Shown piece by piece: positions 1-64,000 of a stretch of DNA of 64,000 nt. The position numbers and the translations under genes were made by a program. Numbering within the stretch: the stretch's first letter is position 1; every line of letters starts with the position of its first letter. The stretch spans positions 4,793 through 68,792 of the forward strand of contig DYMH01000002.1 of assembly GCA_020721645.1 (NCBI GenBank), read 5' to 3'. The notes beneath the pieces were generated by a model. That model was not told where the DNA came from. It saw only the letters and a list, made by a program, of their open reading frames with translations, and ran no database searches. Source of the DNA: Draconibacterium orientale. GTDB taxonomy: Bacteria; Bacteroidota; Bacteroidia; Bacteroidales; JAADGE01.

Positions 1-15
1 TCGCCCTCAACAATT

Positions 16-50
16 GCGGCAAGCATTTTCACGTAATGCTTGCCGCTTTT
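16..50 (+). terminator. Intrinsic-terminator-like hairpin
   Basis: GCGGCAAGCATT (16-27) pairs perfectly with AATGCTTGCCGC (35-46), 7-nt loop, then TTTT. It lies just past the stop of the convergent minus-strand GH13 gene and probably ends a plus-strand gene left of the window. Confidence 0.5.
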
Positions 51-64
51 AATCTGAAACAATC

Positions 65-3000
65 CTAATTCACCGTGATTTTCTTTACTGTTTGTAAATT
101 GTCATTCATAAATTTAAAGAAATAAATTCCTTTTTTCAAATTTGAAATATCCAGACTTGTATTTTTTGATGTTTTTGTGGTTTTCATTAATCTGCCCGAA
201 ATATCGTAAATCAATAAATCAAAGTTAGTATCTGCTTTAATATTCAGAATGCCCTGCGTTGGATTCGGATAAACTAAAATGTTATCAAAATTCGTCAAAT
301 CATTATTTATATCGGTTACCGGGTGCGAAACGGGTTGGTCGATATATACATGAAATTCGCCGGGTTCGTAGGTTTCTGTATGTCCACCTGGATTGGAAAC
401 CGTAAAACTTTGCCCCGTGTAATAATCGTACCACGTTCCGTCGTGTTGAAACGAAGGTTGCATATCGAAGGTTAAAGTTGAAAAATTTGCCGAAATTGCC
501 ACATTAAGCGAAGAATGCGAAATCCACATTCTTTTTCCCAATTCATCAAGGTCGGCAGAATAGGTTCCGTTTCGGAATGTTTCGTAATTGGTCTTCAAAT
601 AACTCATGTTTTGGTAGGACTGATACAAAGCTCTCCGTTCAGCTACCGTAAAATAATCCCAACGTACGGGTTTTGCCGATGTTCTGCAATCCTCGCTGAT
701 GGTTCCGTTCGAGCAGCGGTTGATGCTGAAATCGTAGCCCAATTCGCCGAATTGCCAAATCATTTTAGGTCCCGGAATGCCGAAATAGAAAGGGACAATA
801 GCCGAAGTCCGGGCAAGTGCCGTATTTAAAGATTCTGTTCCCAAAGCCCCGTTGGTGATGTTATTGTACATCAAGCGTTCTTCATCGTGGCTTTCCATGT
901 ACGGAATTAAATTGGGATACGAAAAGCCGCGTGCTGCATAGTTTGCCCACGAAAAATCGCAATCCGTTGTCCAGCCCATGGTATTTTGATTAAAATTCTT
1001 GTTCATATTGCCCCAGAGCATCAAACCCATACCTGCTAATACAACTTCTTCGTCGTTGTCCGATAAATGTTCTAAAATAACATAAGCATTCGGATTCACC
1101 GTTTTGATATGGTTTTTATAATCCTCCCAAATATTTACTCTTGTTTGGTCATAATCACTCCAAAGTCCAACGTTTCCACCCGAGTTGAATTGAGTAAATC
1201 CTTTCGAGAGGTCGAATCGGTAGCCGTCAATTTTATATTCGGTCATCCAATACGTCATTACATCTTTACAAAATTGACGTGTCGAAAGGCTTTCGTGATT
1301 GAAATCGGACCCAACGCTGTACGGGTGCGTCGCAACTTCGTTGTACCACGGGTTTTCGGCAGTCGGGTTGTAGCTTGCGTCCATATACATTTGAACCATA
1401 GGCGATTGTCCGAACGAATGATTCAGTACCATGTCCATAATCACGGCAATGCCTCTTTGGTGGCACGCATCAATAAAGGCTTTGTAGTCGTTTTTGGTTC
1501 CGTAGGCTTTATCCGGTGCAAAATAAAATGAAGGGTTGTAACCCCAACTGTCGTTGCCTTCAAATTCGTTGAAAGGCATCAATTCAATGGCATTGACACC
1601 TAATTCTTGGAGATAATCTAATTTTGCCTGTACGTCTTTGATTGCTCTCGAAGAAACAAAATCGCGTATCAGCAGCTCGTAAATCACTAAATTCGATTGA
1701 GTTGTTCCAACGGCAACCGGCGTAAAATTATCGACAACCCAATCGTAATCAGGCTGCTGAGTTTCGAGAACACTCACAATTCCTGTGGTTTTTTCTGTCG
1801 GATAGGGTTTTAGGTTTGGGTATGTTGCTGACGTGATGTATTTATCGTTCCACGGGTCGAGAACTTTGTCGCAATATGGGTCGGCAATTTTCAGCTCTTC
1901 ATCGATATAATATTGATAGGCATATTCCGTTTCCGGAGTCAATCCGGTGATTGTAGTCCAATAGTAATCGCCGGCTGCATTGCGTTTCATGTAACTTTCG
2001 TTGTCGGGAGTCCAATTATTGAAATCGCCCACAACAAATACAAATTGCTTTAATTTTGCAGGGTCGTTTAAGACTAATGTTACCGAAGTGCCGTTGGTAT
2101 TGTAATTAATTCCTTTTTTCATACCAACCGGAACTTCCTGTGGAGCCTGATTTTCGCGTATGAAAATCGAAACTGTGTCGCGAACATCGGTTTCGCCGGC
2201 TTTCGATGCCACGGCAATGATATTGTGTTGCCCGCCCGAATATTCCGAAGCAATTAAGGGTAAAGTAATGTTTTCTGTTGTTTCGGTCGTAATTAAATCT
2301 GTATCGAAATAGACTTTTATGCTTTCCGAGTTGAGACCTGTGATACAAATCGGCACAATATCACTTGTTTCAATAATCGGTGCTTGACTGTTTGGAGATA
2401 ATATTTTTACGTTAAGTTGATTCAAATACACTTCGACCAAAATATCCGAGCCGTCGGTATTTTTGCCTTCTTTCCAAACACCGGAAGTAGCTGTTGCACT
2501 GCGGAATACGAAAGCCATTTTTTCGATGGTTTCTGTCGGTTCGGTTACGCTGTAAAACGTCCTGATGTTGGATATTGTTAATTGATATAAGTCGGTTCCT
2601 ACATTTGTAAGTGAAGGTTGAGTAGTGTTATTGCCCCATGTTCCAATGGTGTGTTTCCAGTCGGAATTTGATGTGCTCAGATTCGTAATCACCCCCGTGT
2701 GTGCGTAAACAGTTCCTGTATATCCAATCAGTCCTTGGTTTCCGAGTGCGGCATTAAACGCAATTGTAACAGCTTGGTCTTCTATCGGAAAAACGGGTGA
2801 TGTTGTAATCAGAGCAGTTTGCGAATCGCAGGTTATTTCTTGACCTACGGTGTATGTGTAATTATCGCCATTGCTGTTGATAAAATGAATTGTGTATAAA
2901 TCGAAATCGGCAGCCGGAGAGGAAATTACGGTGCTGAATGCGTAATATTCTACGATTGCTCCTGAGCTTTGTGCCGGAATATCGGCTGTTGCCGTTGTTC

Positions 3001-3646
3001 CCGAAACATTAAATGCAACCAATGTTGAATTTGCCCAAGCATTGGTCGTATATCGCAGATAGATTTTTTCTTCTGTGGATTTTGAGCCGCTCAACGTGGC
3101 AGTTACTGTAACGGTTTCACCGGTTTGAACCAGTTGAGGAGTTCGGGTAATGTTTGTAAAACTTACAGGTTGTGCAGAAAGTTCCATAAAAATAGCACGT
3201 GAGGCAACATAACCGCTGTTTTCCCAGTTCATAACATAATATTTATTATTATTTAGGGTAGTCGTGTTATTAACTGACGAATTAAACGTTAAATTTTCGA
3301 GCGAGTTCATTGTAAATGTTCCGTTTGTCCATTTATTTGCCCAATAATCTGTGGACGGGCCGCTTGAAAAAGCAAATTCATACGCTCCGGCAGCTACATC
3401 TGCTGGTGTTGAAAAAATGGTTTGATAGGGTTGGGTTGATAAATTGGATATTATTCCAACACGTCCGCCGCTTGTTTGAGTGTTGCCGGCAAAGGCTAAA
3501 TTTGTCGGAGGGTTTGTCCAACTGTTCCAACTGCCGGGCATGTTTAAGCCTTCGGGTGCATAAATTTGTGCTTTGGTTTTTGTGTTAAATAACAATAAAA
3601 CCGTAAATAGTGTGAAAATTGGAATTAGTGCTTTTATATTTCTCAT
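65..3646 (-). CDS. Secreted GH13 alpha-glucan hydrolase (alpha-amylase/pullulanase-like) with a long N-terminal beta-rich region and a T9SS C-terminal sorting domain
   Basis: 1193-aa ORF with signal peptide MRNIKALIPIFTLFTVLLLFNTKTKAQ. GH13 conserved regions are present (GVNAIELMPF, VIMDMVLNHS, DGYRFDLSKGF, ILEHLSD, YMESHDEERL). The C-terminus (VYPNPTQGILNIK...GIYFFKF...VKKITVN) is typical of a Por/T9SS CTD. Confidence 0.85.
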   Translation of the reverse strand: MRNIKALIPIFTLFTVLLLFNTKTKAQIYAPEGLNMPGSWNSWTNPPTNLAFAGNTQTSGGRVGIISNLSTQPYQTIFSTPADVAAGAYEFAFSSGPSTDYWANKWTNGTFTMNSLENLTFNSSVNNTTTLNNNKYYVMNWENSGYVASRAIFMELSAQPVSFTNITRTPQLVQTGETVTVTATLSGSKSTEEKIYLRYTTNAWANSTLVAFNVSGTTATADIPAQSSGAIVEYYAFSTVISSPAADFDLYTIHFINSNGDNYTYTVGQEITCDSQTALITTSPVFPIEDQAVTIAFNAALGNQGLIGYTGTVYAHTGVITNLSTSNSDWKHTIGTWGNNTTQPSLTNVGTDLYQLTISNIRTFYSVTEPTETIEKMAFVFRSATATSGVWKEGKNTDGSDILVEVYLNQLNVKILSPNSQAPIIETSDIVPICITGLNSESIKVYFDTDLITTETTENITLPLIASEYSGGQHNIIAVASKAGETDVRDTVSIFIRENQAPQEVPVGMKKGINYNTNGTSVTLVLNDPAKLKQFVFVVGDFNNWTPDNESYMKRNAAGDYYWTTITGLTPETEYAYQYYIDEELKIADPYCDKVLDPWNDKYITSATYPNLKPYPTEKTTGIVSVLETQQPDYDWVVDNFTPVAVGTTQSNLVIYELLIRDFVSSRAIKDVQAKLDYLQELGVNAIELMPFNEFEGNDSWGYNPSFYFAPDKAYGTKNDYKAFIDACHQRGIAVIMDMVLNHSFGQSPMVQMYMDASYNPTAENPWYNEVATHPYSVGSDFNHESLSTRQFCKDVMTYWMTEYKIDGYRFDLSKGFTQFNSGGNVGLWSDYDQTRVNIWEDYKNHIKTVNPNAYVILEHLSDNDEEVVLAGMGLMLWGNMNKNFNQNTMGWTTDCDFSWANYAARGFSYPNLIPYMESHDEERLMYNNITNGALGTESLNTALARTSAIVPFYFGIPGPKMIWQFGELGYDFSINRCSNGTISEDCRTSAKPVRWDYFTVAERRALYQSYQNMSYLKTNYETFRNGTYSADLDELGKRMWISHSSLNVAISANFSTLTFDMQPSFQHDGTWYDYYTGQSFTVSNPGGHTETYEPGEFHVYIDQPVSHPVTDINNDLTNFDNILVYPNPTQGILNIKADTNFDLLIYDISGRLMKTTKTSKNTSLDISNLKKGIYFFKFMNDNLQTVKKITVN

Positions 3647-3822
3647 AATGAATGTGTTATGTGTAAATATTTTAGTAAAAAATTTTTTTTTCGGTCGCAG
3701 ACAGAAGATGTCTGATATGTAAAATTACAATGGAAAGTTCAAAATATCAAGGATTTGAAAGAATATATTTGTGCAAACGAAACCGCAAACGTTTGATGTG
3801 TTTTTTCCTAGCATATTTTATC

Positions 3823-3857
3823 AAAAAAAAGAACTCGGAAATTCCGAGTTCTTTTTT
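3823..3857. terminator. Bidirectional terminator-like hairpin
   Basis: A8 - GAACTCGGAA / TTCCGAGTTC - T6. The stem is perfect and flanked by an A-run and a T-run, so it reads as hairpin plus U-run on either strand. Confidence 0.5.
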
Positions 3858-4108
3858 AATTTGGTTGAAGTGATTAAAAAAATCCTTCCCATATTATTAT
3901 TTATAATGCTTATCCCGATTATTACCTATATAGTTTGTAAAATTTGTATCTTATTGTAAAACAGTGAAAAAAAATATTTTTTGAGATGTGTGCAACACGT
4001 CTCTACGTGCAGAACTTTCTGTATGTTGTGTAGAGACGACTTGCGGTCGTCTCAAAAATAAAAAAATATTTCAAAATATCATTTTAGGTATTATCCGGGA
4101 TAAGCGTC

Positions 4109-5506
4109 TTATTTTTTATCGAGCAATTCTTTTTTTAGTTTTTCGGCAAATTTATTCGCCGAACTCATTACAATTTCTTCGTTTGTTGTCAATATTTTTT
4201 TGTTTTTCATCACAACTTTCCCGTTGATAATAACATCACTCACTTCGCTGCCCAACGAGGCATAAACCAGATTCGAATACACATTGTACATCGGAGTTGT
4301 ATTTGCATTGTTGGTGTCGATAAGGATAATATCGGCATATTTACCGATTTCGAGTGAACCTATTTTTTTATCCAAACCCAGCACCTTGGCACTGCCGATG
4401 GTTGCTGTTCGCACAACTTGTTCTGCCGGAACAACGGTCGGATTCATTTTATTCAATTTGTGAATCAATGCCATGGTGTGCATTTCCTGTATCATGTTTA
4501 AATTGTTGTTACTTGCCGGACCATCGGTTCCCAGACCTACTTCGGCATGTGCTTTGAGAAGTTCCGGAATGGGAGCTACGCCGCTCGAGATTTTCATGTT
4601 GCATTCCGGATTATGAGCCACGCCCACTCCGCGGCGGGCAATAATTCTGATGTCTTTCGGCGACAGCCACACACAATGAGCGGCAATCACGTTGTTTGAG
4701 AGAACTCCGATACTGTCGAGATATTCAATCGGTGTTTTATCGTATTGGGCTGTAATCGTATCAACTTCCCAGCTCGTTTCCGAAACATGAATATGAAACG
4801 GAACGTGAAATTCATCGGCTAATTTTTTTGCTTTTCTTAAAAGATTGGGCGAACAGGTATAAGGCGAATGGGCTGCAACACCGATAGTAACAAGTTCGTT
4901 GCCTTTATATTTTTCTTCCAAACCTCGTGTATAGTCCATACTTTCTTTATAATTTTTGGCGTTGGGTACCGGAAAATCTATTAAACTTTCGCTCAAAATG
5001 GCACGCATTCCAATTTTGCAACACATTTGTGCTGTGAGGTCTTCGTAGAAATACATATCGTTGAAGCAAGTGATTCCCGAATGCAGCATTTCGACCATTG
5101 CCAATTCGCTGCCGATAGTAATCATCGACGAATCAACGAATTTTGTTTCGGCAGGGAAAATGTATTTATGCAACCAATCCTGAAGTTTCAAATCATCTGC
5201 TAAGCCGCGAAAAAGTGACATGGCAATATGTGTGTGGGCATTTACAAAGCCCGGCATTACAATTTTGCCCTGAGCATCGATTATGTTATCGGCATGATAT
5301 TTTTCGCTCAACACTGAATCGTAGCCAATATCAATAATTTTATTGGCTTTTATTACCACTGTTCCCTTCGGATAGATGTGTCCGGTGGAGTCTATCGTAA
5401 CAACGATGCCATTTCGGATAATCAAATCGGCATTATTTTTTTTACTGTCGTAACAAGAACTTAATATAATGGTTAAAACGGAAAAATAAAGAATAAGATT
5501 TTTCAT
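4109..5506 (-). CDS. MtaD-family amidohydrolase (5-methylthioadenosine/S-adenosylhomocysteine deaminase-like) with lipoprotein-type signal peptide
   Basis: 465 aa. Motifs: NAHTHIAMSLFRGLADDLKLQDWL, FHIHVSET, AHCVWL, HNPECNMKISSGVAPI, GTDGPASNN. The N-terminus MKNLILYFSVLTIILSSC looks like a lipobox. Confidence 0.75.
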   Translation of the reverse strand: MKNLILYFSVLTIILSSCYDSKKNNADLIIRNGIVVTIDSTGHIYPKGTVVIKANKIIDIGYDSVLSEKYHADNIIDAQGKIVMPGFVNAHTHIAMSLFRGLADDLKLQDWLHKYIFPAETKFVDSSMITIGSELAMVEMLHSGITCFNDMYFYEDLTAQMCCKIGMRAILSESLIDFPVPNAKNYKESMDYTRGLEEKYKGNELVTIGVAAHSPYTCSPNLLRKAKKLADEFHVPFHIHVSETSWEVDTITAQYDKTPIEYLDSIGVLSNNVIAAHCVWLSPKDIRIIARRGVGVAHNPECNMKISSGVAPIPELLKAHAEVGLGTDGPASNNNLNMIQEMHTMALIHKLNKMNPTVVPAEQVVRTATIGSAKVLGLDKKIGSLEIGKYADIILIDTNNANTTPMYNVYSNLVYASLGSEVSDVIINGKVVMKNKKILTTNEEIVMSSANKFAEKLKKELLDKK

Positions 5507-5874
5507 AAAATAAAATTAAAAGAGTAAAATTTGCCAAAATTAAATAATATGAATTAAACCTCAAAATCTATTATTTAAAACGTTTGCGATGCAAATATTT
5601 TTTTATAAATTGAAAATTGTTTATTTTCAATAATTTAACTATATTTTAAACAAATATTTAAAAAGGAGTACTGTAAATATCATATGAAGATTAGATTTTA
5701 ATATGAAAATGTTTTAATTTAGTCCGCTTTTTTACTTTAATGCTTTTAAAAAAGTGAAATTTGAGAATGGATTTTATTGTTATTAGAATTTTGTAGGAAA
5801 TTTTCCATTTTCAATGAGATATAAATCATGATTTTACGATATTAAAACAGAAAACACATCAAATCATTAAAAAC

Positions 5875-6690
5875 ATGTTGACAAAAATCAAAGAAACAGC
5901 GGCATTTATCAGAACAAAAATCAAAACAGAACCGGAAACCGGCATTATCTTAGGAAGCGGCTTAGGCGGTTTGGGAAATAAAATTGAAAACGCAACGGCA
6001 ATTTCGTATAAAGATATACCGAATTTTCCGGTATCGACAGTTGAAGGACATTCCGGGAAATTGATTTTTGGCACACTTGGCGGTAAAAATGTTGTTGCCA
6101 TGCAGGGTCGTTTCCATTATTACGAAGGTTATGGCATGAAAGACGTTACTTTTCCCGTTCGGGTGATGAAACTTTTGGGGGTTAAAAATCTCATTGTTTC
6201 CAATGCTGCCGGCGGTTTAAACCCTGCTTTCCAAACAGGTGCTTTGATGATAATCACTGACCATATCAACTTCTTTCCCGAAAATCCGCTTCGCGGCAAA
6301 AATTTAGATGATTTCGGTCCTCGATTTCCGGATATGAGTAAGCCGTATTGTGCCGAATTTATCGAAAAAGCCGAAAAAATTGCCAAAGACAACAATATTG
6401 CCATCGAAAAAGGTGTTTATATCGGAAGTACAGGTCCTACATTGGAAACAAAATCGGAATATAAATTGTTTCGATTATTCGGTGCCGATGCCACCGGAAT
6501 GTCCACTGTTCCCGAAGTGATTGTAGCACACCATCAAGGCATGAAAGTTTTCGGAATGTCGGTTATCACAAACGGGAGTGCACCCATAGACCCATTGGGC
6601 GAAACAACACACGAAGAAGTTCAAAACGTTGCCGGTTCGGTAGAACCTAAAATGACCAAAATTATTACAGAATTGATAAAACAGATGTAA
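5875..6690 (+). CDS. Purine nucleoside phosphorylase, trimeric PNP/MTAP family
   Basis: 271 aa. Motifs: [45 protein letters not shown]. Confidence 0.85.
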
Positions 6691-6780
6691 TCAATGGACA
6701 ATTTACAATGGACAATGGACAATGGACGATTGACAATGGATAATTAATTGTCAATTTTCCATTGTCAATTGTCAATTAAT
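6691..6780. repeat. Word-based imperfect palindrome between convergent genes (tandem ACAATGG words followed by CCATTGT words)
   Basis: tcaatggacaatttacaatggacaatggacaatggacgattgacaatgga ... tccattgtcaattgtcaatt. ATTGACAATGGA (6729-6740) pairs with TCCATTGTCAAT (6758-6769), and several slipped registers are possible. It fills the whole spacer between the two stop codons. Confidence 0.8.
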
Positions 6781-8285
6781 TACATACAATGTAAATATTC
6801 ATCGACCAATTTTTTAATTTCAACATTGTTTCCGAATAATTTTTCACTTAAATTTTCGTCTTGATACGATTTGAGTTTTTTGATAAATAAATCAATCGTG
6901 CCGGACGGGAAAATGCTATTTTGTTCGTAAAAATTGCGGTCTTTTTCCAAAAAATCTGCCGATTCGGAACAACTTGCAGGCAGTGCCACCAAGCGTTTGA
7001 GAATGTTTTCGTTTTCTTTACGAAAAATATTGACATTTACATACAAATCTTCGGCACGTTGAAGCGATTTATCCGACAAAATTCCGTCTTTTGCAGCCAT
7101 AATCATTCCCGACAGTAGATGATACAAATCGGCGGACCCGTCCGGAACACGTAATTCAACGGTTTGTTTGCCCGGAATATAAGGCACTTCGCCGCGTTCC
7201 TGAGGATTGGCATCTTTTATCATGTGCGTTTTTGCAATCCAGCCCAAAGGCACACGAACCAAAACCGAGCGGTTGCTGTCGCCCCAACAAACCATGGTTG
7301 GAGCTTCCTGATGCGGAACCAAACGAAGGTACGAAACCGGAATGGTATTTCCGAAAGCTGTGAGCGACTGTGCTTTATCTAAAATACCGGCAATCACTTT
7401 TTTGGCAATATCCGACAACCCTTTGTCGTTGGTCATTAAATTTTTGTCGCCTTTATTGATTTGAAAATGAATGTGAAGTCCGCTTCCGGCTTTTCCTACG
7501 GTAATTTTGGGAGCAAAACTCACCACCACACCGTATTTTTTACCCAGCATACGAATAATCCATTTCGCAATCACGAGTTGGTCCACCGTTTCTTCGGCGT
7601 TTACGGGAGTAAATTCGATTTCGTGTTGCTCGTATCTGTGGGTTTCGGTGCTGAAATTGCCGACTTCCGAATGCCCGTATTTTATTTTACCGCCGCATTG
7701 GGCAATTAATTTCATCGCTTCCAAACGCAAATTTTCGTTGTTGGCAAACGGTTCCGACGAATGATAGCCTTTTTGGTCGATGCTTGGATATAAATCGTTT
7801 TTTGTGCTGATTACATAATATTCCAATTCGCCCATTGCCTTGAAAGTATAGCCTGTGGCTTGTTGAAAATCTTTATGAGCTTTTCGCAGAATATATTCCG
7901 GTGCACTTTCCAATGGCTTGCCGTCGCGGGTATAAAATGAACACAGAATATCGAGTGTGGGGGTTTCGGAAAACGGATTTACAAATGCCGTGCTGAATCT
8001 CGGAATAACATACAAGTCGCTCGAATCGGCATGGATGTAGGAAAACAAACTCGAACCGTCCACTCGTTCGCCCGTTGATAGTATCGATTCGAGATAATCT
8101 TTGCCCGTGATAACGAAATTCAGTGCCTTCAATTTCCCGTCTTGGGCTACATATCTGAAATTCAACATCTCTATCTTGTTATCATAAATGAATTTAATGA
8201 TGTCGTATTTCGTAAATTCTGAGGAAGGTTTTTGCAAATGTGTTACCAACTTGTTGGGGTTCATCAATATCTCTAAATCTCGCAT
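6780..8285 (-). CDS. glnA: Glutamine synthetase family protein (type I-like)
   Basis: 501 aa. N-terminal beta-grasp region (VDGSSLF), catalytic region with GSGLHIHFQ, and LRVPDGSADLYHLLSGMIMAA near the C-terminus. Confidence 0.7.
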   Translation of the reverse strand: MRDLEILMNPNKLVTHLQKPSSEFTKYDIIKFIYDNKIEMLNFRYVAQDGKLKALNFVITGKDYLESILSTGERVDGSSLFSYIHADSSDLYVIPRFSTAFVNPFSETPTLDILCSFYTRDGKPLESAPEYILRKAHKDFQQATGYTFKAMGELEYYVISTKNDLYPSIDQKGYHSSEPFANNENLRLEAMKLIAQCGGKIKYGHSEVGNFSTETHRYEQHEIEFTPVNAEETVDQLVIAKWIIRMLGKKYGVVVSFAPKITVGKAGSGLHIHFQINKGDKNLMTNDKGLSDIAKKVIAGILDKAQSLTAFGNTIPVSYLRLVPHQEAPTMVCWGDSNRSVLVRVPLGWIAKTHMIKDANPQERGEVPYIPGKQTVELRVPDGSADLYHLLSGMIMAAKDGILSDKSLQRAEDLYVNVNIFRKENENILKRLVALPASCSESADFLEKDRNFYEQNSIFPSGTIDLFIKKLKSYQDENLSEKLFGNNVEIKKLVDEYLHCM

Positions 8286-8495
8286 GTTGTGTAGTGTTAA
8301 ATTGTTGTAAAATAGATATTTGAAAAAAGGAGATAATTTATCTTGAAAATACTCTGTCGAAATCGATTGTTAAAGAATTTTCGTGCAAAGGAAATTAAAA
8401 AATACGACAAATTAACCTTTGCCAATTATGATATTGAACTTAAAATTCGTCCTTTTACGGAATAGATAGAAATACCTGTTAAAAAAAACAATTTT

Positions 8496-10412
8496 TTATT
8501 CGCTCAACAAAACAAATGCCTCTTCGGAAGGCAGAGAAATTGATATTTTATTATTTTCGGATTTTATAATTTTTCCGGAAAAAATATCTCTGAATTTTGA
8601 TTTTAAAACATTTTCTATTACAATCGATTGCGTTATTTTTGAATGATTAAAACAGACAATTGCCTTTTTATTTTGATAATCTCTCGAATACACAAAAACA
8701 TCTTTTAAGTCGTCGGCAATTAAAATTTTAAAATTTCCAAAAGCAAATATTGGATTTTCGGTTCGCAGGCGAATCAATTTTTTGTAAAAGGATAGGAGAG
8801 ATGTATCCGGTTTTACTTCGTCAGTTTTTCTTGCTGCATTGAGAGGGTGATGCGTTTCATTATCGTAAACAATGTCGCTCCAAACCATTGGTTTGCGGCA
8901 ATCCGGGTCGTCGGCACCCCACATTCCCGCTTCATCGCCGTAATAAATATGCGGACTGCCGATAAAGGTAAATTGATGGATTAATACCATTTTTTGAATT
9001 TTTATTGTTCCTTCATCGGGTTTGTCGATTTTGTAGGCAGGGTCTTCGGTTGGTTTTTCACGAAATTTATAACGCGATTTATTGTAAAGTGTTGTCGAAA
9101 TACGGGGGGCATCGTGGCTTGCAACCAAATTCATCATGCCTTCGAGTTGAGCAGTGTCAATATTGTGTGTTACCATATGCAAACCTTTTGCAAATTGACT
9201 CGGTGTACTAAGATTTTTTTGATTGGCGAAAAAATTGTAGGATTCCTGAAACCAACGGTAATTCATCACGGCATCAAACATATCGCCTTGCAGAAATGGA
9301 ATAGGGTAGAGGAGGGTATTTGGCCACTTTTGCCACCAAATTTCGCCCACGATATAAAAATCGGGATTTATTTTCCTTACTTCTTTCCGAAATTCACGCC
9401 AAAAATCCATAGGTACTTCACCCGCCACATCGAGCCGATATCCGTCCACACCGTCATCGAACTTTCCGTCGCCGTTTGGGTCAATCCAGCGGCGGGCTAC
9501 CGAAAAAATGTGCTGTTTTGCTTCCGCACTGTGCAAATTTCCTTCGAAAGGCATTTCGATTTTTTGCCCAATGATGTCTTTTTTCATTTCGGGCAATGCC
9601 GCTATTCCTGCCCAACCTTTACAATAAAATTCGTTACGGGCAGTTTCCGGAATATCGAATGTATCAATTTGATACCAATCGGCATAACGAGAATTTATGC
9701 CGTTTTCCCGAACATCTTTAAATGCCCAAAATTCCCGCCCTGTATGGTTGAACGAATAATCAAGTACAACACGAATGTTACGTTTATGACATTCTGCAAT
9801 CACTTTCAGAAATAATTTATCGGCTTCGGTCCATTGCCATTGTTGAGGATTGTCGTGATTTTCGGTTTTCATTGTTTGAGCATCTTTTTGCGGATTGGGT
9901 CCGAAATTTCGGTCGATATGATGCCAATAGCGAGGATCGTATTTGTGCAAGGACGGAGCATCATTGAGCGGATTAAAATAAATTGCCCGAATGCCTAATT
10001 GGCTCACATAATCCAATTTGTCGAGAACTCCCTGCAAATCACCGCCATATCTGCGAAGTTGAAGGTTGTTCCACTTATCTTTCAAACCGGTGTGTGCAAA
10101 CCAAGGTTCAGCTTGATACCAGTCGTGGTTCCACGGGGTTATATTCCAATCTGCCGGAACCGTGTCGGGATAGGTTCCGTAGAGGTCTATTGGTTTTGGG
10201 TCGTTCGATGGGTCGCCGTTGCGAAATCGCTCTACAAATATCTGGTACCAAACTGTTTCTTTCGACCATTCGGGAACATGCGACAGCATATCTTTTTCGG
10301 ATTGTTTTGTTGGTGTTTGCCGACAAGCAGACATCAATATCAGCATAAAAAACATGAAATTAACAAAATTGCGATTCATAGGATAATAATTTTTATGGAA
10401 TGAATATTGCAA
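8496..10412 (-). CDS. GH13 alpha-amylase / cyclomaltodextrinase-like lipoprotein
   Basis: 638-aa ORF. Motifs: VWYQIFVERFRNGDPSNDP, GIRAIYFNPL, VVLDYSFNHTG, DGYRLDVAGEVP, VGEIWW, LVASHDAPR. The likely true start is the ATG at 10379 (MNRNFVNFMFFMLILMSAC lipobox). Confidence 0.85.
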   Translation of the reverse strand: MQYSFHKNYYPMNRNFVNFMFFMLILMSACRQTPTKQSEKDMLSHVPEWSKETVWYQIFVERFRNGDPSNDPKPIDLYGTYPDTVPADWNITPWNHDWYQAEPWFAHTGLKDKWNNLQLRRYGGDLQGVLDKLDYVSQLGIRAIYFNPLNDAPSLHKYDPRYWHHIDRNFGPNPQKDAQTMKTENHDNPQQWQWTEADKLFLKVIAECHKRNIRVVLDYSFNHTGREFWAFKDVRENGINSRYADWYQIDTFDIPETARNEFYCKGWAGIAALPEMKKDIIGQKIEMPFEGNLHSAEAKQHIFSVARRWIDPNGDGKFDDGVDGYRLDVAGEVPMDFWREFRKEVRKINPDFYIVGEIWWQKWPNTLLYPIPFLQGDMFDAVMNYRWFQESYNFFANQKNLSTPSQFAKGLHMVTHNIDTAQLEGMMNLVASHDAPRISTTLYNKSRYKFREKPTEDPAYKIDKPDEGTIKIQKMVLIHQFTFIGSPHIYYGDEAGMWGADDPDCRKPMVWSDIVYDNETHHPLNAARKTDEVKPDTSLLSFYKKLIRLRTENPIFAFGNFKILIADDLKDVFVYSRDYQNKKAIVCFNHSKITQSIVIENVLKSKFRDIFSGKIIKSENNKISISLPSEEAFVLLSE

Positions 10413-10444
10413 TAGGAGTAGTGGTGATATATTCTAATAAATAG

Positions 10445-12172
10445 TTATAACAAAATTTCTTTTTTTACAGCTTGATGTTCTTCAAGAAAGGAGGTTACAA
10501 TATCGTGAACCGATTCTCGACGGCTTACGTGTCCCAAAAGGTGTTCGATGCCTTCCAAGCGTAAAATATCTCGTACTTCGGAATGGGCTTCGACTATTTT
10601 AAGTTGGATATTGATTTCTTTCAAATTCAAATACAGTTTTTTGATAAATTGTGCTCCGCTCGAATCGATTGATGCAGAAGTGCTTAAATCGAAAATGACG
10701 AATTCGAGAGAAGCGTCCGAAGCCAGTATTTTTGTCCAAATTGTGGTATATACATTCGATACATTGAAATACCACAGCGAGGATTCGACTCTGAAAATCA
10801 ATATGCCCGGAATTTCTTCGTTTTTGTGATGTCGTTTGAAATCGGAATAGCGTGTTGTGTCGGGAATTTTTCCTAAAAATGCCACGTGCGGATTCGACAC
10901 TGCTTTTATCATCAATATCAGCGAAGCTACGGCAGCAATGATAACGCCCTGCAATATTCCAAAAATAACAACGCTCACAAGTGCAGTAGAGGCAACAAAG
11001 AGGTCGAAACGATTGATTTTATATAAACGTTTAAATTCCTTAAAATCGACCAATCCTTTGACAGCAACCAGAACGATTGCGGCTAAAATGACAAGAGGCA
11101 GATTTTTGAGCAAGCCTGTTAAAAATAATAAACAGAGTGATATGAAAAATGAAGCAAACAGCAGCGACATCGGCGTTTTTGCACCGGCTCCGTCGTTTAC
11201 CGCAGATTGTGACAGACCGCCGCTGACAGGGTATCCGCCACCGAGCGAAACGCCTAAATTGGCAAAACCAAGTGCAAGCATTTCTTTTCGGGCATCGACT
11301 TCGTAGCCGTTCTTGTGTGCCAAGGTTTGGGCTGCCGAAATGCTTTCGACAAAAGCCAACAGAAAACTTGCTAATGCCAGAGGAATTGCTGTCTGCAAAT
11401 CCATTAAAGTAAATGTCGGAAAATGCAATTCGGGAAAGCCCGAAGGGATATTGCCAACAGTTTTGAACCCTGTTGAGGCAAGCGGTGTTATCGACATAAT
11501 AACTATCGAAATAATGACAACAACGATTGTGATTGGTTTATGAGGAAACAATCTCTCGCCGCCGATTATCAAGCCGATTGCCGCAACGCCAAACATGAAA
11601 ACATAAATATTCGTTTCGGGTATCTGTTGAATAAAAAGTATGAATCTTCTGTAAAAACTTTCGCCCCCGCCCGGCAATCCGAAAAGTTTGGGCAATTGAG
11701 TCATTGCAATTGCTATTGCCGCACCGGCTTTGAATCCGAGCAATATCGTATCGCTGACGAAATGAATGATACTGCTTAGTTTGAAAATATAAAACACAAC
11801 ACTCAATGCTGCAAAAACCAATGCTGTGAGCGAAGCAACATTCAACCAATGTTGGATACTGCCGTCTGCCAAGCTCGAAAGTGTTGCTCCGATAATTAAT
11901 GAAATGGCTGATGTGGGACCAATTGCAAGTTGTCGGCTTGTGCCTGAGAAGGTGTAAAATAAACCGCCCAAGACATAGCCGTAAATTCCGTATTGTGGCG
12001 GCAAACCTGCAAGTGTAGCGTATGCCATGGATACCGGTATGGCATAAGCCGCCAAAGTGAGTCCGGAAATAGAATCGTAGCCCAAAAATTTTATCGAATA
12101 GGTTCTAATCCACCGTGTGAACGGAATAAACGATTCTGCTTGCTGTTGTAATCGTTGAAAATTTGGTCGCAT
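10445..12172 (-). CDS. SulP-family anion (sulfate/bicarbonate) permease with C-terminal STAS domain
   Basis: 575 aa and polytopic. Typical SulP N-terminal segment (DSISGLTLAAYAIPVSMAYATLAGLPPQYGIY). Soluble C-terminal about 130 aa. Confidence 0.85.
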   Translation of the reverse strand: MRPNFQRLQQQAESFIPFTRWIRTYSIKFLGYDSISGLTLAAYAIPVSMAYATLAGLPPQYGIYGYVLGGLFYTFSGTSRQLAIGPTSAISLIIGATLSSLADGSIQHWLNVASLTALVFAALSVVFYIFKLSSIIHFVSDTILLGFKAGAAIAIAMTQLPKLFGLPGGGESFYRRFILFIQQIPETNIYVFMFGVAAIGLIIGGERLFPHKPITIVVVIISIVIMSITPLASTGFKTVGNIPSGFPELHFPTFTLMDLQTAIPLALASFLLAFVESISAAQTLAHKNGYEVDARKEMLALGFANLGVSLGGGYPVSGGLSQSAVNDGAGAKTPMSLLFASFFISLCLLFLTGLLKNLPLVILAAIVLVAVKGLVDFKEFKRLYKINRFDLFVASTALVSVVIFGILQGVIIAAVASLILMIKAVSNPHVAFLGKIPDTTRYSDFKRHHKNEEIPGILIFRVESSLWYFNVSNVYTTIWTKILASDASLEFVIFDLSTSASIDSSGAQFIKKLYLNLKEINIQLKIVEAHSEVRDILRLEGIEHLLGHVSRRESVHDIVTSFLEEHQAVKKEILL

Positions 12173-12410
12173 TTGAGAATTTTTTTATGATTTTACAAAA
12201 ACAGCATGAATTTCAGAATTTTTGGCGTGAATTTCGGAATCGGTAGAAAATATTGAATTATAATTCGTAAAACTGCAAAAAATCTGCCGGTTATCCTTTT
12301 TTATATGATATTGATTTTATTTCGACAGAATATTTGGATAAGAATGTCGAAAATCTTGTTTTAAATTGAAAATCGATATATCCTTTTTGAAAAAAAATAA
12401 TTTTTATTCT

Positions 12411-12570
12411 ATGAGCCAAGTATAAAAAGTATAAAGTTTGAAAGTGAAAAGTGTAAAAATCGTTCATAATCAGTAATTTATGTAAAGATGTAAATTTGAC
12501 TTAAAGTCCTTATTTTCAGTATTATAACTTTATAAACTTTCTACTTTATGACTTTTTAAACTGAACTCAT
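12411..12570. repeat. Long imperfect palindrome built from AGTATAAA/AGTGAAA words
   Basis: The left arm atgagccaagtataaaaagtataaagtttgaaagtgaaaagtgtaaaaatcg roughly matches the reverse complement of the right arm cagtattataactttataaactttctactttatgactttttaaactgaactcat. About three quarters of positions match, with one indel. Confidence 0.65.
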
Positions 12571-12757
12571 AATATATAAAAACACATGCGGATTTAAGGT
12601 AGTATAAATAATCTGCGATTATAAACTCATATTCAATTGCTTATTTTTTTTTGGCTAAATCGTTTGCATACTAATATTTTTTTGATTTTCTGACCAAATC
12701 CGTCTGTTTTTTTATTTCCTTTGCATAAAAATTTATACCTTTAAATCGACTTAATAA

Positions 12758-15700
12758 ATGGAAAATCCCGTTCGCTATCAAACCAAAAATAATGTCAGAA
12801 TCGTAACAGCCGCTTCCCTTTTCGATGGGCATGATGCTTCTATCAACGTCATGCGACGCATTATTCAGGCATCAGGTGCCGAAGTTATTCACTTGGGACA
12901 CAACCGTTCGGTACAGGAAATTGTCGATTGTGCAATACAGGAAGATGCTCAGGCTGTTGCAATTACGTCATATCAAGGTGGGCATATCGAATTTTTCAAA
13001 TACATGTACGATTTGTTTAAAGAAAACGGTCGCCAAAACATCAAAATCTTCGGCGGGGGCGGAGGCGTAATTCTTCCTTCGGAAATCAAAGAATTGCAGG
13101 AATACGGCATTGCACGCATCTATTCGCCCGACGACGGTCGCCAAATGGGACTGCAAGGCATGATTAACGATTTGCTCCAAAAATCGGATTATTCCATTTC
13201 TGAAATTCCCGAAAACATTGTAAAAAAAGTTTCGGAAAAAGATGTAAAATCCATAGCCCGACTCATTTCTTGTGTCGAAAATATATCTGCTGAATCAGAT
13301 AATACGATGAGCGAAATTCGCGAAATAGCGAAACAAAAAAAAATCCCCGTTCTGGGCATCACCGGAACCGGTGGAGCAGGAAAATCCTCTTTGGTCGATG
13401 AATTGGTTCGTCGATATACCGAAAATGCACCCAAAAAATCAATTGCCGTCATCTCGGTAGATCCCACAAAACGCAAAACAGGAGGTGCATTGCTCGGCGA
13501 TCGCATTCGCATGAATGCCATCAGCCGCCCGAATGTTTATATGCGATCCCTTGCCACTCGGCAGGCAAATTTGGCGATGTCGCCATACGTAAAAGACGCT
13601 GTTGAAATAGTAAAAGCCGCCGGATACGATTTAGTCATTCTCGAAACCTCCGGAATCGGACAATCGGACACCGAAATCACCGAGCACAGCGATTTAACAT
13701 TGTACGTAATGACTCCCGAATACGGTGCAGCTACGCAATTGGAAAAGATTGATATGTTGGATTTTGCCGATTTAATTGCCATCAACAAATTCGACAAACG
13801 CGGTGCCGCAGATGCACTCCGTGATGTGAAAAAACAATATCAACGCAACAATGAACTGTTCGACATAGATTTGGATTCGATGCCGGTTTTCGGAACCGTT
13901 GCCTCACGTTTCAACGACCACGGAGTAAATGTTTTATATAAAGAAATCATCAAAAAACTTTCAGAAAAATTCGGTTTCCTGTTACCCGAAAAACAAGCCA
14001 TACAAGCCGAAATGTCGAGCGATGTGATTATAATTCCGCCGCAAAGAACACGTTATTTGTCCGAAATATCGGAAACCGTTCGAAAATATAACGATTGGAG
14101 CGAAAAACAGGCACAAATCGCAGATACACTTCAATCTCTTAAAAAAACATCGGATTTATTAAAAGACGAAACATCAAAATTACCTATTTCGAATTTAATC
14201 AAAGAAAAAGAAGTTTATTTGGACCATCAAAATAAAAAGATACTCGAAAATTGGTCGAATGTTGTAAAAAAATATACCGAACTTCAGTACATTTACCAAG
14301 TTCGCGGAAAAGATATTTGTGTCGATACATATACCGAAAGTCTTTCTCATCTTAAAATTCCGAAAATTTCCCTGCCCAAATACCGCAACGAAGGCGATAT
14401 TTTGAAATGGAATTTGCGTGAAAATGTTCCGGGTGAATTTCCTTATGCAGCCGGCGTTTTCCCCTTCAAAAGAGAAGGAGAGGACCCCACCCGTATGTTT
14501 GCCGGCGAAGGCGGTCCGGAACGCACAAACAAACGGTTTCACTATGTTTCGCTCGGACTTCCCGCAAAACGACTTTCAACGGCTTTCGATTCCGTAACAT
14601 TATACGGCGAAGATCCTGATATTCGTCCCGATATTTACGGAAAAATAGGAAATGCAGGCGTTTCCATAGCTTGTTTGGACGATGCCAAAAAACTCTATTC
14701 CGGGTTTGATTTATCCGATGCAAAAACTTCTGTATCGATGACCATTAACGGTCCCGCACCGATTATGACCGCGTATTTTATGAATGCCGCCATAGACCAG
14801 CAATGTGAAGTTTACATTCACAAAAACGGTTTGGAAAAAGAAATCGAACTGAAAATTGAAGAAATTTATAAGATAAAAGGAACGAAACGACCTCAATATC
14901 AAGGCGAATTGCCTGAAGGAAACAACGGATTGGGATTGATGTTGCTTGGTGTTACAGGAGATATGGTTTTGCCTTCGGAAATTTACGAAAATATCAAAAA
15001 AGAGACCATTTCGAAAGTTCGCGGAACTGTTCAGGCAGATATTTTGAAAGAAGACCAAGCCCAAAATACTTGCATTTATTCTATCGATTTTTCGCTCAAA
15101 CTCATGGGAGATATGCAAGAATATTTCATCACACATGATGTTGGGAATTTTTATTCTGTTTCAATATCAGGTTATCATATTGCAGAAGCCGGAGCGAATC
15201 CGATTTCGCAATTGGCTTTCACGCTGGCAAACGGTTTTACGTATGTAGAATATTACATTTCGCGCGGAATGAAGGTCGATGATTTTGCTCCGAATCTCTC
15301 GTTTTTCTTTTCCAACGGCATCGATCCCGAATATTCCGTGATGGGACGCGTGGCTCGCCTGATATGGGCAAAAGCCATGAAACTGAAATACAACGGAGAT
15401 GAGCGTTCGCAAAAACTGAAATATCACATTCAAACTTCCGGTCGCTCGCTGCATGCACAAGAGATTGATTTTAACGATATTCGTACTACTTTGCAAGCTT
15501 TGTATGCGATTTACGATAATTGCAATTCGTTGCACACCAATGCCTACGACGAAGCAATTACCACGCCCACCGAAGAATCGGTTCGCCGTGCGATGGCAAT
15601 TCAGTTGATTATTAACCATGAATTGGGTTTGGCAAAAAATCAAAATCCCTTACAAGGTTCGTTTATCATCGAAGAACTTACAGATTTGGTCGAAGAAGCA

Positions 15701-16120
15701 GTCCTTTCGGAATTTGACCGAATTACGGAGCGAGGCGGCGTTCCGGGGGCAATGGAAACGATGTATCAACGCGGAAAAATACAAGAAGAATCGCTGTATT
15801 ACGAAAACTTGAAACACACTGGGAAATTGCCGATTATGGGGGTGAACACCTTTTTATCTTCAACAGGTTCACCGACCGTAACGCCGGGAGAAGTGATTCG
15901 TGCCACGGAAGAAGAAAAAAGGTATCAAATTGAAATGTTGAAAGAATTACATCAATTTAACAAAGAAGAGAGTCGCGAAGCAGCAGAAATGCTGAAAACG
16001 GCAGCCATTCAAAACCAAAACGTTTTTGCAGAACTGATGAACGCTGCAAAAAAGTGTTCAATTGGTCAAATGACGGCAGCTTTGTTTCAGGTAGGCGGGC
16101 AATATAGAAGGAATATGTAA
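12758..16120 (+). CDS. icmF: Fused isobutyryl-CoA mutase (B12-binding domain + MeaB-like GTPase + mutase catalytic domain)
   Basis: 1120 aa. N-terminal DGHDASINV...IHLGHNRS (DxHxxG B12 motif), P-loop [13 protein letters not shown], and a C-terminal methylmalonyl-CoA-mutase-like TIM barrel. Confidence 0.85.
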
Positions 16121-16306
16121 GTTTTGAATTGTTAATGTTAAATTGACAATGGATAATGCAAAAAAATAATATTTCAAATGAATGGAGAATTGTTATCATT
16201 GCAGACCAACTCGTATTACAAATCCGGAAATCATTTCAAAAAATATTTTTAAGGGTGTCAAACTCTAAATTTGCATAATTTTGTATCTTTGAAATAAAAA
16301 AAATAA

Positions 16307-16942
16307 ATGGAAATTATCAGCGTAATAATTTGCGATGACCATGTGATATTCCGAAAAGGTTTGAGAACGATTTTAAATGAAATTTCGGATATTAAAGTTG
16401 TCGGAGAAGCTGCCAACGGAAAGGAACTTCTGGATTTATTGAAACAAACACCTGCCGATGTTATTTTAATGGATATAAAAATGCCTGTAATGGACGGTAT
16501 TGAAGCGACCCGAAAAGTTTCGGCTTCGTATCCTGAGAGTAAAATTATTGCATTAAGTATGCATGAAGAAATCGGCTATTTTAACTCGATGACAGAAGCC
16601 GGTGCATTGGGCTATCTTCTAAAAAAAACGAATAAAGACGAGCTTCGAAATGCCATTAATGCAGTGATGGACAATGAAAACTATTTCTCGGAAGAATTTA
16701 TGAGCAATATCAATAAAAATGCACTTCCGAAGAAAAAATCAAGTGTAAAACTCTCGGACCGCGAGTTGGAGGTGCTGGAATTGGTTTGTAAAGGATTTTC
16801 GAATCTCGAAATTTCACAACAACTTGGGCTTAGTCAGCGTACTGTGGACGGACATAAAGCACGGCTTTTTGAAAAAACAGGTGCCAAAAATGCTCCTAAT
16901 TTGGTGCTTTTTGCCGTGAAAAATGGATTTATAAGTATGTGA
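16307..16942 (+). CDS. NarL/LuxR-family response regulator (REC + HTH_LuxR)
   Basis: 211 aa. Receiver with DVILMDIKMP; C-terminal LSDRELEVLELVCKGFSNLEISQQLGLSQRTVDGHKARLFEK. Confidence 0.9.
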   Translation: MEIISVIICDDHVIFRKGLRTILNEISDIKVVGEAANGKELLDLLKQTPADVILMDIKMPVMDGIEATRKVSASYPESKIIALSMHEEIGYFNSMTEAGALGYLLKKTNKDELRNAINAVMDNENYFSEEFMSNINKNALPKKKSSVKLSDRELEVLELVCKGFSNLEISQQLGLSQRTVDGHKARLFEKTGAKNAPNLVLFAVKNGFISM

Positions 16943-16960
16943 CGATAGTTCTACATGAGT

Positions 16961-16986
16961 AATAATACCTGTATTATTTTTTTTTG
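16961..16986 (+). terminator. Weak AT-stem hairpin plus T-run after the LuxR-type regulator gene
   Basis: AATAATAC-CT-GTATTATT followed by a long T-run. The stem is almost entirely A/T (a single G-C pair), so stability is low. Confidence 0.35.
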
Positions 16987-17122
16987 ATTTATTTAGTTAT
17001 TTATTTTATTTCGCAACATCTTATATATCAAAATTATACTTCTTTCCTTTTTAAAAATATGAGAAAATAAAATTAGACATTGTTATGCGTAATATTCTTA
17101 TATTGAGCAATATGCTAAGAAT

Positions 17123-17149
17123 TAGGGTAGAAATACCCTATTTTTTTTT
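17123..17149 (+). terminator. Intrinsic terminator (orphan position)
   Basis: TAGGGTA-GAAA-TACCCTA followed by T9. It lies about 180 nt after the nearest upstream plus-strand stop codon. Confidence 0.55.
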
Positions 17150-17245
17150 GCGTTTTTCACTCTAAAAATAATTTCAAAGTCGCCGTACTTTTACACTATC
17201 AAAATGATGCAAAATCACACAATTCAAATTTAAAAAATAAACACC

Positions 17246-17743
17246 ATGGCAACTTCAAAAAAAATTTTATTAGTCGATGATGATATAGATGTTATTTCGG
17301 TAATGCAAACCCTTTTGGAACACGAAGGTTATACAATAATTACCGCATCGAATAAAAAAGAAGGTATTCGATTGGCAAAAGAGCAAAAACCGGATTTGGC
17401 TATTCTTGATGTCATGATGACTTCCCAATTTGAAGGTTTTGAGTTGGCAAAAGAGCTTTACGATGACGAAGATTTAAAACGTATGCCTAAATTATTCCAA
17501 ACCTCGGTCGAAGTGTTTTCGAGCAATAATGCCGATGTGGTGGAAATGGCAAAAGAATATCGCAAAGACCCGAGACATCGCGAATTGGAAGTGATTTTGG
17601 TGGAAGACCAAAAAACCGGTAAAGCCGGTGTAGATTATCGAAATGAAGAAGGTAAATGTATTTGGGTTTCTGTTGATGGTTTCATCAAAAAACCAGTCGA
17701 TTCCAAAAAATTGCTGCCCGCCGTTAATCGACTTTTAAAATAA
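17246..17743 (+). CDS. Stand-alone receiver-domain protein (CheY-like with short C-terminal extension)
   Basis: 165 aa. Motifs: KILLVDDD, PDLAILDVMM, FIKKPVD. No output domain. Confidence 0.85.
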   Translation: MATSKKILLVDDDIDVISVMQTLLEHEGYTIITASNKKEGIRLAKEQKPDLAILDVMMTSQFEGFELAKELYDDEDLKRMPKLFQTSVEVFSSNNADVVEMAKEYRKDPRHRELEVILVEDQKTGKAGVDYRNEEGKCIWVSVDGFIKKPVDSKKLLPAVNRLLK

Positions 17744-17818
17744 TGGACAATTGATAATTGACAATGGAAAATTGTTGATAAAAAAATAATTCTAATTATC
17801 AATTATTCATTATCCATT
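17742..17818. repeat. Word-based imperfect palindrome (AATGGACAATTGATAATTGACAATGG vs AATTATCAATTATTCATTATCCATT)
   Basis: The arms match at 20 of 25 positions when the right arm is reverse-complemented. It starts inside the stop codon of the receiver gene and contains the recurrent 11-mer TTGACAATGGA. Confidence 0.7.
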
Positions 17819-17950
17819 AAAAAATAAGGCTTTAGTTCTATTTCTATATTCGAGGGATTTTATCCCGCATAATGAGTGTTTGGTTTCAGAGAGTCGGGAG
17901 GAAAGTGTTCCGGCTCTTTGTTTAAAACTTTAAAAAGAAAATTAATACCA

Positions 17951-18415
17951 ATGGATTTAATTCAAAATATCGATACAATTATCGAAAAATATCCGAAATC
18001 GGAACGTCCGAATTTAATTCCGCTGCTTCAAGATTTGCAAGAACATCAAGGATTTTTGTCCGAAGAGGCAATGGTAAAAGTGGGCAAACATTTGGCTGTT
18101 CCGGTAAGCAACATCTACGGTGTGGCTACTTTTTACAATCAGTTCAAATTTGAGCCGTCTGGGAAATATCATATCAAGGTTTGTCGCGGAACGGCTTGTC
18201 ATGTTTTGGGATCTTCAACGGTTTTGGTTGAATTGGAAAAACAATTGAAAATTAAAGCCGGCAGCACTTCTCGCGATAAAATGTTCAGCCTCGAAGTCGT
18301 TGCCTGTATCGGAGCCTGCGGATTGGCTCCCGTTATCAGTGTTAATGATACTTTTCATGCAAAAGTCAGTGCAGCTTCAATCAAGGAAATTATCGAAAGT
18401 TACAAAAATATGTAA
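17951..18415 (+). CDS. hydC: [FeFe] hydrogenase small diaphorase subunit, NuoE/HndA-like [2Fe-2S] thioredoxin-like ferredoxin
   Basis: Motifs: LIPLLQDLQEHQGFLS, CRGTACHV, ACIGACGLAP. The ATG at 17951 is preferred over the GTG at 17876 in the ORF track, because the extension has no homology-like content and covers leader hairpins. Confidence 0.85.
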   Translation: MDLIQNIDTIIEKYPKSERPNLIPLLQDLQEHQGFLSEEAMVKVGKHLAVPVSNIYGVATFYNQFKFEPSGKYHIKVCRGTACHVLGSSTVLVELEKQLKIKAGSTSRDKMFSLEVVACIGACGLAPVISVNDTFHAKVSAASIKEIIESYKNM

Positions 18416-18477
18416 GACGCAAAAAAATATCTAACAACTCATTCATAATTCATAATTTATAATTCATAATTTCTAAA

Positions 18478-20403
18478 ATGATGTTAGCAACCGATATAAA
18501 ACCACTTTTAAAAAATTTCAACGAATACAAAACGGGGAAATCGGAATTAAAAGCAGAGTTTAAAGAAAAAAATCCGACAAAACCTGTTATTTACGTTGGA
18601 GCCGGAACCTGCGGATTGGCAGCCGGAGCAGACAAAACTCTGGCAAAAGTTCGCGAATATTTAAAAAATAAAAACATAGAAGCCGATGTAACCGAAACCG
18701 GATGCATCGGTTTGTGTTCTTCCGAACCATTGATGGACGTTCAAATTCCGGGTTTTAACCGAATTTCTTTCGAATTTGTAAGCGAAGACAAAGTTGAAGG
18801 AATTTTAGACCAAATTTTTGCCTTAAACACTCCAAAATCCAATATTTTGGCTCAATTCAGAAGCAAAGATTTCAGAATTTGGGAAAATGTTCAATTTTTA
18901 GACGAACATCCTTTTTTCAAACCGCAAATGAGATTTGTACTGAAAAATTGCGGAATTATCAATCCGGGAAGCATCGAAGAATATATTTTGCGAGGCGGAT
19001 ATGCGGCTCTTTTAAAAACATATTCCGATTATCAACCGGTTGATATTTGCGACATTATAGAAAAAAGCGGCTTACGCGGACGCGGCGGCGGTGGATTTCT
19101 CACCGGACGAAAATGGAAATTTGCTTTGGGAACCGAAAGCGATCATAAATACCTGATTTGCAATGCAGACGAAGGCGACCCCGGAGCATTTATGGACCGT
19201 GCCGTGATTGAAGGCGACCCGCACCGATTGATTGAAGGTATGGCAATTGCTGCCTACGCAATCGGAGCCGAAACCGGAATCGTATATATTCGTGCTGAAT
19301 ATCCGCTGGCTATCAAACGTTTGAAAGTTGCTCTGAAACAAGCAAAAGAAAACGGTTTGCTCGGCGATAATATTCTGGGAACAGGCAAAAAATTGGAAAT
19401 CAAAATAAAAATGGGTGCCGGTGCATTTGTTTGCGGCGAAGAAACCGCTATGATTCACAGCATCGAAGGAAAACGAGGAATGCCTCGTCCTCGCCCGCTT
19501 TTTCCGGCTGTCAGCGGATTGTTTGGGAAACCTACTGTTATTAATAACGTGGAAACTTTGGCAAACGTACCGTACATTCTTGAAAATGGTGCCGAATCGT
19601 TCAATTCTCTTGGAACCGAAAAAAGTAAAGGAACAAAAGTTTTTGCACTGTCCGGAAAAATTTCACTCACCGGTTTGGTCGAAATTCCGATGGGAACCAC
19701 CGTTCGCGAAGTGCTTTTCGGAATTGCCGGCGGCATAAAAAACGGAAAAAAATTCAAAGCCGTACAAATCGGCGGACCTTCCGGAGGGTGCATCACAGAG
19801 CAAAATCTGGATATTCAAATCGACTACGAATCACTGATTCAAGCAGGTGCCATGATGGGTTCCGGAGGTTTGGTGGTGATGGACGAAGACAATTGCATGG
19901 TCGATGTGGCAAAATTTTTCATGGATTTTATTCAACGCGAAAGCTGCGGAAAATGTATTCCGTGCCGAGAAGGAACAGCCCGAATGCTCGAAATTCTCGA
20001 AAACATCACCCACAAACCCGGCTCGGGCGAAAGCCACAGTGCTTTGGAGCGCATTAACGGTGTGATTCAACTCGAAAAACTCGGTCAGGTGATTAAAGAA
20101 ACATCGCTTTGCGGACTCGGACAAACGGCTCCAAATCCCGTTCTCAGCACCTTGCGTTGGTTTCGGCACGAATACGAGCAACATATTTTCGATCGTAAAT
20201 GCGCTGCCGGTGTATGCACCGAATTGCGTACTTTTAAAATTGATGTTGATAAATGTACCGGCTGCACCATTTGTGCCAAAAAATGCCCAACAGGAGCTAT
20301 TATCGGCGGGAAAAAAACACCGCATTTTATTATCGAAGAAAAATGTATCGCCTGCGGTGCCTGCGATGAAGCCTGTAAATTTGATGCAATTTTAATTTTT
20401 TAA
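18478..20403 (+). CDS. hydB: [FeFe] hydrogenase flavoprotein subunit, NuoF/HndC-like (FMN, NADH, Fe-S)
   Basis: 641 aa. N-terminal thioredoxin-like domain; SGLRGRGGGGFLTGRKW; CNADEGDPGAF; ESCGKCIPCREG; C-terminal 2x[4Fe-4S] (CTGCTICAKKCP, CIACGACDEAC). Confidence 0.9.
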   Translation: MMLATDIKPLLKNFNEYKTGKSELKAEFKEKNPTKPVIYVGAGTCGLAAGADKTLAKVREYLKNKNIEADVTETGCIGLCSSEPLMDVQIPGFNRISFEFVSEDKVEGILDQIFALNTPKSNILAQFRSKDFRIWENVQFLDEHPFFKPQMRFVLKNCGIINPGSIEEYILRGGYAALLKTYSDYQPVDICDIIEKSGLRGRGGGGFLTGRKWKFALGTESDHKYLICNADEGDPGAFMDRAVIEGDPHRLIEGMAIAAYAIGAETGIVYIRAEYPLAIKRLKVALKQAKENGLLGDNILGTGKKLEIKIKMGAGAFVCGEETAMIHSIEGKRGMPRPRPLFPAVSGLFGKPTVINNVETLANVPYILENGAESFNSLGTEKSKGTKVFALSGKISLTGLVEIPMGTTVREVLFGIAGGIKNGKKFKAVQIGGPSGGCITEQNLDIQIDYESLIQAGAMMGSGGLVVMDEDNCMVDVAKFFMDFIQRESCGKCIPCREGTARMLEILENITHKPGSGESHSALERINGVIQLEKLGQVIKETSLCGLGQTAPNPVLSTLRWFRHEYEQHIFDRKCAAGVCTELRTFKIDVDKCTGCTICAKKCPTGAIIGGKKTPHFIIEEKCIACGACDEACKFDAILIF

Positions 20404-20407
20404 AATT

Positions 20408-20493
20408 CAGACACAAGATTCGAGATACAAGACACAAGATAATTGAAAATATTTAATTTTTTTCTTGATACTTGATACTAAATACTTGATATT
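20408..20493. repeat. Intercistronic AGACACAAG-family repeat plus partially complementary CTTGATA words
   Basis: cagacacaagattcgagatacaagacacaagat ... tcttgatacttgatactaaatacttgatatt. The left part is homologous to 24269-24294 and 38976-39006. Confidence 0.7.
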
Positions 20494-20505
20494 AAAAACT
20501 AAATC

Positions 20506-22230
20506 ATGAACTTCAATATCGAAATAAATAATAAAACGGTTGAAGCCGTACAAGGCGAAACTATTTTGGATACTTTAAAACGAAACGGCGTAAAAGTTCC
20601 CACTTTGTGTCATCTCAAAGGCATGTTGCCAACCGGAGCCTGCCGAATTTGTATCGTAGAAAACGAAACAACCGGAAAATTGATTCCTTCGTGCTCGCAA
20701 CCCGTGGAAACAGGAATGAAAATTCTCACACATTCGCCTCGTGTGAACGAATCGCGAAAAACGATTATCGAACTTTTGTTGTCGAATCACCCTGACGATT
20801 GTTTGTATTGTGTACGAAACAAGAATTGCGAATTGCAAGACTTGGCAGAAACATATCAAGTGCGTGAAAGACGCATCAGAGGCAAAAAAAACAAACATCA
20901 TTTGGATCTTTCCGGAACGTCAATTGTTCGCGATCCCGCCAAATGTATCCTGTGCGAGCGATGTGTGCGAGTGTGCGATGAAGTTATGGGAGTTTCGGCA
21001 ATCGAAATATTGTATCGAGGAAGTAATTCTGTTGTTGGAACAGCTTTCAACAAAGGATTAAATACATCGAGTTGCATTAATTGCGGTCAATGTATTATGG
21101 TTTGCCCAACGGGTGCTCTGAGCGAAAAAAGCCATTTCCCCGAATTAATTGAAGCTCTGAAAGATAAGAAAAAGAAAGTTGTGGTTCAATATGCTCCTTC
21201 GATTACGGTTTCTTTGGCTGAGGAATTTAATATGAAGCCGGGCGAAGACATTAACGGATTGTTAAATGCCGCTTTGCGAAAAATCGGTTTCGATAATGTT
21301 TTTGATACCACATTTACTGCCGATTTGACCATTATGGAAGAATCTGCCGAGTTGATACAACGCATAACGGAAAACAAAAATCTGCCGCTCATCACGAGTT
21401 GTTGCCCGGGCTGGGTGAAATATGCCGAAGAATTTGCTGATGATTTTATTCCGAATATTTCATCGTGTAAATCGCCCCAACAAATGATGGGAGCTGTAAT
21501 TAAATCATATTTTGCCCAACAAATCAATACAAAACCCGAAGAAATTTATTCGGTTTCGATAATGCCTTGCACGGCAAAGAAATTTGAAATGCAACGGGTT
21601 GAAATGAACAGAAACGGAATCAACGATGTTGATGCTGTTCTCACAACACGCGAAATATCGAAATTATTCAAACTTTTTGGTATCGACATAAAATCTTTAG
21701 AACCCGAAACCGCCGATTCTCCAATGGGAATCCGCAGTACGGCAGGAAAATTGTTTGCAAATACGGGAGGCGTGATGGAAGCTGCATTGCGAACAGCACA
21801 TTTCAAACTTACGGGAAAAGAATTGGTGAATTTCAAAATTCCCCAAGTTCGCGGTCTGGACGGAATTAAAGAAGCCAAAATGACTATTGCCGGAATAGAA
21901 GTGGGAGTAGCCGTGGTGAGCGGATTGGCAAATGCACAAAAATTATTGCAGGAAATTCGCAACGGACGAAAAGACCTTCATTTTATTGAAATTATGGCTT
22001 GCCCCGGAGGCTGTATCAGCGGAGGCGGACAACCAATCAACAGCGATGAATCGATACTCAGAAGCCGTATTAAGGCGATATATGCTATCGACCATCGAGA
22101 ATCGATAAAAGTATCGCACAAAAATCCGGAAATTATCGAAATTTATCAAAATTTCCTCGAAAAACCACTCAGTCATAAAAGCCACGAATTACTCCACACT
22201 CACTACGAAAAACGTGATGTACTTAAATAA
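20506..22230 (+). CDS. hydA: [FeFe] hydrogenase catalytic subunit (M3-type, group A; bifurcating-type by gene context)
   Basis: 574 aa. N-terminal 2Fe-2S (CHLKGMLPTGACRIC), HPDDCLYCVRNKNC, two Fer4 motifs. H-cluster motifs TSCCPGWV, MPCTAKKFE, EIMACPGGCISGGGQP. Confidence 0.92.
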   Translation: MNFNIEINNKTVEAVQGETILDTLKRNGVKVPTLCHLKGMLPTGACRICIVENETTGKLIPSCSQPVETGMKILTHSPRVNESRKTIIELLLSNHPDDCLYCVRNKNCELQDLAETYQVRERRIRGKKNKHHLDLSGTSIVRDPAKCILCERCVRVCDEVMGVSAIEILYRGSNSVVGTAFNKGLNTSSCINCGQCIMVCPTGALSEKSHFPELIEALKDKKKKVVVQYAPSITVSLAEEFNMKPGEDINGLLNAALRKIGFDNVFDTTFTADLTIMEESAELIQRITENKNLPLITSCCPGWVKYAEEFADDFIPNISSCKSPQQMMGAVIKSYFAQQINTKPEEIYSVSIMPCTAKKFEMQRVEMNRNGINDVDAVLTTREISKLFKLFGIDIKSLEPETADSPMGIRSTAGKLFANTGGVMEAALRTAHFKLTGKELVNFKIPQVRGLDGIKEAKMTIAGIEVGVAVVSGLANAQKLLQEIRNGRKDLHFIEIMACPGGCISGGGQPINSDESILRSRIKAIYAIDHRESIKVSHKNPEIIEIYQNFLEKPLSHKSHELLHTHYEKRDVLK

Positions 22231-22259
22231 TTGATAATTCATAATTCATAATTAATAAG

Positions 22260-24260
22260 GTGCCTGTTTACAACGATACATTTCCGCTTGTTTTTACCGT
22301 CAAAGGTCGATGCCGTGTGTGTTACACGTGCATCCGGGAATGTCCGGTGAAGGCGATAAAAATCATCAACGGACAAGCCGAAATCATTACCGAACGCTGT
22401 ATTGCCTGCGGAAACTGTGTAAGAGTTTGCAGTCAGGAGGCAAAGGCATTTGCAAAATCCATCGACCGAGTTTGGCATTTGCTCGAATCGGACGAAAAAA
22501 CGGCAGCGGTTATCGCACCTGCATTTCCCGCCGAATTTGACGAGTTGCCTGATTATCGAAATTTGGTAGGTGCACTTCGTTCTTTGGGATTCGATTATGT
22601 GATAGAAACCGCATTCGGTGCGGATATCGTGGGACGAGAATATTCCCGTTTGTTGAAGAAAAACACGGAAGGAACAGTCATTTCCTCCGATTGCCCGGCG
22701 ATTGTCAATTATATCACATATTATCACCCCGAACTTTCGGAAAAGCTTGCTCCAATTGATTCTCCGATTATGGCAGCTGTGAAAGTAGTGAAGAAAAAAT
22801 ACGGCGATAATGTAAAAATTGTGTTTATCGGTCCGTGTATTGCCAAGAAATTGGAATTGGAAGACCCCAATGAAGTTCTTACTTTTTCGGAATTGCGGGA
22901 AATGTTCGATATGCAGAAAATTGATATTTCACAATCAGAAATTTCGGAATTCGACGAACCTTTTGCCGGAAACGGAGCTGTTTTCCCGATTAGTCGAGGT
23001 TTATTAAGAAATTTGCGAAAACCGGAACATATTACCGAAAGTGATGTTATAGTAACTCACGGACATGTTAATTTTCGAGATGCAGTTGATGAATTTAGAG
23101 AGGGTGATGTTGATTGTAAATACATGGAACTCTTGTGTTGTAATGGGTGCATTATGGGACCCGGAATGACGAAAAAGGGACAACGTTTTAAAAAACGAAC
23201 ATTGATTACAAATTATGTTCGCGAAAAACTCAAAAAACTCGATAAACCCACCTGGCGAAAAGAAATGACTCAATATGAAGATATTGACTTCAGCCGAACA
23301 TTCGATGGTTACAAACATCAAACTAAACTGCAACTGAAAAAAGAAGAAATTCAGGAAGTTTTGTTGAAAATGGGGAAAACCAAGCCCGAAGATCATCTCA
23401 ATTGCGGAGCTTGCGGATATGCCACATGTTTGCTGCATGCCGAGGCAATTGTGGAAGGACTTGCCGAAACCGAAATGTGTTTGCCCTACACCATCGAAAA
23501 ATTGCACGAAACGGTTGAGAAAATGGACCTTACAAATAAAAAATTGTCATCGGCTCGTCAGGCTTTAAAACAATCGGAAAAATTGGCAGGAATGGGACAA
23601 CTTTCTGCCGGAATTGCACACGAACTAAACAATCCGCTCGGTGTTATTACAATGTACAGTAATTTGTTATTGGAAGAAGCAAATCCGGATTCGCAAATGT
23701 ATGCCGATTTGAAATTGATTGCCGAACAAGCCTGCCGATGTAAAAATATTGTCGGTGGATTGCTCAATTTTGCCAGAAAAAATCAGGTGAAAACAACAGA
23801 ATGCAATTTTACCGAATTTGTAAAAAGCAGCATTTCTTCAATTTTAAAACCTGATAATATCAGCGTTTTATTTGATTCGAAACTTACAAATCCGAAAGTA
23901 AATATCGACATCGAACAAATGATGCAAGTGCTTACGAATCTCGAAAAAAATGCAGTGGAAGCAATGTCCGACGGCGGCGAATTGATGATTCGTATTTCCG
24001 AAGAAGGCAACAGTGTGATTTTGGAAGTAGAAGACACCGGAACAGGAATATCGAAAGAAAATATGGACAAAATTTTCACGCCGTTTTTCACAACAAAAGA
24101 ATTCGGAAAAGGAACAGGGCTCGGACTTCCGCTGATTTACGGAATTATAAAAATGCACATGGGAAAAATTTCCGTTGAATCGAACGATAAACCCGAAAAC
24201 GGACCGACCGGAACAAAATTTATTATCAGATTACCTCGAAATTTTCAATTCAATACTTAA
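22260..24260 (+). CDS. hydS: HydS-like sensory [FeFe]-hydrogenase domain fused to a histidine kinase (Fer4 + H-domain-like + Cx2Cx4Cx16C Fe-S motif + HisKA + HATPase_c)
   Basis: 666 aa with a GTG start. CRVCYTCIRECP and CIACGNCVRVC; H-domain-like motifs SSDCPAIVNY, GPCIAKKLE, ELLCCNGCIMGPG aligning with the HydA motifs; CGACGYATC-x16-C; then H-box SAGIAHELNNPLG and N/G boxes (NLEKNAVEAM, DTGTGI, GKGTGLGLP). Confidence 0.85.
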   Translation: MPVYNDTFPLVFTVKGRCRVCYTCIRECPVKAIKIINGQAEIITERCIACGNCVRVCSQEAKAFAKSIDRVWHLLESDEKTAAVIAPAFPAEFDELPDYRNLVGALRSLGFDYVIETAFGADIVGREYSRLLKKNTEGTVISSDCPAIVNYITYYHPELSEKLAPIDSPIMAAVKVVKKKYGDNVKIVFIGPCIAKKLELEDPNEVLTFSELREMFDMQKIDISQSEISEFDEPFAGNGAVFPISRGLLRNLRKPEHITESDVIVTHGHVNFRDAVDEFREGDVDCKYMELLCCNGCIMGPGMTKKGQRFKKRTLITNYVREKLKKLDKPTWRKEMTQYEDIDFSRTFDGYKHQTKLQLKKEEIQEVLLKMGKTKPEDHLNCGACGYATCLLHAEAIVEGLAETEMCLPYTIEKLHETVEKMDLTNKKLSSARQALKQSEKLAGMGQLSAGIAHELNNPLGVITMYSNLLLEEANPDSQMYADLKLIAEQACRCKNIVGGLLNFARKNQVKTTECNFTEFVKSSISSILKPDNISVLFDSKLTNPKVNIDIEQMMQVLTNLEKNAVEAMSDGGELMIRISEEGNSVILEVEDTGTGISKENMDKIFTPFFTTKEFGKGTGLGLPLIYGIIKMHMGKISVESNDKPENGPTGTKFIIRLPRNFQFNT

Positions 24261-24353
24261 CAGAGAAAAGACATAAGATTTTAGACACAAGACAATAAAT
24301 CTGTTTAACAATTTATTATTCTAATTACTAACTACTAATTACTAAATACGACA
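24261..24353 (+). repeat. Composite intercistronic cassette, copy A (AGACA[T/C]AAG words, small hairpin, TAATTACTAA-type words)
   Basis: Both ends are homologous to 38974-39076. aaagacataagattttagacacaagaca matches acagacacaagattttagacacaagaca, and attctaattactaactactaattactaa matches attctaaattctaactactaattcctaa. Confidence 0.8.
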
Positions 24354-24749
24354 ATGACTGAAATTAAAAAAAATATTCTCATCGTTGATGACGACCCCGA
24401 TTCTCTCGCTTTGATGACAATGCACGTTGAACGATTTGGTTTTAATGCCATTACGGCAGACAGCCAAAAAGCCGGCGAAGCAATTCTCGAAAAACAAAAA
24501 CCCGATTTAGCTATTCTGGATTTGATGATGGAAAAAGAAGACAGCGGTTTTATATTAGCATATCGCTTAAAACAAAAATATCCTGACGTTCCTGTTATTA
24601 TCGCAACAGCCGTTACAAAAGAAACCGGAATGGTTTTCGGAATCAATTACGAAGAAGAACGAAAATGGATTAAAGCCGATTTGTATCTCGAAAAAAATAT
24701 TCGTCCCGACCAATTACAGCGCGAAATTAACAGACTTTTGAAGCTGTAA
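24354..24749 (+). CDS. Stand-alone receiver-domain protein (CheY-like)
   Basis: 131 aa. Motifs: NILIVDDDPD, PDLAILDLMM, LEKNIRP. No output domain. Confidence 0.9.
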   Translation: MTEIKKNILIVDDDPDSLALMTMHVERFGFNAITADSQKAGEAILEKQKPDLAILDLMMEKEDSGFILAYRLKQKYPDVPVIIATAVTKETGMVFGINYEEERKWIKADLYLEKNIRPDQLQREINRLLKL

Positions 24750-24771
24750 AAAGTATAATGACGCAAGTATC

Positions 24772-24810
24772 AAGACACAAGAATGGGAAATGACTCATTT
24801 CTTGTGTCTT
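24772..24810 (+). promoter_or_regulatory. Perfect 12-bp intercistronic stem-loop of the AGACACAAG family
   Basis: AAGACACAAGAA (24772-24783) pairs with TTCTTGTGTCTT (24799-24810), with a 15-nt loop. The ORF-track ATG at 24783 begins at the last base of the left stem arm and runs into the loop. Confidence 0.75.
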
Positions 24811-24836
24811 TGGACTCACATCTCATATCAAAACAC

Positions 24837-25952
24837 ATGATACCATTAAAAGTTTTAGCGGTTGACGATGAATTTGGCATTCGCAAAGGCATCAGTCGAA
24901 TTTTAAACAATTTCAATGTCGATTTTCCGTTTTTGGAAGAAGCTTTTAATTACGAAATTATCGAAGTTGAAACCGGCGAATCGGCTCTCGAAATTCTAAA
25001 TTCAGAAAAAATTGATATTGTTTTGTTAGACAATCAATTGCCCGGTATTCACGGAACCGAAGTTTTGCAACAAATCAACGAACGCGGCTACGATTGTGCT
25101 GTGATGATGATAACGTCATACGCTTCACTTGAATTGGCTGTTGAAGCCACAAATAAAGGAGCTTTCAATTTTGTGCCGAAACCTTTTACGCCGCAAGAAT
25201 TGCGCGATGCGATTGAAAGCATCACCAAACACTTGTATTTGAAGCGAATGACACGCAAAATGAACGAGGAAGGACGCGAAACTCGTTTCCAATTTCTTTC
25301 GGTTCTTTCGCACGAGTTAAAATCGCCGATTAACGCAGTGGAAGGCTATTTGCGAATTATGCAGGACAAACAATTGGGCGAAAATATCGACGATTATCAA
25401 ACAATGCTCGGTCGTTCTTTGGAGCGCCTCAAAGGAATGCGCGGATTGATTTTCGATTTGCTTGATTTTACGCGGATTGAAAGCGGAAAGAAGAAACGCA
25501 ATTTACAAAAAATCGATATTATTAAAATAGCAAAAACATCGCTTGAATCAATAGAACCGGCGGCTTTGCAGAAAAATACAGAATTTATTTGCAATTTGCC
25601 CGAAGAATTGGAGATGACAGGCGACAGCGGCGAATTTGAGATTATTTTCAATAATTTGCTTTCCAATGCCGTGAAATACAACGTGAACAACGGGAAAGTG
25701 TTTTTTGTTATCAGCAACAATTCCGGGAAAATTCGCATTTCGGTAAAAGACACCGGAATAGGCATGAGTGCCGACGAAACCGCAGCATTGTTTAAAGATT
25801 TTGTTCGCATCAAAAACGAAAAAACAAAAAACATCACCGGCAGTGGCTTAGGTTTGTCGATTATGAAAAAAATCGTTGAAATGTACGGCGGAACAATTCA
25901 TGTGCTGAGCGAACCGGAAAAAGGAACAGAATTTATTGTTGATTTTCCGTAA
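24837..25952 (+). CDS. Hybrid receiver - histidine kinase (REC + HisKA + HATPase_c)
   Basis: Receiver (LKVLAVDDE, IDIVLLDNQLPG, FVPKPF), H-box LSVLSHELKSPIN, ATPase boxes (NLLSNAVKYN, DTGIGM, GSGLGLS). The ATG at 24837 is preferred over 24783 because of the hairpin. Confidence 0.85.
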   Translation: MIPLKVLAVDDEFGIRKGISRILNNFNVDFPFLEEAFNYEIIEVETGESALEILNSEKIDIVLLDNQLPGIHGTEVLQQINERGYDCAVMMITSYASLELAVEATNKGAFNFVPKPFTPQELRDAIESITKHLYLKRMTRKMNEEGRETRFQFLSVLSHELKSPINAVEGYLRIMQDKQLGENIDDYQTMLGRSLERLKGMRGLIFDLLDFTRIESGKKKRNLQKIDIIKIAKTSLESIEPAALQKNTEFICNLPEELEMTGDSGEFEIIFNNLLSNAVKYNVNNGKVFFVISNNSGKIRISVKDTGIGMSADETAALFKDFVRIKNEKTKNITGSGLGLSIMKKIVEMYGGTIHVLSEPEKGTEFIVDFP

Positions 25953-28055
25953 TTATATCTCATCTTTTATTGTTATCATTACAAACATTCCTTTTCCGTC
26001 TTCGCTGTTAAAATCGCATTTTCCGCGAATTGTTTTTATTTTATTGGCAATATTTCCCAAGCCCATTCCTGCTCCTTCCCGCATCATTTTGTCGATGTCG
26101 AAACCAACGCCGTCATCGCGATAATAAAGAATAATCAAGTGATTCACGTTTTTAAGTTCTATTGTTATTTTGGAAGCTTGCGAATGTTTTATTGTATTGT
26201 TAATTAATTCTTTAATTGATTGATAGAGAATAGTTTCCACAATATCATGCTTTTCGCGTATATAATTTTCGGTATTCAGCTCAATTTCAACCGATTTGCT
26301 GTTTTGTACAAATGCAATAAAATCGTTTACGGCAGCAGCCAAACCGAAATCCTGCAAATTTCCCGGAGCAATATTTTTTGAAATTTGCTTGGTTGTTTTT
26401 ATGGCTTCATCGACTAATTCATCGATATTTTGTGCAATTTCCGTAATGCTGATTTTGTTGAAATCTCCTTTTTTCAATAAATCGCTGTACAACTTTGCTG
26501 TTGAGAGAATTGGTCCCAAATCGTCGTGCAAATCGCCGGCAAAACGTTTGCGTTCCTTATCTTCTGTTTCAATAATTGCCGTTACAAGCTTTTTTTCCAA
26601 AGCTTTTCGTTCGGTAATATTTCGTGCAATGCTTAAAATTGCTTCTCTTCCCGCAAAATCAAACAAACGACTTTTCATTTCATATGAAATAACTGTTCCC
26701 GACTTGGAAATATGTTCAGTTTCGTAAACATAATAACCTTTTTCACGTACTGTTGTTAATATTTCATTAACTTCTTGTCTGTAAAATGATGTTTTAATAT
26801 CGTGAAGTCGCATTTTAAGTAATTCTTTTTTTGAATAGCCCAAACTTTCGCATGTTAATTTGTTCATTTCCACAAAATAACCGTTGAAATCAACAAGATA
26901 AATTTCATCGCCGCTGTTCTCGAAAAGCAATCGGAATTTTTTTTCGGATTCCTCAAGATCTGCCTGCGTTTTAATGAGTTTCTTATTATAATCGGCAATT
27001 TCCTTGATATATGAAATCAGTTTCCGGGTAGTGAAAAAATAGACAAAAACAGACAATAAAATGAAAATTAAAACTCCGAGAATTAACGAACGGATAATAA
27101 TGTTTTTGACCATTACAGATGCTGTTTCGTCTTCGTCAACTGTCGCAATCACATACAAATCGAAGTTTTCAAAATATGAAAAAGCTGTAATTTGTCGATT
27201 TTTAGGCGATTGATTTGTAGGTCTGAAACTCCCGTTTTTTTGATTCTGTATCATTTCAAAAATTTGCTGATTGAAAGACCCGTTTTTTGAATCGGAACTT
27301 TGAACAACAATTTCTCTTTTATTATTGATAATGAGAATATCACCGGGAATTTCTACTTTAAAATTTTTGATAATCTTTGAAATTTCAGATAAATCCTTTT
27401 CTTTTACTCCAACATAAAGCATTCCAATTATTTTGTCTTTATTAAAGATAGGTTCGTAAGCTGCAATATACCAGTCATTTACAACAAAAGCCCGACCAAA
27501 AAACGAATTCCCTTTTTCGATTGATTTCACAACTTCCGAACTGTTTGGAATGTAGGTATATAAAGCCCGTGAATCATCTGAATTTCTGACATTTGTCGAA
27601 ATTCTCACAAAACCGCTGTCAGTTTTTTGAAAAATGGTTGAAGTACAATGTGTAATTTCCTGAATTTTATCGACGGCGGAAAAGTCAGCAGAAATATCTT
27701 TTCCGCTTAAAAACCAGTAATTCAATGGTGATTGAATTGAAATTCCTGTATTTTGGTCGATAATTTGTTCGAGATTTTTTTGGGGTTGAATTTTCAAAGT
27801 CGAGGAATGGAAATAATCGTGAAAGAATCTCAAATTTTCCTTTACTTTCTCGGTTTTCAGACTTTTTTCACGCTCAAAAATACCAACTATTGTTTGAGTT
27901 TCAAGCAGTAAACTTTTTTCGCTTGCTTCAAAAACCGTTTGTTTCGATGTTTGAACCGATTGAAAGGTTATGGCAAAAACCGAAGCCGCAATACCGATAG
28001 CCAGCGGAGAAAAAATTTTCAATCGAATAAGTCGTCGCGGATATTTTAGTTTCAT
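25953..28055 (-). CDS. Membrane sensor histidine kinase (Cache-like periplasmic domain + PAS + HisKA_3 + HATPase_c), NarX/LiaS-type
   Basis: 700 aa. TM - about 290-aa extracytoplasmic domain - TM; PAS region (FRLLFENSGDEIYLVD); H-box FAGDLHDDLGPILS typical of HisKA_3; C-terminal ATPase (DDGVGFD, GMGLGNI). Confidence 0.85.
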   Translation of the reverse strand: MKLKYPRRLIRLKIFSPLAIGIAASVFAITFQSVQTSKQTVFEASEKSLLLETQTIVGIFEREKSLKTEKVKENLRFFHDYFHSSTLKIQPQKNLEQIIDQNTGISIQSPLNYWFLSGKDISADFSAVDKIQEITHCTSTIFQKTDSGFVRISTNVRNSDDSRALYTYIPNSSEVVKSIEKGNSFFGRAFVVNDWYIAAYEPIFNKDKIIGMLYVGVKEKDLSEISKIIKNFKVEIPGDILIINNKREIVVQSSDSKNGSFNQQIFEMIQNQKNGSFRPTNQSPKNRQITAFSYFENFDLYVIATVDEDETASVMVKNIIIRSLILGVLIFILLSVFVYFFTTRKLISYIKEIADYNKKLIKTQADLEESEKKFRLLFENSGDEIYLVDFNGYFVEMNKLTCESLGYSKKELLKMRLHDIKTSFYRQEVNEILTTVREKGYYVYETEHISKSGTVISYEMKSRLFDFAGREAILSIARNITERKALEKKLVTAIIETEDKERKRFAGDLHDDLGPILSTAKLYSDLLKKGDFNKISITEIAQNIDELVDEAIKTTKQISKNIAPGNLQDFGLAAAVNDFIAFVQNSKSVEIELNTENYIREKHDIVETILYQSIKELINNTIKHSQASKITIELKNVNHLIILYYRDDGVGFDIDKMMREGAGMGLGNIANKIKTIRGKCDFNSEDGKGMFVMITIKDEI

Positions 28056-28168
28056 AATGCAATGCTTGATACTGAAAAAATATTATCAAAAACCTCTCAA
28101 ATAACACAATAAATTACAGAACTTTAGTTTGAAGAAAGTTGAATGCTTTAAGCATTTTATAAAACCAA

Positions 28169-28867
28169 TTATACTATATGATAATAAAAGTAAATAGAAC
28201 CAAAAACTACTAATAAATTGCCCGACATGTGAACGGCAATAGCATAGGCATTGTTATTGTATTTTTCCTGGTAATATCCTGCTACTAATCCGATTATGGT
28301 GGTGAATATAATAGTTTTAAGCAAAAGTAAAAAACCAGCACCAGTCGTTATTAAAATCAAATGTGATGATCCAAACATGATAGCACTGATTATAACAGGA
28401 AAGCAAATTTTTCTTACAAACAGCATTATTCCATATGCATTCATTGGTTTTAAAATGTTTAATAAAAAACCGCGAAATAAAATTTCTTCGACAACAGAAG
28501 CATAGATAAAAATGAATATAATTACTTCAAACGGTGTCATTTTTGTTATAATTTCCATTCCTTCAATCTTATTTCCGGAAATTATAATTATTAATGAAAT
28601 AGAGACATTTACAATAAAACTCGCACAGAAACCAAACACTATCGGCTTTAATAATTTCTTTAAATTGGGTAATGAAATTTTATAATCAACATGTTTTTTC
28701 AATATAAATAGTGTCAAAACAGATAATAATAGCATAGTCGAATACGTATAAAAAGCATTTCCTAAAAAATCAATATTCAAGTCTATCACACGACCAATAA
28801 TATTCGATAATAAAAATATTACAATTGCAAGTGTCATTCCATAAATAATTTGTTCGAAATTTTTCAT
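28169..28867 (-). CDS. CPBP-family intramembrane glutamic endopeptidase (CAAX protease-like)
   Basis: 232 aa and polytopic. Motifs: EEILFRGFLLN and FGSSHL. Confidence 0.75.
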   Translation of the reverse strand: MKNFEQIIYGMTLAIVIFLLSNIIGRVIDLNIDFLGNAFYTYSTMLLLSVLTLFILKKHVDYKISLPNLKKLLKPIVFGFCASFIVNVSISLIIIISGNKIEGMEIITKMTPFEVIIFIFIYASVVEEILFRGFLLNILKPMNAYGIMLFVRKICFPVIISAIMFGSSHLILITTGAGFLLLLKTIIFTTIIGLVAGYYQEKYNNNAYAIAVHMSGNLLVVFGSIYFYYHIV

Positions 28868-29065
28868 TCGTTAATAATTTGTTAAAAACTATCCAATACA
28901 TGATTTTTTTTCCAAAGTTAGTCAATTATCTATTTGTTGAAAAAAGTTCCCGGCTGAAAATTCCATTTTTGTTCCTAAATTATCTAAAGTTTCAAAACAA
29001 AAGTATTTATTTTAAATTTGAAAAAATAATGAAATCACATCCTCCTCACTCTTAATAAAAAAAAA

Positions 29066-30211
29066 ATGGAAAATTTCACGGCTTACAATCCTACAATGCT
29101 GCATTTCGGTAAAAACGTAACCGATAAATTGGGCGAAACAGCATCGCAATACGGAAAAACAGCTCTCTTGATTTTCGGAAATGGAAGTGTAATTGAAAAT
29201 GGCTATTATGATACGATTAAAAATCAACTCAAAAAAGCGAATATTAAAATTGCTGAATATTCAGGAATCAGACCCAATCCGCATATCGAAGACGTGGACA
29301 AAGCCTCTGAATTGTGCCGAAAAGAAAACGTCAATTTGATTGTTGCACTCGGTGGCGGAAGTGTAATTGACAGTGCCAAAGCCGTTTCGGTTTGTGCTCC
29401 CGAAAACCTGAAAGTTTGGGACGTAGTCAAAGGAAAATCCAAACCGACAAAATCTTTGCCGCTGATTGCTGTTTTGACATTGGCTGCAACAGGCACCGAA
29501 ATGAATCCGTTTGCAGTGGTTCAAAATCCCGAAACATCAGAAAAAATAGGCTTCGGCGGACCTTTAATGTATCCGAAACACTCGTTTCTCGACCCGCAAT
29601 TCACTTACAGTGTTCCGAAAAATTATACGGCTTACGGAATTGTCGATTTGATTGCCCACTCACTCGAAAATTTCTTCGGATACGGACACGCACCCCTCAG
29701 CGACCGATTTGTTGCATCAATCATCACCGAAGCAATGCACTACGGACCTTTGCTGTTGAGTGATTTGACAAATTACGATTACCGAGCTAATATCTTATGG
29801 CAATCGACCTGTGCTCTCAACGGAACAACTTTACACGGACGAGCGGGCGGCGATTGGGGCGTTCACGATTTGGGGCATTCGCTGTCTGTTCTTTTCGATA
29901 CGCCGCACGGTGCAACGCTTTCCGTTGCCTACATCGCATGGTTTAAATGGTTGAAAACAAAAGACAACAAACGTTTAGCCGATTTATCTAAATTGTTGTT
30001 TAACACTGAAAACACTGATGTTTTAATCGAAAAATTCGAGTCATTTTTTAAATCAATAGAATGCCCTGTTCGTTTGGCGGAAGTCGGCATCGAAATTGAT
30101 AAAAAACAAATGATATTTGATACTTTCACAAAAAACAATGTTACCGGAACGATGTATAAAATGAACGAGGCAGACAGAATGTTTCTGTTGGAAAATATGT
30201 ATTCACTGTAA
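29066..30211 (+). CDS. Iron-containing (group III) alcohol dehydrogenase, butanol dehydrogenase/YqhD-like
   Basis: 381 aa. Motifs: LIVALGGGSVIDSAK, LTLAATGTEMN, histidine-rich metal site (HDLGHSLS...PHGA). Confidence 0.85.
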   Translation: MENFTAYNPTMLHFGKNVTDKLGETASQYGKTALLIFGNGSVIENGYYDTIKNQLKKANIKIAEYSGIRPNPHIEDVDKASELCRKENVNLIVALGGGSVIDSAKAVSVCAPENLKVWDVVKGKSKPTKSLPLIAVLTLAATGTEMNPFAVVQNPETSEKIGFGGPLMYPKHSFLDPQFTYSVPKNYTAYGIVDLIAHSLENFFGYGHAPLSDRFVASIITEAMHYGPLLLSDLTNYDYRANILWQSTCALNGTTLHGRAGGDWGVHDLGHSLSVLFDTPHGATLSVAYIAWFKWLKTKDNKRLADLSKLLFNTENTDVLIEKFESFFKSIECPVRLAEVGIEIDKKQMIFDTFTKNNVTGTMYKMNEADRMFLLENMYSL

Positions 30212-30214
30212 TCT

Positions 30215-31153
30215 CTAATAATAATGTTGCAAAACAGCCGCAACTTCCATCATATACGCCAAGCCCAAATGGATAATAACTCCGGCAAAAATATTTTTTC
30301 GATACAATGCAATCACACCGAGTATGTAACCACCGAAAAACGAACTGATTGTTTCGCCTGCGGGCTTGCCGAAATGTATAAATACGTATAAAACAACCAT
30401 CGGTAAAATGGCTTCTGTTCCCAAAACCGAAGCCATTCCGATTACCAAAGCCCCGCGAAACATGAGCTCGACATTTAAAAAATCGATTCCGTAAACAAGC
30501 TCGTAAATACCAAACATTTGTTTCGGGTTCAATCCATAAGCTTCGTGCATATTCCAAAATTTAAACTGCGGATATGTATGTTGAAAATCTGCCTGAAACG
30601 ATGCCCAAGCAGCCAAAGGTGCCATCATTAAAAGCAAAATTATAAACGGACGATAATTTAATCCTTTGAATCGCAAACCATAGAAATTCATGTTTTTGCG
30701 TTCATAAATCCATTTTATCACAAATAATACAAAAAGATAGGGAATCAATCGTTTAAAATTCGATGCCAAACGCATCATAAAATGGGCATCATAGACATTG
30801 GTTTCGTAAATTTGTATCAATTTAATATGATATGAAAATCCGGACATTATGCCCGCAATTATCAAAAACGCAAGACTTTTTACCCAAAATTCCGGATTTT
30901 TCAAAAGAGTCATTTTCTTTTTGAAATACAGAATCGGAATCAACGTAAAATAATAGGGAAATGAGTAAAAAAGTGTATAATAAAGCATACATACCGGGCG
31001 ACCGAAAGATTTCTCGATGTACTGCTTTTCAAAATTGAAACGATAATTTAAGTATATCGAAACAGCTGTGAAAAAAAACACAAAAATGTAGCTTTTCAGA
31101 TTGTATTCAGTCTTAACATGAGACCGTATCAAATTTATTAATTCTTTCATCAC
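30215..31153 (-). CDS. Polytopic membrane protein, probable CPBP-family protease
   Basis: 312 aa. Motifs: VELMFRGALV, FIHFGKPAGE, IIHLGLAYMME in predicted TM helices. Confidence 0.55.
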   Translation of the reverse strand: MMKELINLIRSHVKTEYNLKSYIFVFFFTAVSIYLNYRFNFEKQYIEKSFGRPVCMLYYTLFYSFPYYFTLIPILYFKKKMTLLKNPEFWVKSLAFLIIAGIMSGFSYHIKLIQIYETNVYDAHFMMRLASNFKRLIPYLFVLFVIKWIYERKNMNFYGLRFKGLNYRPFIILLLMMAPLAAWASFQADFQHTYPQFKFWNMHEAYGLNPKQMFGIYELVYGIDFLNVELMFRGALVIGMASVLGTEAILPMVVLYVFIHFGKPAGETISSFFGGYILGVIALYRKNIFAGVIIHLGLAYMMEVAAVLQHYY

Positions 31154-31349
31154 GCAGTAAGATTATATTTCGACAAAAATTTATCAAAACAAAACAATTC
31201 AACTCAAAATTCCAAATTATTTATTCTTTACAAATCAAGAGTTTATGTCGAATTTGAAAGAATGTATTTTTTTTTTAAGAAAAAATATACTTTTTTTCGA
31301 TAAAAATTTTTTCAAACGAAAAAAAAACCTTAATATTGCAGCCACAAAA

Positions 31350-31422
<73 letters not shown>

Positions 31423-31457
31423 CTTTTTTTATGCTCTTTTTTTAACACAAAATACTT

Positions 31458-31541
31458 GCTCCGGTGGCGGAATAGGTAGACGCGCAGGACTTAAAATCCT
31501 GTGACCATTAGGTCGTGCCGGTTCGATTCCGGCCCGGAGTA
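31458..31541 (+). tRNA. tRNA-Leu (TAA)
   Basis: Class II tRNA with long variable arm. Acceptor GCTCCGG/CCGGAGT (G1:U72), anticodon loop CTTAAAA, T-arm GCCGG-TTCGATT-CCGGC. Confidence 0.85.
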
Positions 31542-31544
31542 CGA

Positions 31545-31580
31545 AAAACCTTCCTGCATCAGCTCGAAGGTTTTTTATTT
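31545..31580 (+). terminator. Intrinsic terminator after the tRNA-Gly/tRNA-Leu pair
   Basis: AAAACCTTC - 12-nt loop - GAAGGTTTT continuing into TTTTTTATTTT. Confidence 0.7.
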
Positions 31581-31600
31581 TCTATTAATCTGTCTTACAC

Positions 31601-32197
31601 TTGTCGGACTTTTACAAAACCATAGAATCTTCATCGGAAGGGCAGTTCAAAGACCGCGGCAGCAAGTTTTTGGCTTATGCCTATCCTGTTAAAAATGAAA
31701 AGGATATAGATGCGTTACGAACCGAGTTGCGAAAAAAACATTTCGATGCCCGGCATCATGTGTACGCTTTTATGCTTGGTGCAGAAAGTAAAACGTACAG
31801 AGCTTCGGACGACGGCGAACCGTCTAATTCCTCCGGGCAACCCGTTTTGGGGCAGATTCGTTCTTTTGAACTGACTGATATTTTAGTGGTGGTTGTTCGC
31901 TATTTCGGAGGTACAAAACTCGGAGTGCCCGGATTAATCCATGCCTACAAAACAGCAGCTCACGATGCTTTAATAAATGCAAAAATTATAACTCAAACCA
32001 TTACCGAAAACTTGTCGGTAGAATTTGATTATCCTCTGATGAATGTTGTGATGCACATTGCAAAAGATGAAAATTTGGAACAAAGCGAACAAAATTTTGA
32101 ACTCTCGTGTCGTATCGTTTTTCGCATACCTCAAAGTGCCTTTGAACGAATTTCGGAAAAATTTAAAGCAATTCATGGTGTTAAAATTTCAAAATAA
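31601..32197 (+). CDS. yigZ: IMPACT/YigZ-family protein (UPF0029)
   Basis: 198 aa. Motifs: FKDRGSKFLAYAYPV, ARHHVYAF, DDGEPSNSSGQP, VVVVRYFGGTKLG. It uses a TTG start only 20 nt after the preceding terminator. Confidence 0.8.
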   Translation: MSDFYKTIESSSEGQFKDRGSKFLAYAYPVKNEKDIDALRTELRKKHFDARHHVYAFMLGAESKTYRASDDGEPSNSSGQPVLGQIRSFELTDILVVVVRYFGGTKLGVPGLIHAYKTAAHDALINAKIITQTITENLSVEFDYPLMNVVMHIAKDENLEQSEQNFELSCRIVFRIPQSAFERISEKFKAIHGVKISK

Positions 32198-32266
32198 TTT
32201 CCGATTTTGTGATTCATTTAATTTTTTTCTTTACATTTGTAAACGATATAAAATTAAAGTTATCGT

Positions 32267-32386
32267 ATGAGAACCGAAATCCAATTTGATGATATAAAGA
32301 GAATTACTCTCTGCCTAAAACCTGTCGTATTTTACCAATCGACAGGTTTTTTTATTTTTATCACACGCCGATTCAAAAATATTTAA
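32267..32386 (+). promoter_or_regulatory. Candidate pyrBI leader ORF (39 codons) running through a terminator hairpin
   Basis: Hand translation from the ATG at 32267 gives MRTEIQFDDIKRITLCLKPVVFYQSTGFFIFITRRFKNI, with stop at 32384-32386, 12 nt before the pyrB ATG. The ORF spans the hairpin at 32317-32350. Confidence 0.4.
32317..32359 (+). terminator. Intrinsic terminator / attenuator immediately upstream of pyrB
   Basis: AAAACCTGTCG (32317-32327) pairs with CGACAGGTTTT (32340-32350), 12-nt loop TATTTTACCAAT, then TTTTTTTATTTTT. Only about 40 nt separate it from the pyrB start. Confidence 0.7.
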
Positions 32387-32398
32387 AATAATACGAAA

Positions 32399-33322
32399 AT
32401 GAAAAACAGAAGTCTTGTTTCGATAAATGACTATTCTACCGACAATATTTCGGAAATTTTACGACGCACCGAATTGTTTGAGAAAAAGCCCGTCCAAAAG
32501 ATATTAGACGGCAAAGTGGTTGCTACACTTTTTTTTGAACCCTCAACCCGCACACGGCTCAGTTTTGAGAGTGCCGTAAATAAATTGGGCGGGAAAGTTA
32601 TCGGATTCACCGATTCTTCATCATCGAGCGTATCCAAAGGCGAAAGTTTAAAAGATACCATCAAAACAGTTGCCAATTACTGCGACCTGATTGTGATGCG
32701 GCACCCTTTGGAAGGCAGTGCGAAATATGCTTCGGAACTGTCGAAAGTGCCCATTATCAATGCGGGCGACGGAGCCAACCAGCACCCGACACAAACCTTG
32801 CTTGATATGTATTCGATAATCAAAACACAAGGAACACTCCAAAATCTGAACATCTTTTTGGTCGGCGATTTAAAATACGGGCGAACCGTCCACTCTTTGC
32901 TTATGGCGATGAGCCGCTACAATCCGGTTTTTAATTTTATATCTCACGAAAAATTACGTATTCCGGACGAATACAAAATGTATCTTAACAATATCGGCAT
33001 AAAATATTATGAGCACAGCGAGTTTGAAAAAATTCAATATGCCGATATTTTATACATGACACGAGTTCAAAAAGAACGATTTTCGGACCCAATGGAATAC
33101 GAAAAAACAAAGGATACCTATATTCTTAAAAATGATATGTTGAATGATACGAAAGACAATCTAAGAATACTTCACCCACTGCCCCGAGTTACGGAAGTGG
33201 ACAATGATGTGGACGAAAACCGGAAAGCCTATTATTTCGACCAAGCTCTCAACGGAGTTTTCACACGGCAGGCAATCATTTCTTCGATTTTGGACATTAA
33301 GCCCGAAAATGATACTAACTAA
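32399..33322 (+). CDS. pyrB: Aspartate carbamoyltransferase catalytic subunit
   Basis: 307 aa. Motifs: [22 protein letters not shown]. Confidence 0.95.
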
Positions 33323-33369
33323 TTGATAATTAAATTTTTGAATTTCATACACTTTAATTCTATCAAATC

Positions 33370-33834
33370 ATGCCAAAAGAAAAAAAATTAATGGTCAACG
33401 CAATCAAAGACGGCACCGTTATCGACCATATCCCGGCAAAACACCTTTTTAAAGTGATTTCGATTCTCGGATTGGACAAAATTAAAACAACCATCACCTT
33501 TGGAACGAATCTGGAAAGTGATAAGCTCGGTAAAAAAGCAATTATCAAGATTTCGGAAGTCTTTTTCGAAGACCAGGACATCAATAAAATTGCATTAATC
33601 ACGCAGGAAGCTCAGTTAAATATCATAAAAAATTATGAAGTCGTTGAGAAAAAACCGGTTCGTATTCCCGATTTTGTTGTAGGTATTGCTAAATGTGTAA
33701 ATCCAAAGTGCATTACAAACAACGAAAATATGCTCACCCGATTCACCATTGTCGATAAAAAAGACATTGCCCTGAAATGCGAATATTGCGAAAAAATTAC
33801 CGATAAAGAACACATCAAAATACTAAAAAACTGA
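33370..33834 (+). CDS. pyrI: Aspartate carbamoyltransferase regulatory subunit
   Basis: 154 aa. Motifs: NAIKDGTVIDHIP and C-terminal zinc motif CVNPKC...CEYCE. Confidence 0.92.
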   Translation: MPKEKKLMVNAIKDGTVIDHIPAKHLFKVISILGLDKIKTTITFGTNLESDKLGKKAIIKISEVFFEDQDINKIALITQEAQLNIIKNYEVVEKKPVRIPDFVVGIAKCVNPKCITNNENMLTRFTIVDKKDIALKCEYCEKITDKEHIKILKN

Positions 33835-33930
33835 ATCGTTTTCGGCTGAAAATCTATTGGTGTAGGGCAAGAAATAAAATTCCCGAATTTTCGTTTTTTA
33901 AAACGATATTTGAAACCCAAGAAAAATTCA

Positions 33931-34689
33931 ATGCTCGACATCGAAAACAATATCGACGAACTTGTATTCCAAAATCGAAATAAAGAATACGGTGCCTATA
34001 TTTTGCGTAAATTATATTCACGCGTAATGGCTTTTTCTATTTCGGTTTCGATATTGATTTTTCTTTCAATTTTTCTATGTTTACAAAAACAAGTTGTCGA
34101 TAAAGAACGAGATATTTTGTTCGACAATCAAAAGTCAATAATTTTTTCACAAATTAACACAAAACGATTCGATAAAATCCCCTCATTAAATCAGATTAAA
34201 CCGCTAAAAAAATCACTCATAAATCAGAATCTGCCGAAAATCGAAAAACAAGAACCGGCTATTCAAATTCAGGATTCTGTTTTTCAAACCCGAATAGATA
34301 CAACAAAAATATCAACAAATACAGATTTTATTTCAAAACCGAACAAAGACAGTTTACAAAATATAACAAACGATGCAGTTATCTTTTTTTTAGCCGATGA
34401 AATGCCTCAATTTATAGGCGGAACTGCGGCTGTTCAAAAATTTATAAGCGAAAATATAAAGTTGTCTTCCATTGCTCTTCGTAAAAATATCTACGGAACG
34501 GTTTGGATTGAATTCTGTGTAACAGATTCCGGCACAGTGGACAGCTTGCGTGTTGCCTGCGGTTTTCACCCCGAACTCGACAAAGAAGCACTGCGTGTTA
34601 TCCGACTGCTGCCCAAATGGAATCCCGGCAAAATCAAAGGTCGCCCGGTGAACGTTTGGCAAACACTGCCGGTAAAATTTGTGCCTTAA
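33931..34689 (+). CDS. TonB-family protein (energy transducer, C-terminal TonB domain)
   Basis: N-terminal TM anchor, low-complexity linker, C-terminal EMPQFIGG...YGTVWIEFCV...GKIKGRPV. ATG 33931 is preferred over the TTG at 33910. Confidence 0.8.
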   Translation: MLDIENNIDELVFQNRNKEYGAYILRKLYSRVMAFSISVSILIFLSIFLCLQKQVVDKERDILFDNQKSIIFSQINTKRFDKIPSLNQIKPLKKSLINQNLPKIEKQEPAIQIQDSVFQTRIDTTKISTNTDFISKPNKDSLQNITNDAVIFFLADEMPQFIGGTAAVQKFISENIKLSSIALRKNIYGTVWIEFCVTDSGTVDSLRVACGFHPELDKEALRVIRLLPKWNPGKIKGRPVNVWQTLPVKFVP

Positions 34690-34952
34690 TGTGCTTTTAT
34701 TGAAATTATTGTAGCTTTTTAAAAATTATTTTTGTACTAAATATCAGTTAATAATAATATTCTCAGACAAATTGTTTTTCAATACAATGTTCGGTGTATT
34801 TGACAAAATTTGTGTCTATTTTTTTAAAAAGTTTATTAAAATTTTGGAAGACAGAAAAAAACTGAACAAATGTTAATATAATTTAAAAAATTTCCGAAGT
34901 GATATGTAATGGTTTACTTTGCCGAAAATTTACGAATTTACTGATATCAGAA

Positions 34953-37781
34953 ATGAAAAAAATAATTCTGTTTTTTGCTGCAATATTTCTAACGAACTTG
35001 ATATTTTCACAAAGTAGAATATTTGAAAATCCAAATTCAATTCCTCTCGACCCGAAAGTTCTTAACGGAACATTGCCCAATGGAATGAAATATATGATTC
35101 GACACAATAATGTGCCCGAAAATCGAGCCGAATTTTATCTTGTACTCAATGCCGGTGCTGTTCTCGAAGACGATAAACAAAACGGATTGGCTCATTTTAC
35201 GGAACACATGGCGTTTAACGGAACAAAAAATTTCCCCGGAAAAAAAATCACAAATTTTATGGCGGAAAACGGTGTCGCATTCGGGCATAATGTAAACGCT
35301 TACACAACGCAAGATATAACGTGTTTCAAATTATCGGCAGTTCCCGTTGTCAGCGAAGGGTTGATAGATACTTCGCTGCTCATATTGCACGATTGGTCGG
35401 GCTGTATCACGTTCGACCCGAAAGAAATTGACGCCGAACGCAAAGTAATTCACGAAGAATGGCGAACACGCCAAAATGCCGGATTTCGTTTGAGAATGAG
35501 AACAGTAGATGCCATTTTCAATAATTCAAAATATGCCAAGCGAAACGTTATCGGCGACATAACTTTTATTGATAGCTTCAAACACGAAGATTTACTTCGT
35601 TTTTACAACGATTGGTATCGCCCCGATTTACAATGCCTAATCATAGTCGGCGATATTGACCCGAAAGATGTTGAAGCTAAAATCAGAAAAATTTTTGCCG
35701 ATATTCCGAAACGTGAAAATGCAAAACCTCGCACTGAAATCGAAATTCCGGATAACGATGAGCCGATTATCGCCGTTGCTTCCGATCCCGAAACTTCCGA
35801 ACCTTCGATACATTTTTATTTTAAGTATGATGTTGAAAAAGAGATGAATACGGAATACTTCAAAAAGAAGGTGATTTTCAGTTTACATAAATCAATGATC
35901 CGGAAAAGATTTATTGAAATTGCCGATGTTGAAAATTCTGCATTCAGATTGTCATATAATTCCTTTAAATTGGAAAATACGGGGCGAACAAAAAAAGCTT
36001 TTATTTTGACAGTTAAAACAAAATATGATGAAATTATCAAAGGCTTCGATTCTGTTTCAACAGAAATTGAACGAGTTCGCAGGTTCGGATTCTCTCAAGC
36101 CGAGTTAGATACCGCAATTGCAGATAGGATTAGAGAAATTGAGCGGATTTATAAAAATAAGGATAAAAGTAAAACGGAATCGAAATATTTTGTTTCCGGT
36201 TTACAAAATTATTTCCTCACAGGAGAACCTGTCCCGGGAATCGAATTTAATTACAATTTCCAAACAGAAATACTACCGAAAATCACTTTGGAAGATGTCA
36301 ATAATCTTGTAAAAGAACGATTTTCGGATAAAAACAGAGTGATAATCGTAACCGCACCCGAAAAACAAGACTGCATTTTGCCAACTGTTGATGAAATCCG
36401 AAAAATATTGGAATATATTAAAACAAAAAACATTCAACATTACCTTACAACCGATACTCTTGAAGTTTCACAAAAAAAACTTATCAAAGAATTGCCGAAA
36501 CCGGGCAAAATTTTATCTGAAAAAACAGAAAACGGAATTACGGAATGGACTTTCGAAAACGGTGTTCGTGTCATCATCAAACCAACTGATTTTACGGCAG
36601 ATAAAATATCAATGTCATCATTTTCTTTCGGCGGATATTCTTCGGTTTCCGATGACGAATTAAAAACATCAAGAATGCTCGAAAGCATAATAAAAGAAAG
36701 CGGAATCGGCGATTTCTCGAAAAAAGAATTAAAAAAGAAATTGAAAGGAAAGCATGCTTCTCTTACCATAGATTTTGATAAAAACGAACAAGGATTTTAC
36801 GGGCATTGTGCAAAAACCGATTTTGAAACTATGATGCAACTCACTTATTTATATGCTACTGCTCCTCGAATTGATACTGCCGAATGCAACAAAATGTATA
36901 AACTCGCTATCGAAAAACACAACAACCGAATCGCCACTTCCGAAACACAATTTTCAGATTCAATATTCTGCATTACAAATAATTACAGTCCACGTCGAAA
37001 ACTGTATAATCCCGAAATGCCCGACACGGAAACGTACCAAAAAGTGATACAAATTTATAAGAAAAAATTCTGTAATGCTTCCGGTTTTGCTTATGTTTTT
37101 GTAGGAAATATCAATCCGGATTCGGTAAAGCAATCTATTTCGACATATCTCGGCAGCTTGCCTTCAACCGGGAAAAGCGGCATGTGGAAAGACGAAAAAG
37201 TGCGACCTCCGAAAGGTGTTACAACAAAGAAATTATACTTTATATCAGAAAATACAAAAAGCACGGTTTTTATCAAATTTTCGGGAAAATTTCAGTACAA
37301 TCAAGTATCATTAAAGGAAACAGAAGCACTCAAATATATACTGAAAATACGATTTTTTGAAACGCTTCGCGAGAAAGAAGGCGGCACATACAGCGTAAAA
37401 GTGAGCACGGAAACCGATATTTTCCCAATTTCGCAATATTCTTTTACCATAACTTTTGATTGTGCTCCCGATAAAGCTGATTATCTCACAAAATTAATTT
37501 ATCAAGAAATCGAAAAATTTCAAAACGACGGACCGACAGCCTCCGAACTTCAAAAAACAACGGAATATTTTCGCAAAACACGCGAGGAAGATTTGAAGAC
37601 AAATATATTTTGGAACAACTTGCTCATCAGAAAACAATATTACGGATTCGATATTTATGCCGTTGATAATTACGAAGATATATTGAAAACACTCACTGTC
37701 CGGACGCTCAAACAAGCAGCATGCAAATTTTTTACTATGAATAATCGGATAGAATTAATTTCGACTCCGGAGAAAGGTTAA
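34953..37781 (+). CDS. M16-family (insulinase/pitrilysin-like) zinc peptidase, tandem-half type, secreted
   Basis: HFTEHMAFNG (HxxEH) with downstream E residues. Signal peptide MKKIILFFAAIFLTNLIFSQ. ATG 34953 is preferred over the upstream start at 34899. Confidence 0.85.
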   Translation: MKKIILFFAAIFLTNLIFSQSRIFENPNSIPLDPKVLNGTLPNGMKYMIRHNNVPENRAEFYLVLNAGAVLEDDKQNGLAHFTEHMAFNGTKNFPGKKITNFMAENGVAFGHNVNAYTTQDITCFKLSAVPVVSEGLIDTSLLILHDWSGCITFDPKEIDAERKVIHEEWRTRQNAGFRLRMRTVDAIFNNSKYAKRNVIGDITFIDSFKHEDLLRFYNDWYRPDLQCLIIVGDIDPKDVEAKIRKIFADIPKRENAKPRTEIEIPDNDEPIIAVASDPETSEPSIHFYFKYDVEKEMNTEYFKKKVIFSLHKSMIRKRFIEIADVENSAFRLSYNSFKLENTGRTKKAFILTVKTKYDEIIKGFDSVSTEIERVRRFGFSQAELDTAIADRIREIERIYKNKDKSKTESKYFVSGLQNYFLTGEPVPGIEFNYNFQTEILPKITLEDVNNLVKERFSDKNRVIIVTAPEKQDCILPTVDEIRKILEYIKTKNIQHYLTTDTLEVSQKKLIKELPKPGKILSEKTENGITEWTFENGVRVIIKPTDFTADKISMSSFSFGGYSSVSDDELKTSRMLESIIKESGIGDFSKKELKKKLKGKHASLTIDFDKNEQGFYGHCAKTDFETMMQLTYLYATAPRIDTAECNKMYKLAIEKHNNRIATSETQFSDSIFCITNNYSPRRKLYNPEMPDTETYQKVIQIYKKKFCNASGFAYVFVGNINPDSVKQSISTYLGSLPSTGKSGMWKDEKVRPPKGVTTKKLYFISENTKSTVFIKFSGKFQYNQVSLKETEALKYILKIRFFETLREKEGGTYSVKVSTETDIFPISQYSFTITFDCAPDKADYLTKLIYQEIEKFQNDGPTASELQKTTEYFRKTREEDLKTNIFWNNLLIRKQYYGFDIYAVDNYEDILKTLTVRTLKQAACKFFTMNNRIELISTPEKG

Positions 37782-37893
37782 TTATTCCGGAATTTTATAA
37801 ATTGTGAAAAATTTATTAAATTTGAATTTTCAAGCATAAAATAATCGTATAAAAATATTTTGAGTCCAAACTCGTTACTAACATCTTAACAGC

Positions 37894-38973
37894 ATGTCAT
37901 TCAATACACTAAAACCGGGCGTTGTAACCGGAAACGATTTACAAAATCTTTTCCGTATCGCCAAAGAAAATCAATTTGCAATTCCGGCAGTTAATGTCGT
38001 GAGCACCAATTCGGTAAATGCAGTTTTCGAAGCTGCAAAAATTGTCAATTCGCCGGTAATCATTCAATTATCCAATGGCGGAGCACAATTCTATGCCGGA
38101 AAAAGTTTGCCCAACGACAAACAACAAGCCTCCATTTTGGGCGGCGTTTCGGCTGCAAAACACATACACACCGTAGCCGAATTTTACGGCGTTCCCGTGG
38201 TTTTACATACCGACCATGCAGCAAAAAAATTATTACCATGGATAGACGGTTTGCTCGATGCCGGTGAAAAACATTTCAAAGAATCCGGCAAACCCTTGTT
38301 CAGCTCTCACATGCTCGATTTGTCGGAAGAACCGCTCGAAGAAAACATTGCCATTTGCGAAAAATATCTGGCTCGCATGGCAAAAATCGGTATGACACTC
38401 GAAATCGAACTTGGCGTAACCGGCGGCGAAGAAGACGGCGTTGATAATTCCGAAGTCGATAATGCCGAGCTCTACACACAACCCTCGGAAGTTGCCTATG
38501 CTTATGAAAAGTTGAAAGCAATAAGTCCTAATTTTACCATTGCCGCATCTTTTGGCAATGTTCACGGGGTTTACAAACCCGGAAATGTGAAATTGACACC
38601 AAAAATACTGCACAATTCACAAGAATTTATTCAGAAAAAATTCAATACCGCCGAAAAACCCGTTGATTTTGTATTTCACGGAGGTTCCGGCTCATCGCAC
38701 GAAGAAATCCGCGAAGCCGTTTCCTACGGAGTCATTAAAATGAATATCGATACCGATACTCAATGGGCTTTTTGGGACGGAATCCGAAAATTCGACATCG
38801 CCAAACACGCCTATCTGCAATCGCAAATCGGAAATCCGGAAGGCGAAGACCAACCCAATAAAAAATTCTACGACCCACGCGTATGGCTGCGTGAAGGTGA
38901 AAAATCAATTGTTGAACGTTTAAAAATTGCTTTCCAAGATTTGAACTGCATAAACCGAAACGAAAATTTGTAA
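37894..38973 (+). CDS. fba: Class II fructose-1,6-bisphosphate aldolase
   Basis: 359 aa. Motifs: FAIPAVNV, VVLHTDHA, SFGNVHGVYKPGNV, FVFHGGSGS. Confidence 0.93.
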   Translation: MSFNTLKPGVVTGNDLQNLFRIAKENQFAIPAVNVVSTNSVNAVFEAAKIVNSPVIIQLSNGGAQFYAGKSLPNDKQQASILGGVSAAKHIHTVAEFYGVPVVLHTDHAAKKLLPWIDGLLDAGEKHFKESGKPLFSSHMLDLSEEPLEENIAICEKYLARMAKIGMTLEIELGVTGGEEDGVDNSEVDNAELYTQPSEVAYAYEKLKAISPNFTIAASFGNVHGVYKPGNVKLTPKILHNSQEFIQKKFNTAEKPVDFVFHGGSGSSHEEIREAVSYGVIKMNIDTDTQWAFWDGIRKFDIAKHAYLQSQIGNPEGEDQPNKKFYDPRVWLREGEKSIVERLKIAFQDLNCINRNENL

Positions 38974-39076
38974 AACAGACACAAGATTTTAGACACAAGA
39001 CACAAGAAAAAAACTTGTGTCTATTCTAAATTCTAACTACTAATTCCTAATTTCTAATTCCTAATTCCTACTTTTA
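38974..39076 (+). repeat. Composite intergenic cassette, copy B (AGACACAAG words, perfect 9-bp hairpin, TAATTCCTAA-type 8-nt repeats)
   Basis: cagacacaagattttagacacaagacacaag-aaaaaaa-cttgtgtct (hairpin 38998-39022), then attctaaattctaactactaattcctaatttctaattcctaattcctac running up to the accD start. Confidence 0.85.
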
Positions 39077-39934
39077 ATGGCAGAAGAAAATTCCGGTTGG
39101 TTCAACCGAAGCGAGAAAGGCATCATCACCGAAACAAAAGATAAAAAAGAAGTAAAAGAAGGCTTGTGGTACAAATGCCCCGAATGCAAAAAAATTGTTC
39201 CCACAGCCGACCACGAAAATAATCTTAATGTCTGCCAATGCGGCTATCATGAAAGAATACCCTCAGTCAAATATTTTGAAATATTATTCGATAACCATCA
39301 ATACAAAGAAATCGACACCCACCTGACATCAGCAGACCCTCTGAATTTTAAAGATACAAAAAAATATTCCGAGCGTCTGACAGCCGTCATGAAAAAAACA
39401 AAACTCAAAGATGCCTTAACAACAGCAGTTGGTAAAATCGGAAACTACGAAACTGTCGTTGCTTCCATGAATTTTGAATTTATCGGCGGGTCGATGGGGG
39501 CAGTTGTCGGCGAAAAAATAGCACGAGCAGTTGATTATGCAATTAAACAACGATGTCCGTTAATAATAATTTCAAAATCAGGCGGAGCTCGCATGATGGA
39601 AGCCGCATTTTCACTAATGCAAATGGCAAAAACATCAGCAAAATTGATGCAATTGTCCCAAGCCAAGTTACCCTATATTTCCCTGCTTCTCGACCCTACA
39701 ACCGGCGGAACCACAGCATCGTTTGCTATGTTGGGAGATGTTAATATTTCCGAACCGGGTGCTCTGATTGGATTCGCAGGTCCGCGTGTAGTACGAGAAA
39801 CAATCGGCAGAGATTTGCCCGACGGATTTCAAACAGCCGAATTTGTTCTCGAACACGGATTTTTGGATTATATCGTCGAACGAAAAAATTTGAAAGAAAC
39901 CATATCACAACAAATCAGAATGTTTATGGAATGA
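39077..39934 (+). CDS. accD: Acetyl-CoA carboxylase carboxyltransferase beta subunit
   Basis: 285 aa. N-terminal zinc ribbon CPECKK...CQCGYH and carboxyltransferase core ([19 protein letters not shown]). Confidence 0.93.
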
Positions 39935-40197
39935 TATACTTTGATTGGTTGATTTTTTGATGTGATGAGATACTGATTGCTTTTAATATCAATACGTTAA
40001 ACAATTTGTAAATCGCAATTTAAGTCCCTGCTTAGTATAAAATGGAAAATTCTGAAATAAATACAAATTCAGCTTTCTGTAACCCTTGTTTATATACTAA
40101 AAACGGTTAATTTGTTTACTTTTAGATGTTTGTAAGTGTTTAATATTCAGCATAATCAACACATCATCGCATTAAATAATCAACCAATCAGAGTATA
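39935..40197. repeat. 263-bp element bounded by about 46-bp imperfect terminal inverted repeats (MITE-like or giant hairpin)
   Basis: The left end is TATACTTTGATTGGTTGATT... and the reverse complement of the right end is TATACTCTGATTGGTTGATT... . These match at 19 of the first 20 nt and roughly 36 of 46 overall. It begins at the base after the accD stop codon. The arms are themselves made of TGATT/TGATG words. Confidence 0.7.
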
Positions 40198-40278
40198 TAT
40201 TGATTCTAAACTTTTTGGATTTGATATAATAACACTCGAATCCATTTTTACATTTCCAAATTTTTACAATTTTCTTGA

Positions 40279-41427
40279 ATGTCAATAAAAGAAGATTTAA
40301 AAGAACTCTTTTCCTTCAATCGCAGTCAACGTAACGGTGTCATTGTTCTGTTGAGTTTAATTTTTCTGGTATTCACGGTGAATCTTTTGTTCGTTCGATT
40401 TTATCACGAAAAAAAATACGATTACTCTGAATTTCAAAAAGAAATTGACAGTTTTCTTGCCCAAAGAAAGCCATCAAACGAAACACAAAGCGAAAATCGC
40501 TTGAATAAGGCTATTCTCGAACGTTACGATACTTTGAAACTTTTCAATTTCGACCCCAATCAAATGACCGCCGAAATCGGTTTGAATCTTGGACTGTCCG
40601 AAAAACAAGTCAATACCATCCTCAATGCAATAAAAAAAGGCTATCGTTTTTACGATAAAGATGATTTTCGTAAAATCTACGGTATTCGACAAAAACAATA
40701 TGAAATACTCAGCCCGTATATTAAAATCAAAACCGCTTCTCTTCAACACTTTCAACGATATACGGAAGAAAAATACCGGGAAGATTTTCCGTCTGAAGAT
40801 TCATTGTTTACTTTCGACCCCAATACCGCAACAGAAACGCAATGGAAACAATTAGGATTTAGCGAAAAACAGATATCCACCATACAAAATTTTACTTCGA
40901 AAGGCGGAAAATTTAAAACACCCGATGATTTAAAGAAAATTTACGGAATAAAAAGTACCCAATACGAAAAAATTAAAGATTATATCGCAATTTCATCAAC
41001 CAATACATCGGGACAAAATACCATTGTAAAGATTATCGATTTGAATAATGATGATGTTGAAAAATTAAAGACATATGGCGGATTTTGGAAATATAATGCA
41101 GCAAAAATAGTGAAATATCGCACAGCACTCGGCGGATTTGTCAATAAATCACAACTCTACGAATTGTACGGTATCAAAAAAGAATATGTCGATAAAATAA
41201 GCGATTCAGTCTATATCGACAGAAGCAAAATCGAAAAAATCAGAATCAATTTTGCCGATACAGAAGAACTTTCAAAGCACCCCTATTTATCTTTTGAAAA
41301 TGCAAAAGATATAATTCGTTTTCGCGATTTAAACGGACCATTTTTTGAAATAAAAAAACTAAGACAAGCCAAAATCATTTCAGAAACCACCTATCAACAA
41401 ATTTATCCGTATATTACCGAAAAATAA
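40279..41427 (+). CDS. Membrane-anchored protein with four ComEA-like helix-hairpin-helix repeats
   Basis: 382 aa. N-terminal TM helix, then four about 65-aa repeats of the pattern F.FDPN..T...W..LG(F/L)SEKQ...I......G.F....DL.KIYGI...YE.I..YI. Confidence 0.7.
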   Translation: MSIKEDLKELFSFNRSQRNGVIVLLSLIFLVFTVNLLFVRFYHEKKYDYSEFQKEIDSFLAQRKPSNETQSENRLNKAILERYDTLKLFNFDPNQMTAEIGLNLGLSEKQVNTILNAIKKGYRFYDKDDFRKIYGIRQKQYEILSPYIKIKTASLQHFQRYTEEKYREDFPSEDSLFTFDPNTATETQWKQLGFSEKQISTIQNFTSKGGKFKTPDDLKKIYGIKSTQYEKIKDYIAISSTNTSGQNTIVKIIDLNNDDVEKLKTYGGFWKYNAAKIVKYRTALGGFVNKSQLYELYGIKKEYVDKISDSVYIDRSKIEKIRINFADTEELSKHPYLSFENAKDIIRFRDLNGPFFEIKKLRQAKIISETTYQQIYPYITEK

Positions 41428-41522
41428 ATGTTCGATTAAAATTCACAAAATAAGATGATTGAAAAAATGTAAGGTAAAAACCGTAAAATTGAAAATAAAT
41501 TAATTTTGTTTTTCAAAATAAA

Positions 41523-41553
41523 TTTGTTATTTTTATACTTATTGATAATTTTG
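41523..41553 (+). promoter_or_regulatory. Bacteroidota-type promoter upstream of rpsU
   Basis: TTTG (41523-41526), 19-nt spacer, TAATTTTG (41546-41553). This matches the TTTG / TAnnTTTG consensus described for Bacteroides primary-sigma promoters. Confidence 0.5.
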
Positions 41554-41633
41554 CAACTCAATTTTTGGGAAGCAAATCATCACGAGATTCTCAAAATCAC
41601 AACTAAAATGTTTCATTAATTAATACCATTTTC

Positions 41634-41831
41634 ATGATAGTAGTACCTGTTAAAGAAGGCGAAAGTATTGAAAAAGCTCTTAAAAAGTTCAAAAAAAAAT
41701 TTGAAAGAACCGGCGTAGTAAAAGAAATCCGTCGCCGCCAAGCCTTCAAAAAACCTTCGGTTGAACAACGCGAAGAAAAAATAAAAGCCGTTTACAAACA
41801 AGGGCTTATTACAGAAGAGTTGCAATCATAG
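41634..41831 (+). CDS. rpsU: 30S ribosomal protein S21
   Basis: 65 aa. MIVVPVKEGESIEKALKKFKKKFERTGVVKEIRRRQAFKKPS. Confidence 0.93.
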   Translation: MIVVPVKEGESIEKALKKFKKKFERTGVVKEIRRRQAFKKPSVEQREEKIKAVYKQGLITEELQS

Positions 41832-41911
41832 CCGCATTGCATCAGGAGTGAGAATCCGACAAAAACTCAAAACTCGAAGTTCCCGTTACAAAACCTGAAT
41901 CAGTGTTAAGC

Positions 41912-42787
41912 ATGAAAATCGGAGTATTTCTGCAATATTTACAAATACAAAGAAAATATTCGGAGCATACCGTAAATGCTTATAAGAATGATTTAAGCTC
42001 GTTTGAGCTGTTTTTTAGCGGGAATTTTGGCGTTGAGCCCGATAATGCTCAGTATGCTGATATTAGAAAATGGATAGCATTTCTTGCGGAAGAAAAAATT
42101 TCCGCACGCAGTATTAATCGAAAAATATCAGCATTACGAACATATTTCAACTATCTGATAAAAAACGGAATCCTGAGTGAAAATCCGACAAATCAGATTG
42201 TCGGTCCAAAGGTTTCTAAAAAATTGCCTGCTTTTATAGAGCAAGAAAGTATTGATATGCTCAATAATCACGATTTATTCGGATTTGATTTCAGAGGCTG
42301 TCGAAACATGTTAATCGTTGAAATTCTATACGGAACAGGCATTCGGCGTGCCGAGCTCATTAATTTGAAAAATATAAACGTTGATATTGTTAAATGTCAA
42401 ATCAAAGTTTTGGGCAAAAGAAATAAAGAACGGATTATTCCATATCCCAAGTCTATTTTGCCACTGATAGAGGAATATCATCGTTTCAAAAATCAAATTG
42501 CTGTTAAAACCGACACGTTTTTAATCACAGAAAAAGGGGCATCGCTGTATCCGAAATTGATACATCGTGTTGTTGCTCAATATCTTGGAATGGTTAGTAC
42601 ATCGGAAAAAAAGAGTCCGCATGTTTTAAGACACACTTTCGCCACACATCTATTAAACAACGGAGCCGACATCAATGCCATAAAAGAATTATTGGGTCAT
42701 TCCAATTTATCGGCAACACAAATATATACACATACAAGTTTCGAGAGATTAAACCAAATATACAAACAAGCTCATCCAAGAGCATAA
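41912..42787 (+). CDS. Tyrosine recombinase, XerC/XerD family
   Basis: SAM-like N-terminal domain. Catalytic residues in GIRRAELINL, HVLRHTFATHLL, LGHSNLSATQIYTH. It sits in the rpsU - recombinase - hpf context seen in many Bacteroidota. Confidence 0.85.
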   Translation: MKIGVFLQYLQIQRKYSEHTVNAYKNDLSSFELFFSGNFGVEPDNAQYADIRKWIAFLAEEKISARSINRKISALRTYFNYLIKNGILSENPTNQIVGPKVSKKLPAFIEQESIDMLNNHDLFGFDFRGCRNMLIVEILYGTGIRRAELINLKNINVDIVKCQIKVLGKRNKERIIPYPKSILPLIEEYHRFKNQIAVKTDTFLITEKGASLYPKLIHRVVAQYLGMVSTSEKKSPHVLRHTFATHLLNNGADINAIKELLGHSNLSATQIYTHTSFERLNQIYKQAHPRA

Positions 42788-42806
42788 AACAAAGGAGGAC
42801 AACACC

Positions 42807-43106
42807 ATGAACATGAAAATCAATTGCGTTCATTTCGATGCCGACACGAAATTAGAAGACTTTGTGAAATTAAAAGTTGGCAAATTAGAAAATTTTTTCG
42901 ATGGAATTATTAGTTCGGAAGTTTTCCTAACATTCGATAAGTCGGAAAAACCCCATACTGAAAATAAAATTGCGAAGATATTAATCGAAATCCCGGGCAG
43001 CGAATTGTTTGCCGAAAAGCAAGCGAAAACATTTGAAGAAGCTGTGGATCTGTCAATTGAAGCCTTAAAAAAACAAATACAAAAGCATAAGGAAAAATTG
43101 AAATAA
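42807..43106 (+). CDS. hpf: Ribosome hibernation promoting factor (short HPF/RaiA family)
   Basis: 99 aa. KLEDFVKLKVGKLENFFDGIISSEVFL...AEKQAKTFEEAVDLSIEALKKQIQKHKEK. Confidence 0.85.
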   Translation: MNMKINCVHFDADTKLEDFVKLKVGKLENFFDGIISSEVFLTFDKSEKPHTENKIAKILIEIPGSELFAEKQAKTFEEAVDLSIEALKKQIQKHKEKLK

Positions 43107-43135
43107 AAAAAAACAGAAAAAAAATTACAATAAAT

Positions 43136-43165
43136 TTTGTAAAGAAAAAAAAAAACGTACATTTG
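43136..43165 (+). promoter_or_regulatory. Bacteroidota-type promoter for the tRNA-tuf transcription unit
   Basis: TTTG (43136-43139), 18-nt spacer, TACATTTG (43158-43165), about 50 nt upstream of the first tRNA. Confidence 0.45.
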
Positions 43166-43213
43166 CAAACCGATTTTTGAGGCAAAAACCGGTAAAAGTT
43201 CTGAAAAAAAATT

Positions 43214-43287
43214 GCCGGTGTAGCTCAGTTGGCCAGAGCAGCTGATTTGTAATCAGCTGGTCGGCGGTTCGAATCCGTCCACCGGCT
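43214..43287 (+). tRNA. tRNA-Thr (TGT)
   Basis: Acceptor GCCGGTG/CACCGGC, anticodon stem GCTGA/TCAGC, loop TTTGTAA, T-loop TTCGAAT. Confidence 0.9.
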
Positions 43288-43315
43288 CAATTTTTTTATG
43301 TACGTTTTAAAGTTT

Positions 43316-43397
43316 GGGGAGATTCCAGAGCGGCCAAATGGGGCAGACTGTAAATCTGTTGTCTTCGACTTCGGAGGTTCGAATCCTCCTCTCCCCA
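43316..43397 (+). tRNA. tRNA-Tyr (GTA)
   Basis: Acceptor GGGGAGA/TCTCCCC, anticodon loop CTGTAAA, long variable arm, T-arm GGAGG-TTCGAAT-CCTCC. Confidence 0.9.
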
Positions 43398-43413
43398 CAA
43401 AAACGCAAAGCAT

Positions 43414-43486
43414 GCGGGAGTAGCTCAGTTGGTAGAGCGGCAGCCTTCCAAGCTGCAGGTCGCGGGTTCGAACCTCGTCTCCCGCT
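43414..43486 (+). tRNA. tRNA-Gly (TCC)
   Basis: Acceptor GCGGGAG/CTCCCGC, anticodon stem GCAGC/GCTGC, loop CTTCCAA. Confidence 0.9.
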
Positions 43487-43495
43487 CTTTTTAAA

Positions 43496-43567
43496 GCCCA
43501 CGTAGCTCAGGGGTAGAGCGTTTCCTTGGTAAGGAAGAGGTCCCGGGTTCAATTCCCGGCGTAGGCT
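43496..43567 (+). tRNA. tRNA-Thr (GGT)
   Basis: Acceptor GCCCACG/CGTAGGC (one C:A mismatch at 4:69), anticodon loop TTGGTAA, T-arm CCGGG-TTCAATT-CCCGG. Confidence 0.8.
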
Positions 43568-43617
43568 CTTCATGCAATTCGTTTTTAATTCAAAACCATA
43601 TCTAATAATTTTCAATC

Positions 43618-44805
43618 ATGGCTAAAGAAACATTTAAAAGAACCAAACCACACGTTAATATCGGTACAATCGGTCACGTTGACCACGGTAAAACAACATT
43701 GACGTCAGCAATAACAATGGTTTTAAACAAAAAAGGACTCTGCGAAATCAAGTCTTTTGATTCTATTGATAATGCTCCCGAAGAAAAAGAAAGAGGGATT
43801 ACAATCAATACAGCACACGTTGAGTATGAAACCGAAGCAAGACATTATGCTCACGTAGATTGTCCGGGACATGCTGACTATGTTAAAAACATGGTAACAG
43901 GTGCTGCCCAAATGGACGGAGCTATTATTGTTGTTGCAGGAACCGACGGACCAATGCCTCAAACACGTGAACATATCCTATTAGCACGTCAGGTAAACGT
44001 TCCCAGATTAGTTGTTTTTATCAATAAAGTTGATATGGTCGATGATCCGGAATTGCTCGAACTCGTTGAAATGGAAATGAGAGAACTTCTTACTTTCTAT
44101 AATTTCGACGGCGACAATACTCCTGTTATCCACGGTTCGGCACTTGGTGCATTGAACGGTGAACCTCAGTGGGAAGAAAAAGTAATGGAATTAATGAATG
44201 CTGTTGATACTTGGGTTCCTTTGCCTCCTCGCGATGTTGATAAAGATTTCTTGATGTCGGTTGAAGACGTATTCTCCATTACCGGACGCGGTACTGTTGC
44301 AACCGGTAGAATTGAAACAGGAAAAATTCATACAGGCGACCCGGTTCAAATTGTTGGATTGAGCGAAGAAAAAATGAAATCGGTGGTTACCGGTGTTGAA
44401 ATGTTCAGAAAAATTCTTGACGACGGACAAGCAGGAGATAACGTTGGTTTATTATTACGCGGTATCGACAAAGAACAAATCAAACGCGGAATGGTTATCG
44501 CAAAACCGGAAAGTATTACACCTCATAAAAATTTCAAAGCTGAAGTTTATATTTTGAAAAAAGAAGAAGGTGGACGACATACACCATTCCATAATAACTA
44601 TCGACCACAATTCTATCTAAGAACATTAGATATTACAGGTGAAATTCACTTACCGCAAGGAATGGAAATGGTTATGCCGGGCGATAATGTATCGGTAGAA
44701 GTTCATTTGATTTATCCTGTTGCCATGACACAAGGTTTACGATTTGCAATTCGCGAAGGCGGAAGAACAGTTGGTGCCGGTCAGGTAACTGAAATTATAG
44801 ACTAA
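43618..44805 (+). CDS. tuf: Elongation factor Tu
   Basis: 395 aa. Motifs: [22 protein letters not shown], full-length EF-Tu pattern. Confidence 0.98.
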
Positions 44806-44821
44806 TAAAGACTAAAAACAC

Positions 44822-44856
44822 ATTAGATTCGACAGTATACACTTGTCGAATCTAAT
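44822..44856 (+). terminator. Perfect 13-bp stem-loop between tuf and tRNA-Trp (terminator or processing signal)
   Basis: ATTAGATTCGACA (44822-44834) pairs with TGTCGAATCTAAT (44844-44856), with a 9-nt loop. Only a weak T-tract follows. Confidence 0.5.
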
Positions 44857-44869
44857 TGTGTTAAAATAT

Positions 44870-44942
44870 ACGGGAGTAGCTCAGTTGGTAGAGCACCGGT
44901 CTCCAAAACCGGGTGTCGGGAGTTCGAGCCTCTCCTCCCGTG
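44870..44942 (+). tRNA. tRNA-Trp (CCA)
   Basis: Acceptor ACGGGAG/CTCCCGT, anticodon stem CCGGT/ACCGG, loop CTCCAAA. Confidence 0.9.
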
Positions 44943-44960
44943 CAAATTTATCTAAAAAGT

Positions 44961-45146
44961 ATGAAACTGAAATTATATATACAAGAGTCATACAACGAGT
45001 TGGTGAATAAAGTAACCTGGTCGTCGTGGTCTGATTTGCAAAACAGTGCAATTGTTGTAATGGTTGCTTCACTAATTATTGCAATCGTTATCTATTTGAT
45101 GGATACGGCGTTCAGCTCTTTGATGAATTTGATTTATACATTCTGA
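44961..45146 (+). CDS. secE: Preprotein translocase subunit SecE
   Basis: 61 aa from ATG 44961 (MKLKLYIQESYNELVNKVTWSSWSDLQNS + one TM helix). The ORF-track start at 44913 overlaps tRNA-Trp. Confidence 0.85.
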   Translation: MKLKLYIQESYNELVNKVTWSSWSDLQNSAIVVMVASLIIAIVIYLMDTAFSSLMNLIYTF

Positions 45147-45165
45147 TATTAATACTTAGAACATT

Positions 45166-45756
45166 ATGATGAGTGAAATCGAAAAAAACGAATTCACAAA
45201 CAAAGACGAAGCTATCGTAACCAAGTGGTATGTCCTGAGAGCAATAGGAGGGAAAGAAAAAAAAGTAAAGGAATACATCGAAAATGAAGTTTCCCGATTA
45301 AAACTCCAAAGCTATATCACCCAAGTTATTATTCCTACCGAAAAAGTTTATCAAATTCGTAACGGCAGAAAAATCAGTACCGAAAGGAATTTTTTTCCGG
45401 GATATGTGATTATTGAAGCTGCATTAGTTGGAGAAATTCCTCATATTTTGAGAAACATATCGAATGTTATCGGATTTTTGGGCGAAACAAAAGGTGGAGC
45501 TCCGGTAGCCATGAGGCAATCCGAAGTAAATCGAATACTTGGTGCTGTTGATGAATTAGCGGAAGTTGACGAAGTAAATACTGCACCTTTCTTTGTTGGT
45601 GAAAACGTGAAAGTTATAAGTGGTGTGTTTAGTAATTTCACAGGAACAATCGAAGAAATTAACAATGAGAAGAAAAAACTAAAGGTTATCGTTAAAATTT
45701 TCGGAAAAAGGCAAACACCTTTGGAATTGAGTTTTATGCACGTAGAAAAAATTTAA
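45166..45756 (+). CDS. nusG: Transcription termination/antitermination factor NusG
   Basis: 196 aa. NGN domain (KWYVLRAIGGKEKKV) and C-terminal KOW (FFVGENVKVISGVFSNFTGTIEEI). Confidence 0.93.
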   Translation: MMSEIEKNEFTNKDEAIVTKWYVLRAIGGKEKKVKEYIENEVSRLKLQSYITQVIIPTEKVYQIRNGRKISTERNFFPGYVIIEAALVGEIPHILRNISNVIGFLGETKGGAPVAMRQSEVNRILGAVDELAEVDEVNTAPFFVGENVKVISGVFSNFTGTIEEINNEKKKLKVIVKIFGKRQTPLELSFMHVEKI

Positions 45757-45826
45757 AAATTAGGCTGTTACGAAAAAGATGTGGTGCTTCCAATTATCAC
45801 ATTTTTATTTTAAATAATGAAATAAA

Positions 45827-46267
45827 ATGGCAAAAGAAGTTTCAAAACTTGTAAAATTACAAATTCGCGGAGGAGCAGCAAATCCCTCGCCGCCGGTTGG
45901 ACCTGCATTAGGTGCTGCGGGAGTGAACATTATGGAATTCTGTAAACAGTTCAACGCTCGTACACAAGCAAGTGCAGGGAAAATTGTGCCCGTCGTAATC
46001 ACGGTATTTGTCGACAAATCCTTTGAATTTGTAACGAAAACTTCTCCCGCTGCGGTTCAATTGTTAGAAATTACGAAAATAAAGTCCGGTTCAAAAGAAT
46101 CGAATCGAATAAAAGTAGCTTCTGTTACATGGGATCAAATTAAATCCATTGCACAAGATAAAATGGTTGACCTTAATGCGTTTACTATCGACTCTGCAAT
46201 GAAAATGATTGCCGGAACTGCCAGGAGTATGGGAATTACCGTAGTTGGTACGAACCCTTTTAAATAA
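45827..46267 (+). CDS. rplK: 50S ribosomal protein L11
   Basis: 146 aa. [34 protein letters not shown]. Confidence 0.97.
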
Positions 46268-46286
46268 ACCCTTCAATTTAACACAA

Positions 46287-46982
46287 ATGGCAAGAATTGC
46301 AAAAAAAAGAAAGGAAGCCGTTTCTAAAATTGAAGTTGCGAAACAATACAATTTGAACGAAGCTGCTGCTTTGGTTAAGAAAATTACAACCGTAAAATTT
46401 GATGCCTCCGTGGACATTGATGTTCGTTTGGGCATCGACCCACGAAAAGCAAACCAAATGGTACGCGGTGTAGTATCTTTACCCCACGGCACAGGTAAAA
46501 CCGTTCGAGTTTTAGCTCTTTGCACACCCGAAAAAGAACAAGAAGCAAAAGATGCCGGTGCAGATTTTGTAGGATTGGACGACTTGGTTGAAAAAATCAA
46601 AGGAGGGTGGACTGATTTCGATGTCGTTATAACAATGCCGCCTGTAATGGCAAAAGTCGGACAATTGGGAAGGATTCTCGGTCCCCGTGGTTTGATGCCA
46701 AACCCTAAAAGCGGTACGGTAACGATGGAAGTTGGTAATGCTGTCAAAGAAGTAAAACAAGGAAAAATCGATTTCAAAGTCGATAAATTTGGTATTGTTC
46801 ACACTTCAATAGGCAAAGTATCTTTCGATGAACAAAAAATTGTGGACAATGCCAGAGAATTTCTCCGGACTGTCAACAAATTAAAACCGTCTTCGGCAAA
46901 AGGTACCTACATGAAAAGTGTCTATATTTCCAGTACAATGAGTCCCGGAATAAAGATAGATGTCAAAACTACAGATGAATAA
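46287..46982 (+). CDS. rplA: 50S ribosomal protein L1
   Basis: [11 protein letters not shown]... from ATG 46287. The ORF-track start at 46245 overlaps the end of rplK. Confidence 0.95.
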
Positions 46983-47008
46983 TTATTGATGCGTAAAAAT
47001 TAGCAATT

Positions 47009-47524
47009 ATGACAAAAGAAGAAAAAAATCTGATAATTGACAATTTAACCGAACAAGTCAATAAAGCAAGTCATCTGTACCTGACAGATACTTCGGGTTT
47101 AAACGCCGAACAAACAGGCAAACTCAGACGCACTTGTTTTAACGAAAATGTAACGTTAATTGTTGCAAAGAACAAATTATTACAAAAAGCATTCGATAAA
47201 TCCGATAAAAAATTAGAAGGTCTATACTCGGTGCTTAAAGGCTCAACAGCCGTAATGTTTACGGAAACTGGCAATGTTCCCGCAAAATTGATAAAAGATT
47301 TCAGAAAGAAAAACCAAAAACCGGTTCTTAAAGGAGCTTTTGTTGAAGAAGATTTTTATATTGGTGATAATCAATTAGAAAATTTAGTCAGCATCAAGTC
47401 TCGAAATGAACTTATTGCAGACGTGATTGCAATGTTACAAACTCCGGTGAAAAACGTTATTTCCTCACTCCAATCGGGTCAAAACACATTACACGGCGTG
47501 TTAGAAACACTTTCAAAAAAATAG
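47009..47524 (+). CDS. rplJ: 50S ribosomal protein L10
   Basis: 171 aa with position and sequence pattern typical of L10. Confidence 0.93.
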   Translation: MTKEEKNLIIDNLTEQVNKASHLYLTDTSGLNAEQTGKLRRTCFNENVTLIVAKNKLLQKAFDKSDKKLEGLYSVLKGSTAVMFTETGNVPAKLIKDFRKKNQKPVLKGAFVEEDFYIGDNQLENLVSIKSRNELIADVIAMLQTPVKNVISSLQSGQNTLHGVLETLSKK

Positions 47525-47555
47525 TTATTAATAATTAAATTAAAAAAGAAATAAA

Positions 47556-47927
47556 ATGGCAGATTTGAAAGCATTTGCAGAACAATTGGTAAATTTAACT
47601 GTAAAAGAAGTAAAAGAATTAGCTGATATCCTGAAAAACGAATACGGTATTGAGCCCGCTGCTGCAGCTGTTGCTGTTGCAGGTCCGGTTGCTACCGAAT
47701 CAGCTGCTGTTGAAAAAACAGAATTTGACGTTATCCTCAAAAGTGCAGGCGGCGAAAAATTAAAAGTTGTTAAACTCGTAAAAGAATTAACAGGAATTGG
47801 TTTAAAAGAAGCTAAAGAACTCGTAGATGCAGCTCCAAAAACTCTTAAAGAAAAAGTTTCAAAAGAAGAAGCAGAATCTTTAAAAGCTCAATTAATTGAA
47901 GCAGGAGCTGAAGTTGAGCTGAAATAA
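47556..47927 (+). CDS. rplL: 50S ribosomal protein L7/L12
   Basis: 123 aa with Ala-rich hinge and C-terminal [24 protein letters not shown]. Confidence 0.97.
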
Positions 47928-47950
47928 GCTGTCAATTGTACTCGTATCAC

Positions 47951-47996
47951 AGGTTTAGAGTTTGTTATAACTCTAAACCTTTTTGTGTTATTTTTT
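47951..47996 (+). terminator. rplL-rpoB intergenic attenuator/terminator hairpin
   Basis: AGGTTTAGAGTT (47951-47962) pairs perfectly with AACTCTAAACCT (47969-47980), then TTTTGTGTTATTTTTT. The position is analogous to the partial terminator known between rplL and rpoB in other bacteria. Confidence 0.7.
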
Positions 47997-48021
47997 AAGT
48001 TCAATCTAATTCGGACAAAAA

Positions 48022-51000
48022 ATGTCATCTTTAAATCAAAGAATCAGCTTTGCATCTGCTAAAATTAAAATGGATTATCCGGATTTTTTGGAAGTCCAAC
48101 TTCAATCTTTCCAAGATTTTTTCCAATTGGATACAACTCCCGAACTCCGAAAAAGTGAAGGTTTATTTCAAGTATTCAACGAAAATTTTCCAATCACCGA
48201 TACACGAAATAATTTTGTCCTCGAATTTATCGACTATTCTATCGACCCACCACGTTACACAATCGAGGAATGTCTTGAACGAGGCTTAACATATAACGTT
48301 CCTTTTAAAGCGAAACTGAAACTCTACTGTACAGACCCCGAACACGAGGATTTTGATACAGTCATTCAGGACGTCTATCTGGGAACAGTTCCTTACATGA
48401 CTCCCAGAGGAACTTTTGTCATTAACGGAGCTGAGCGTGTTGTTGTTTCTCAACTGCACCGTTCTCCCGGAGTCTTCTTTGGACAAAGCATACACGCTAA
48501 CGGTTCAAAATTATATTCAGCAAGAATCATACCATTTAAAGGTTCATGGATTGAATTTGCCACAGACATCAATAATGTCATGTACGCATACATCGACCGC
48601 AAGAAAAAATTACCCGTAACAACCCTTCTTCGTGCAATAGGTTACGAAAGTGATAAAAATATACTCGAAATTTTCGATTTAGCCGATGAAATTAAGGTTT
48701 CAAAAGCCGGCTTAAAAAAAGTCGTAGGTCGAAAATTGGCTGCACGTGTCTTAAAAACTTGGATTGAAGACTTTGTCGATGAAGATACAGGCGAAGTTGT
48801 TTCTATCGAACGAAACGAAATTATTATCGACCGAGAGGTTGTTTTGGATAATGACCATATCGATGAAATTGTCGATTCCGGCTCAAAATCAATTCTCTTA
48901 CATAAAGAAGGACAGAATATTGTCGATTACGCCATCATATACAGTACCCTTCAAAAAGATCCCTGTAATTCCGAAAAAGAAGCAGTTCTCCATATTTACA
49001 GACAGCTTCGAAATTCCGAACCACCGGACGAATCGACAGCACGAGACGTTATCGATAAATTGTTTTTCTCCGACAAAAGATATGATTTGGGAGAAGTCGG
49101 TCGGTATCGAATTAATAAAAAACTCAAGCTCGAAACATCACCCGAAATCCGTGTCCTCACAAAAGAAGATATTATAGAAATCATCAAATATCTTATCAAA
49201 CTTATTAATTCGCGAATCGATGTTGATGATATTGATCATTTAAGCAATCGACGTGTTCGAACAGTAGGTGAACAATTGGCAAATCAATTCAGCGTTGGTT
49301 TGGCACGTATGGCACGAACAATTCGAGAACGTATGAATGTTCGCGATAATGAAGTTTTCACTCCGGTTGATTTAATAAACGCAAAAACATTATCATCTGT
49401 CATAAATTCATTTTTCGGAACAAATCAACTTTCTCAGTTTATGGATCAAACCAACCCTTTGGGCGAAATGACTCATAAACGCAGACTCTCGGCATTAGGT
49501 CCCGGCGGTTTATCACGAGAACGTGCAGGATTTGAAGTACGCGACGTTCACTATACTCACTACGGAAGACTTTGTCCAATTGAAACCCCGGAAGGACCTA
49601 ATATCGGATTAATTTCCTCGTTAACTGTTTTTTCAAAAATCAATAATCTTGGCTTCATCGAAACACCTTATCGAAAGGTTACAAAAGGTAAAGTGGATAT
49701 TACCGATGAAGGCGTCATGTATTTGAGTGCCGAAGAAGAAGACGGAAAAGTTATCGCACAAGCAAATGCAGAAATCGATAAAGAAGGTAATTTTATCAAC
49801 GAACGTGTTAAAGCACGTTCCGATGGCGATTTTCCATATATTGAAAAAGAAACTGTCGATTTAATGGACGTTGCACCAAATCAAATCGCATCAATTGCTG
49901 CTTCGCTCATTCCATTTTTGGAACACGATGATGCCAACCGTGCCTTGATGGGGTCTAACATGATGCGGCAAGCAGTTCCCCTGGTAACGCCCGAAGCTCC
50001 GGTAGTAGGAACAGGAATTGAAGCCGATGTTGTCAGAGATGCACGCATTATGATTGTCGCCGAAGGCGAAGGAATTGTTGAATATGTTGATGCCAATGAA
50101 ATCATCATCAGATATTCTCGCCCTGAGGAAGAAAAATTTGTAAGTTTTGAAGATGACACCGTGAGATATCGACTTCCAAAATTTAAAAAAACAAATCAAA
50201 ATACATGTTTGAATTTAACCCCGCTCGTAACAGGCGGTGAAAAAGTTGTTAAAGGTCAAATACTAACCGAAGGTTACGGAACACAAGGAGGCGAGCTTGC
50301 TTTGGGAAGAAATCTCAAAGTTGCCTTCATGCCTTGGAAGGGATATAATTTTGAAGATGCCATCGTAATTTCGGAACGCGTTGTTCGCGAAGATATTTTC
50401 ACTTCTCTTCACATTGATGAATACCTGCTCGAAGTTCGCGACACCAAACGAGGTGTCGAAGAATTGACTTCCGATATCCCCAATGTGAGCGAAGAGGCCA
50501 CACGAAATCTCGATGAAAACGGAATTATTCGTATCGGCTCCCAAGTAAAACCCGGAGACATTCTTATCGGAAAAATTACTCCAAAAGGCGAAACAGACCC
50601 ATCTCCCGAAGAAAAATTACTTCGGGCAATATTCGGGGATAAAGCCGGTGATGTAAAAGACGCTTCTTTAAAAGCCTCGCCATCATTGGAAGGCATCGTT
50701 ATCGACAAAAAATTGTTTTCGCGTTCGATGAAAGACCGTAGGGCAAAAAACTCGGAAAAACCCATGATTTCTAAGTTAGATGAAGAATTTACCCGAAAAG
50801 TTATGGATTTGAATGCCCGTTTGGTCGATAAAATTTTTATCGTAGTAAACGGAAAAACATCGCAAGGCGTTAAAGATTACTATAGTGCGGATATCATTGC
50901 AAAAGGCGATAAATTTACTCTGAAAAAACTTCAGGAAATCGATTTTCTGAATATCAATCCGAGTAAATGGACAACCGACAAAGCAAAAAATGATACCATT

Positions 51001-51828
51001 AAAGCATTGATTCATAATTATATCATCAAGTATAAAGAAATTGACAGTGTTATTCGACGCAAAAAATACAATATCTCGGTAGGCGATGAACTTCCAATCG
51101 GAATCATTCAACTTGCAAAGGTATATATTGCCAAAAAGCGTAAAATAAAAGTAGGCGATAAAATGGCAGGTCGCCACGGAAATAAAGGGATTGTTGCCCG
51201 AATTGTAAGAGACGAAGACATGCCTTTCTTAGAAAACGGAACTCCTGTTGATATTGTCTTAAATCCGCTTGGTGTACCTTCGCGTATGAATTTAGGACAA
51301 ATCTATGAATCCGTACTCGGCTGGGCAGCCAAAGAATTGGGACTCAATTTTGCAACTCCGATTTTTGACGGAGCAACATTAGACCAAATTTCCGAATACA
51401 CCGACAAAGCAGGCGTTCCGCGTTACGGGAAATCCTATTTATACGACGGCGGTACCGGCGAACGCTTCGACCAGCCTGCAACAGTAGGAGTTATCTACAT
51501 GCTCAAACTTGGGCACATGGTTGATGATAAAATGCACGCACGTTCTATCGGTCCTTATTCCTTAATTACACAGCAACCTTTGGGCGGTAAAGCTCAATTT
51601 GGAGGACAACGTTTTGGAGAAATGGAAGTATGGGCACTCGAAGCTTTTGGTGCATCGAATATCCTGCAAGAAATATTGACAATAAAATCCGATGATGTTA
51701 TCGGGCGTGCTAAAGCGTATGAAGCTATTGTGAAAGGTGATCCGATGCCTACTCCCGGTGTTCCGGAGTCGTTTAACGTTTTATTACACGAACTTCGAGG
51801 ACTTGGATTAAGTATCAATCTCGACTAA
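48022..51828 (+). CDS. rpoB: DNA-directed RNA polymerase subunit beta
   Basis: 1268 aa with full-length beta subunit motifs (for example GRHGNKGIV and [10 protein letters not shown]). Confidence 0.98.
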
Positions 51829-51835
51829 TATTTTA

Positions 51836-51863
51836 CTTCCCTTCATTTGGAGGGAAGATTTTT
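51836..51863 (+). terminator. Small hairpin plus T-tract between rpoB and rpoC
   Basis: CTTCCCT - 8-nt loop - AGGGAAG followed by ATTTTTCT. It is probably leaky, since rpoC follows. Confidence 0.4.
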
Positions 51864-51938
51864 CTGTTTATTGAATATTACTATTTTTCATAAGATTATC
51901 TTAGGAAATCTTATCTCAAAATCAAATTACGGCGACTT

Positions 51939-54900
51939 ATGGCATTCAGAAAAGGAAACAAAGTACAAAGTGATTATACACAAATTTCGATTAGTCTGGC
52001 TTCGCCGGAAGAAATTTTAGAACATTCGAACGGTGAAGTTTTAAAACCCGAAACAATCAATTATCGAACTTACAAACCCGAACGCGATGGATTGTTCTGC
52101 GAAAGGATTTTTGGTCCGGTCAAAGATTACGAATGCCATTGCGGCAAATACAAAAGAATCCGATACAAAGGGATTGTTTGCGACCGATGCGGTGTTGAAG
52201 TTACTGAAAAGAAAGTTCGACGCGAACGAACAGGGCATATTTCCTTGGTTGTTCCCGTTGCACATATTTGGTATTTCAAATCACTGCCCAATAAAATTGG
52301 TTATTTGCTTGGTTTACCAACAAAAAAATTAGATTCAATCATCTATTACGAACGATACATCGTAATACAGGCGGGTGTGAAACAGGTTGACGGAATCAAT
52401 TCCCTCGATTTCCTTACCGAAGAAGAATATCTTGACATTCTCGAAACTCTACCCCGCGAAAATCAATTACTCGATGATTCGGACCCCAATAAATTTATTG
52501 CAAAGATGGGGGCTGAGGCTTTATTCGACCTTTTAGCCGGCTTAGACTTGGATTCGATGGCTCATCAATTACGACACAAAGCAGGTAACGAAACATCGCA
52601 ACAACGAAAGAGTGAAGCGTTAAAACGCCTTCAAGTTGTCAGTTCATTCCGTGCCTCAAAAGGTATCAACAAACCCGAATGGATGATTGTGAAAGTGGTT
52701 CCGGTGATTCCGCCCGAATTACGCCCCCTTGTGCCTTTGGACGGCGGTCGATTCGCAACTTCCGATTTAAACGATTTGTATCGCCGTGTCATTATCCGAA
52801 ACAACCGATTAAAAAGGCTCATCGAAATAAAAGCCCCGGAAGTTATCCTGAGAAACGAAAAACGGATGTTGCAGGAAGCTGTGGATTCTTTATTTGACAA
52901 TTCTCGTAAATCGAGTGCTGTTAAAACAGATGCAAATCGTCCACTAAAATCTCTCAGCGACAGTTTGAAAGGAAAACAAGGACGATTCCGTCAAAATTTA
53001 TTAGGAAAACGTGTCGATTATTCAGCTCGTTCGGTCATCGTTGTTGGTCCGGAACTCAAATTACACGAATGCGGACTGCCCAAAGATATGGCAGCCGAGC
53101 TCTATAAACCATTTATTATCCGAAAACTCATAGAACGCGGAATCGTTAAAACCGTTAAATCGGCTAAGAAAATTGTCGATCGCAGAGACCCCGTGGTTTG
53201 GGATATTTTGGAAAATACACTTAAAGGACACCCTGTTCTGCTCAATCGGGCACCAACCTTGCACCGATTAGGAATTCAGGCATTTCAACCAAAATTAATA
53301 GAAGGCAAAGCAATTCAATTACATCCCTTGGTTTGTACCGCTTTCAATGCCGACTTCGACGGCGACCAAATGGCTGTTCATTTACCTTTAGGAAATGCTG
53401 CTATTTTGGAAGCTCAAATGTTGATGTTAGCTTCGCATAATATTTTGAATCCGGCAAACGGAGCTCCCGTTACAGTGCCTTCACAGGACATGGTTTTAGG
53501 ATTATATTACATTACAAAATCGCGTAAATCGACTCCCGAAAAAAATGTCAAAGGCGAAGGTATGACTTTCTATTCACCCGAAGAAGTTATCATTGCATAC
53601 AACGAAAAAGTTATCGACCTTCATGCAAATATTAAAGTAATGATTAATAATTTGGGTGAAGATCAATTGATTTCAACCTCGGTAGGACGTGTTTTGTTCA
53701 ACGAAATTGTTCCAAAAGAAGTTGGATATATCAATGAATTATTAACAAAAAAAGCTTTACGCGATATTATCGGTTATGTTCTGAAAACATGCGGTACAGC
53801 AGTTGCCGCCGATTTCTTGGATAATATTAAAGCTTTGGGATACAGAATGGCTTTTGAAGGCGGATTATCCTTCAATTTGGACGATGTTATCGTTCCTGCC
53901 GAAAAAAATTCAATGATTCAGGAAGGTTATGACCAAGTTGAAGAAGTTTTAGCGAATTTCAATATGGGGGTTATCACCAACAATGAACGATACAATCAAA
54001 TTATTGATATTTGGACACATACCAATGCTCGTTTGACACATACAGTTATGACGCGTTTAAGTTCGGATAATCAAGGATTTAACTCAGTTTATATGATGTT
54101 GGATTCCGGAGCCCGTGGTTCTCGTGAGCAGATTCGTCAGCTCTCCGGAATGAGGGGTTTGATGGCAAAACCACAAAAATCAGGAGCAACCGGCGGACAA
54201 ATTATCGAAAACCCGATTTTGTCCAATTTCAAAGAAGGTCTCTCTGTTTTGGAATATTTTATTTCTACTCACGGTGCACGTAAAGGGCTTGCAGATACTG
54301 CTTTGAAAACTGCCGATGCTGGATATTTAACGCGTCGCTTGGTGGATGTATCACAAGATGTTGTCATCACCGAAAACGACTGCGGAACCCTTAGAGGGCT
54401 TGTAGCCACAGCGATAAAGAAAGAAGATGATGTTGTGGAAACACTCTATGAGCGAATATTAGGTCGAACAACTGTTCACGATGTATATCACCCAAATAAA
54501 GGACATGTAATTGTGGCTGCCGGAGAAGAAATTACAGAACTCATTGCACAGGAAATCGAAAATTCGCCGATAGAAGAAGTCGAAATTCGTTCGGTACTCA
54601 CATGCGAAACGAAAAAAGGTGTGTGTGCCAAATGTTATGGACGAAATCTTGCCTCGGCACGTATGGTGCAAATGGGCGAAGCTGTCGGGGTTATTGCCGC
54701 ACAATCAATCGGAGAGCCGGGTACTCAGCTTACTTTGAGAACCTTTCACGTTGGGGGGGTTGCCGGAGGCTCTGCAAGCGAATCGAACATCGTTTCAAAA
54801 TACGATGGGGTAGTCCGTTTCGATGAACTCCGTGTGGTAAACGGAAAACGTGAAGATCTTGATGTGGACATCATTGTGTCGCGAATGACGGAATTGAAAA

Positions 54901-56198
54901 TTTTCGATGCCAATACAAATATAACATTAACAACATTATCAGTGCCTTATGGTGCTAAATTGTTTATTAAAAACGGCGATTCGGTTAAAAAAGGTGATTT
55001 GATTTGCGAATGGGATCCGTGGAATGCCGTAATTATTTCGGAATTTAAAGGGACTGTCGTTTTCAATCACTTGTTGGAAGGCATTACGTATAAAGTTGAA
55101 AAAGACGAACAGACAAATTATGTTGAAAAAGTTATCATCGAAACAAAAGATAAAACTAAAAATCCGGAAATATCTGTATTAGATGTGGACGGAAACGTGT
55201 TGAACAGCTACAATTTACCGGCAGGAGCTCACTTGTCGGTCGATGACGGGAAGGTGATAGAAAGTGGAGATATTTTGGTTAAAATTCCAAGAAGTTTAGG
55301 AAAAGCAGGCGATATCACAGGAGGATTGCCTCGTGTTACCGAATTATTTGAAGCTCGTAATCCATCGAATCCTGCTGTTGTTTCGGAAATAGACGGTATT
55401 GTTGCTTTTGGAAAAATAAAACGCGGAAATCGCGAAATTTCCGTAACATCAAAAACCGGTGAAGAAAAGAAATATCTTGTCCCTTTGTCGAAACAAATTT
55501 TAGTTCAACAAAACGACTACATCAAAGCAGGAAGCCCTCTTTCAGACGGTGCCATTACGCCTTCGGATATTTTATCGATTAAAGGACCGACAAAAGTTCA
55601 GGAATATATTGTCAATGAAGTTCAGGAAGTTTATCGAATGCAGGGCGTAAAAATTAACGACAAGCACTTTGAAGTCATTGTTCGACAAATGATGCGAAAA
55701 GTATTTATTGAAGACCCGGGTGATACAAAATTCCTCGAAAAACAAATCGTTGATAAATGGGATTTTATGATAGAAAACGACAGCATGTATGGATTGAAAG
55801 TAGTAGAAGATAACGGAGATTCAACTTCATTACAAGCGGGCGAAATCGTTCCTGCTCGAAAATTACGAGACGAAAATTCGTTGCTCAAACGAAAAGATTT
55901 ACGACAAGTTACTGTTCGTGATGCCGTTCCGGCAACTTCGAGCCAAGTTTTGCAAGGAATAACACGAGCTGCTTTACAGACTTACAGTTTCATGTCGGCA
56001 GCCTCTTTCCAAGAAACAACAAAGGTTCTGAACGAAGCTGCAATCAGCGGAAAAATTGATAAGTTGCTCGGATTGAAAGAAAATGTCATTGTTGGGCATC
56101 TTATTCCGGCAGGAACCGGTTTGAGAGCTTACAAAGATATTATTGTAGCGTCAAAAGATGAAATGGAAAAGGTTCATAAACATGAGCCTATTGATTAA
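51939..56198 (+). CDS. rpoC: DNA-directed RNA polymerase subunit beta prime
   Basis: 1419 aa. Zinc-binding CHCGKYK...CDRCG and the catalytic NADFDGD motif. Confidence 0.98.
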
Positions 56199-56206
56199 TA
56201 AAATAG

Positions 56207-56243
56207 CAGGCAGTTGTATATTCTTCAATTGCCTGTTTTATTT
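56207..56243 (+). terminator. Terminator after rpoC
   Basis: CAGGCAGTTG pairs with CAATTGCCTG (one G:U), then TTTTATTT. Confidence 0.65.
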
Positions 56244-56274
56244 AAAAATATTTCAATTTTAGAAAAGTAAAATT

Positions 56275-56580
56275 ATGGCAGAAAATAAAAATCAACTGAA
56301 TATCGAACTTTCCGAACAAATAGCCGAAGGAATATACACCAATTTGGCAGTTATTACTCATTCGACCTCGGAGTTTGTTTTTGATTTCGTTAAAATGATG
56401 CCCGGTGTTCCCAAAGCTCATGTGAAATCTCGTATTATTATGACACCCGAAAATGCAAAACGCCTTCTTTTCGCATTAAAGGATAATATTGCAAAATTTG
56501 AATCTGCTTTCGGCACAATAAAAGACATCTCGGCACCAAGTATCCCAATGAATTTTGGCGGTCCGACACCCGAGGCATAA
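56275..56580 (+). CDS. DUF3467-family small protein (commonly found after rpoC in Bacteroidota)
   Basis: 101 aa. IAEGIYTNLAVITHSTSEFVFDFVKMMPGVPKAHVKSRIIMTPENAKRL. Confidence 0.75.
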   Translation: MAENKNQLNIELSEQIAEGIYTNLAVITHSTSEFVFDFVKMMPGVPKAHVKSRIIMTPENAKRLLFALKDNIAKFESAFGTIKDISAPSIPMNFGGPTPEA

Positions 56581-56606
56581 TTCTTTTCAAGTCGCAACAA
56601 AAATAA

Positions 56607-56642
56607 TAAAAGAACTCGTATATTACTGAGTTCTTTTTTTTT
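56607..56642. terminator. Bidirectional terminator between convergent genes
   Basis: AAAAGAACTC - 10-nt loop - GAGTTCTTTT extended into T10. The reverse strand also reads as hairpin plus TTTTATTATTTTT. Confidence 0.7.
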
Positions 56643-56663
56643 AGATAAACTTGAAACAAGGTT

Positions 56664-56816
56664 GTTTAGTTAAGAAATGTATTTGCTGTTCGGCTTAGGC
56701 TTTGCCTAAGTCGAACTTATCATGGCAGGCTATGCCTGTCTGTTAAAGCAAGGCTGAGCCTTGCAAAATATGCCCGACTGAGACAGAGCCTCAGCCGAAC
56801 ACATGCTTAACCAAAC
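56664..56816. repeat. Nested palindrome: two closing stems enclosing four 17-nt hairpins with GGC-N3-GCC apexes
   Basis: Hairpins are cttaGGCtttGCCtaag (56694-56710), ggcaGGCtatGCCtgtc (56724-56740), gcaaGGCtgaGCCttgc (56748-56764) and ctgaGACagaGCCtcag (56778-56794). They are closed by TGTTCGGC/GCCGAACA and by GTTTAGTTAAG/CTTAACCAAAC. Confidence 0.8.
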
Positions 56817-56952
56817 GAAATTGAATCTTGAATTGATAAAATCGAAACAAGCGAATTTAAGTAATCGAACAGATTTATTTGTATATCATAATGTTCGTAT
56901 TCTTATCAAAATCAAATTATTACATCATTAACAATTCATAATTATCCATTAC

Positions 56953-59900
56953 TTATAATTCCCGTACCATTGCTCCCCATTTTTTATCGACTTTAAAATT
57001 GTGTTTCAAATAATAATTTCCCAACAAAAAGTGAGCTTTTACGGTTTTTATGTTGAGTGCCGACATACGCACAAAAAAGTCTTCAATCATTGCCGAGCCA
57101 ATTCCCCGACCTTGCAATGGCGATGAAACAACCGTACCGTCCAATAAAACGATATTGTTTTCCACTTTTCGGTAGCACAATGCTGCAACCACTTTTTCGT
57201 CCGAATCCGTAACAATCAAATGACGATCGGCAGCAGAAATCTCTTTCGGATAATTTTCTTTAAAGAATAATTTGTACGATTCGCCTACTTCCCAAGCTTC
57301 GAGCGGCTCACGCATAGTGTATTCAATCCCTTTTTTATCGACCAAAGTGGAATGAATCATAAGGTCGGTTCGTGTTTTATGCTCTGTTTTCACAAAATCT
57401 AATCTTTTTTCTGATTTTGCTTTTGGGAATATCATATTTACCAAAACGTTTCGGTCTTTTTTTCTTGGTAAAACAGATTGTAAATCAGATAATTCAGTTA
57501 AAAATGACAACGAAGCTGAAGGCGTTTTTTTATAAGCTTTCAGCATTTTATCGAAAGCTGTTATAACATCATGCGAAGAGTTGCCGAAATATGTTTCCCG
57601 ATAAAAATAATAACGAATTAAATCAGAATATTTTTTTAATTGGTAGAGTTCGTAGAGTTCCGTGATTGTTTGATGTTTTGCCGAAGAATCTGCCGCCGGA
57701 TTGAGTTTTTCCCAGTCTTTGTATCGTTCCGCAGCATTAAAAAGTGCTAAGGGTAAATAGTGTTTTTGCGGCAAAGCTTTTAAATAATTATCCAAAGCAT
57801 CTGCTAATTCGGTAAGTCCGCTTTGTGTTTGCTTAAGAGTTTGTAAATCGCGGTTCATACTTTGAAGGATTTTATTTGCCTCATCTATATCTGTTGTTTC
57901 GAGGCAGGCATGAAAAATCCAATTTAATTTCAAGGACTTTTTCAAATTCGGATAGTGAGCCTTAGGCATTTGATAGAAATTTTGATACATCGCACGGATT
58001 AAATCACTTTCCGATTCTTGATTTCGACTTGCGGTGAGAGAAATAATGGTGCAGTTGTCGGAAAAATCGGCTTCGGGAACTACAACATTATGCGGCGAAA
58101 CAGAGCCGGGAAGCAGTTTTCGCCCGGCGAGAAGCCATGCTTTAAAAAATACTGACAACGAACGAATATACAATTTACGAAGTTCGTTTGTTTTGGTAAG
58201 TGGTTTGAAACTATTTTGTGTTTCGGCAGAAATACGAATTTTTTCCCAAGCCGTAATTCGATTGATGTAGCGATATGAAACAATTTCCAATTGTGGCGTG
58301 CAACTTCCGAATCGGGGCAGGGGCGAAGTCCCTTTGGGATAGCCGGATAAGGCGATGTATCGAAGTATGGTTTGTTGCCCGGCTGTGCTTGGAATATTGG
58401 GGTCGATAACAACGTGCAAATCGAAATGTTTTTCGCTTAACGTATTGATACTGATACGAAAATGTGGTGCAGAGTGAAAACTCTTTATCGTTGATACCCA
58501 GATTCCTTGCGGTGGCACTGTATCGATGTCAAAATCCGTTTCGCCGAATATCAACATCACTGAGAACGACAGAAAATTAGTCCCTGCAATGCGTTCGATG
58601 AGCTGTTTTTTTTCGTTTTCAAAAACCGTTTCATCAAAAACAAAGATTTTATTTAATTTTTCAAGGTTTAAAGGTTTGTAAATGTTATTAAATTTTTCTT
58701 CGAGCCGGTCGTAAAGTTTGTAAAATAATATTTCGGCTTGTTGTGATAATATCGGGTCGCCATGAAATTGTGCCCACGAAGCAAATTCGGAACGTACCGA
58801 AGCATAATTTTCGGGATGGCTGATACCAAAATTCAGTAAGAGGTTAAAAATTGTAAGAAATTGCTTTCGGTTAGTTTCCGAAACGGGCCACGAAAGATTG
58901 CGACGGTATGCCAAAAGCCGCAGTCGCAGCGATTCCAAATGGCGTTTGCCCATGTCGGAACGGGCGATAATTGCAATGGATTCCGGGGTAAGAAAAGTTT
59001 TTCCGGAGCGTAGAAATGCCGGAAATGCCGAATTGTGGGTTCTGTCGGTATCTTTCATCAGCAAAATTCGATACGCATAGACTCGAATTTCTTCGTTTTT
59101 ATGTTCCGATAAGGCTTCCAAGCGACGACGTATGATTTCGATTACATTTATCTCGCTTTCCGACAGCAGATTTTCGATACTCTGCAAGGCACTGAAAATT
59201 AATTCCGAATTTCCGTGCAAAATGCAATATAATAAATGGTTGATATGATTAAAATTTTTATCCTTTGTCAATCTGACAGAATCAAAATATGTTTCATCAC
59301 GTTCAATACTTTGAGCGGGTAGGCGTATTTCGCTCGAAAAACTTTTCAGTGGCATGTCGTAGTTCAGGCGGCAGATTGTGAAATCGGGCAGCGAAGGATT
59401 ACCCGCCCACAAACGCGGTTGATTGAATAAAATACCCAAATCAACCTTTCGGTCCGAAACCGAATATTCGATATCACCGATTTGAAGTGTATCATTTTCG
59501 GCATTGTATTTTAGCGATAATTTTTTACCGTTTCTGCGGTTCAAAATACCGTCTTCATAAAGAATTAAATCTGTTTCTATAATTCCAAGGTCGATAAAAA
59601 TACGACGGGGAACGATGATTTCGTACTCATTGAAATTTAAAATTACCTGCGGATTTTGATACAGTTTTTCGATAATTTCGATATGATTTTTTTCGATATT
59701 TTTTCGTTTAAAAGAACCTTTCGGCGTGAGTTCGTCGCGAGTTTCGGAAAAATCTGTTTTGATTTCGGTATAGCTTACAATACGCTCATACGGAGCTAAA
59801 TCTTTGTTTGCCGCTGTGATTATTTGGCAGAAATATTCATCTCGGTCGATTTCCGATTTTATTGATGAAAGAACCGAATCTTCTTCGTTAGGAACAATCA

Positions 59901-61485
59901 GCAGAACATTATAAGCTCGTCCGTCGCCTGCCAGAAAACAGCGTTTGATTCCCGGAACTTCCGAAAATTTGTTTTCTATCATTCCGGGAGCAACTGTCTG
60001 TCCTTTATTATTTTTGTAGATATCCTTAACACGGTCTATTATTTCGTGAAATCCATTGATATCGATTCTGAAAACATCGCCGGTAGGAAACCAAAAATCG
60101 TCTTCATCGGTAAATGGAATATTTGTGGTTTGCGAAACACTTTCAAAATATCGCCCTAAATAATGACTTTTTATTTCCAACTCGCCCGTTTCGGCAAGTC
60201 GTGTGAGCATTCCCGGGAGCGGAATGCCTGTTGTTCCTTCCCGATAATGCCCGGGAGGTGTCATGGTGATTCCGCCTGTGGCTTCCGTCATGCCGAAACC
60301 GCTGCTCAATTCGATGCCGTATTTTTGAAAGAAACGAAATATTTTCGGGTCCAAAAATCCTGCGGCGGATATGCCCCATTTCAGTCGGGTGCCGGTATGT
60401 TGTCGGATTATTTTCTCTTTATCCGCCTCGCTGTGCGATTCGCATGCCCGAACACAGGTATCGTAGAGCTGAACCCAACGCAATGGTATGCTGATAAAAA
60501 TTGAAGGATTGATTTTTGTAAATAAGGATAAAAGTGTAGAAGTTGATTGATTTCCTGTGAAAACATAAGTTCCTCCCCAATAAATTGTTCCGGTAAGTTC
60601 TAAAAAACGACCGAAAGTGTGAAATAATGGTAAATAGGACAGCATCACTTCATTTTCGCCGATTTCGGGGAGAGCGATTCCGCGTGCAAATCGTTTGCTC
60701 AGCATGTTGTAGATTGAAAAGGCAACACCTTTCGGCATTCCGGTACTGCCCGAAGTGTACATTACGCTTGCCGTTTGAGACAATGTAAATCGCTTTCGAT
60801 TTGAAAGGATAGGTTCTATTTCGTTGCGAGACAGTTTTTTACATTCTTCGGCAAGGAAAAAATCGGCTTTCACTTCGCGAAAAAGCTCTTTTTCGGTAAC
60901 GATAATCTTTATTTTCAATCGATTTTCTTTAATCACCGATTTAAGCATCTCGAAGCGTTCTTTGGTGTCGGTAACTACCAGATTGACTTCGGTTTGCTTA
61001 AAAATATAGAGTAAATTTTCCTTATTGAAGTGAATATTCAGCGGCGTTACGAAAATGTCGTAAAACAGACAGGCTAAATCCACCGAAGCTCCTTCGACAC
61101 TGTTTTCGAGAAACAATGCAGCACGCGGACTGTTTTTTTGTTTGTGCAGAAAGGCGGCAATTTCTTTCAGATGTGCCTGAATTTGCAGATAGGAATGCAT
61201 TCTTGGACGGTCGGGAACCGACATGTCGGTAAAAAATGCTTTGTCGGGGTGCTGCGTTACAATGTGCTCAAATAAATCGCGAAAATGATAGTTTGATTCA
61301 CGAATTAATCGAAAAACACTATCCGACAGTTGTTCAGTTGTCGTTTTGGACAGGAAACCTTTAAGAAATTGGGGTTCTCGGCAAGCATTTAACAACTCAA
61401 AGATTTCTTCCCGGCTGAGTGTGTTTCTTAGGAGTAAATCGCCTATATTCAAATTATTAGATTTTGGATGCATTTTGTCGGGCAT
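56953..61485 (-). CDS. 1510-aa multidomain protein: N-terminal ANL-superfamily adenylate-forming (acyl-CoA synthetase-like) domain, about 750-aa unassigned helical region, C-terminal GNAT N-acyltransferase domain
   Basis: ANL core motifs are YTSGSTGMPKGV (aa 243-254, nt 60724-60759), GFGMTEATGG, FPTGDVF, DRVKDIYKNNKGQTVAPGMIE and TPKGSFKRKN. The GNAT acyl-CoA pocket motif is LQGRGIGSAMIEDF, about 50 aa from the C-terminus (nt about 57095-57125). I recognise no motif in aa about 620-1380. Confidence 0.8.
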   Translation of the reverse strand: MPDKMHPKSNNLNIGDLLLRNTLSREEIFELLNACREPQFLKGFLSKTTTEQLSDSVFRLIRESNYHFRDLFEHIVTQHPDKAFFTDMSVPDRPRMHSYLQIQAHLKEIAAFLHKQKNSPRAALFLENSVEGASVDLACLFYDIFVTPLNIHFNKENLLYIFKQTEVNLVVTDTKERFEMLKSVIKENRLKIKIIVTEKELFREVKADFFLAEECKKLSRNEIEPILSNRKRFTLSQTASVMYTSGSTGMPKGVAFSIYNMLSKRFARGIALPEIGENEVMLSYLPLFHTFGRFLELTGTIYWGGTYVFTGNQSTSTLLSLFTKINPSIFISIPLRWVQLYDTCVRACESHSEADKEKIIRQHTGTRLKWGISAAGFLDPKIFRFFQKYGIELSSGFGMTEATGGITMTPPGHYREGTTGIPLPGMLTRLAETGELEIKSHYLGRYFESVSQTTNIPFTDEDDFWFPTGDVFRIDINGFHEIIDRVKDIYKNNKGQTVAPGMIENKFSEVPGIKRCFLAGDGRAYNVLLIVPNEEDSVLSSIKSEIDRDEYFCQIITAANKDLAPYERIVSYTEIKTDFSETRDELTPKGSFKRKNIEKNHIEIIEKLYQNPQVILNFNEYEIIVPRRIFIDLGIIETDLILYEDGILNRRNGKKLSLKYNAENDTLQIGDIEYSVSDRKVDLGILFNQPRLWAGNPSLPDFTICRLNYDMPLKSFSSEIRLPAQSIERDETYFDSVRLTKDKNFNHINHLLYCILHGNSELIFSALQSIENLLSESEINVIEIIRRRLEALSEHKNEEIRVYAYRILLMKDTDRTHNSAFPAFLRSGKTFLTPESIAIIARSDMGKRHLESLRLRLLAYRRNLSWPVSETNRKQFLTIFNLLLNFGISHPENYASVRSEFASWAQFHGDPILSQQAEILFYKLYDRLEEKFNNIYKPLNLEKLNKIFVFDETVFENEKKQLIERIAGTNFLSFSVMLIFGETDFDIDTVPPQGIWVSTIKSFHSAPHFRISINTLSEKHFDLHVVIDPNIPSTAGQQTILRYIALSGYPKGTSPLPRFGSCTPQLEIVSYRYINRITAWEKIRISAETQNSFKPLTKTNELRKLYIRSLSVFFKAWLLAGRKLLPGSVSPHNVVVPEADFSDNCTIISLTASRNQESESDLIRAMYQNFYQMPKAHYPNLKKSLKLNWIFHACLETTDIDEANKILQSMNRDLQTLKQTQSGLTELADALDNYLKALPQKHYLPLALFNAAERYKDWEKLNPAADSSAKHQTITELYELYQLKKYSDLIRYYFYRETYFGNSSHDVITAFDKMLKAYKKTPSASLSFLTELSDLQSVLPRKKDRNVLVNMIFPKAKSEKRLDFVKTEHKTRTDLMIHSTLVDKKGIEYTMREPLEAWEVGESYKLFFKENYPKEISAADRHLIVTDSDEKVVAALCYRKVENNIVLLDGTVVSSPLQGRGIGSAMIEDFFVRMSALNIKTVKAHFLLGNYYLKHNFKVDKKWGAMVREL

Positions 61486-61575
61486 TGTGTTTTTTGTTTG
61501 ATTTTCCTTCGCAACCTATAGTTTTGAGAATTTGTAAATTTAAAATTATCGGTAAATAAAAGTAAAAAAAATAAT

Positions 61576-61708
61576 TGAGTTCGGTATAAAAAACTGAATT
61601 TGTGAAATCAAAGCCGCAAGGCGATTTTCTAATTAACTGTAAAACAGTTTTTTGTGATTTGATAATTTTACAAATATAATCGCCATGCGGCTTATTATAC
61701 CGGACTCA
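61576..61708 (-). promoter_or_regulatory. Nested GC-cored stem structure followed by a U-run on the minus strand, in the putative 5-prime leader of the 1510-aa gene
   Basis: Outer stem TGAGTTCGGTATAA (61576-61589) pairs with TTATACCGGACTCA (61695-61708). Inner stem AAGCCGCAAGGCGATT (61611-61626) pairs with AATCGCCATGCGGCTT (61678-61693). Central hairpin is AACTG-TAAAA-CAGTT. On the minus strand the closing stem is followed by ATTATTTTTTTT. Confidence 0.55.
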
Positions 61709-61861
61709 TTAGTAAATTACAGATATTATGTCTTGCATAAACGCTAAAATGCAAATTATTCAATATCAATGCTTTTGCGTTCTTTGCGACTTTGCGAGAT
61801 AAAAAATACCGAGCGATTAATCTGATTTATCCGGGTATAATTAAATTAGAATCCGATTATT

Positions 61862-62081
61862 AGAAACTGTTTAAAAATAGAGATAATTTACTTATTGACT
61901 ATCTCCGGCATTTATGCCGTGTTCTAAAAACCCGAACAAAGGCTTTAGCCAAAAATTTAGTTGCTTTTTTGGAGGGCTAAAGCCCGATTTCGTTTCTTTA
62001 TATTCTCCGGCATAAATGCCGGAGATAGTCATAATAAAACAAATTCAAAATTTTTAAACAGTTTCTTATAATGATTTTTTT
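61862..62081 (+). promoter_or_regulatory. Triple-nested palindrome followed by T7 on the plus strand, upstream of the choice-of-anchor-J-like gene
   Basis: AGAAACTGTTTAAAAAT (61862-61878) pairs with ATTTTTAAACAGTTTCT (62050-62066). GACTATCTCCGGCATTTATGCCG (61897-61919) pairs with CGGCATAAATGCCGGAGATAGTC (62008-62030). The inner pair is GGCTTTAGCC / GGCTAAAGCC. A perfect 22-nt palindrome TCTCCGGCATAAATGCCGGAGA lies at 62004-62025, and T7 at 62075-62081. Confidence 0.6.
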
Positions 62082-62239
62082 GACTACTCTTTTATTAAAT
62101 AATTTATACTTCTCATTTTCAATGCTTAATAAATACTACGTGAATTTAGTGAACAAATTAATTTTTTTTTTCGATTATTTCTTTTATTTTTACTTTCGGT
62201 TTATTAAAATAATTCATTACTCACTTAAAAAAAAATGTT

Positions 62240-64000
62240 ATGAACAAAAAAAATTTTACATTATTAATTGCCTTCACATTTCTTCTCGGAGGAATGGCAA
62301 GTGCACAAAAAAGTTTGACAGCTGAAACAGGGCTTGCAAAAAAACAATTCAGAGAAGGTAAAATTGTTAAACAAAACAATCATTTGAACAGCAAAGCTGC
62401 TATATTCTCGGAAGATTTTAGCGGTGGAGCATTACCCGCAGATTGGCAGAATATTGATAATTCAACAAACGGTTTTGTATGGGTTTTCACTAATCCGGGT
62501 GCACGAACAATTAACACAACAACCGGAGCCACCGGCTTTGCAATTGCCGACAGTGATAATTTAGGCGATGTTGGCGGGGAAGATTGCGATTTAATTACTC
62601 CAACCATCGATTGTTCTGCTTTGACAGTTGTTAAATTACGTTTCGAACATTATTTTTATGCAGGTTATGGCGGAGCAGGTGTTGTTTCTGTTTCCGGAAA
62701 TAACGGCTCAAATTGGACAGACCTCGAATCGTTTGGTGCTGCTTCAACAGCAAATGCAGCTGTTGCCGAATATGATATTTCAGCAGTTGCCGCAGGCTCT
62801 ACTTCTGTTTTAATAAAATGGAATTGGACCGGAGATTGGTCTTGGTATTGGGCAATAGACGATGTTTCTGTTTTTGAACCCGAAGCAAACGATTTAGCAG
62901 TTACTGCTGTTGCTCCTTCGGGATTAATAGGACATTTTGGTGTAACACCTAAAGTTACTGTTTTAAATAACGGTGGCACAGACCAAAGTACATATTCCGT
63001 CTTATTAGAAGACGGTGCCGGTTATTCGGAAACATTTAACTCAGGTGCTACGTTAGCAGCAGGTGCTTCACTTGAAATATTATTCCCTGAATGGATTCCT
63101 GCTGTTGGTGTTTATACATTAACTGCAACCGTAACTTTAGCCGGTGACGGAAATAACACAAATGATATTCTCGCTTCGACAGGAGAAGTTGTTGATGGCT
63201 TGTTATGGGGTGCAAATATAGATAATACAGGAAGCGAAAACGGGATTATTTCGACAGACTTGGGAGGAATAACACCCGGTTTGATTGAAACTGCTGATGA
63301 TTTTGAACTTCCCGCAGGTACTTGGTTTATTGATCAAATTACCTCAACTGGTTTTCAAAGTGCAGGAACATTAACCGGTTTCAGAGTAATAATATATGCA
63401 GATAACGCCGGCACACCCGGTGATGTTGTATTTGAAGAAGTTGTAGCTGAAACTAATGCCGATGAGCAAATTTTAACTTTTACCAATCCTTTAGTACTTC
63501 CGGGTGAAACTAAATATTGGCTTATGATTGCAGGCGTTTATCCAACAGCAACAGCCGTTAGTCAAGGTCGTTGGAATTGGTTTACATGGGATAATTTGAC
63601 CGGTTACGAAGCTAATTTGCGAGATCAACCCGCCGTTTTTGGAGTTGGTACAGATTGGAATGCTTTGTCCGCTATAGGTGTTACAGGTGCTGCTTCCACT
63701 AATTTTGCTATCTATGGTCATGTACCTTCTACCTCTTACGATATTACTTTCAACATAAATATGTTAGGAACAAATTCTACATTCAATGCTGCAACACAAG
63801 AAGTATATCTTTCGGGTAGTGTTTTCAATCCGGTTTGGCCAAAACCGGGTGAACTTCCCGCTGCTCAAATGACAGATGTTGATGCCGATGGTATTTATAC
63901 CATAACATTGACCTTAGATGCAGGTGATTATGAATATAAAACATTCTATATCAATACAGGCACACCTTCTTGGGATAATAGCTATACCGGAAATTTACCT
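62240..64000 (+). CDS. Secreted choice-of-anchor-J / MAM-like domain protein (5-prime partial, runs off the window)
   Basis: Hand translation from ATG 62240 is open for all 587 codons to the window end. It is absent from the ORF track because it has no in-window stop. Signal peptide MNKKNFTLLIAFTFLLGGMASAQ, then EDFSGGALPADWQNIDNS...GFAIADSD...WYWAIDDVSVFE. Confidence 0.75.
   Translation, partial: MNKKNFTLLIAFTFLLGGMASAQKSLTAETGLAKKQFREGKIVKQNNHLNSKAAIFSEDFSGGALPADWQNIDNSTNGFVWVFTNPGARTINTTTGATGFAIADSDNLGDVGGEDCDLITPTIDCSALTVVKLRFEHYFYAGYGGAGVVSVSGNNGSNWTDLESFGAASTANAAVAEYDISAVAAGSTSVLIKWNWTGDWSWYWAIDDVSVFEPEANDLAVTAVAPSGLIGHFGVTPKVTVLNNGGTDQSTYSVLLEDGAGYSETFNSGATLAAGASLEILFPEWIPAVGVYTLTATVTLAGDGNNTNDILASTGEVVDGLLWGANIDNTGSENGIISTDLGGITPGLIETADDFELPAGTWFIDQITSTGFQSAGTLTGFRVIIYADNAGTPGDVVFEEVVAETNADEQILTFTNPLVLPGETKYWLMIAGVYPTATAVSQGRWNWFTWDNLTGYEANLRDQPAVFGVGTDWNALSAIGVTGAASTNFAIYGHVPSTSYDITFNINMLGTNSTFNAATQEVYLSGSVFNPVWPKPGELPAAQMTDVDADGIYTITLTLDAGDYEYKTFYINTGTPSWDNSYTGNLP

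Follow-up and report, generated by a model that had tools for sequence, protein, structure and literature searches.

A strain-variable 203-bp palindrome between divergent genes of Draconibacterium orientale is probably a MITE

What is the long palindrome that lies between two divergently transcribed genes in Draconibacterium orientale: a regulatory structure of the host, or a piece of inserted DNA? The window analyzed here is a stretch of 64,000 nucleotides from contig DYMH01000002.1 (GCA_020721645.1, positions 4,793 to 68,792). It contains a spacer of 754 bp with a G+C content of 27%, bounded on the minus strand by a 1510-aa AMP-binding/GNAT gene (start at 61485) and on the plus strand by a gene encoding a secreted Cleaved_Adhesin/X25/Por_Secre_tail protein (ATG at 62240). 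Positions 61856–62072 of this spacer form a long imperfect palindrome, which a preliminary description had read as a MITE-like insertion, a cruciform-forming insulator, or one of a pair of leader attenuators. Its positions for the T7 run that follows the palindrome and for the ATG were correct, and the absence of an upstream plus-strand gene, which it had also reported, was confirmed.

The palindrome consists of three nested pairs of arms. The outer arms (61856–61878 and 62050–62072) are 23 nt long and match at 96% with one mismatch, and they contain the perfect 17-bp pair that had been described, the core of which starts at 61862. The middle arms (61896–61919 and 62008–62031) are a perfect inverted repeat, as claimed, but the true length of this repeat is 24 nt rather than 23. 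The 10-bp inner pair was likewise found, as GGCTTTAGCC (61941–61950) and GGCTAAAGCC (61975–61984). The local hairpins within the arms are as described, with one exception: TCTCCGGCATAAATGCCGGAGA, which had been taken for a perfect 22-nt palindrome, has a 10-bp stem around a non-self-complementary AA and shows two mismatches to its own reverse complement. When 61856–62072 was folded as RNA, the predicted minimum free energy was −84.1 kcal/mol for the plus strand (z = −11.9) and −96.7 kcal/mol for the minus strand (z = −14.1), and none of 200 shuffled sequences reached this stability. The exact 203-bp element delimited below has a folding energy of −52.7 kcal/mol as DNA (z = −10.8) and shares 71% identity with its own reverse complement across its full length. 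The palindromic structure is far beyond chance.

The occupied site was compared among strains using the contigs of eight members of the 90% cluster of the 1510-aa protein. In four of these contigs (L003, L004, L011, and L014), the element occupies the same site, with 97.5–99% identity. A fifth, L015 (GCA_022737625.1), belongs to the same species and aligns with both flanks at approximately 98%, but lacks exactly 61863–62065 plus one TTA. Assemblies GCA_974325965.1 and GCA_020720605.1 also contain this locus. The empty site in L015 reads TAGAATCCGATTA-TTA-TAATG-T11-GACTACTC, and the occupied site in the window reads TAGAATCCGATTA-TTA-[GAAACTGTTTAAAAAT ... ATTTTTAAACAGTTTC]-TTA-TAATGA-T7-GACTACTC. 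TTA is thus present on both sides of the element and only once in L015, the pattern of a target-site duplication. The limits of the element and its TTA brackets are fixed by this comparison (Table 1), and other placements of the boundaries, for example with a TA duplication, give asymmetric ends. The same pattern would also result if an element that itself ends in TTA had inserted 3′ of a TTA, with no duplication. Looking for an empty site among close relatives had been proposed in the preliminary description; the exact flanks and the single copy of the bracketing TTA in L015 bear out its option of a MITE-like insertion. Outside the species, the nearest orthologue of the 1510-aa protein (L006, 69% identity) has no upstream synteny and so provides no empty site.

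Table 1. Features of the palindromic element and its immediate flanks (positions in the window).
Feature	Position	Strand	Remark
Whole element	61863..62065	.	203 bp; missing as a single block from L015
Left TTA flanking repeat, read as target-site duplication	61860..61862	.	Occupied versus empty site
Left TIR GAAACTGTTTAAAAAT, 16 bp	61863..61878	+	Perfect reverse complement of 62050–62065
Left hp1 module, TGACTA + TCTCCGGCATTTATGCCG	61896..61919	+	Perfect 24-nt inverted repeat with 62008–62031
Left hp2 module GGCTTTAGCC	61941..61950	+	Inner inverted pair
Palindrome centre (loop), poorly conserved	61951..61973	.	
Right hp2 module GGGCTAAAGCCC	61974..61985	+	Identical 12-mer in L002
Right hp1 module, TCTCCGGCATAAATGCCGGAGA + TAGTCA	62004..62031	+	28/28 identical to L002, 27/27 to L001
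Right TIR, ATTTTTAAACAGTTTC on the plus strand	62050..62065	-	Pairs with the left TIR
Right TTA flanking repeat	62066..62068	.	Occupied versus empty site
T7 run	62075..62081	+	Host flank, outside the element; present at the empty site

The element is a discrete block that is polymorphic among strains, bounded by TIRs, flanked by TTA, and non-coding. Its two TIRs match at 16 of 16 positions (GAAACTGTTTAAAAAT), and its G+C content is 33%, compared with 25% in the remaining spacer. The only ORF within it (46 aa) has no relative but itself among 5.8 billion proteins, and the element has no coding capacity. With a length of 203 bp, it falls within the size range of MITEs, which are non-coding and under approximately 600 bp. 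We consider it highly likely that 61863–62065 is a MITE, namely a non-coding, non-autonomous transposon with perfect 16-bp TIRs. On this reading, an element that most strains carry and one cleanly lacks is ordinary selfish DNA, as opposed to a regulatory device. The nested appearance of the palindrome would stem from the relation between the two halves of the element, each being an inverted copy of the other. Three putative modules can be told apart in either half: the TIR; hp1, which is TGACTA followed by a 22-nt hairpin; and hp2, a small GGCTNNAGCC hairpin.

Among element-bearing strains, the hp1 loop differs, the left hp1 regains a G, and three further substitutions occur; none of these changes is compensatory. 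The loop change is from TTTAT to TTCAT in the right hp1 module of L011 and L014, with the stem intact. The left hp1 has lost one G in the assembly that contains the window, and this hairpin is complete in L003, L004, L011, and L014. In total, 5–6 changes were counted in 220 nt of the element and 11 in 585 nt of the rest of the spacer; the two rates are about equal, which fits a passenger. When the window is compared with L003 over 17 kb, two of the nine differences fall within the element: a C/A change at 61933 and, at 61918, the loss of 1 nt, which impairs the left hp1 hairpin. These two differences may reflect palindrome-associated instability or an assembly error.

An unrooted tree of the 4.5-kb gene groups the window with L003, L011 with L014, and L015 with L016, supported by 17, 7, and 7 sites, respectively. 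The element was found in two of these three clades, and on the unrooted tree one gain or one loss accounts equally well for its distribution. The L015 allele may be the ancestral empty site or the product of a precise loss; if the root lies on the long branch leading to the window, then L015 lost the element precisely. Replication slippage between 3-bp repeats across a hairpin is one route to such a loss. Another is excision of the PIF/Harbinger type, which restores a single TTA (PMC4561436). Whichever the direction of the event, the TTA-TIR...TIR-TTA architecture is a signature of transposition.

A search of genome contigs with the 24-nt arm retrieved exact matches in two GTDB species genomes. 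One of them is a Mariniphaga MAG, bin JABMQB01, in which the copy is located upstream of an unrelated gene on a contig (L002) that ends in the middle of the element. The modules follow the same order as in the window: TTA, a TIR-like 16-mer, TGACTA-hp1, GGACTTTAGTCC, and then GGGCTAAAGCCC, the inverted hp2. The L002 hp1 is identical to that in the window, and the spacers between modules cannot be aligned. The TIR-like sequence (GAGGCTGTGTGAAAAC) is situated 12 nt outside TGACTA, is preceded by TTA, and matches the outer arm of the window at 11 of 16 positions. A match of this quality with the preceding TTA has a probability of ~0.0006 against shuffled sequences and ~0.02 against random segments of L002. 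Judged from its module order and sequence, the L002 copy is a probable second member of the family, at an unrelated locus in another genus.

The other match is from a ‘Candidatus Moduliflexus’ MAG, the bin that includes CAZCGG010000184, on a GC-rich contig (L001) with two intergenic arrays at 756–992 and 1873–2081. In these arrays, TGACTA-TCTCCGGCAT..ATGCCGGAGG alternates with CCACAGGCTAAAGCCTGTGG-TTAGTCA, head to head and tail to tail, and at least 11 modules are present in 8 kb. All nine copies seen, including one in L002 and six in L001, share the hp1 16-mer TGACTATCTCCGGCAT without change and have TGACTA as the foot of hp1, while the loops and neighbouring sequence vary. The counterparts of hp2, GGACTTTAGTCC in L002 and CCACAGGCTAAAGCCTGTGG in L001, keep the hairpin with different stems. 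Across phyla, hp1 is conserved at 27–28 of 28 positions, compared with 11 of 16 for the TIR in L002. The arrays flank a PIN-domain toxin gene (1162–1635, minus strand) and a small downstream ORF. No transposase was identified beside the L001 arrays, which have the PIN-domain toxin gene between them, and a Pfam scan of nine other ORFs yielded none. At 4047–4129 and 7643–7715, contig L001 also has REP pairs of classical appearance that are separate from the arrays and whose foot is GTAG (GGTAGCCCCGCGCTACGTCGTGGGA). Because these pairs share a contig with the TGACTA arrays, the Moduliflexus genome hosts at least two hairpin-repeat families.

High copy number is usual for MITEs, but only one copy was found in approximately 110 kb of sequence from the species (the window plus L003–L016). 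Searches for further copies were extended to several collections. Using blastn, the element and the L001 array returned chance AT-rich matches or nothing from plasmids and phages. Exact and degenerate hp1 patterns had no match in viral contigs and none in metagenome contigs, a collection that evidently does not include a JGI contig carrying the element. The TIR with TTA had no exact match in viral contigs, and its degenerate consensus had 15. These 15 matches were rejected as copies; they are single, occur in unrelated sequence, and have no credible inverted partner and no hp1. An autonomous element with these ends was not found in plasmids, phages, or viral contigs. A full-text literature search for the hairpin sequences returned unrelated primers only. 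Six-frame translations of the L001 arrays were discarded as a search route, as they are full of stops (TGA and TAG in TGACTA).

The T-run is host flank, separate from the element, because the empty site also has it and strains differ in its length (T7 in both the window and L003, T8 in both L011 and L014, and T11 in L015). In the window, with a G+C content of 38%, T forms 42 runs of 7 nt or longer and A forms 65, and the 27% G+C spacer by itself contains nine runs of at least 6 nt. A cis-regulatory RNA that governs or insulates the 62240 gene, either as an attenuator or as an intrinsic terminator (hairpin plus U7), would account for the very stable predicted RNA hairpin, for a T7 that starts 9 nt beyond the end of the element, and for the location of the structure 174 nt upstream of the ATG. 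We regard this as extremely improbable. An intrinsic terminator has a short GC-rich stem-loop with a U-tract directly after it in the same unit, whereas here a 203-nt structure stands beside a T-run of the host, and a terminator scan identified no site. The best Rfam match in the window region at a permissive E-value is a plant miRNA model with 29.6 bits, compared with 140 required, and the L001 arrays match psRNA14 alone, with 27 bits compared with 60 required. The changes among strains are non-compensatory, as described above. In L015, where the element is missing, the 1510-aa gene is intact and the right flank is orthologous, the contig stopping before the 62240 gene. The related copy in L002 adjoins a different gene in another genus. 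Two Bacteroidetes-type −7 motifs (TAnnTTT), at 62159 and 62185, lie between the element and the ATG, and by motif match they place the promoter of the 62240 gene probably 3′ of the element; scans for sigma-70 and Bacteroidetes-type promoter motifs gave nothing informative beyond these candidate −7 boxes. The earlier reading of a leader attenuator, with its hairpin and U-run, is not upheld, given the host origin of the T-run, the intact 1510-aa gene in L015, the lack of an Rfam match, and the different gene beside the related copy. A DNA structure selected by the host, such as a cruciform insulator or a palindromic regulator site in the divergent promoter region, appears very unlikely as well. 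The 203-bp near-palindrome does lie in a divergent spacer, a setting in which negative supercoiling builds up, its DNA folding energy is the −52.7 kcal/mol given above, and hp1 is a 10+2+10 palindrome of the type bound by dimeric regulators. However, the element is dispensable in L015, its rate of change within the species matches the background, its modules recur at unrelated loci and in the tandem arrays of L001, and nothing in the data requires such a role.

A different kind of mobility is proposed by a REPIN/BIME-type reading, according to which inverted REP-like modules are moved as ssDNA by a HUH tyrosine transposase (RAYT or IS200/IS605-like). TTA would then serve as the cleavage or target triplet, one lying in the left flank and one forming the end of the element, without any duplication. 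The layout of hp1 is REP-like, with a 5′ flank and an imperfect palindrome whose centre is TT in one copy and AA in the inverted copy, and REPIN doublets with TT/AA centres in inverted copies have been described (PMC3337134). The two hp1 modules of the element (61896–61919 and 62004–62031) form one hairpin, as inverted REP doublets do. The intergenic arrays of L001 alternate in orientation like BIMEs, and HUH elements excise precisely. The cross-phylum conservation of hp1 at 27–28 of 28 positions, with spacers that are not conserved, is expected if the enzyme reads the hairpin and its foot (PMC3479197). On the other hand, REPs are defined by a palindrome whose 5′ foot carries the conserved tetranucleotide GTAG (or GTGG) (PMC3479197), and hp1 has neither; its foot is TGACTA. 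Perfect 16-bp TIRs approximately 33 nt outside hp1 are needless for HUH elements. No Y1 transposase was detected in the Pfam-annotated parts of the window (~1–12, 22–43, and 47–64 kb) or among the nine ORFs scanned in L001. REPINs are far denser than one doublet per ~110 kb, and one study describes REPIN-RAYT systems as vertical and lineage-specific, not cross-phylum (bioRxiv 10.1101/2022.05.22.493013). Both the REPIN/BIME-type origin and its reading of TTA as a cleavage triplet are, on balance, unlikely. Similarly doubtful is a composite reading, in which hp1 (TGACTA + TCTCCGGCAT-NN-ATGCCGGAGA) and hp2 (GGCTAAAGCC) belong to an undescribed REP-like hairpin system and the window element is a TIR-bounded MITE carrying a REPIN-like doublet. 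If true, it would imply two mobilization machineries, or one enzyme that reads the internal hairpin and not the ends, and a horizontal spread between phyla, Bacteroidota and Moduliflexota.

Under the preferred MITE reading, a transposase encoded elsewhere would bind the ends of the element and cut and paste it in trans, and a staggered cut at TTA would produce the 3-bp duplication. Duplications of 3 bp (TTA/TAA) and precise excision are known from PIF/Harbinger-Tourist elements (PMC4561436, PMC2213677). The mobilizing enzyme may be a DDE transposase of the IS5 or PIF-Harbinger type, a tentative assignment suggested by the TWA duplication of 3 bp together with G..CTGTTT-type ends. The parent IS would then have ends of the form GARRCTGTKTRAAAAY and encode a DDE (IS5-type) transposase. 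Against the MITE reading, the conservation of hp1 (28 of 28 positions) relative to the TIR (11 of 16) is unusual for an end-reading DDE enzyme and fits hairpin-recognizing enzymes better. Since hp1 is conserved far better than the termini or the spacers, a protein probably recognizes it, and copies would have to retain it in order to be propagated. The element itself would be a passenger in an AT-rich divergent promoter region, and the promoters of both neighbouring genes probably belong to the host sequence.

The spacer contains a second palindrome at 61562–61709 (core 61576–61708; RNA z = −6.2), which the preliminary description had linked with the first as large hairpins upstream of the two divergent genes. 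The two are not a matched regulatory pair; the second palindrome belongs to a different repeat family with an extra copy in L015. That copy is a 265-bp insertion (L015 107–371) with TIR-like ends, CAATAGTTCG...CGAAGTATTG, and AAATA/AAATA flanks; the other strains do not have it. The insertion is located 17 nt (TAGAATCCGATTATTA plus 1) to the left of the insertion point of the element. Its core is a 77%-identical inverted copy of the second palindrome, with compensatory stem changes from GCCGC/GCGGC to GTCGC/GCGAC. This additional copy marks the spacer as a landing pad for small elements, and the spacer is a nest of at least two small palindromic mobile families that differ between co-existing strains. 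The Logan contigs L005 and L016 both break within the second palindrome.

Several other structures were observed in the window. The inverted repeat at 39934–40198, in the carboxyl-transferase/HHH_3 spacer, has 59-nt arms (76% complementary) that are 147 nt apart and is a candidate for another small palindromic element. At 3908–4105, in the amylase-like/amidohydrolase spacer, there is a 21-nt inverted repeat (86%; GCTTATCCCGATTATTACCTA / TAGGTATTATCCGGGATAAGC) with arms 156 nt apart. A strain-level structural variant was seen between positions ~16120–29066 of the window and 4326–6668 of contig L010 (JGI 3300000228), in the interval from the MM-CoA mutase gene to the Fe-ADH gene. A block of approximately 13 kb carrying sensor-kinase, response-regulator, and Fe-hydrogenase-like sensor genes is replaced in JGI 3300000228 by small Por_Secre_tail and Fib_succ_major genes. 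Within the secreted-protein gene, six substitutions relative to L003 and L004 are clustered in 19 nt (62704–62722) of a 17-kb overlap that is otherwise near-identical; this cluster looks like a small recombination or mutation patch.

With the MITE reading, the interpretation of this locus is corrected: a large, regulatory-looking hairpin with a U-tract would be a transposon insertion beside an unrelated U-tract of the host. The locus provides a clean example of a MITE with its empty site from an uncultured Bacteroidota lineage. Insertions of this kind can serve as markers for strains, and they may change the spacing of promoters. The single point of wider interest in the element is hp1, as 27–28 nt kept exactly across phyla amid diverged surroundings imply a sequence-specific protein partner.

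The element can be compared with several known groups of small palindromic repeats. Correia/NEMIS elements in Neisseria, ERIC/IRU in enterobacteria, and RUP in Streptococcus are intergenic imperfect palindromes of approximately 100–200 bp that form long hairpins and can sit in promoter regions; they duplicate TA and are multi-copy in their hosts. The element shares no sequence similarity with them, and its flanking repeat is TTA and not TA. The IS5 family comprises the bacterial relatives of PIF/Harbinger and generates 2–4-bp TNA duplications; its subgroups IS1031, ISL2, and IS427 (ISfinder) may be the link to the element. With REPINs and BIMEs (RAYT, TnpA-REP), the element shares an inverted doublet of flank plus imperfect palindrome that folds into a long hairpin, and TT/AA centres (PMC3337134, PMC3479197). 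It differs from them in its additional 16-bp TIRs, its TTA flanks, the absence of a RAYT from the sequences searched, and a module that crosses phyla, as well as in density, with one doublet per ~110 kb compared with hundreds of REPINs per genome. Relative to Tourist-like and IS5 elements, it is distinguished by an apparently low copy number, by the lack of an IS5-type parent with these ends among the sequences searched, and by an interior of GC-rich hairpin modules that are better conserved than the ends. Like Tourist-like MITEs (PIF/Harbinger), however, it is short and non-coding, with G..CTGTTT TIRs and a 3-bp TTA duplication, and the L015 allele, restored to a single TTA, resembles the precise excision of mPing (PMC4561436, PMC2213677).
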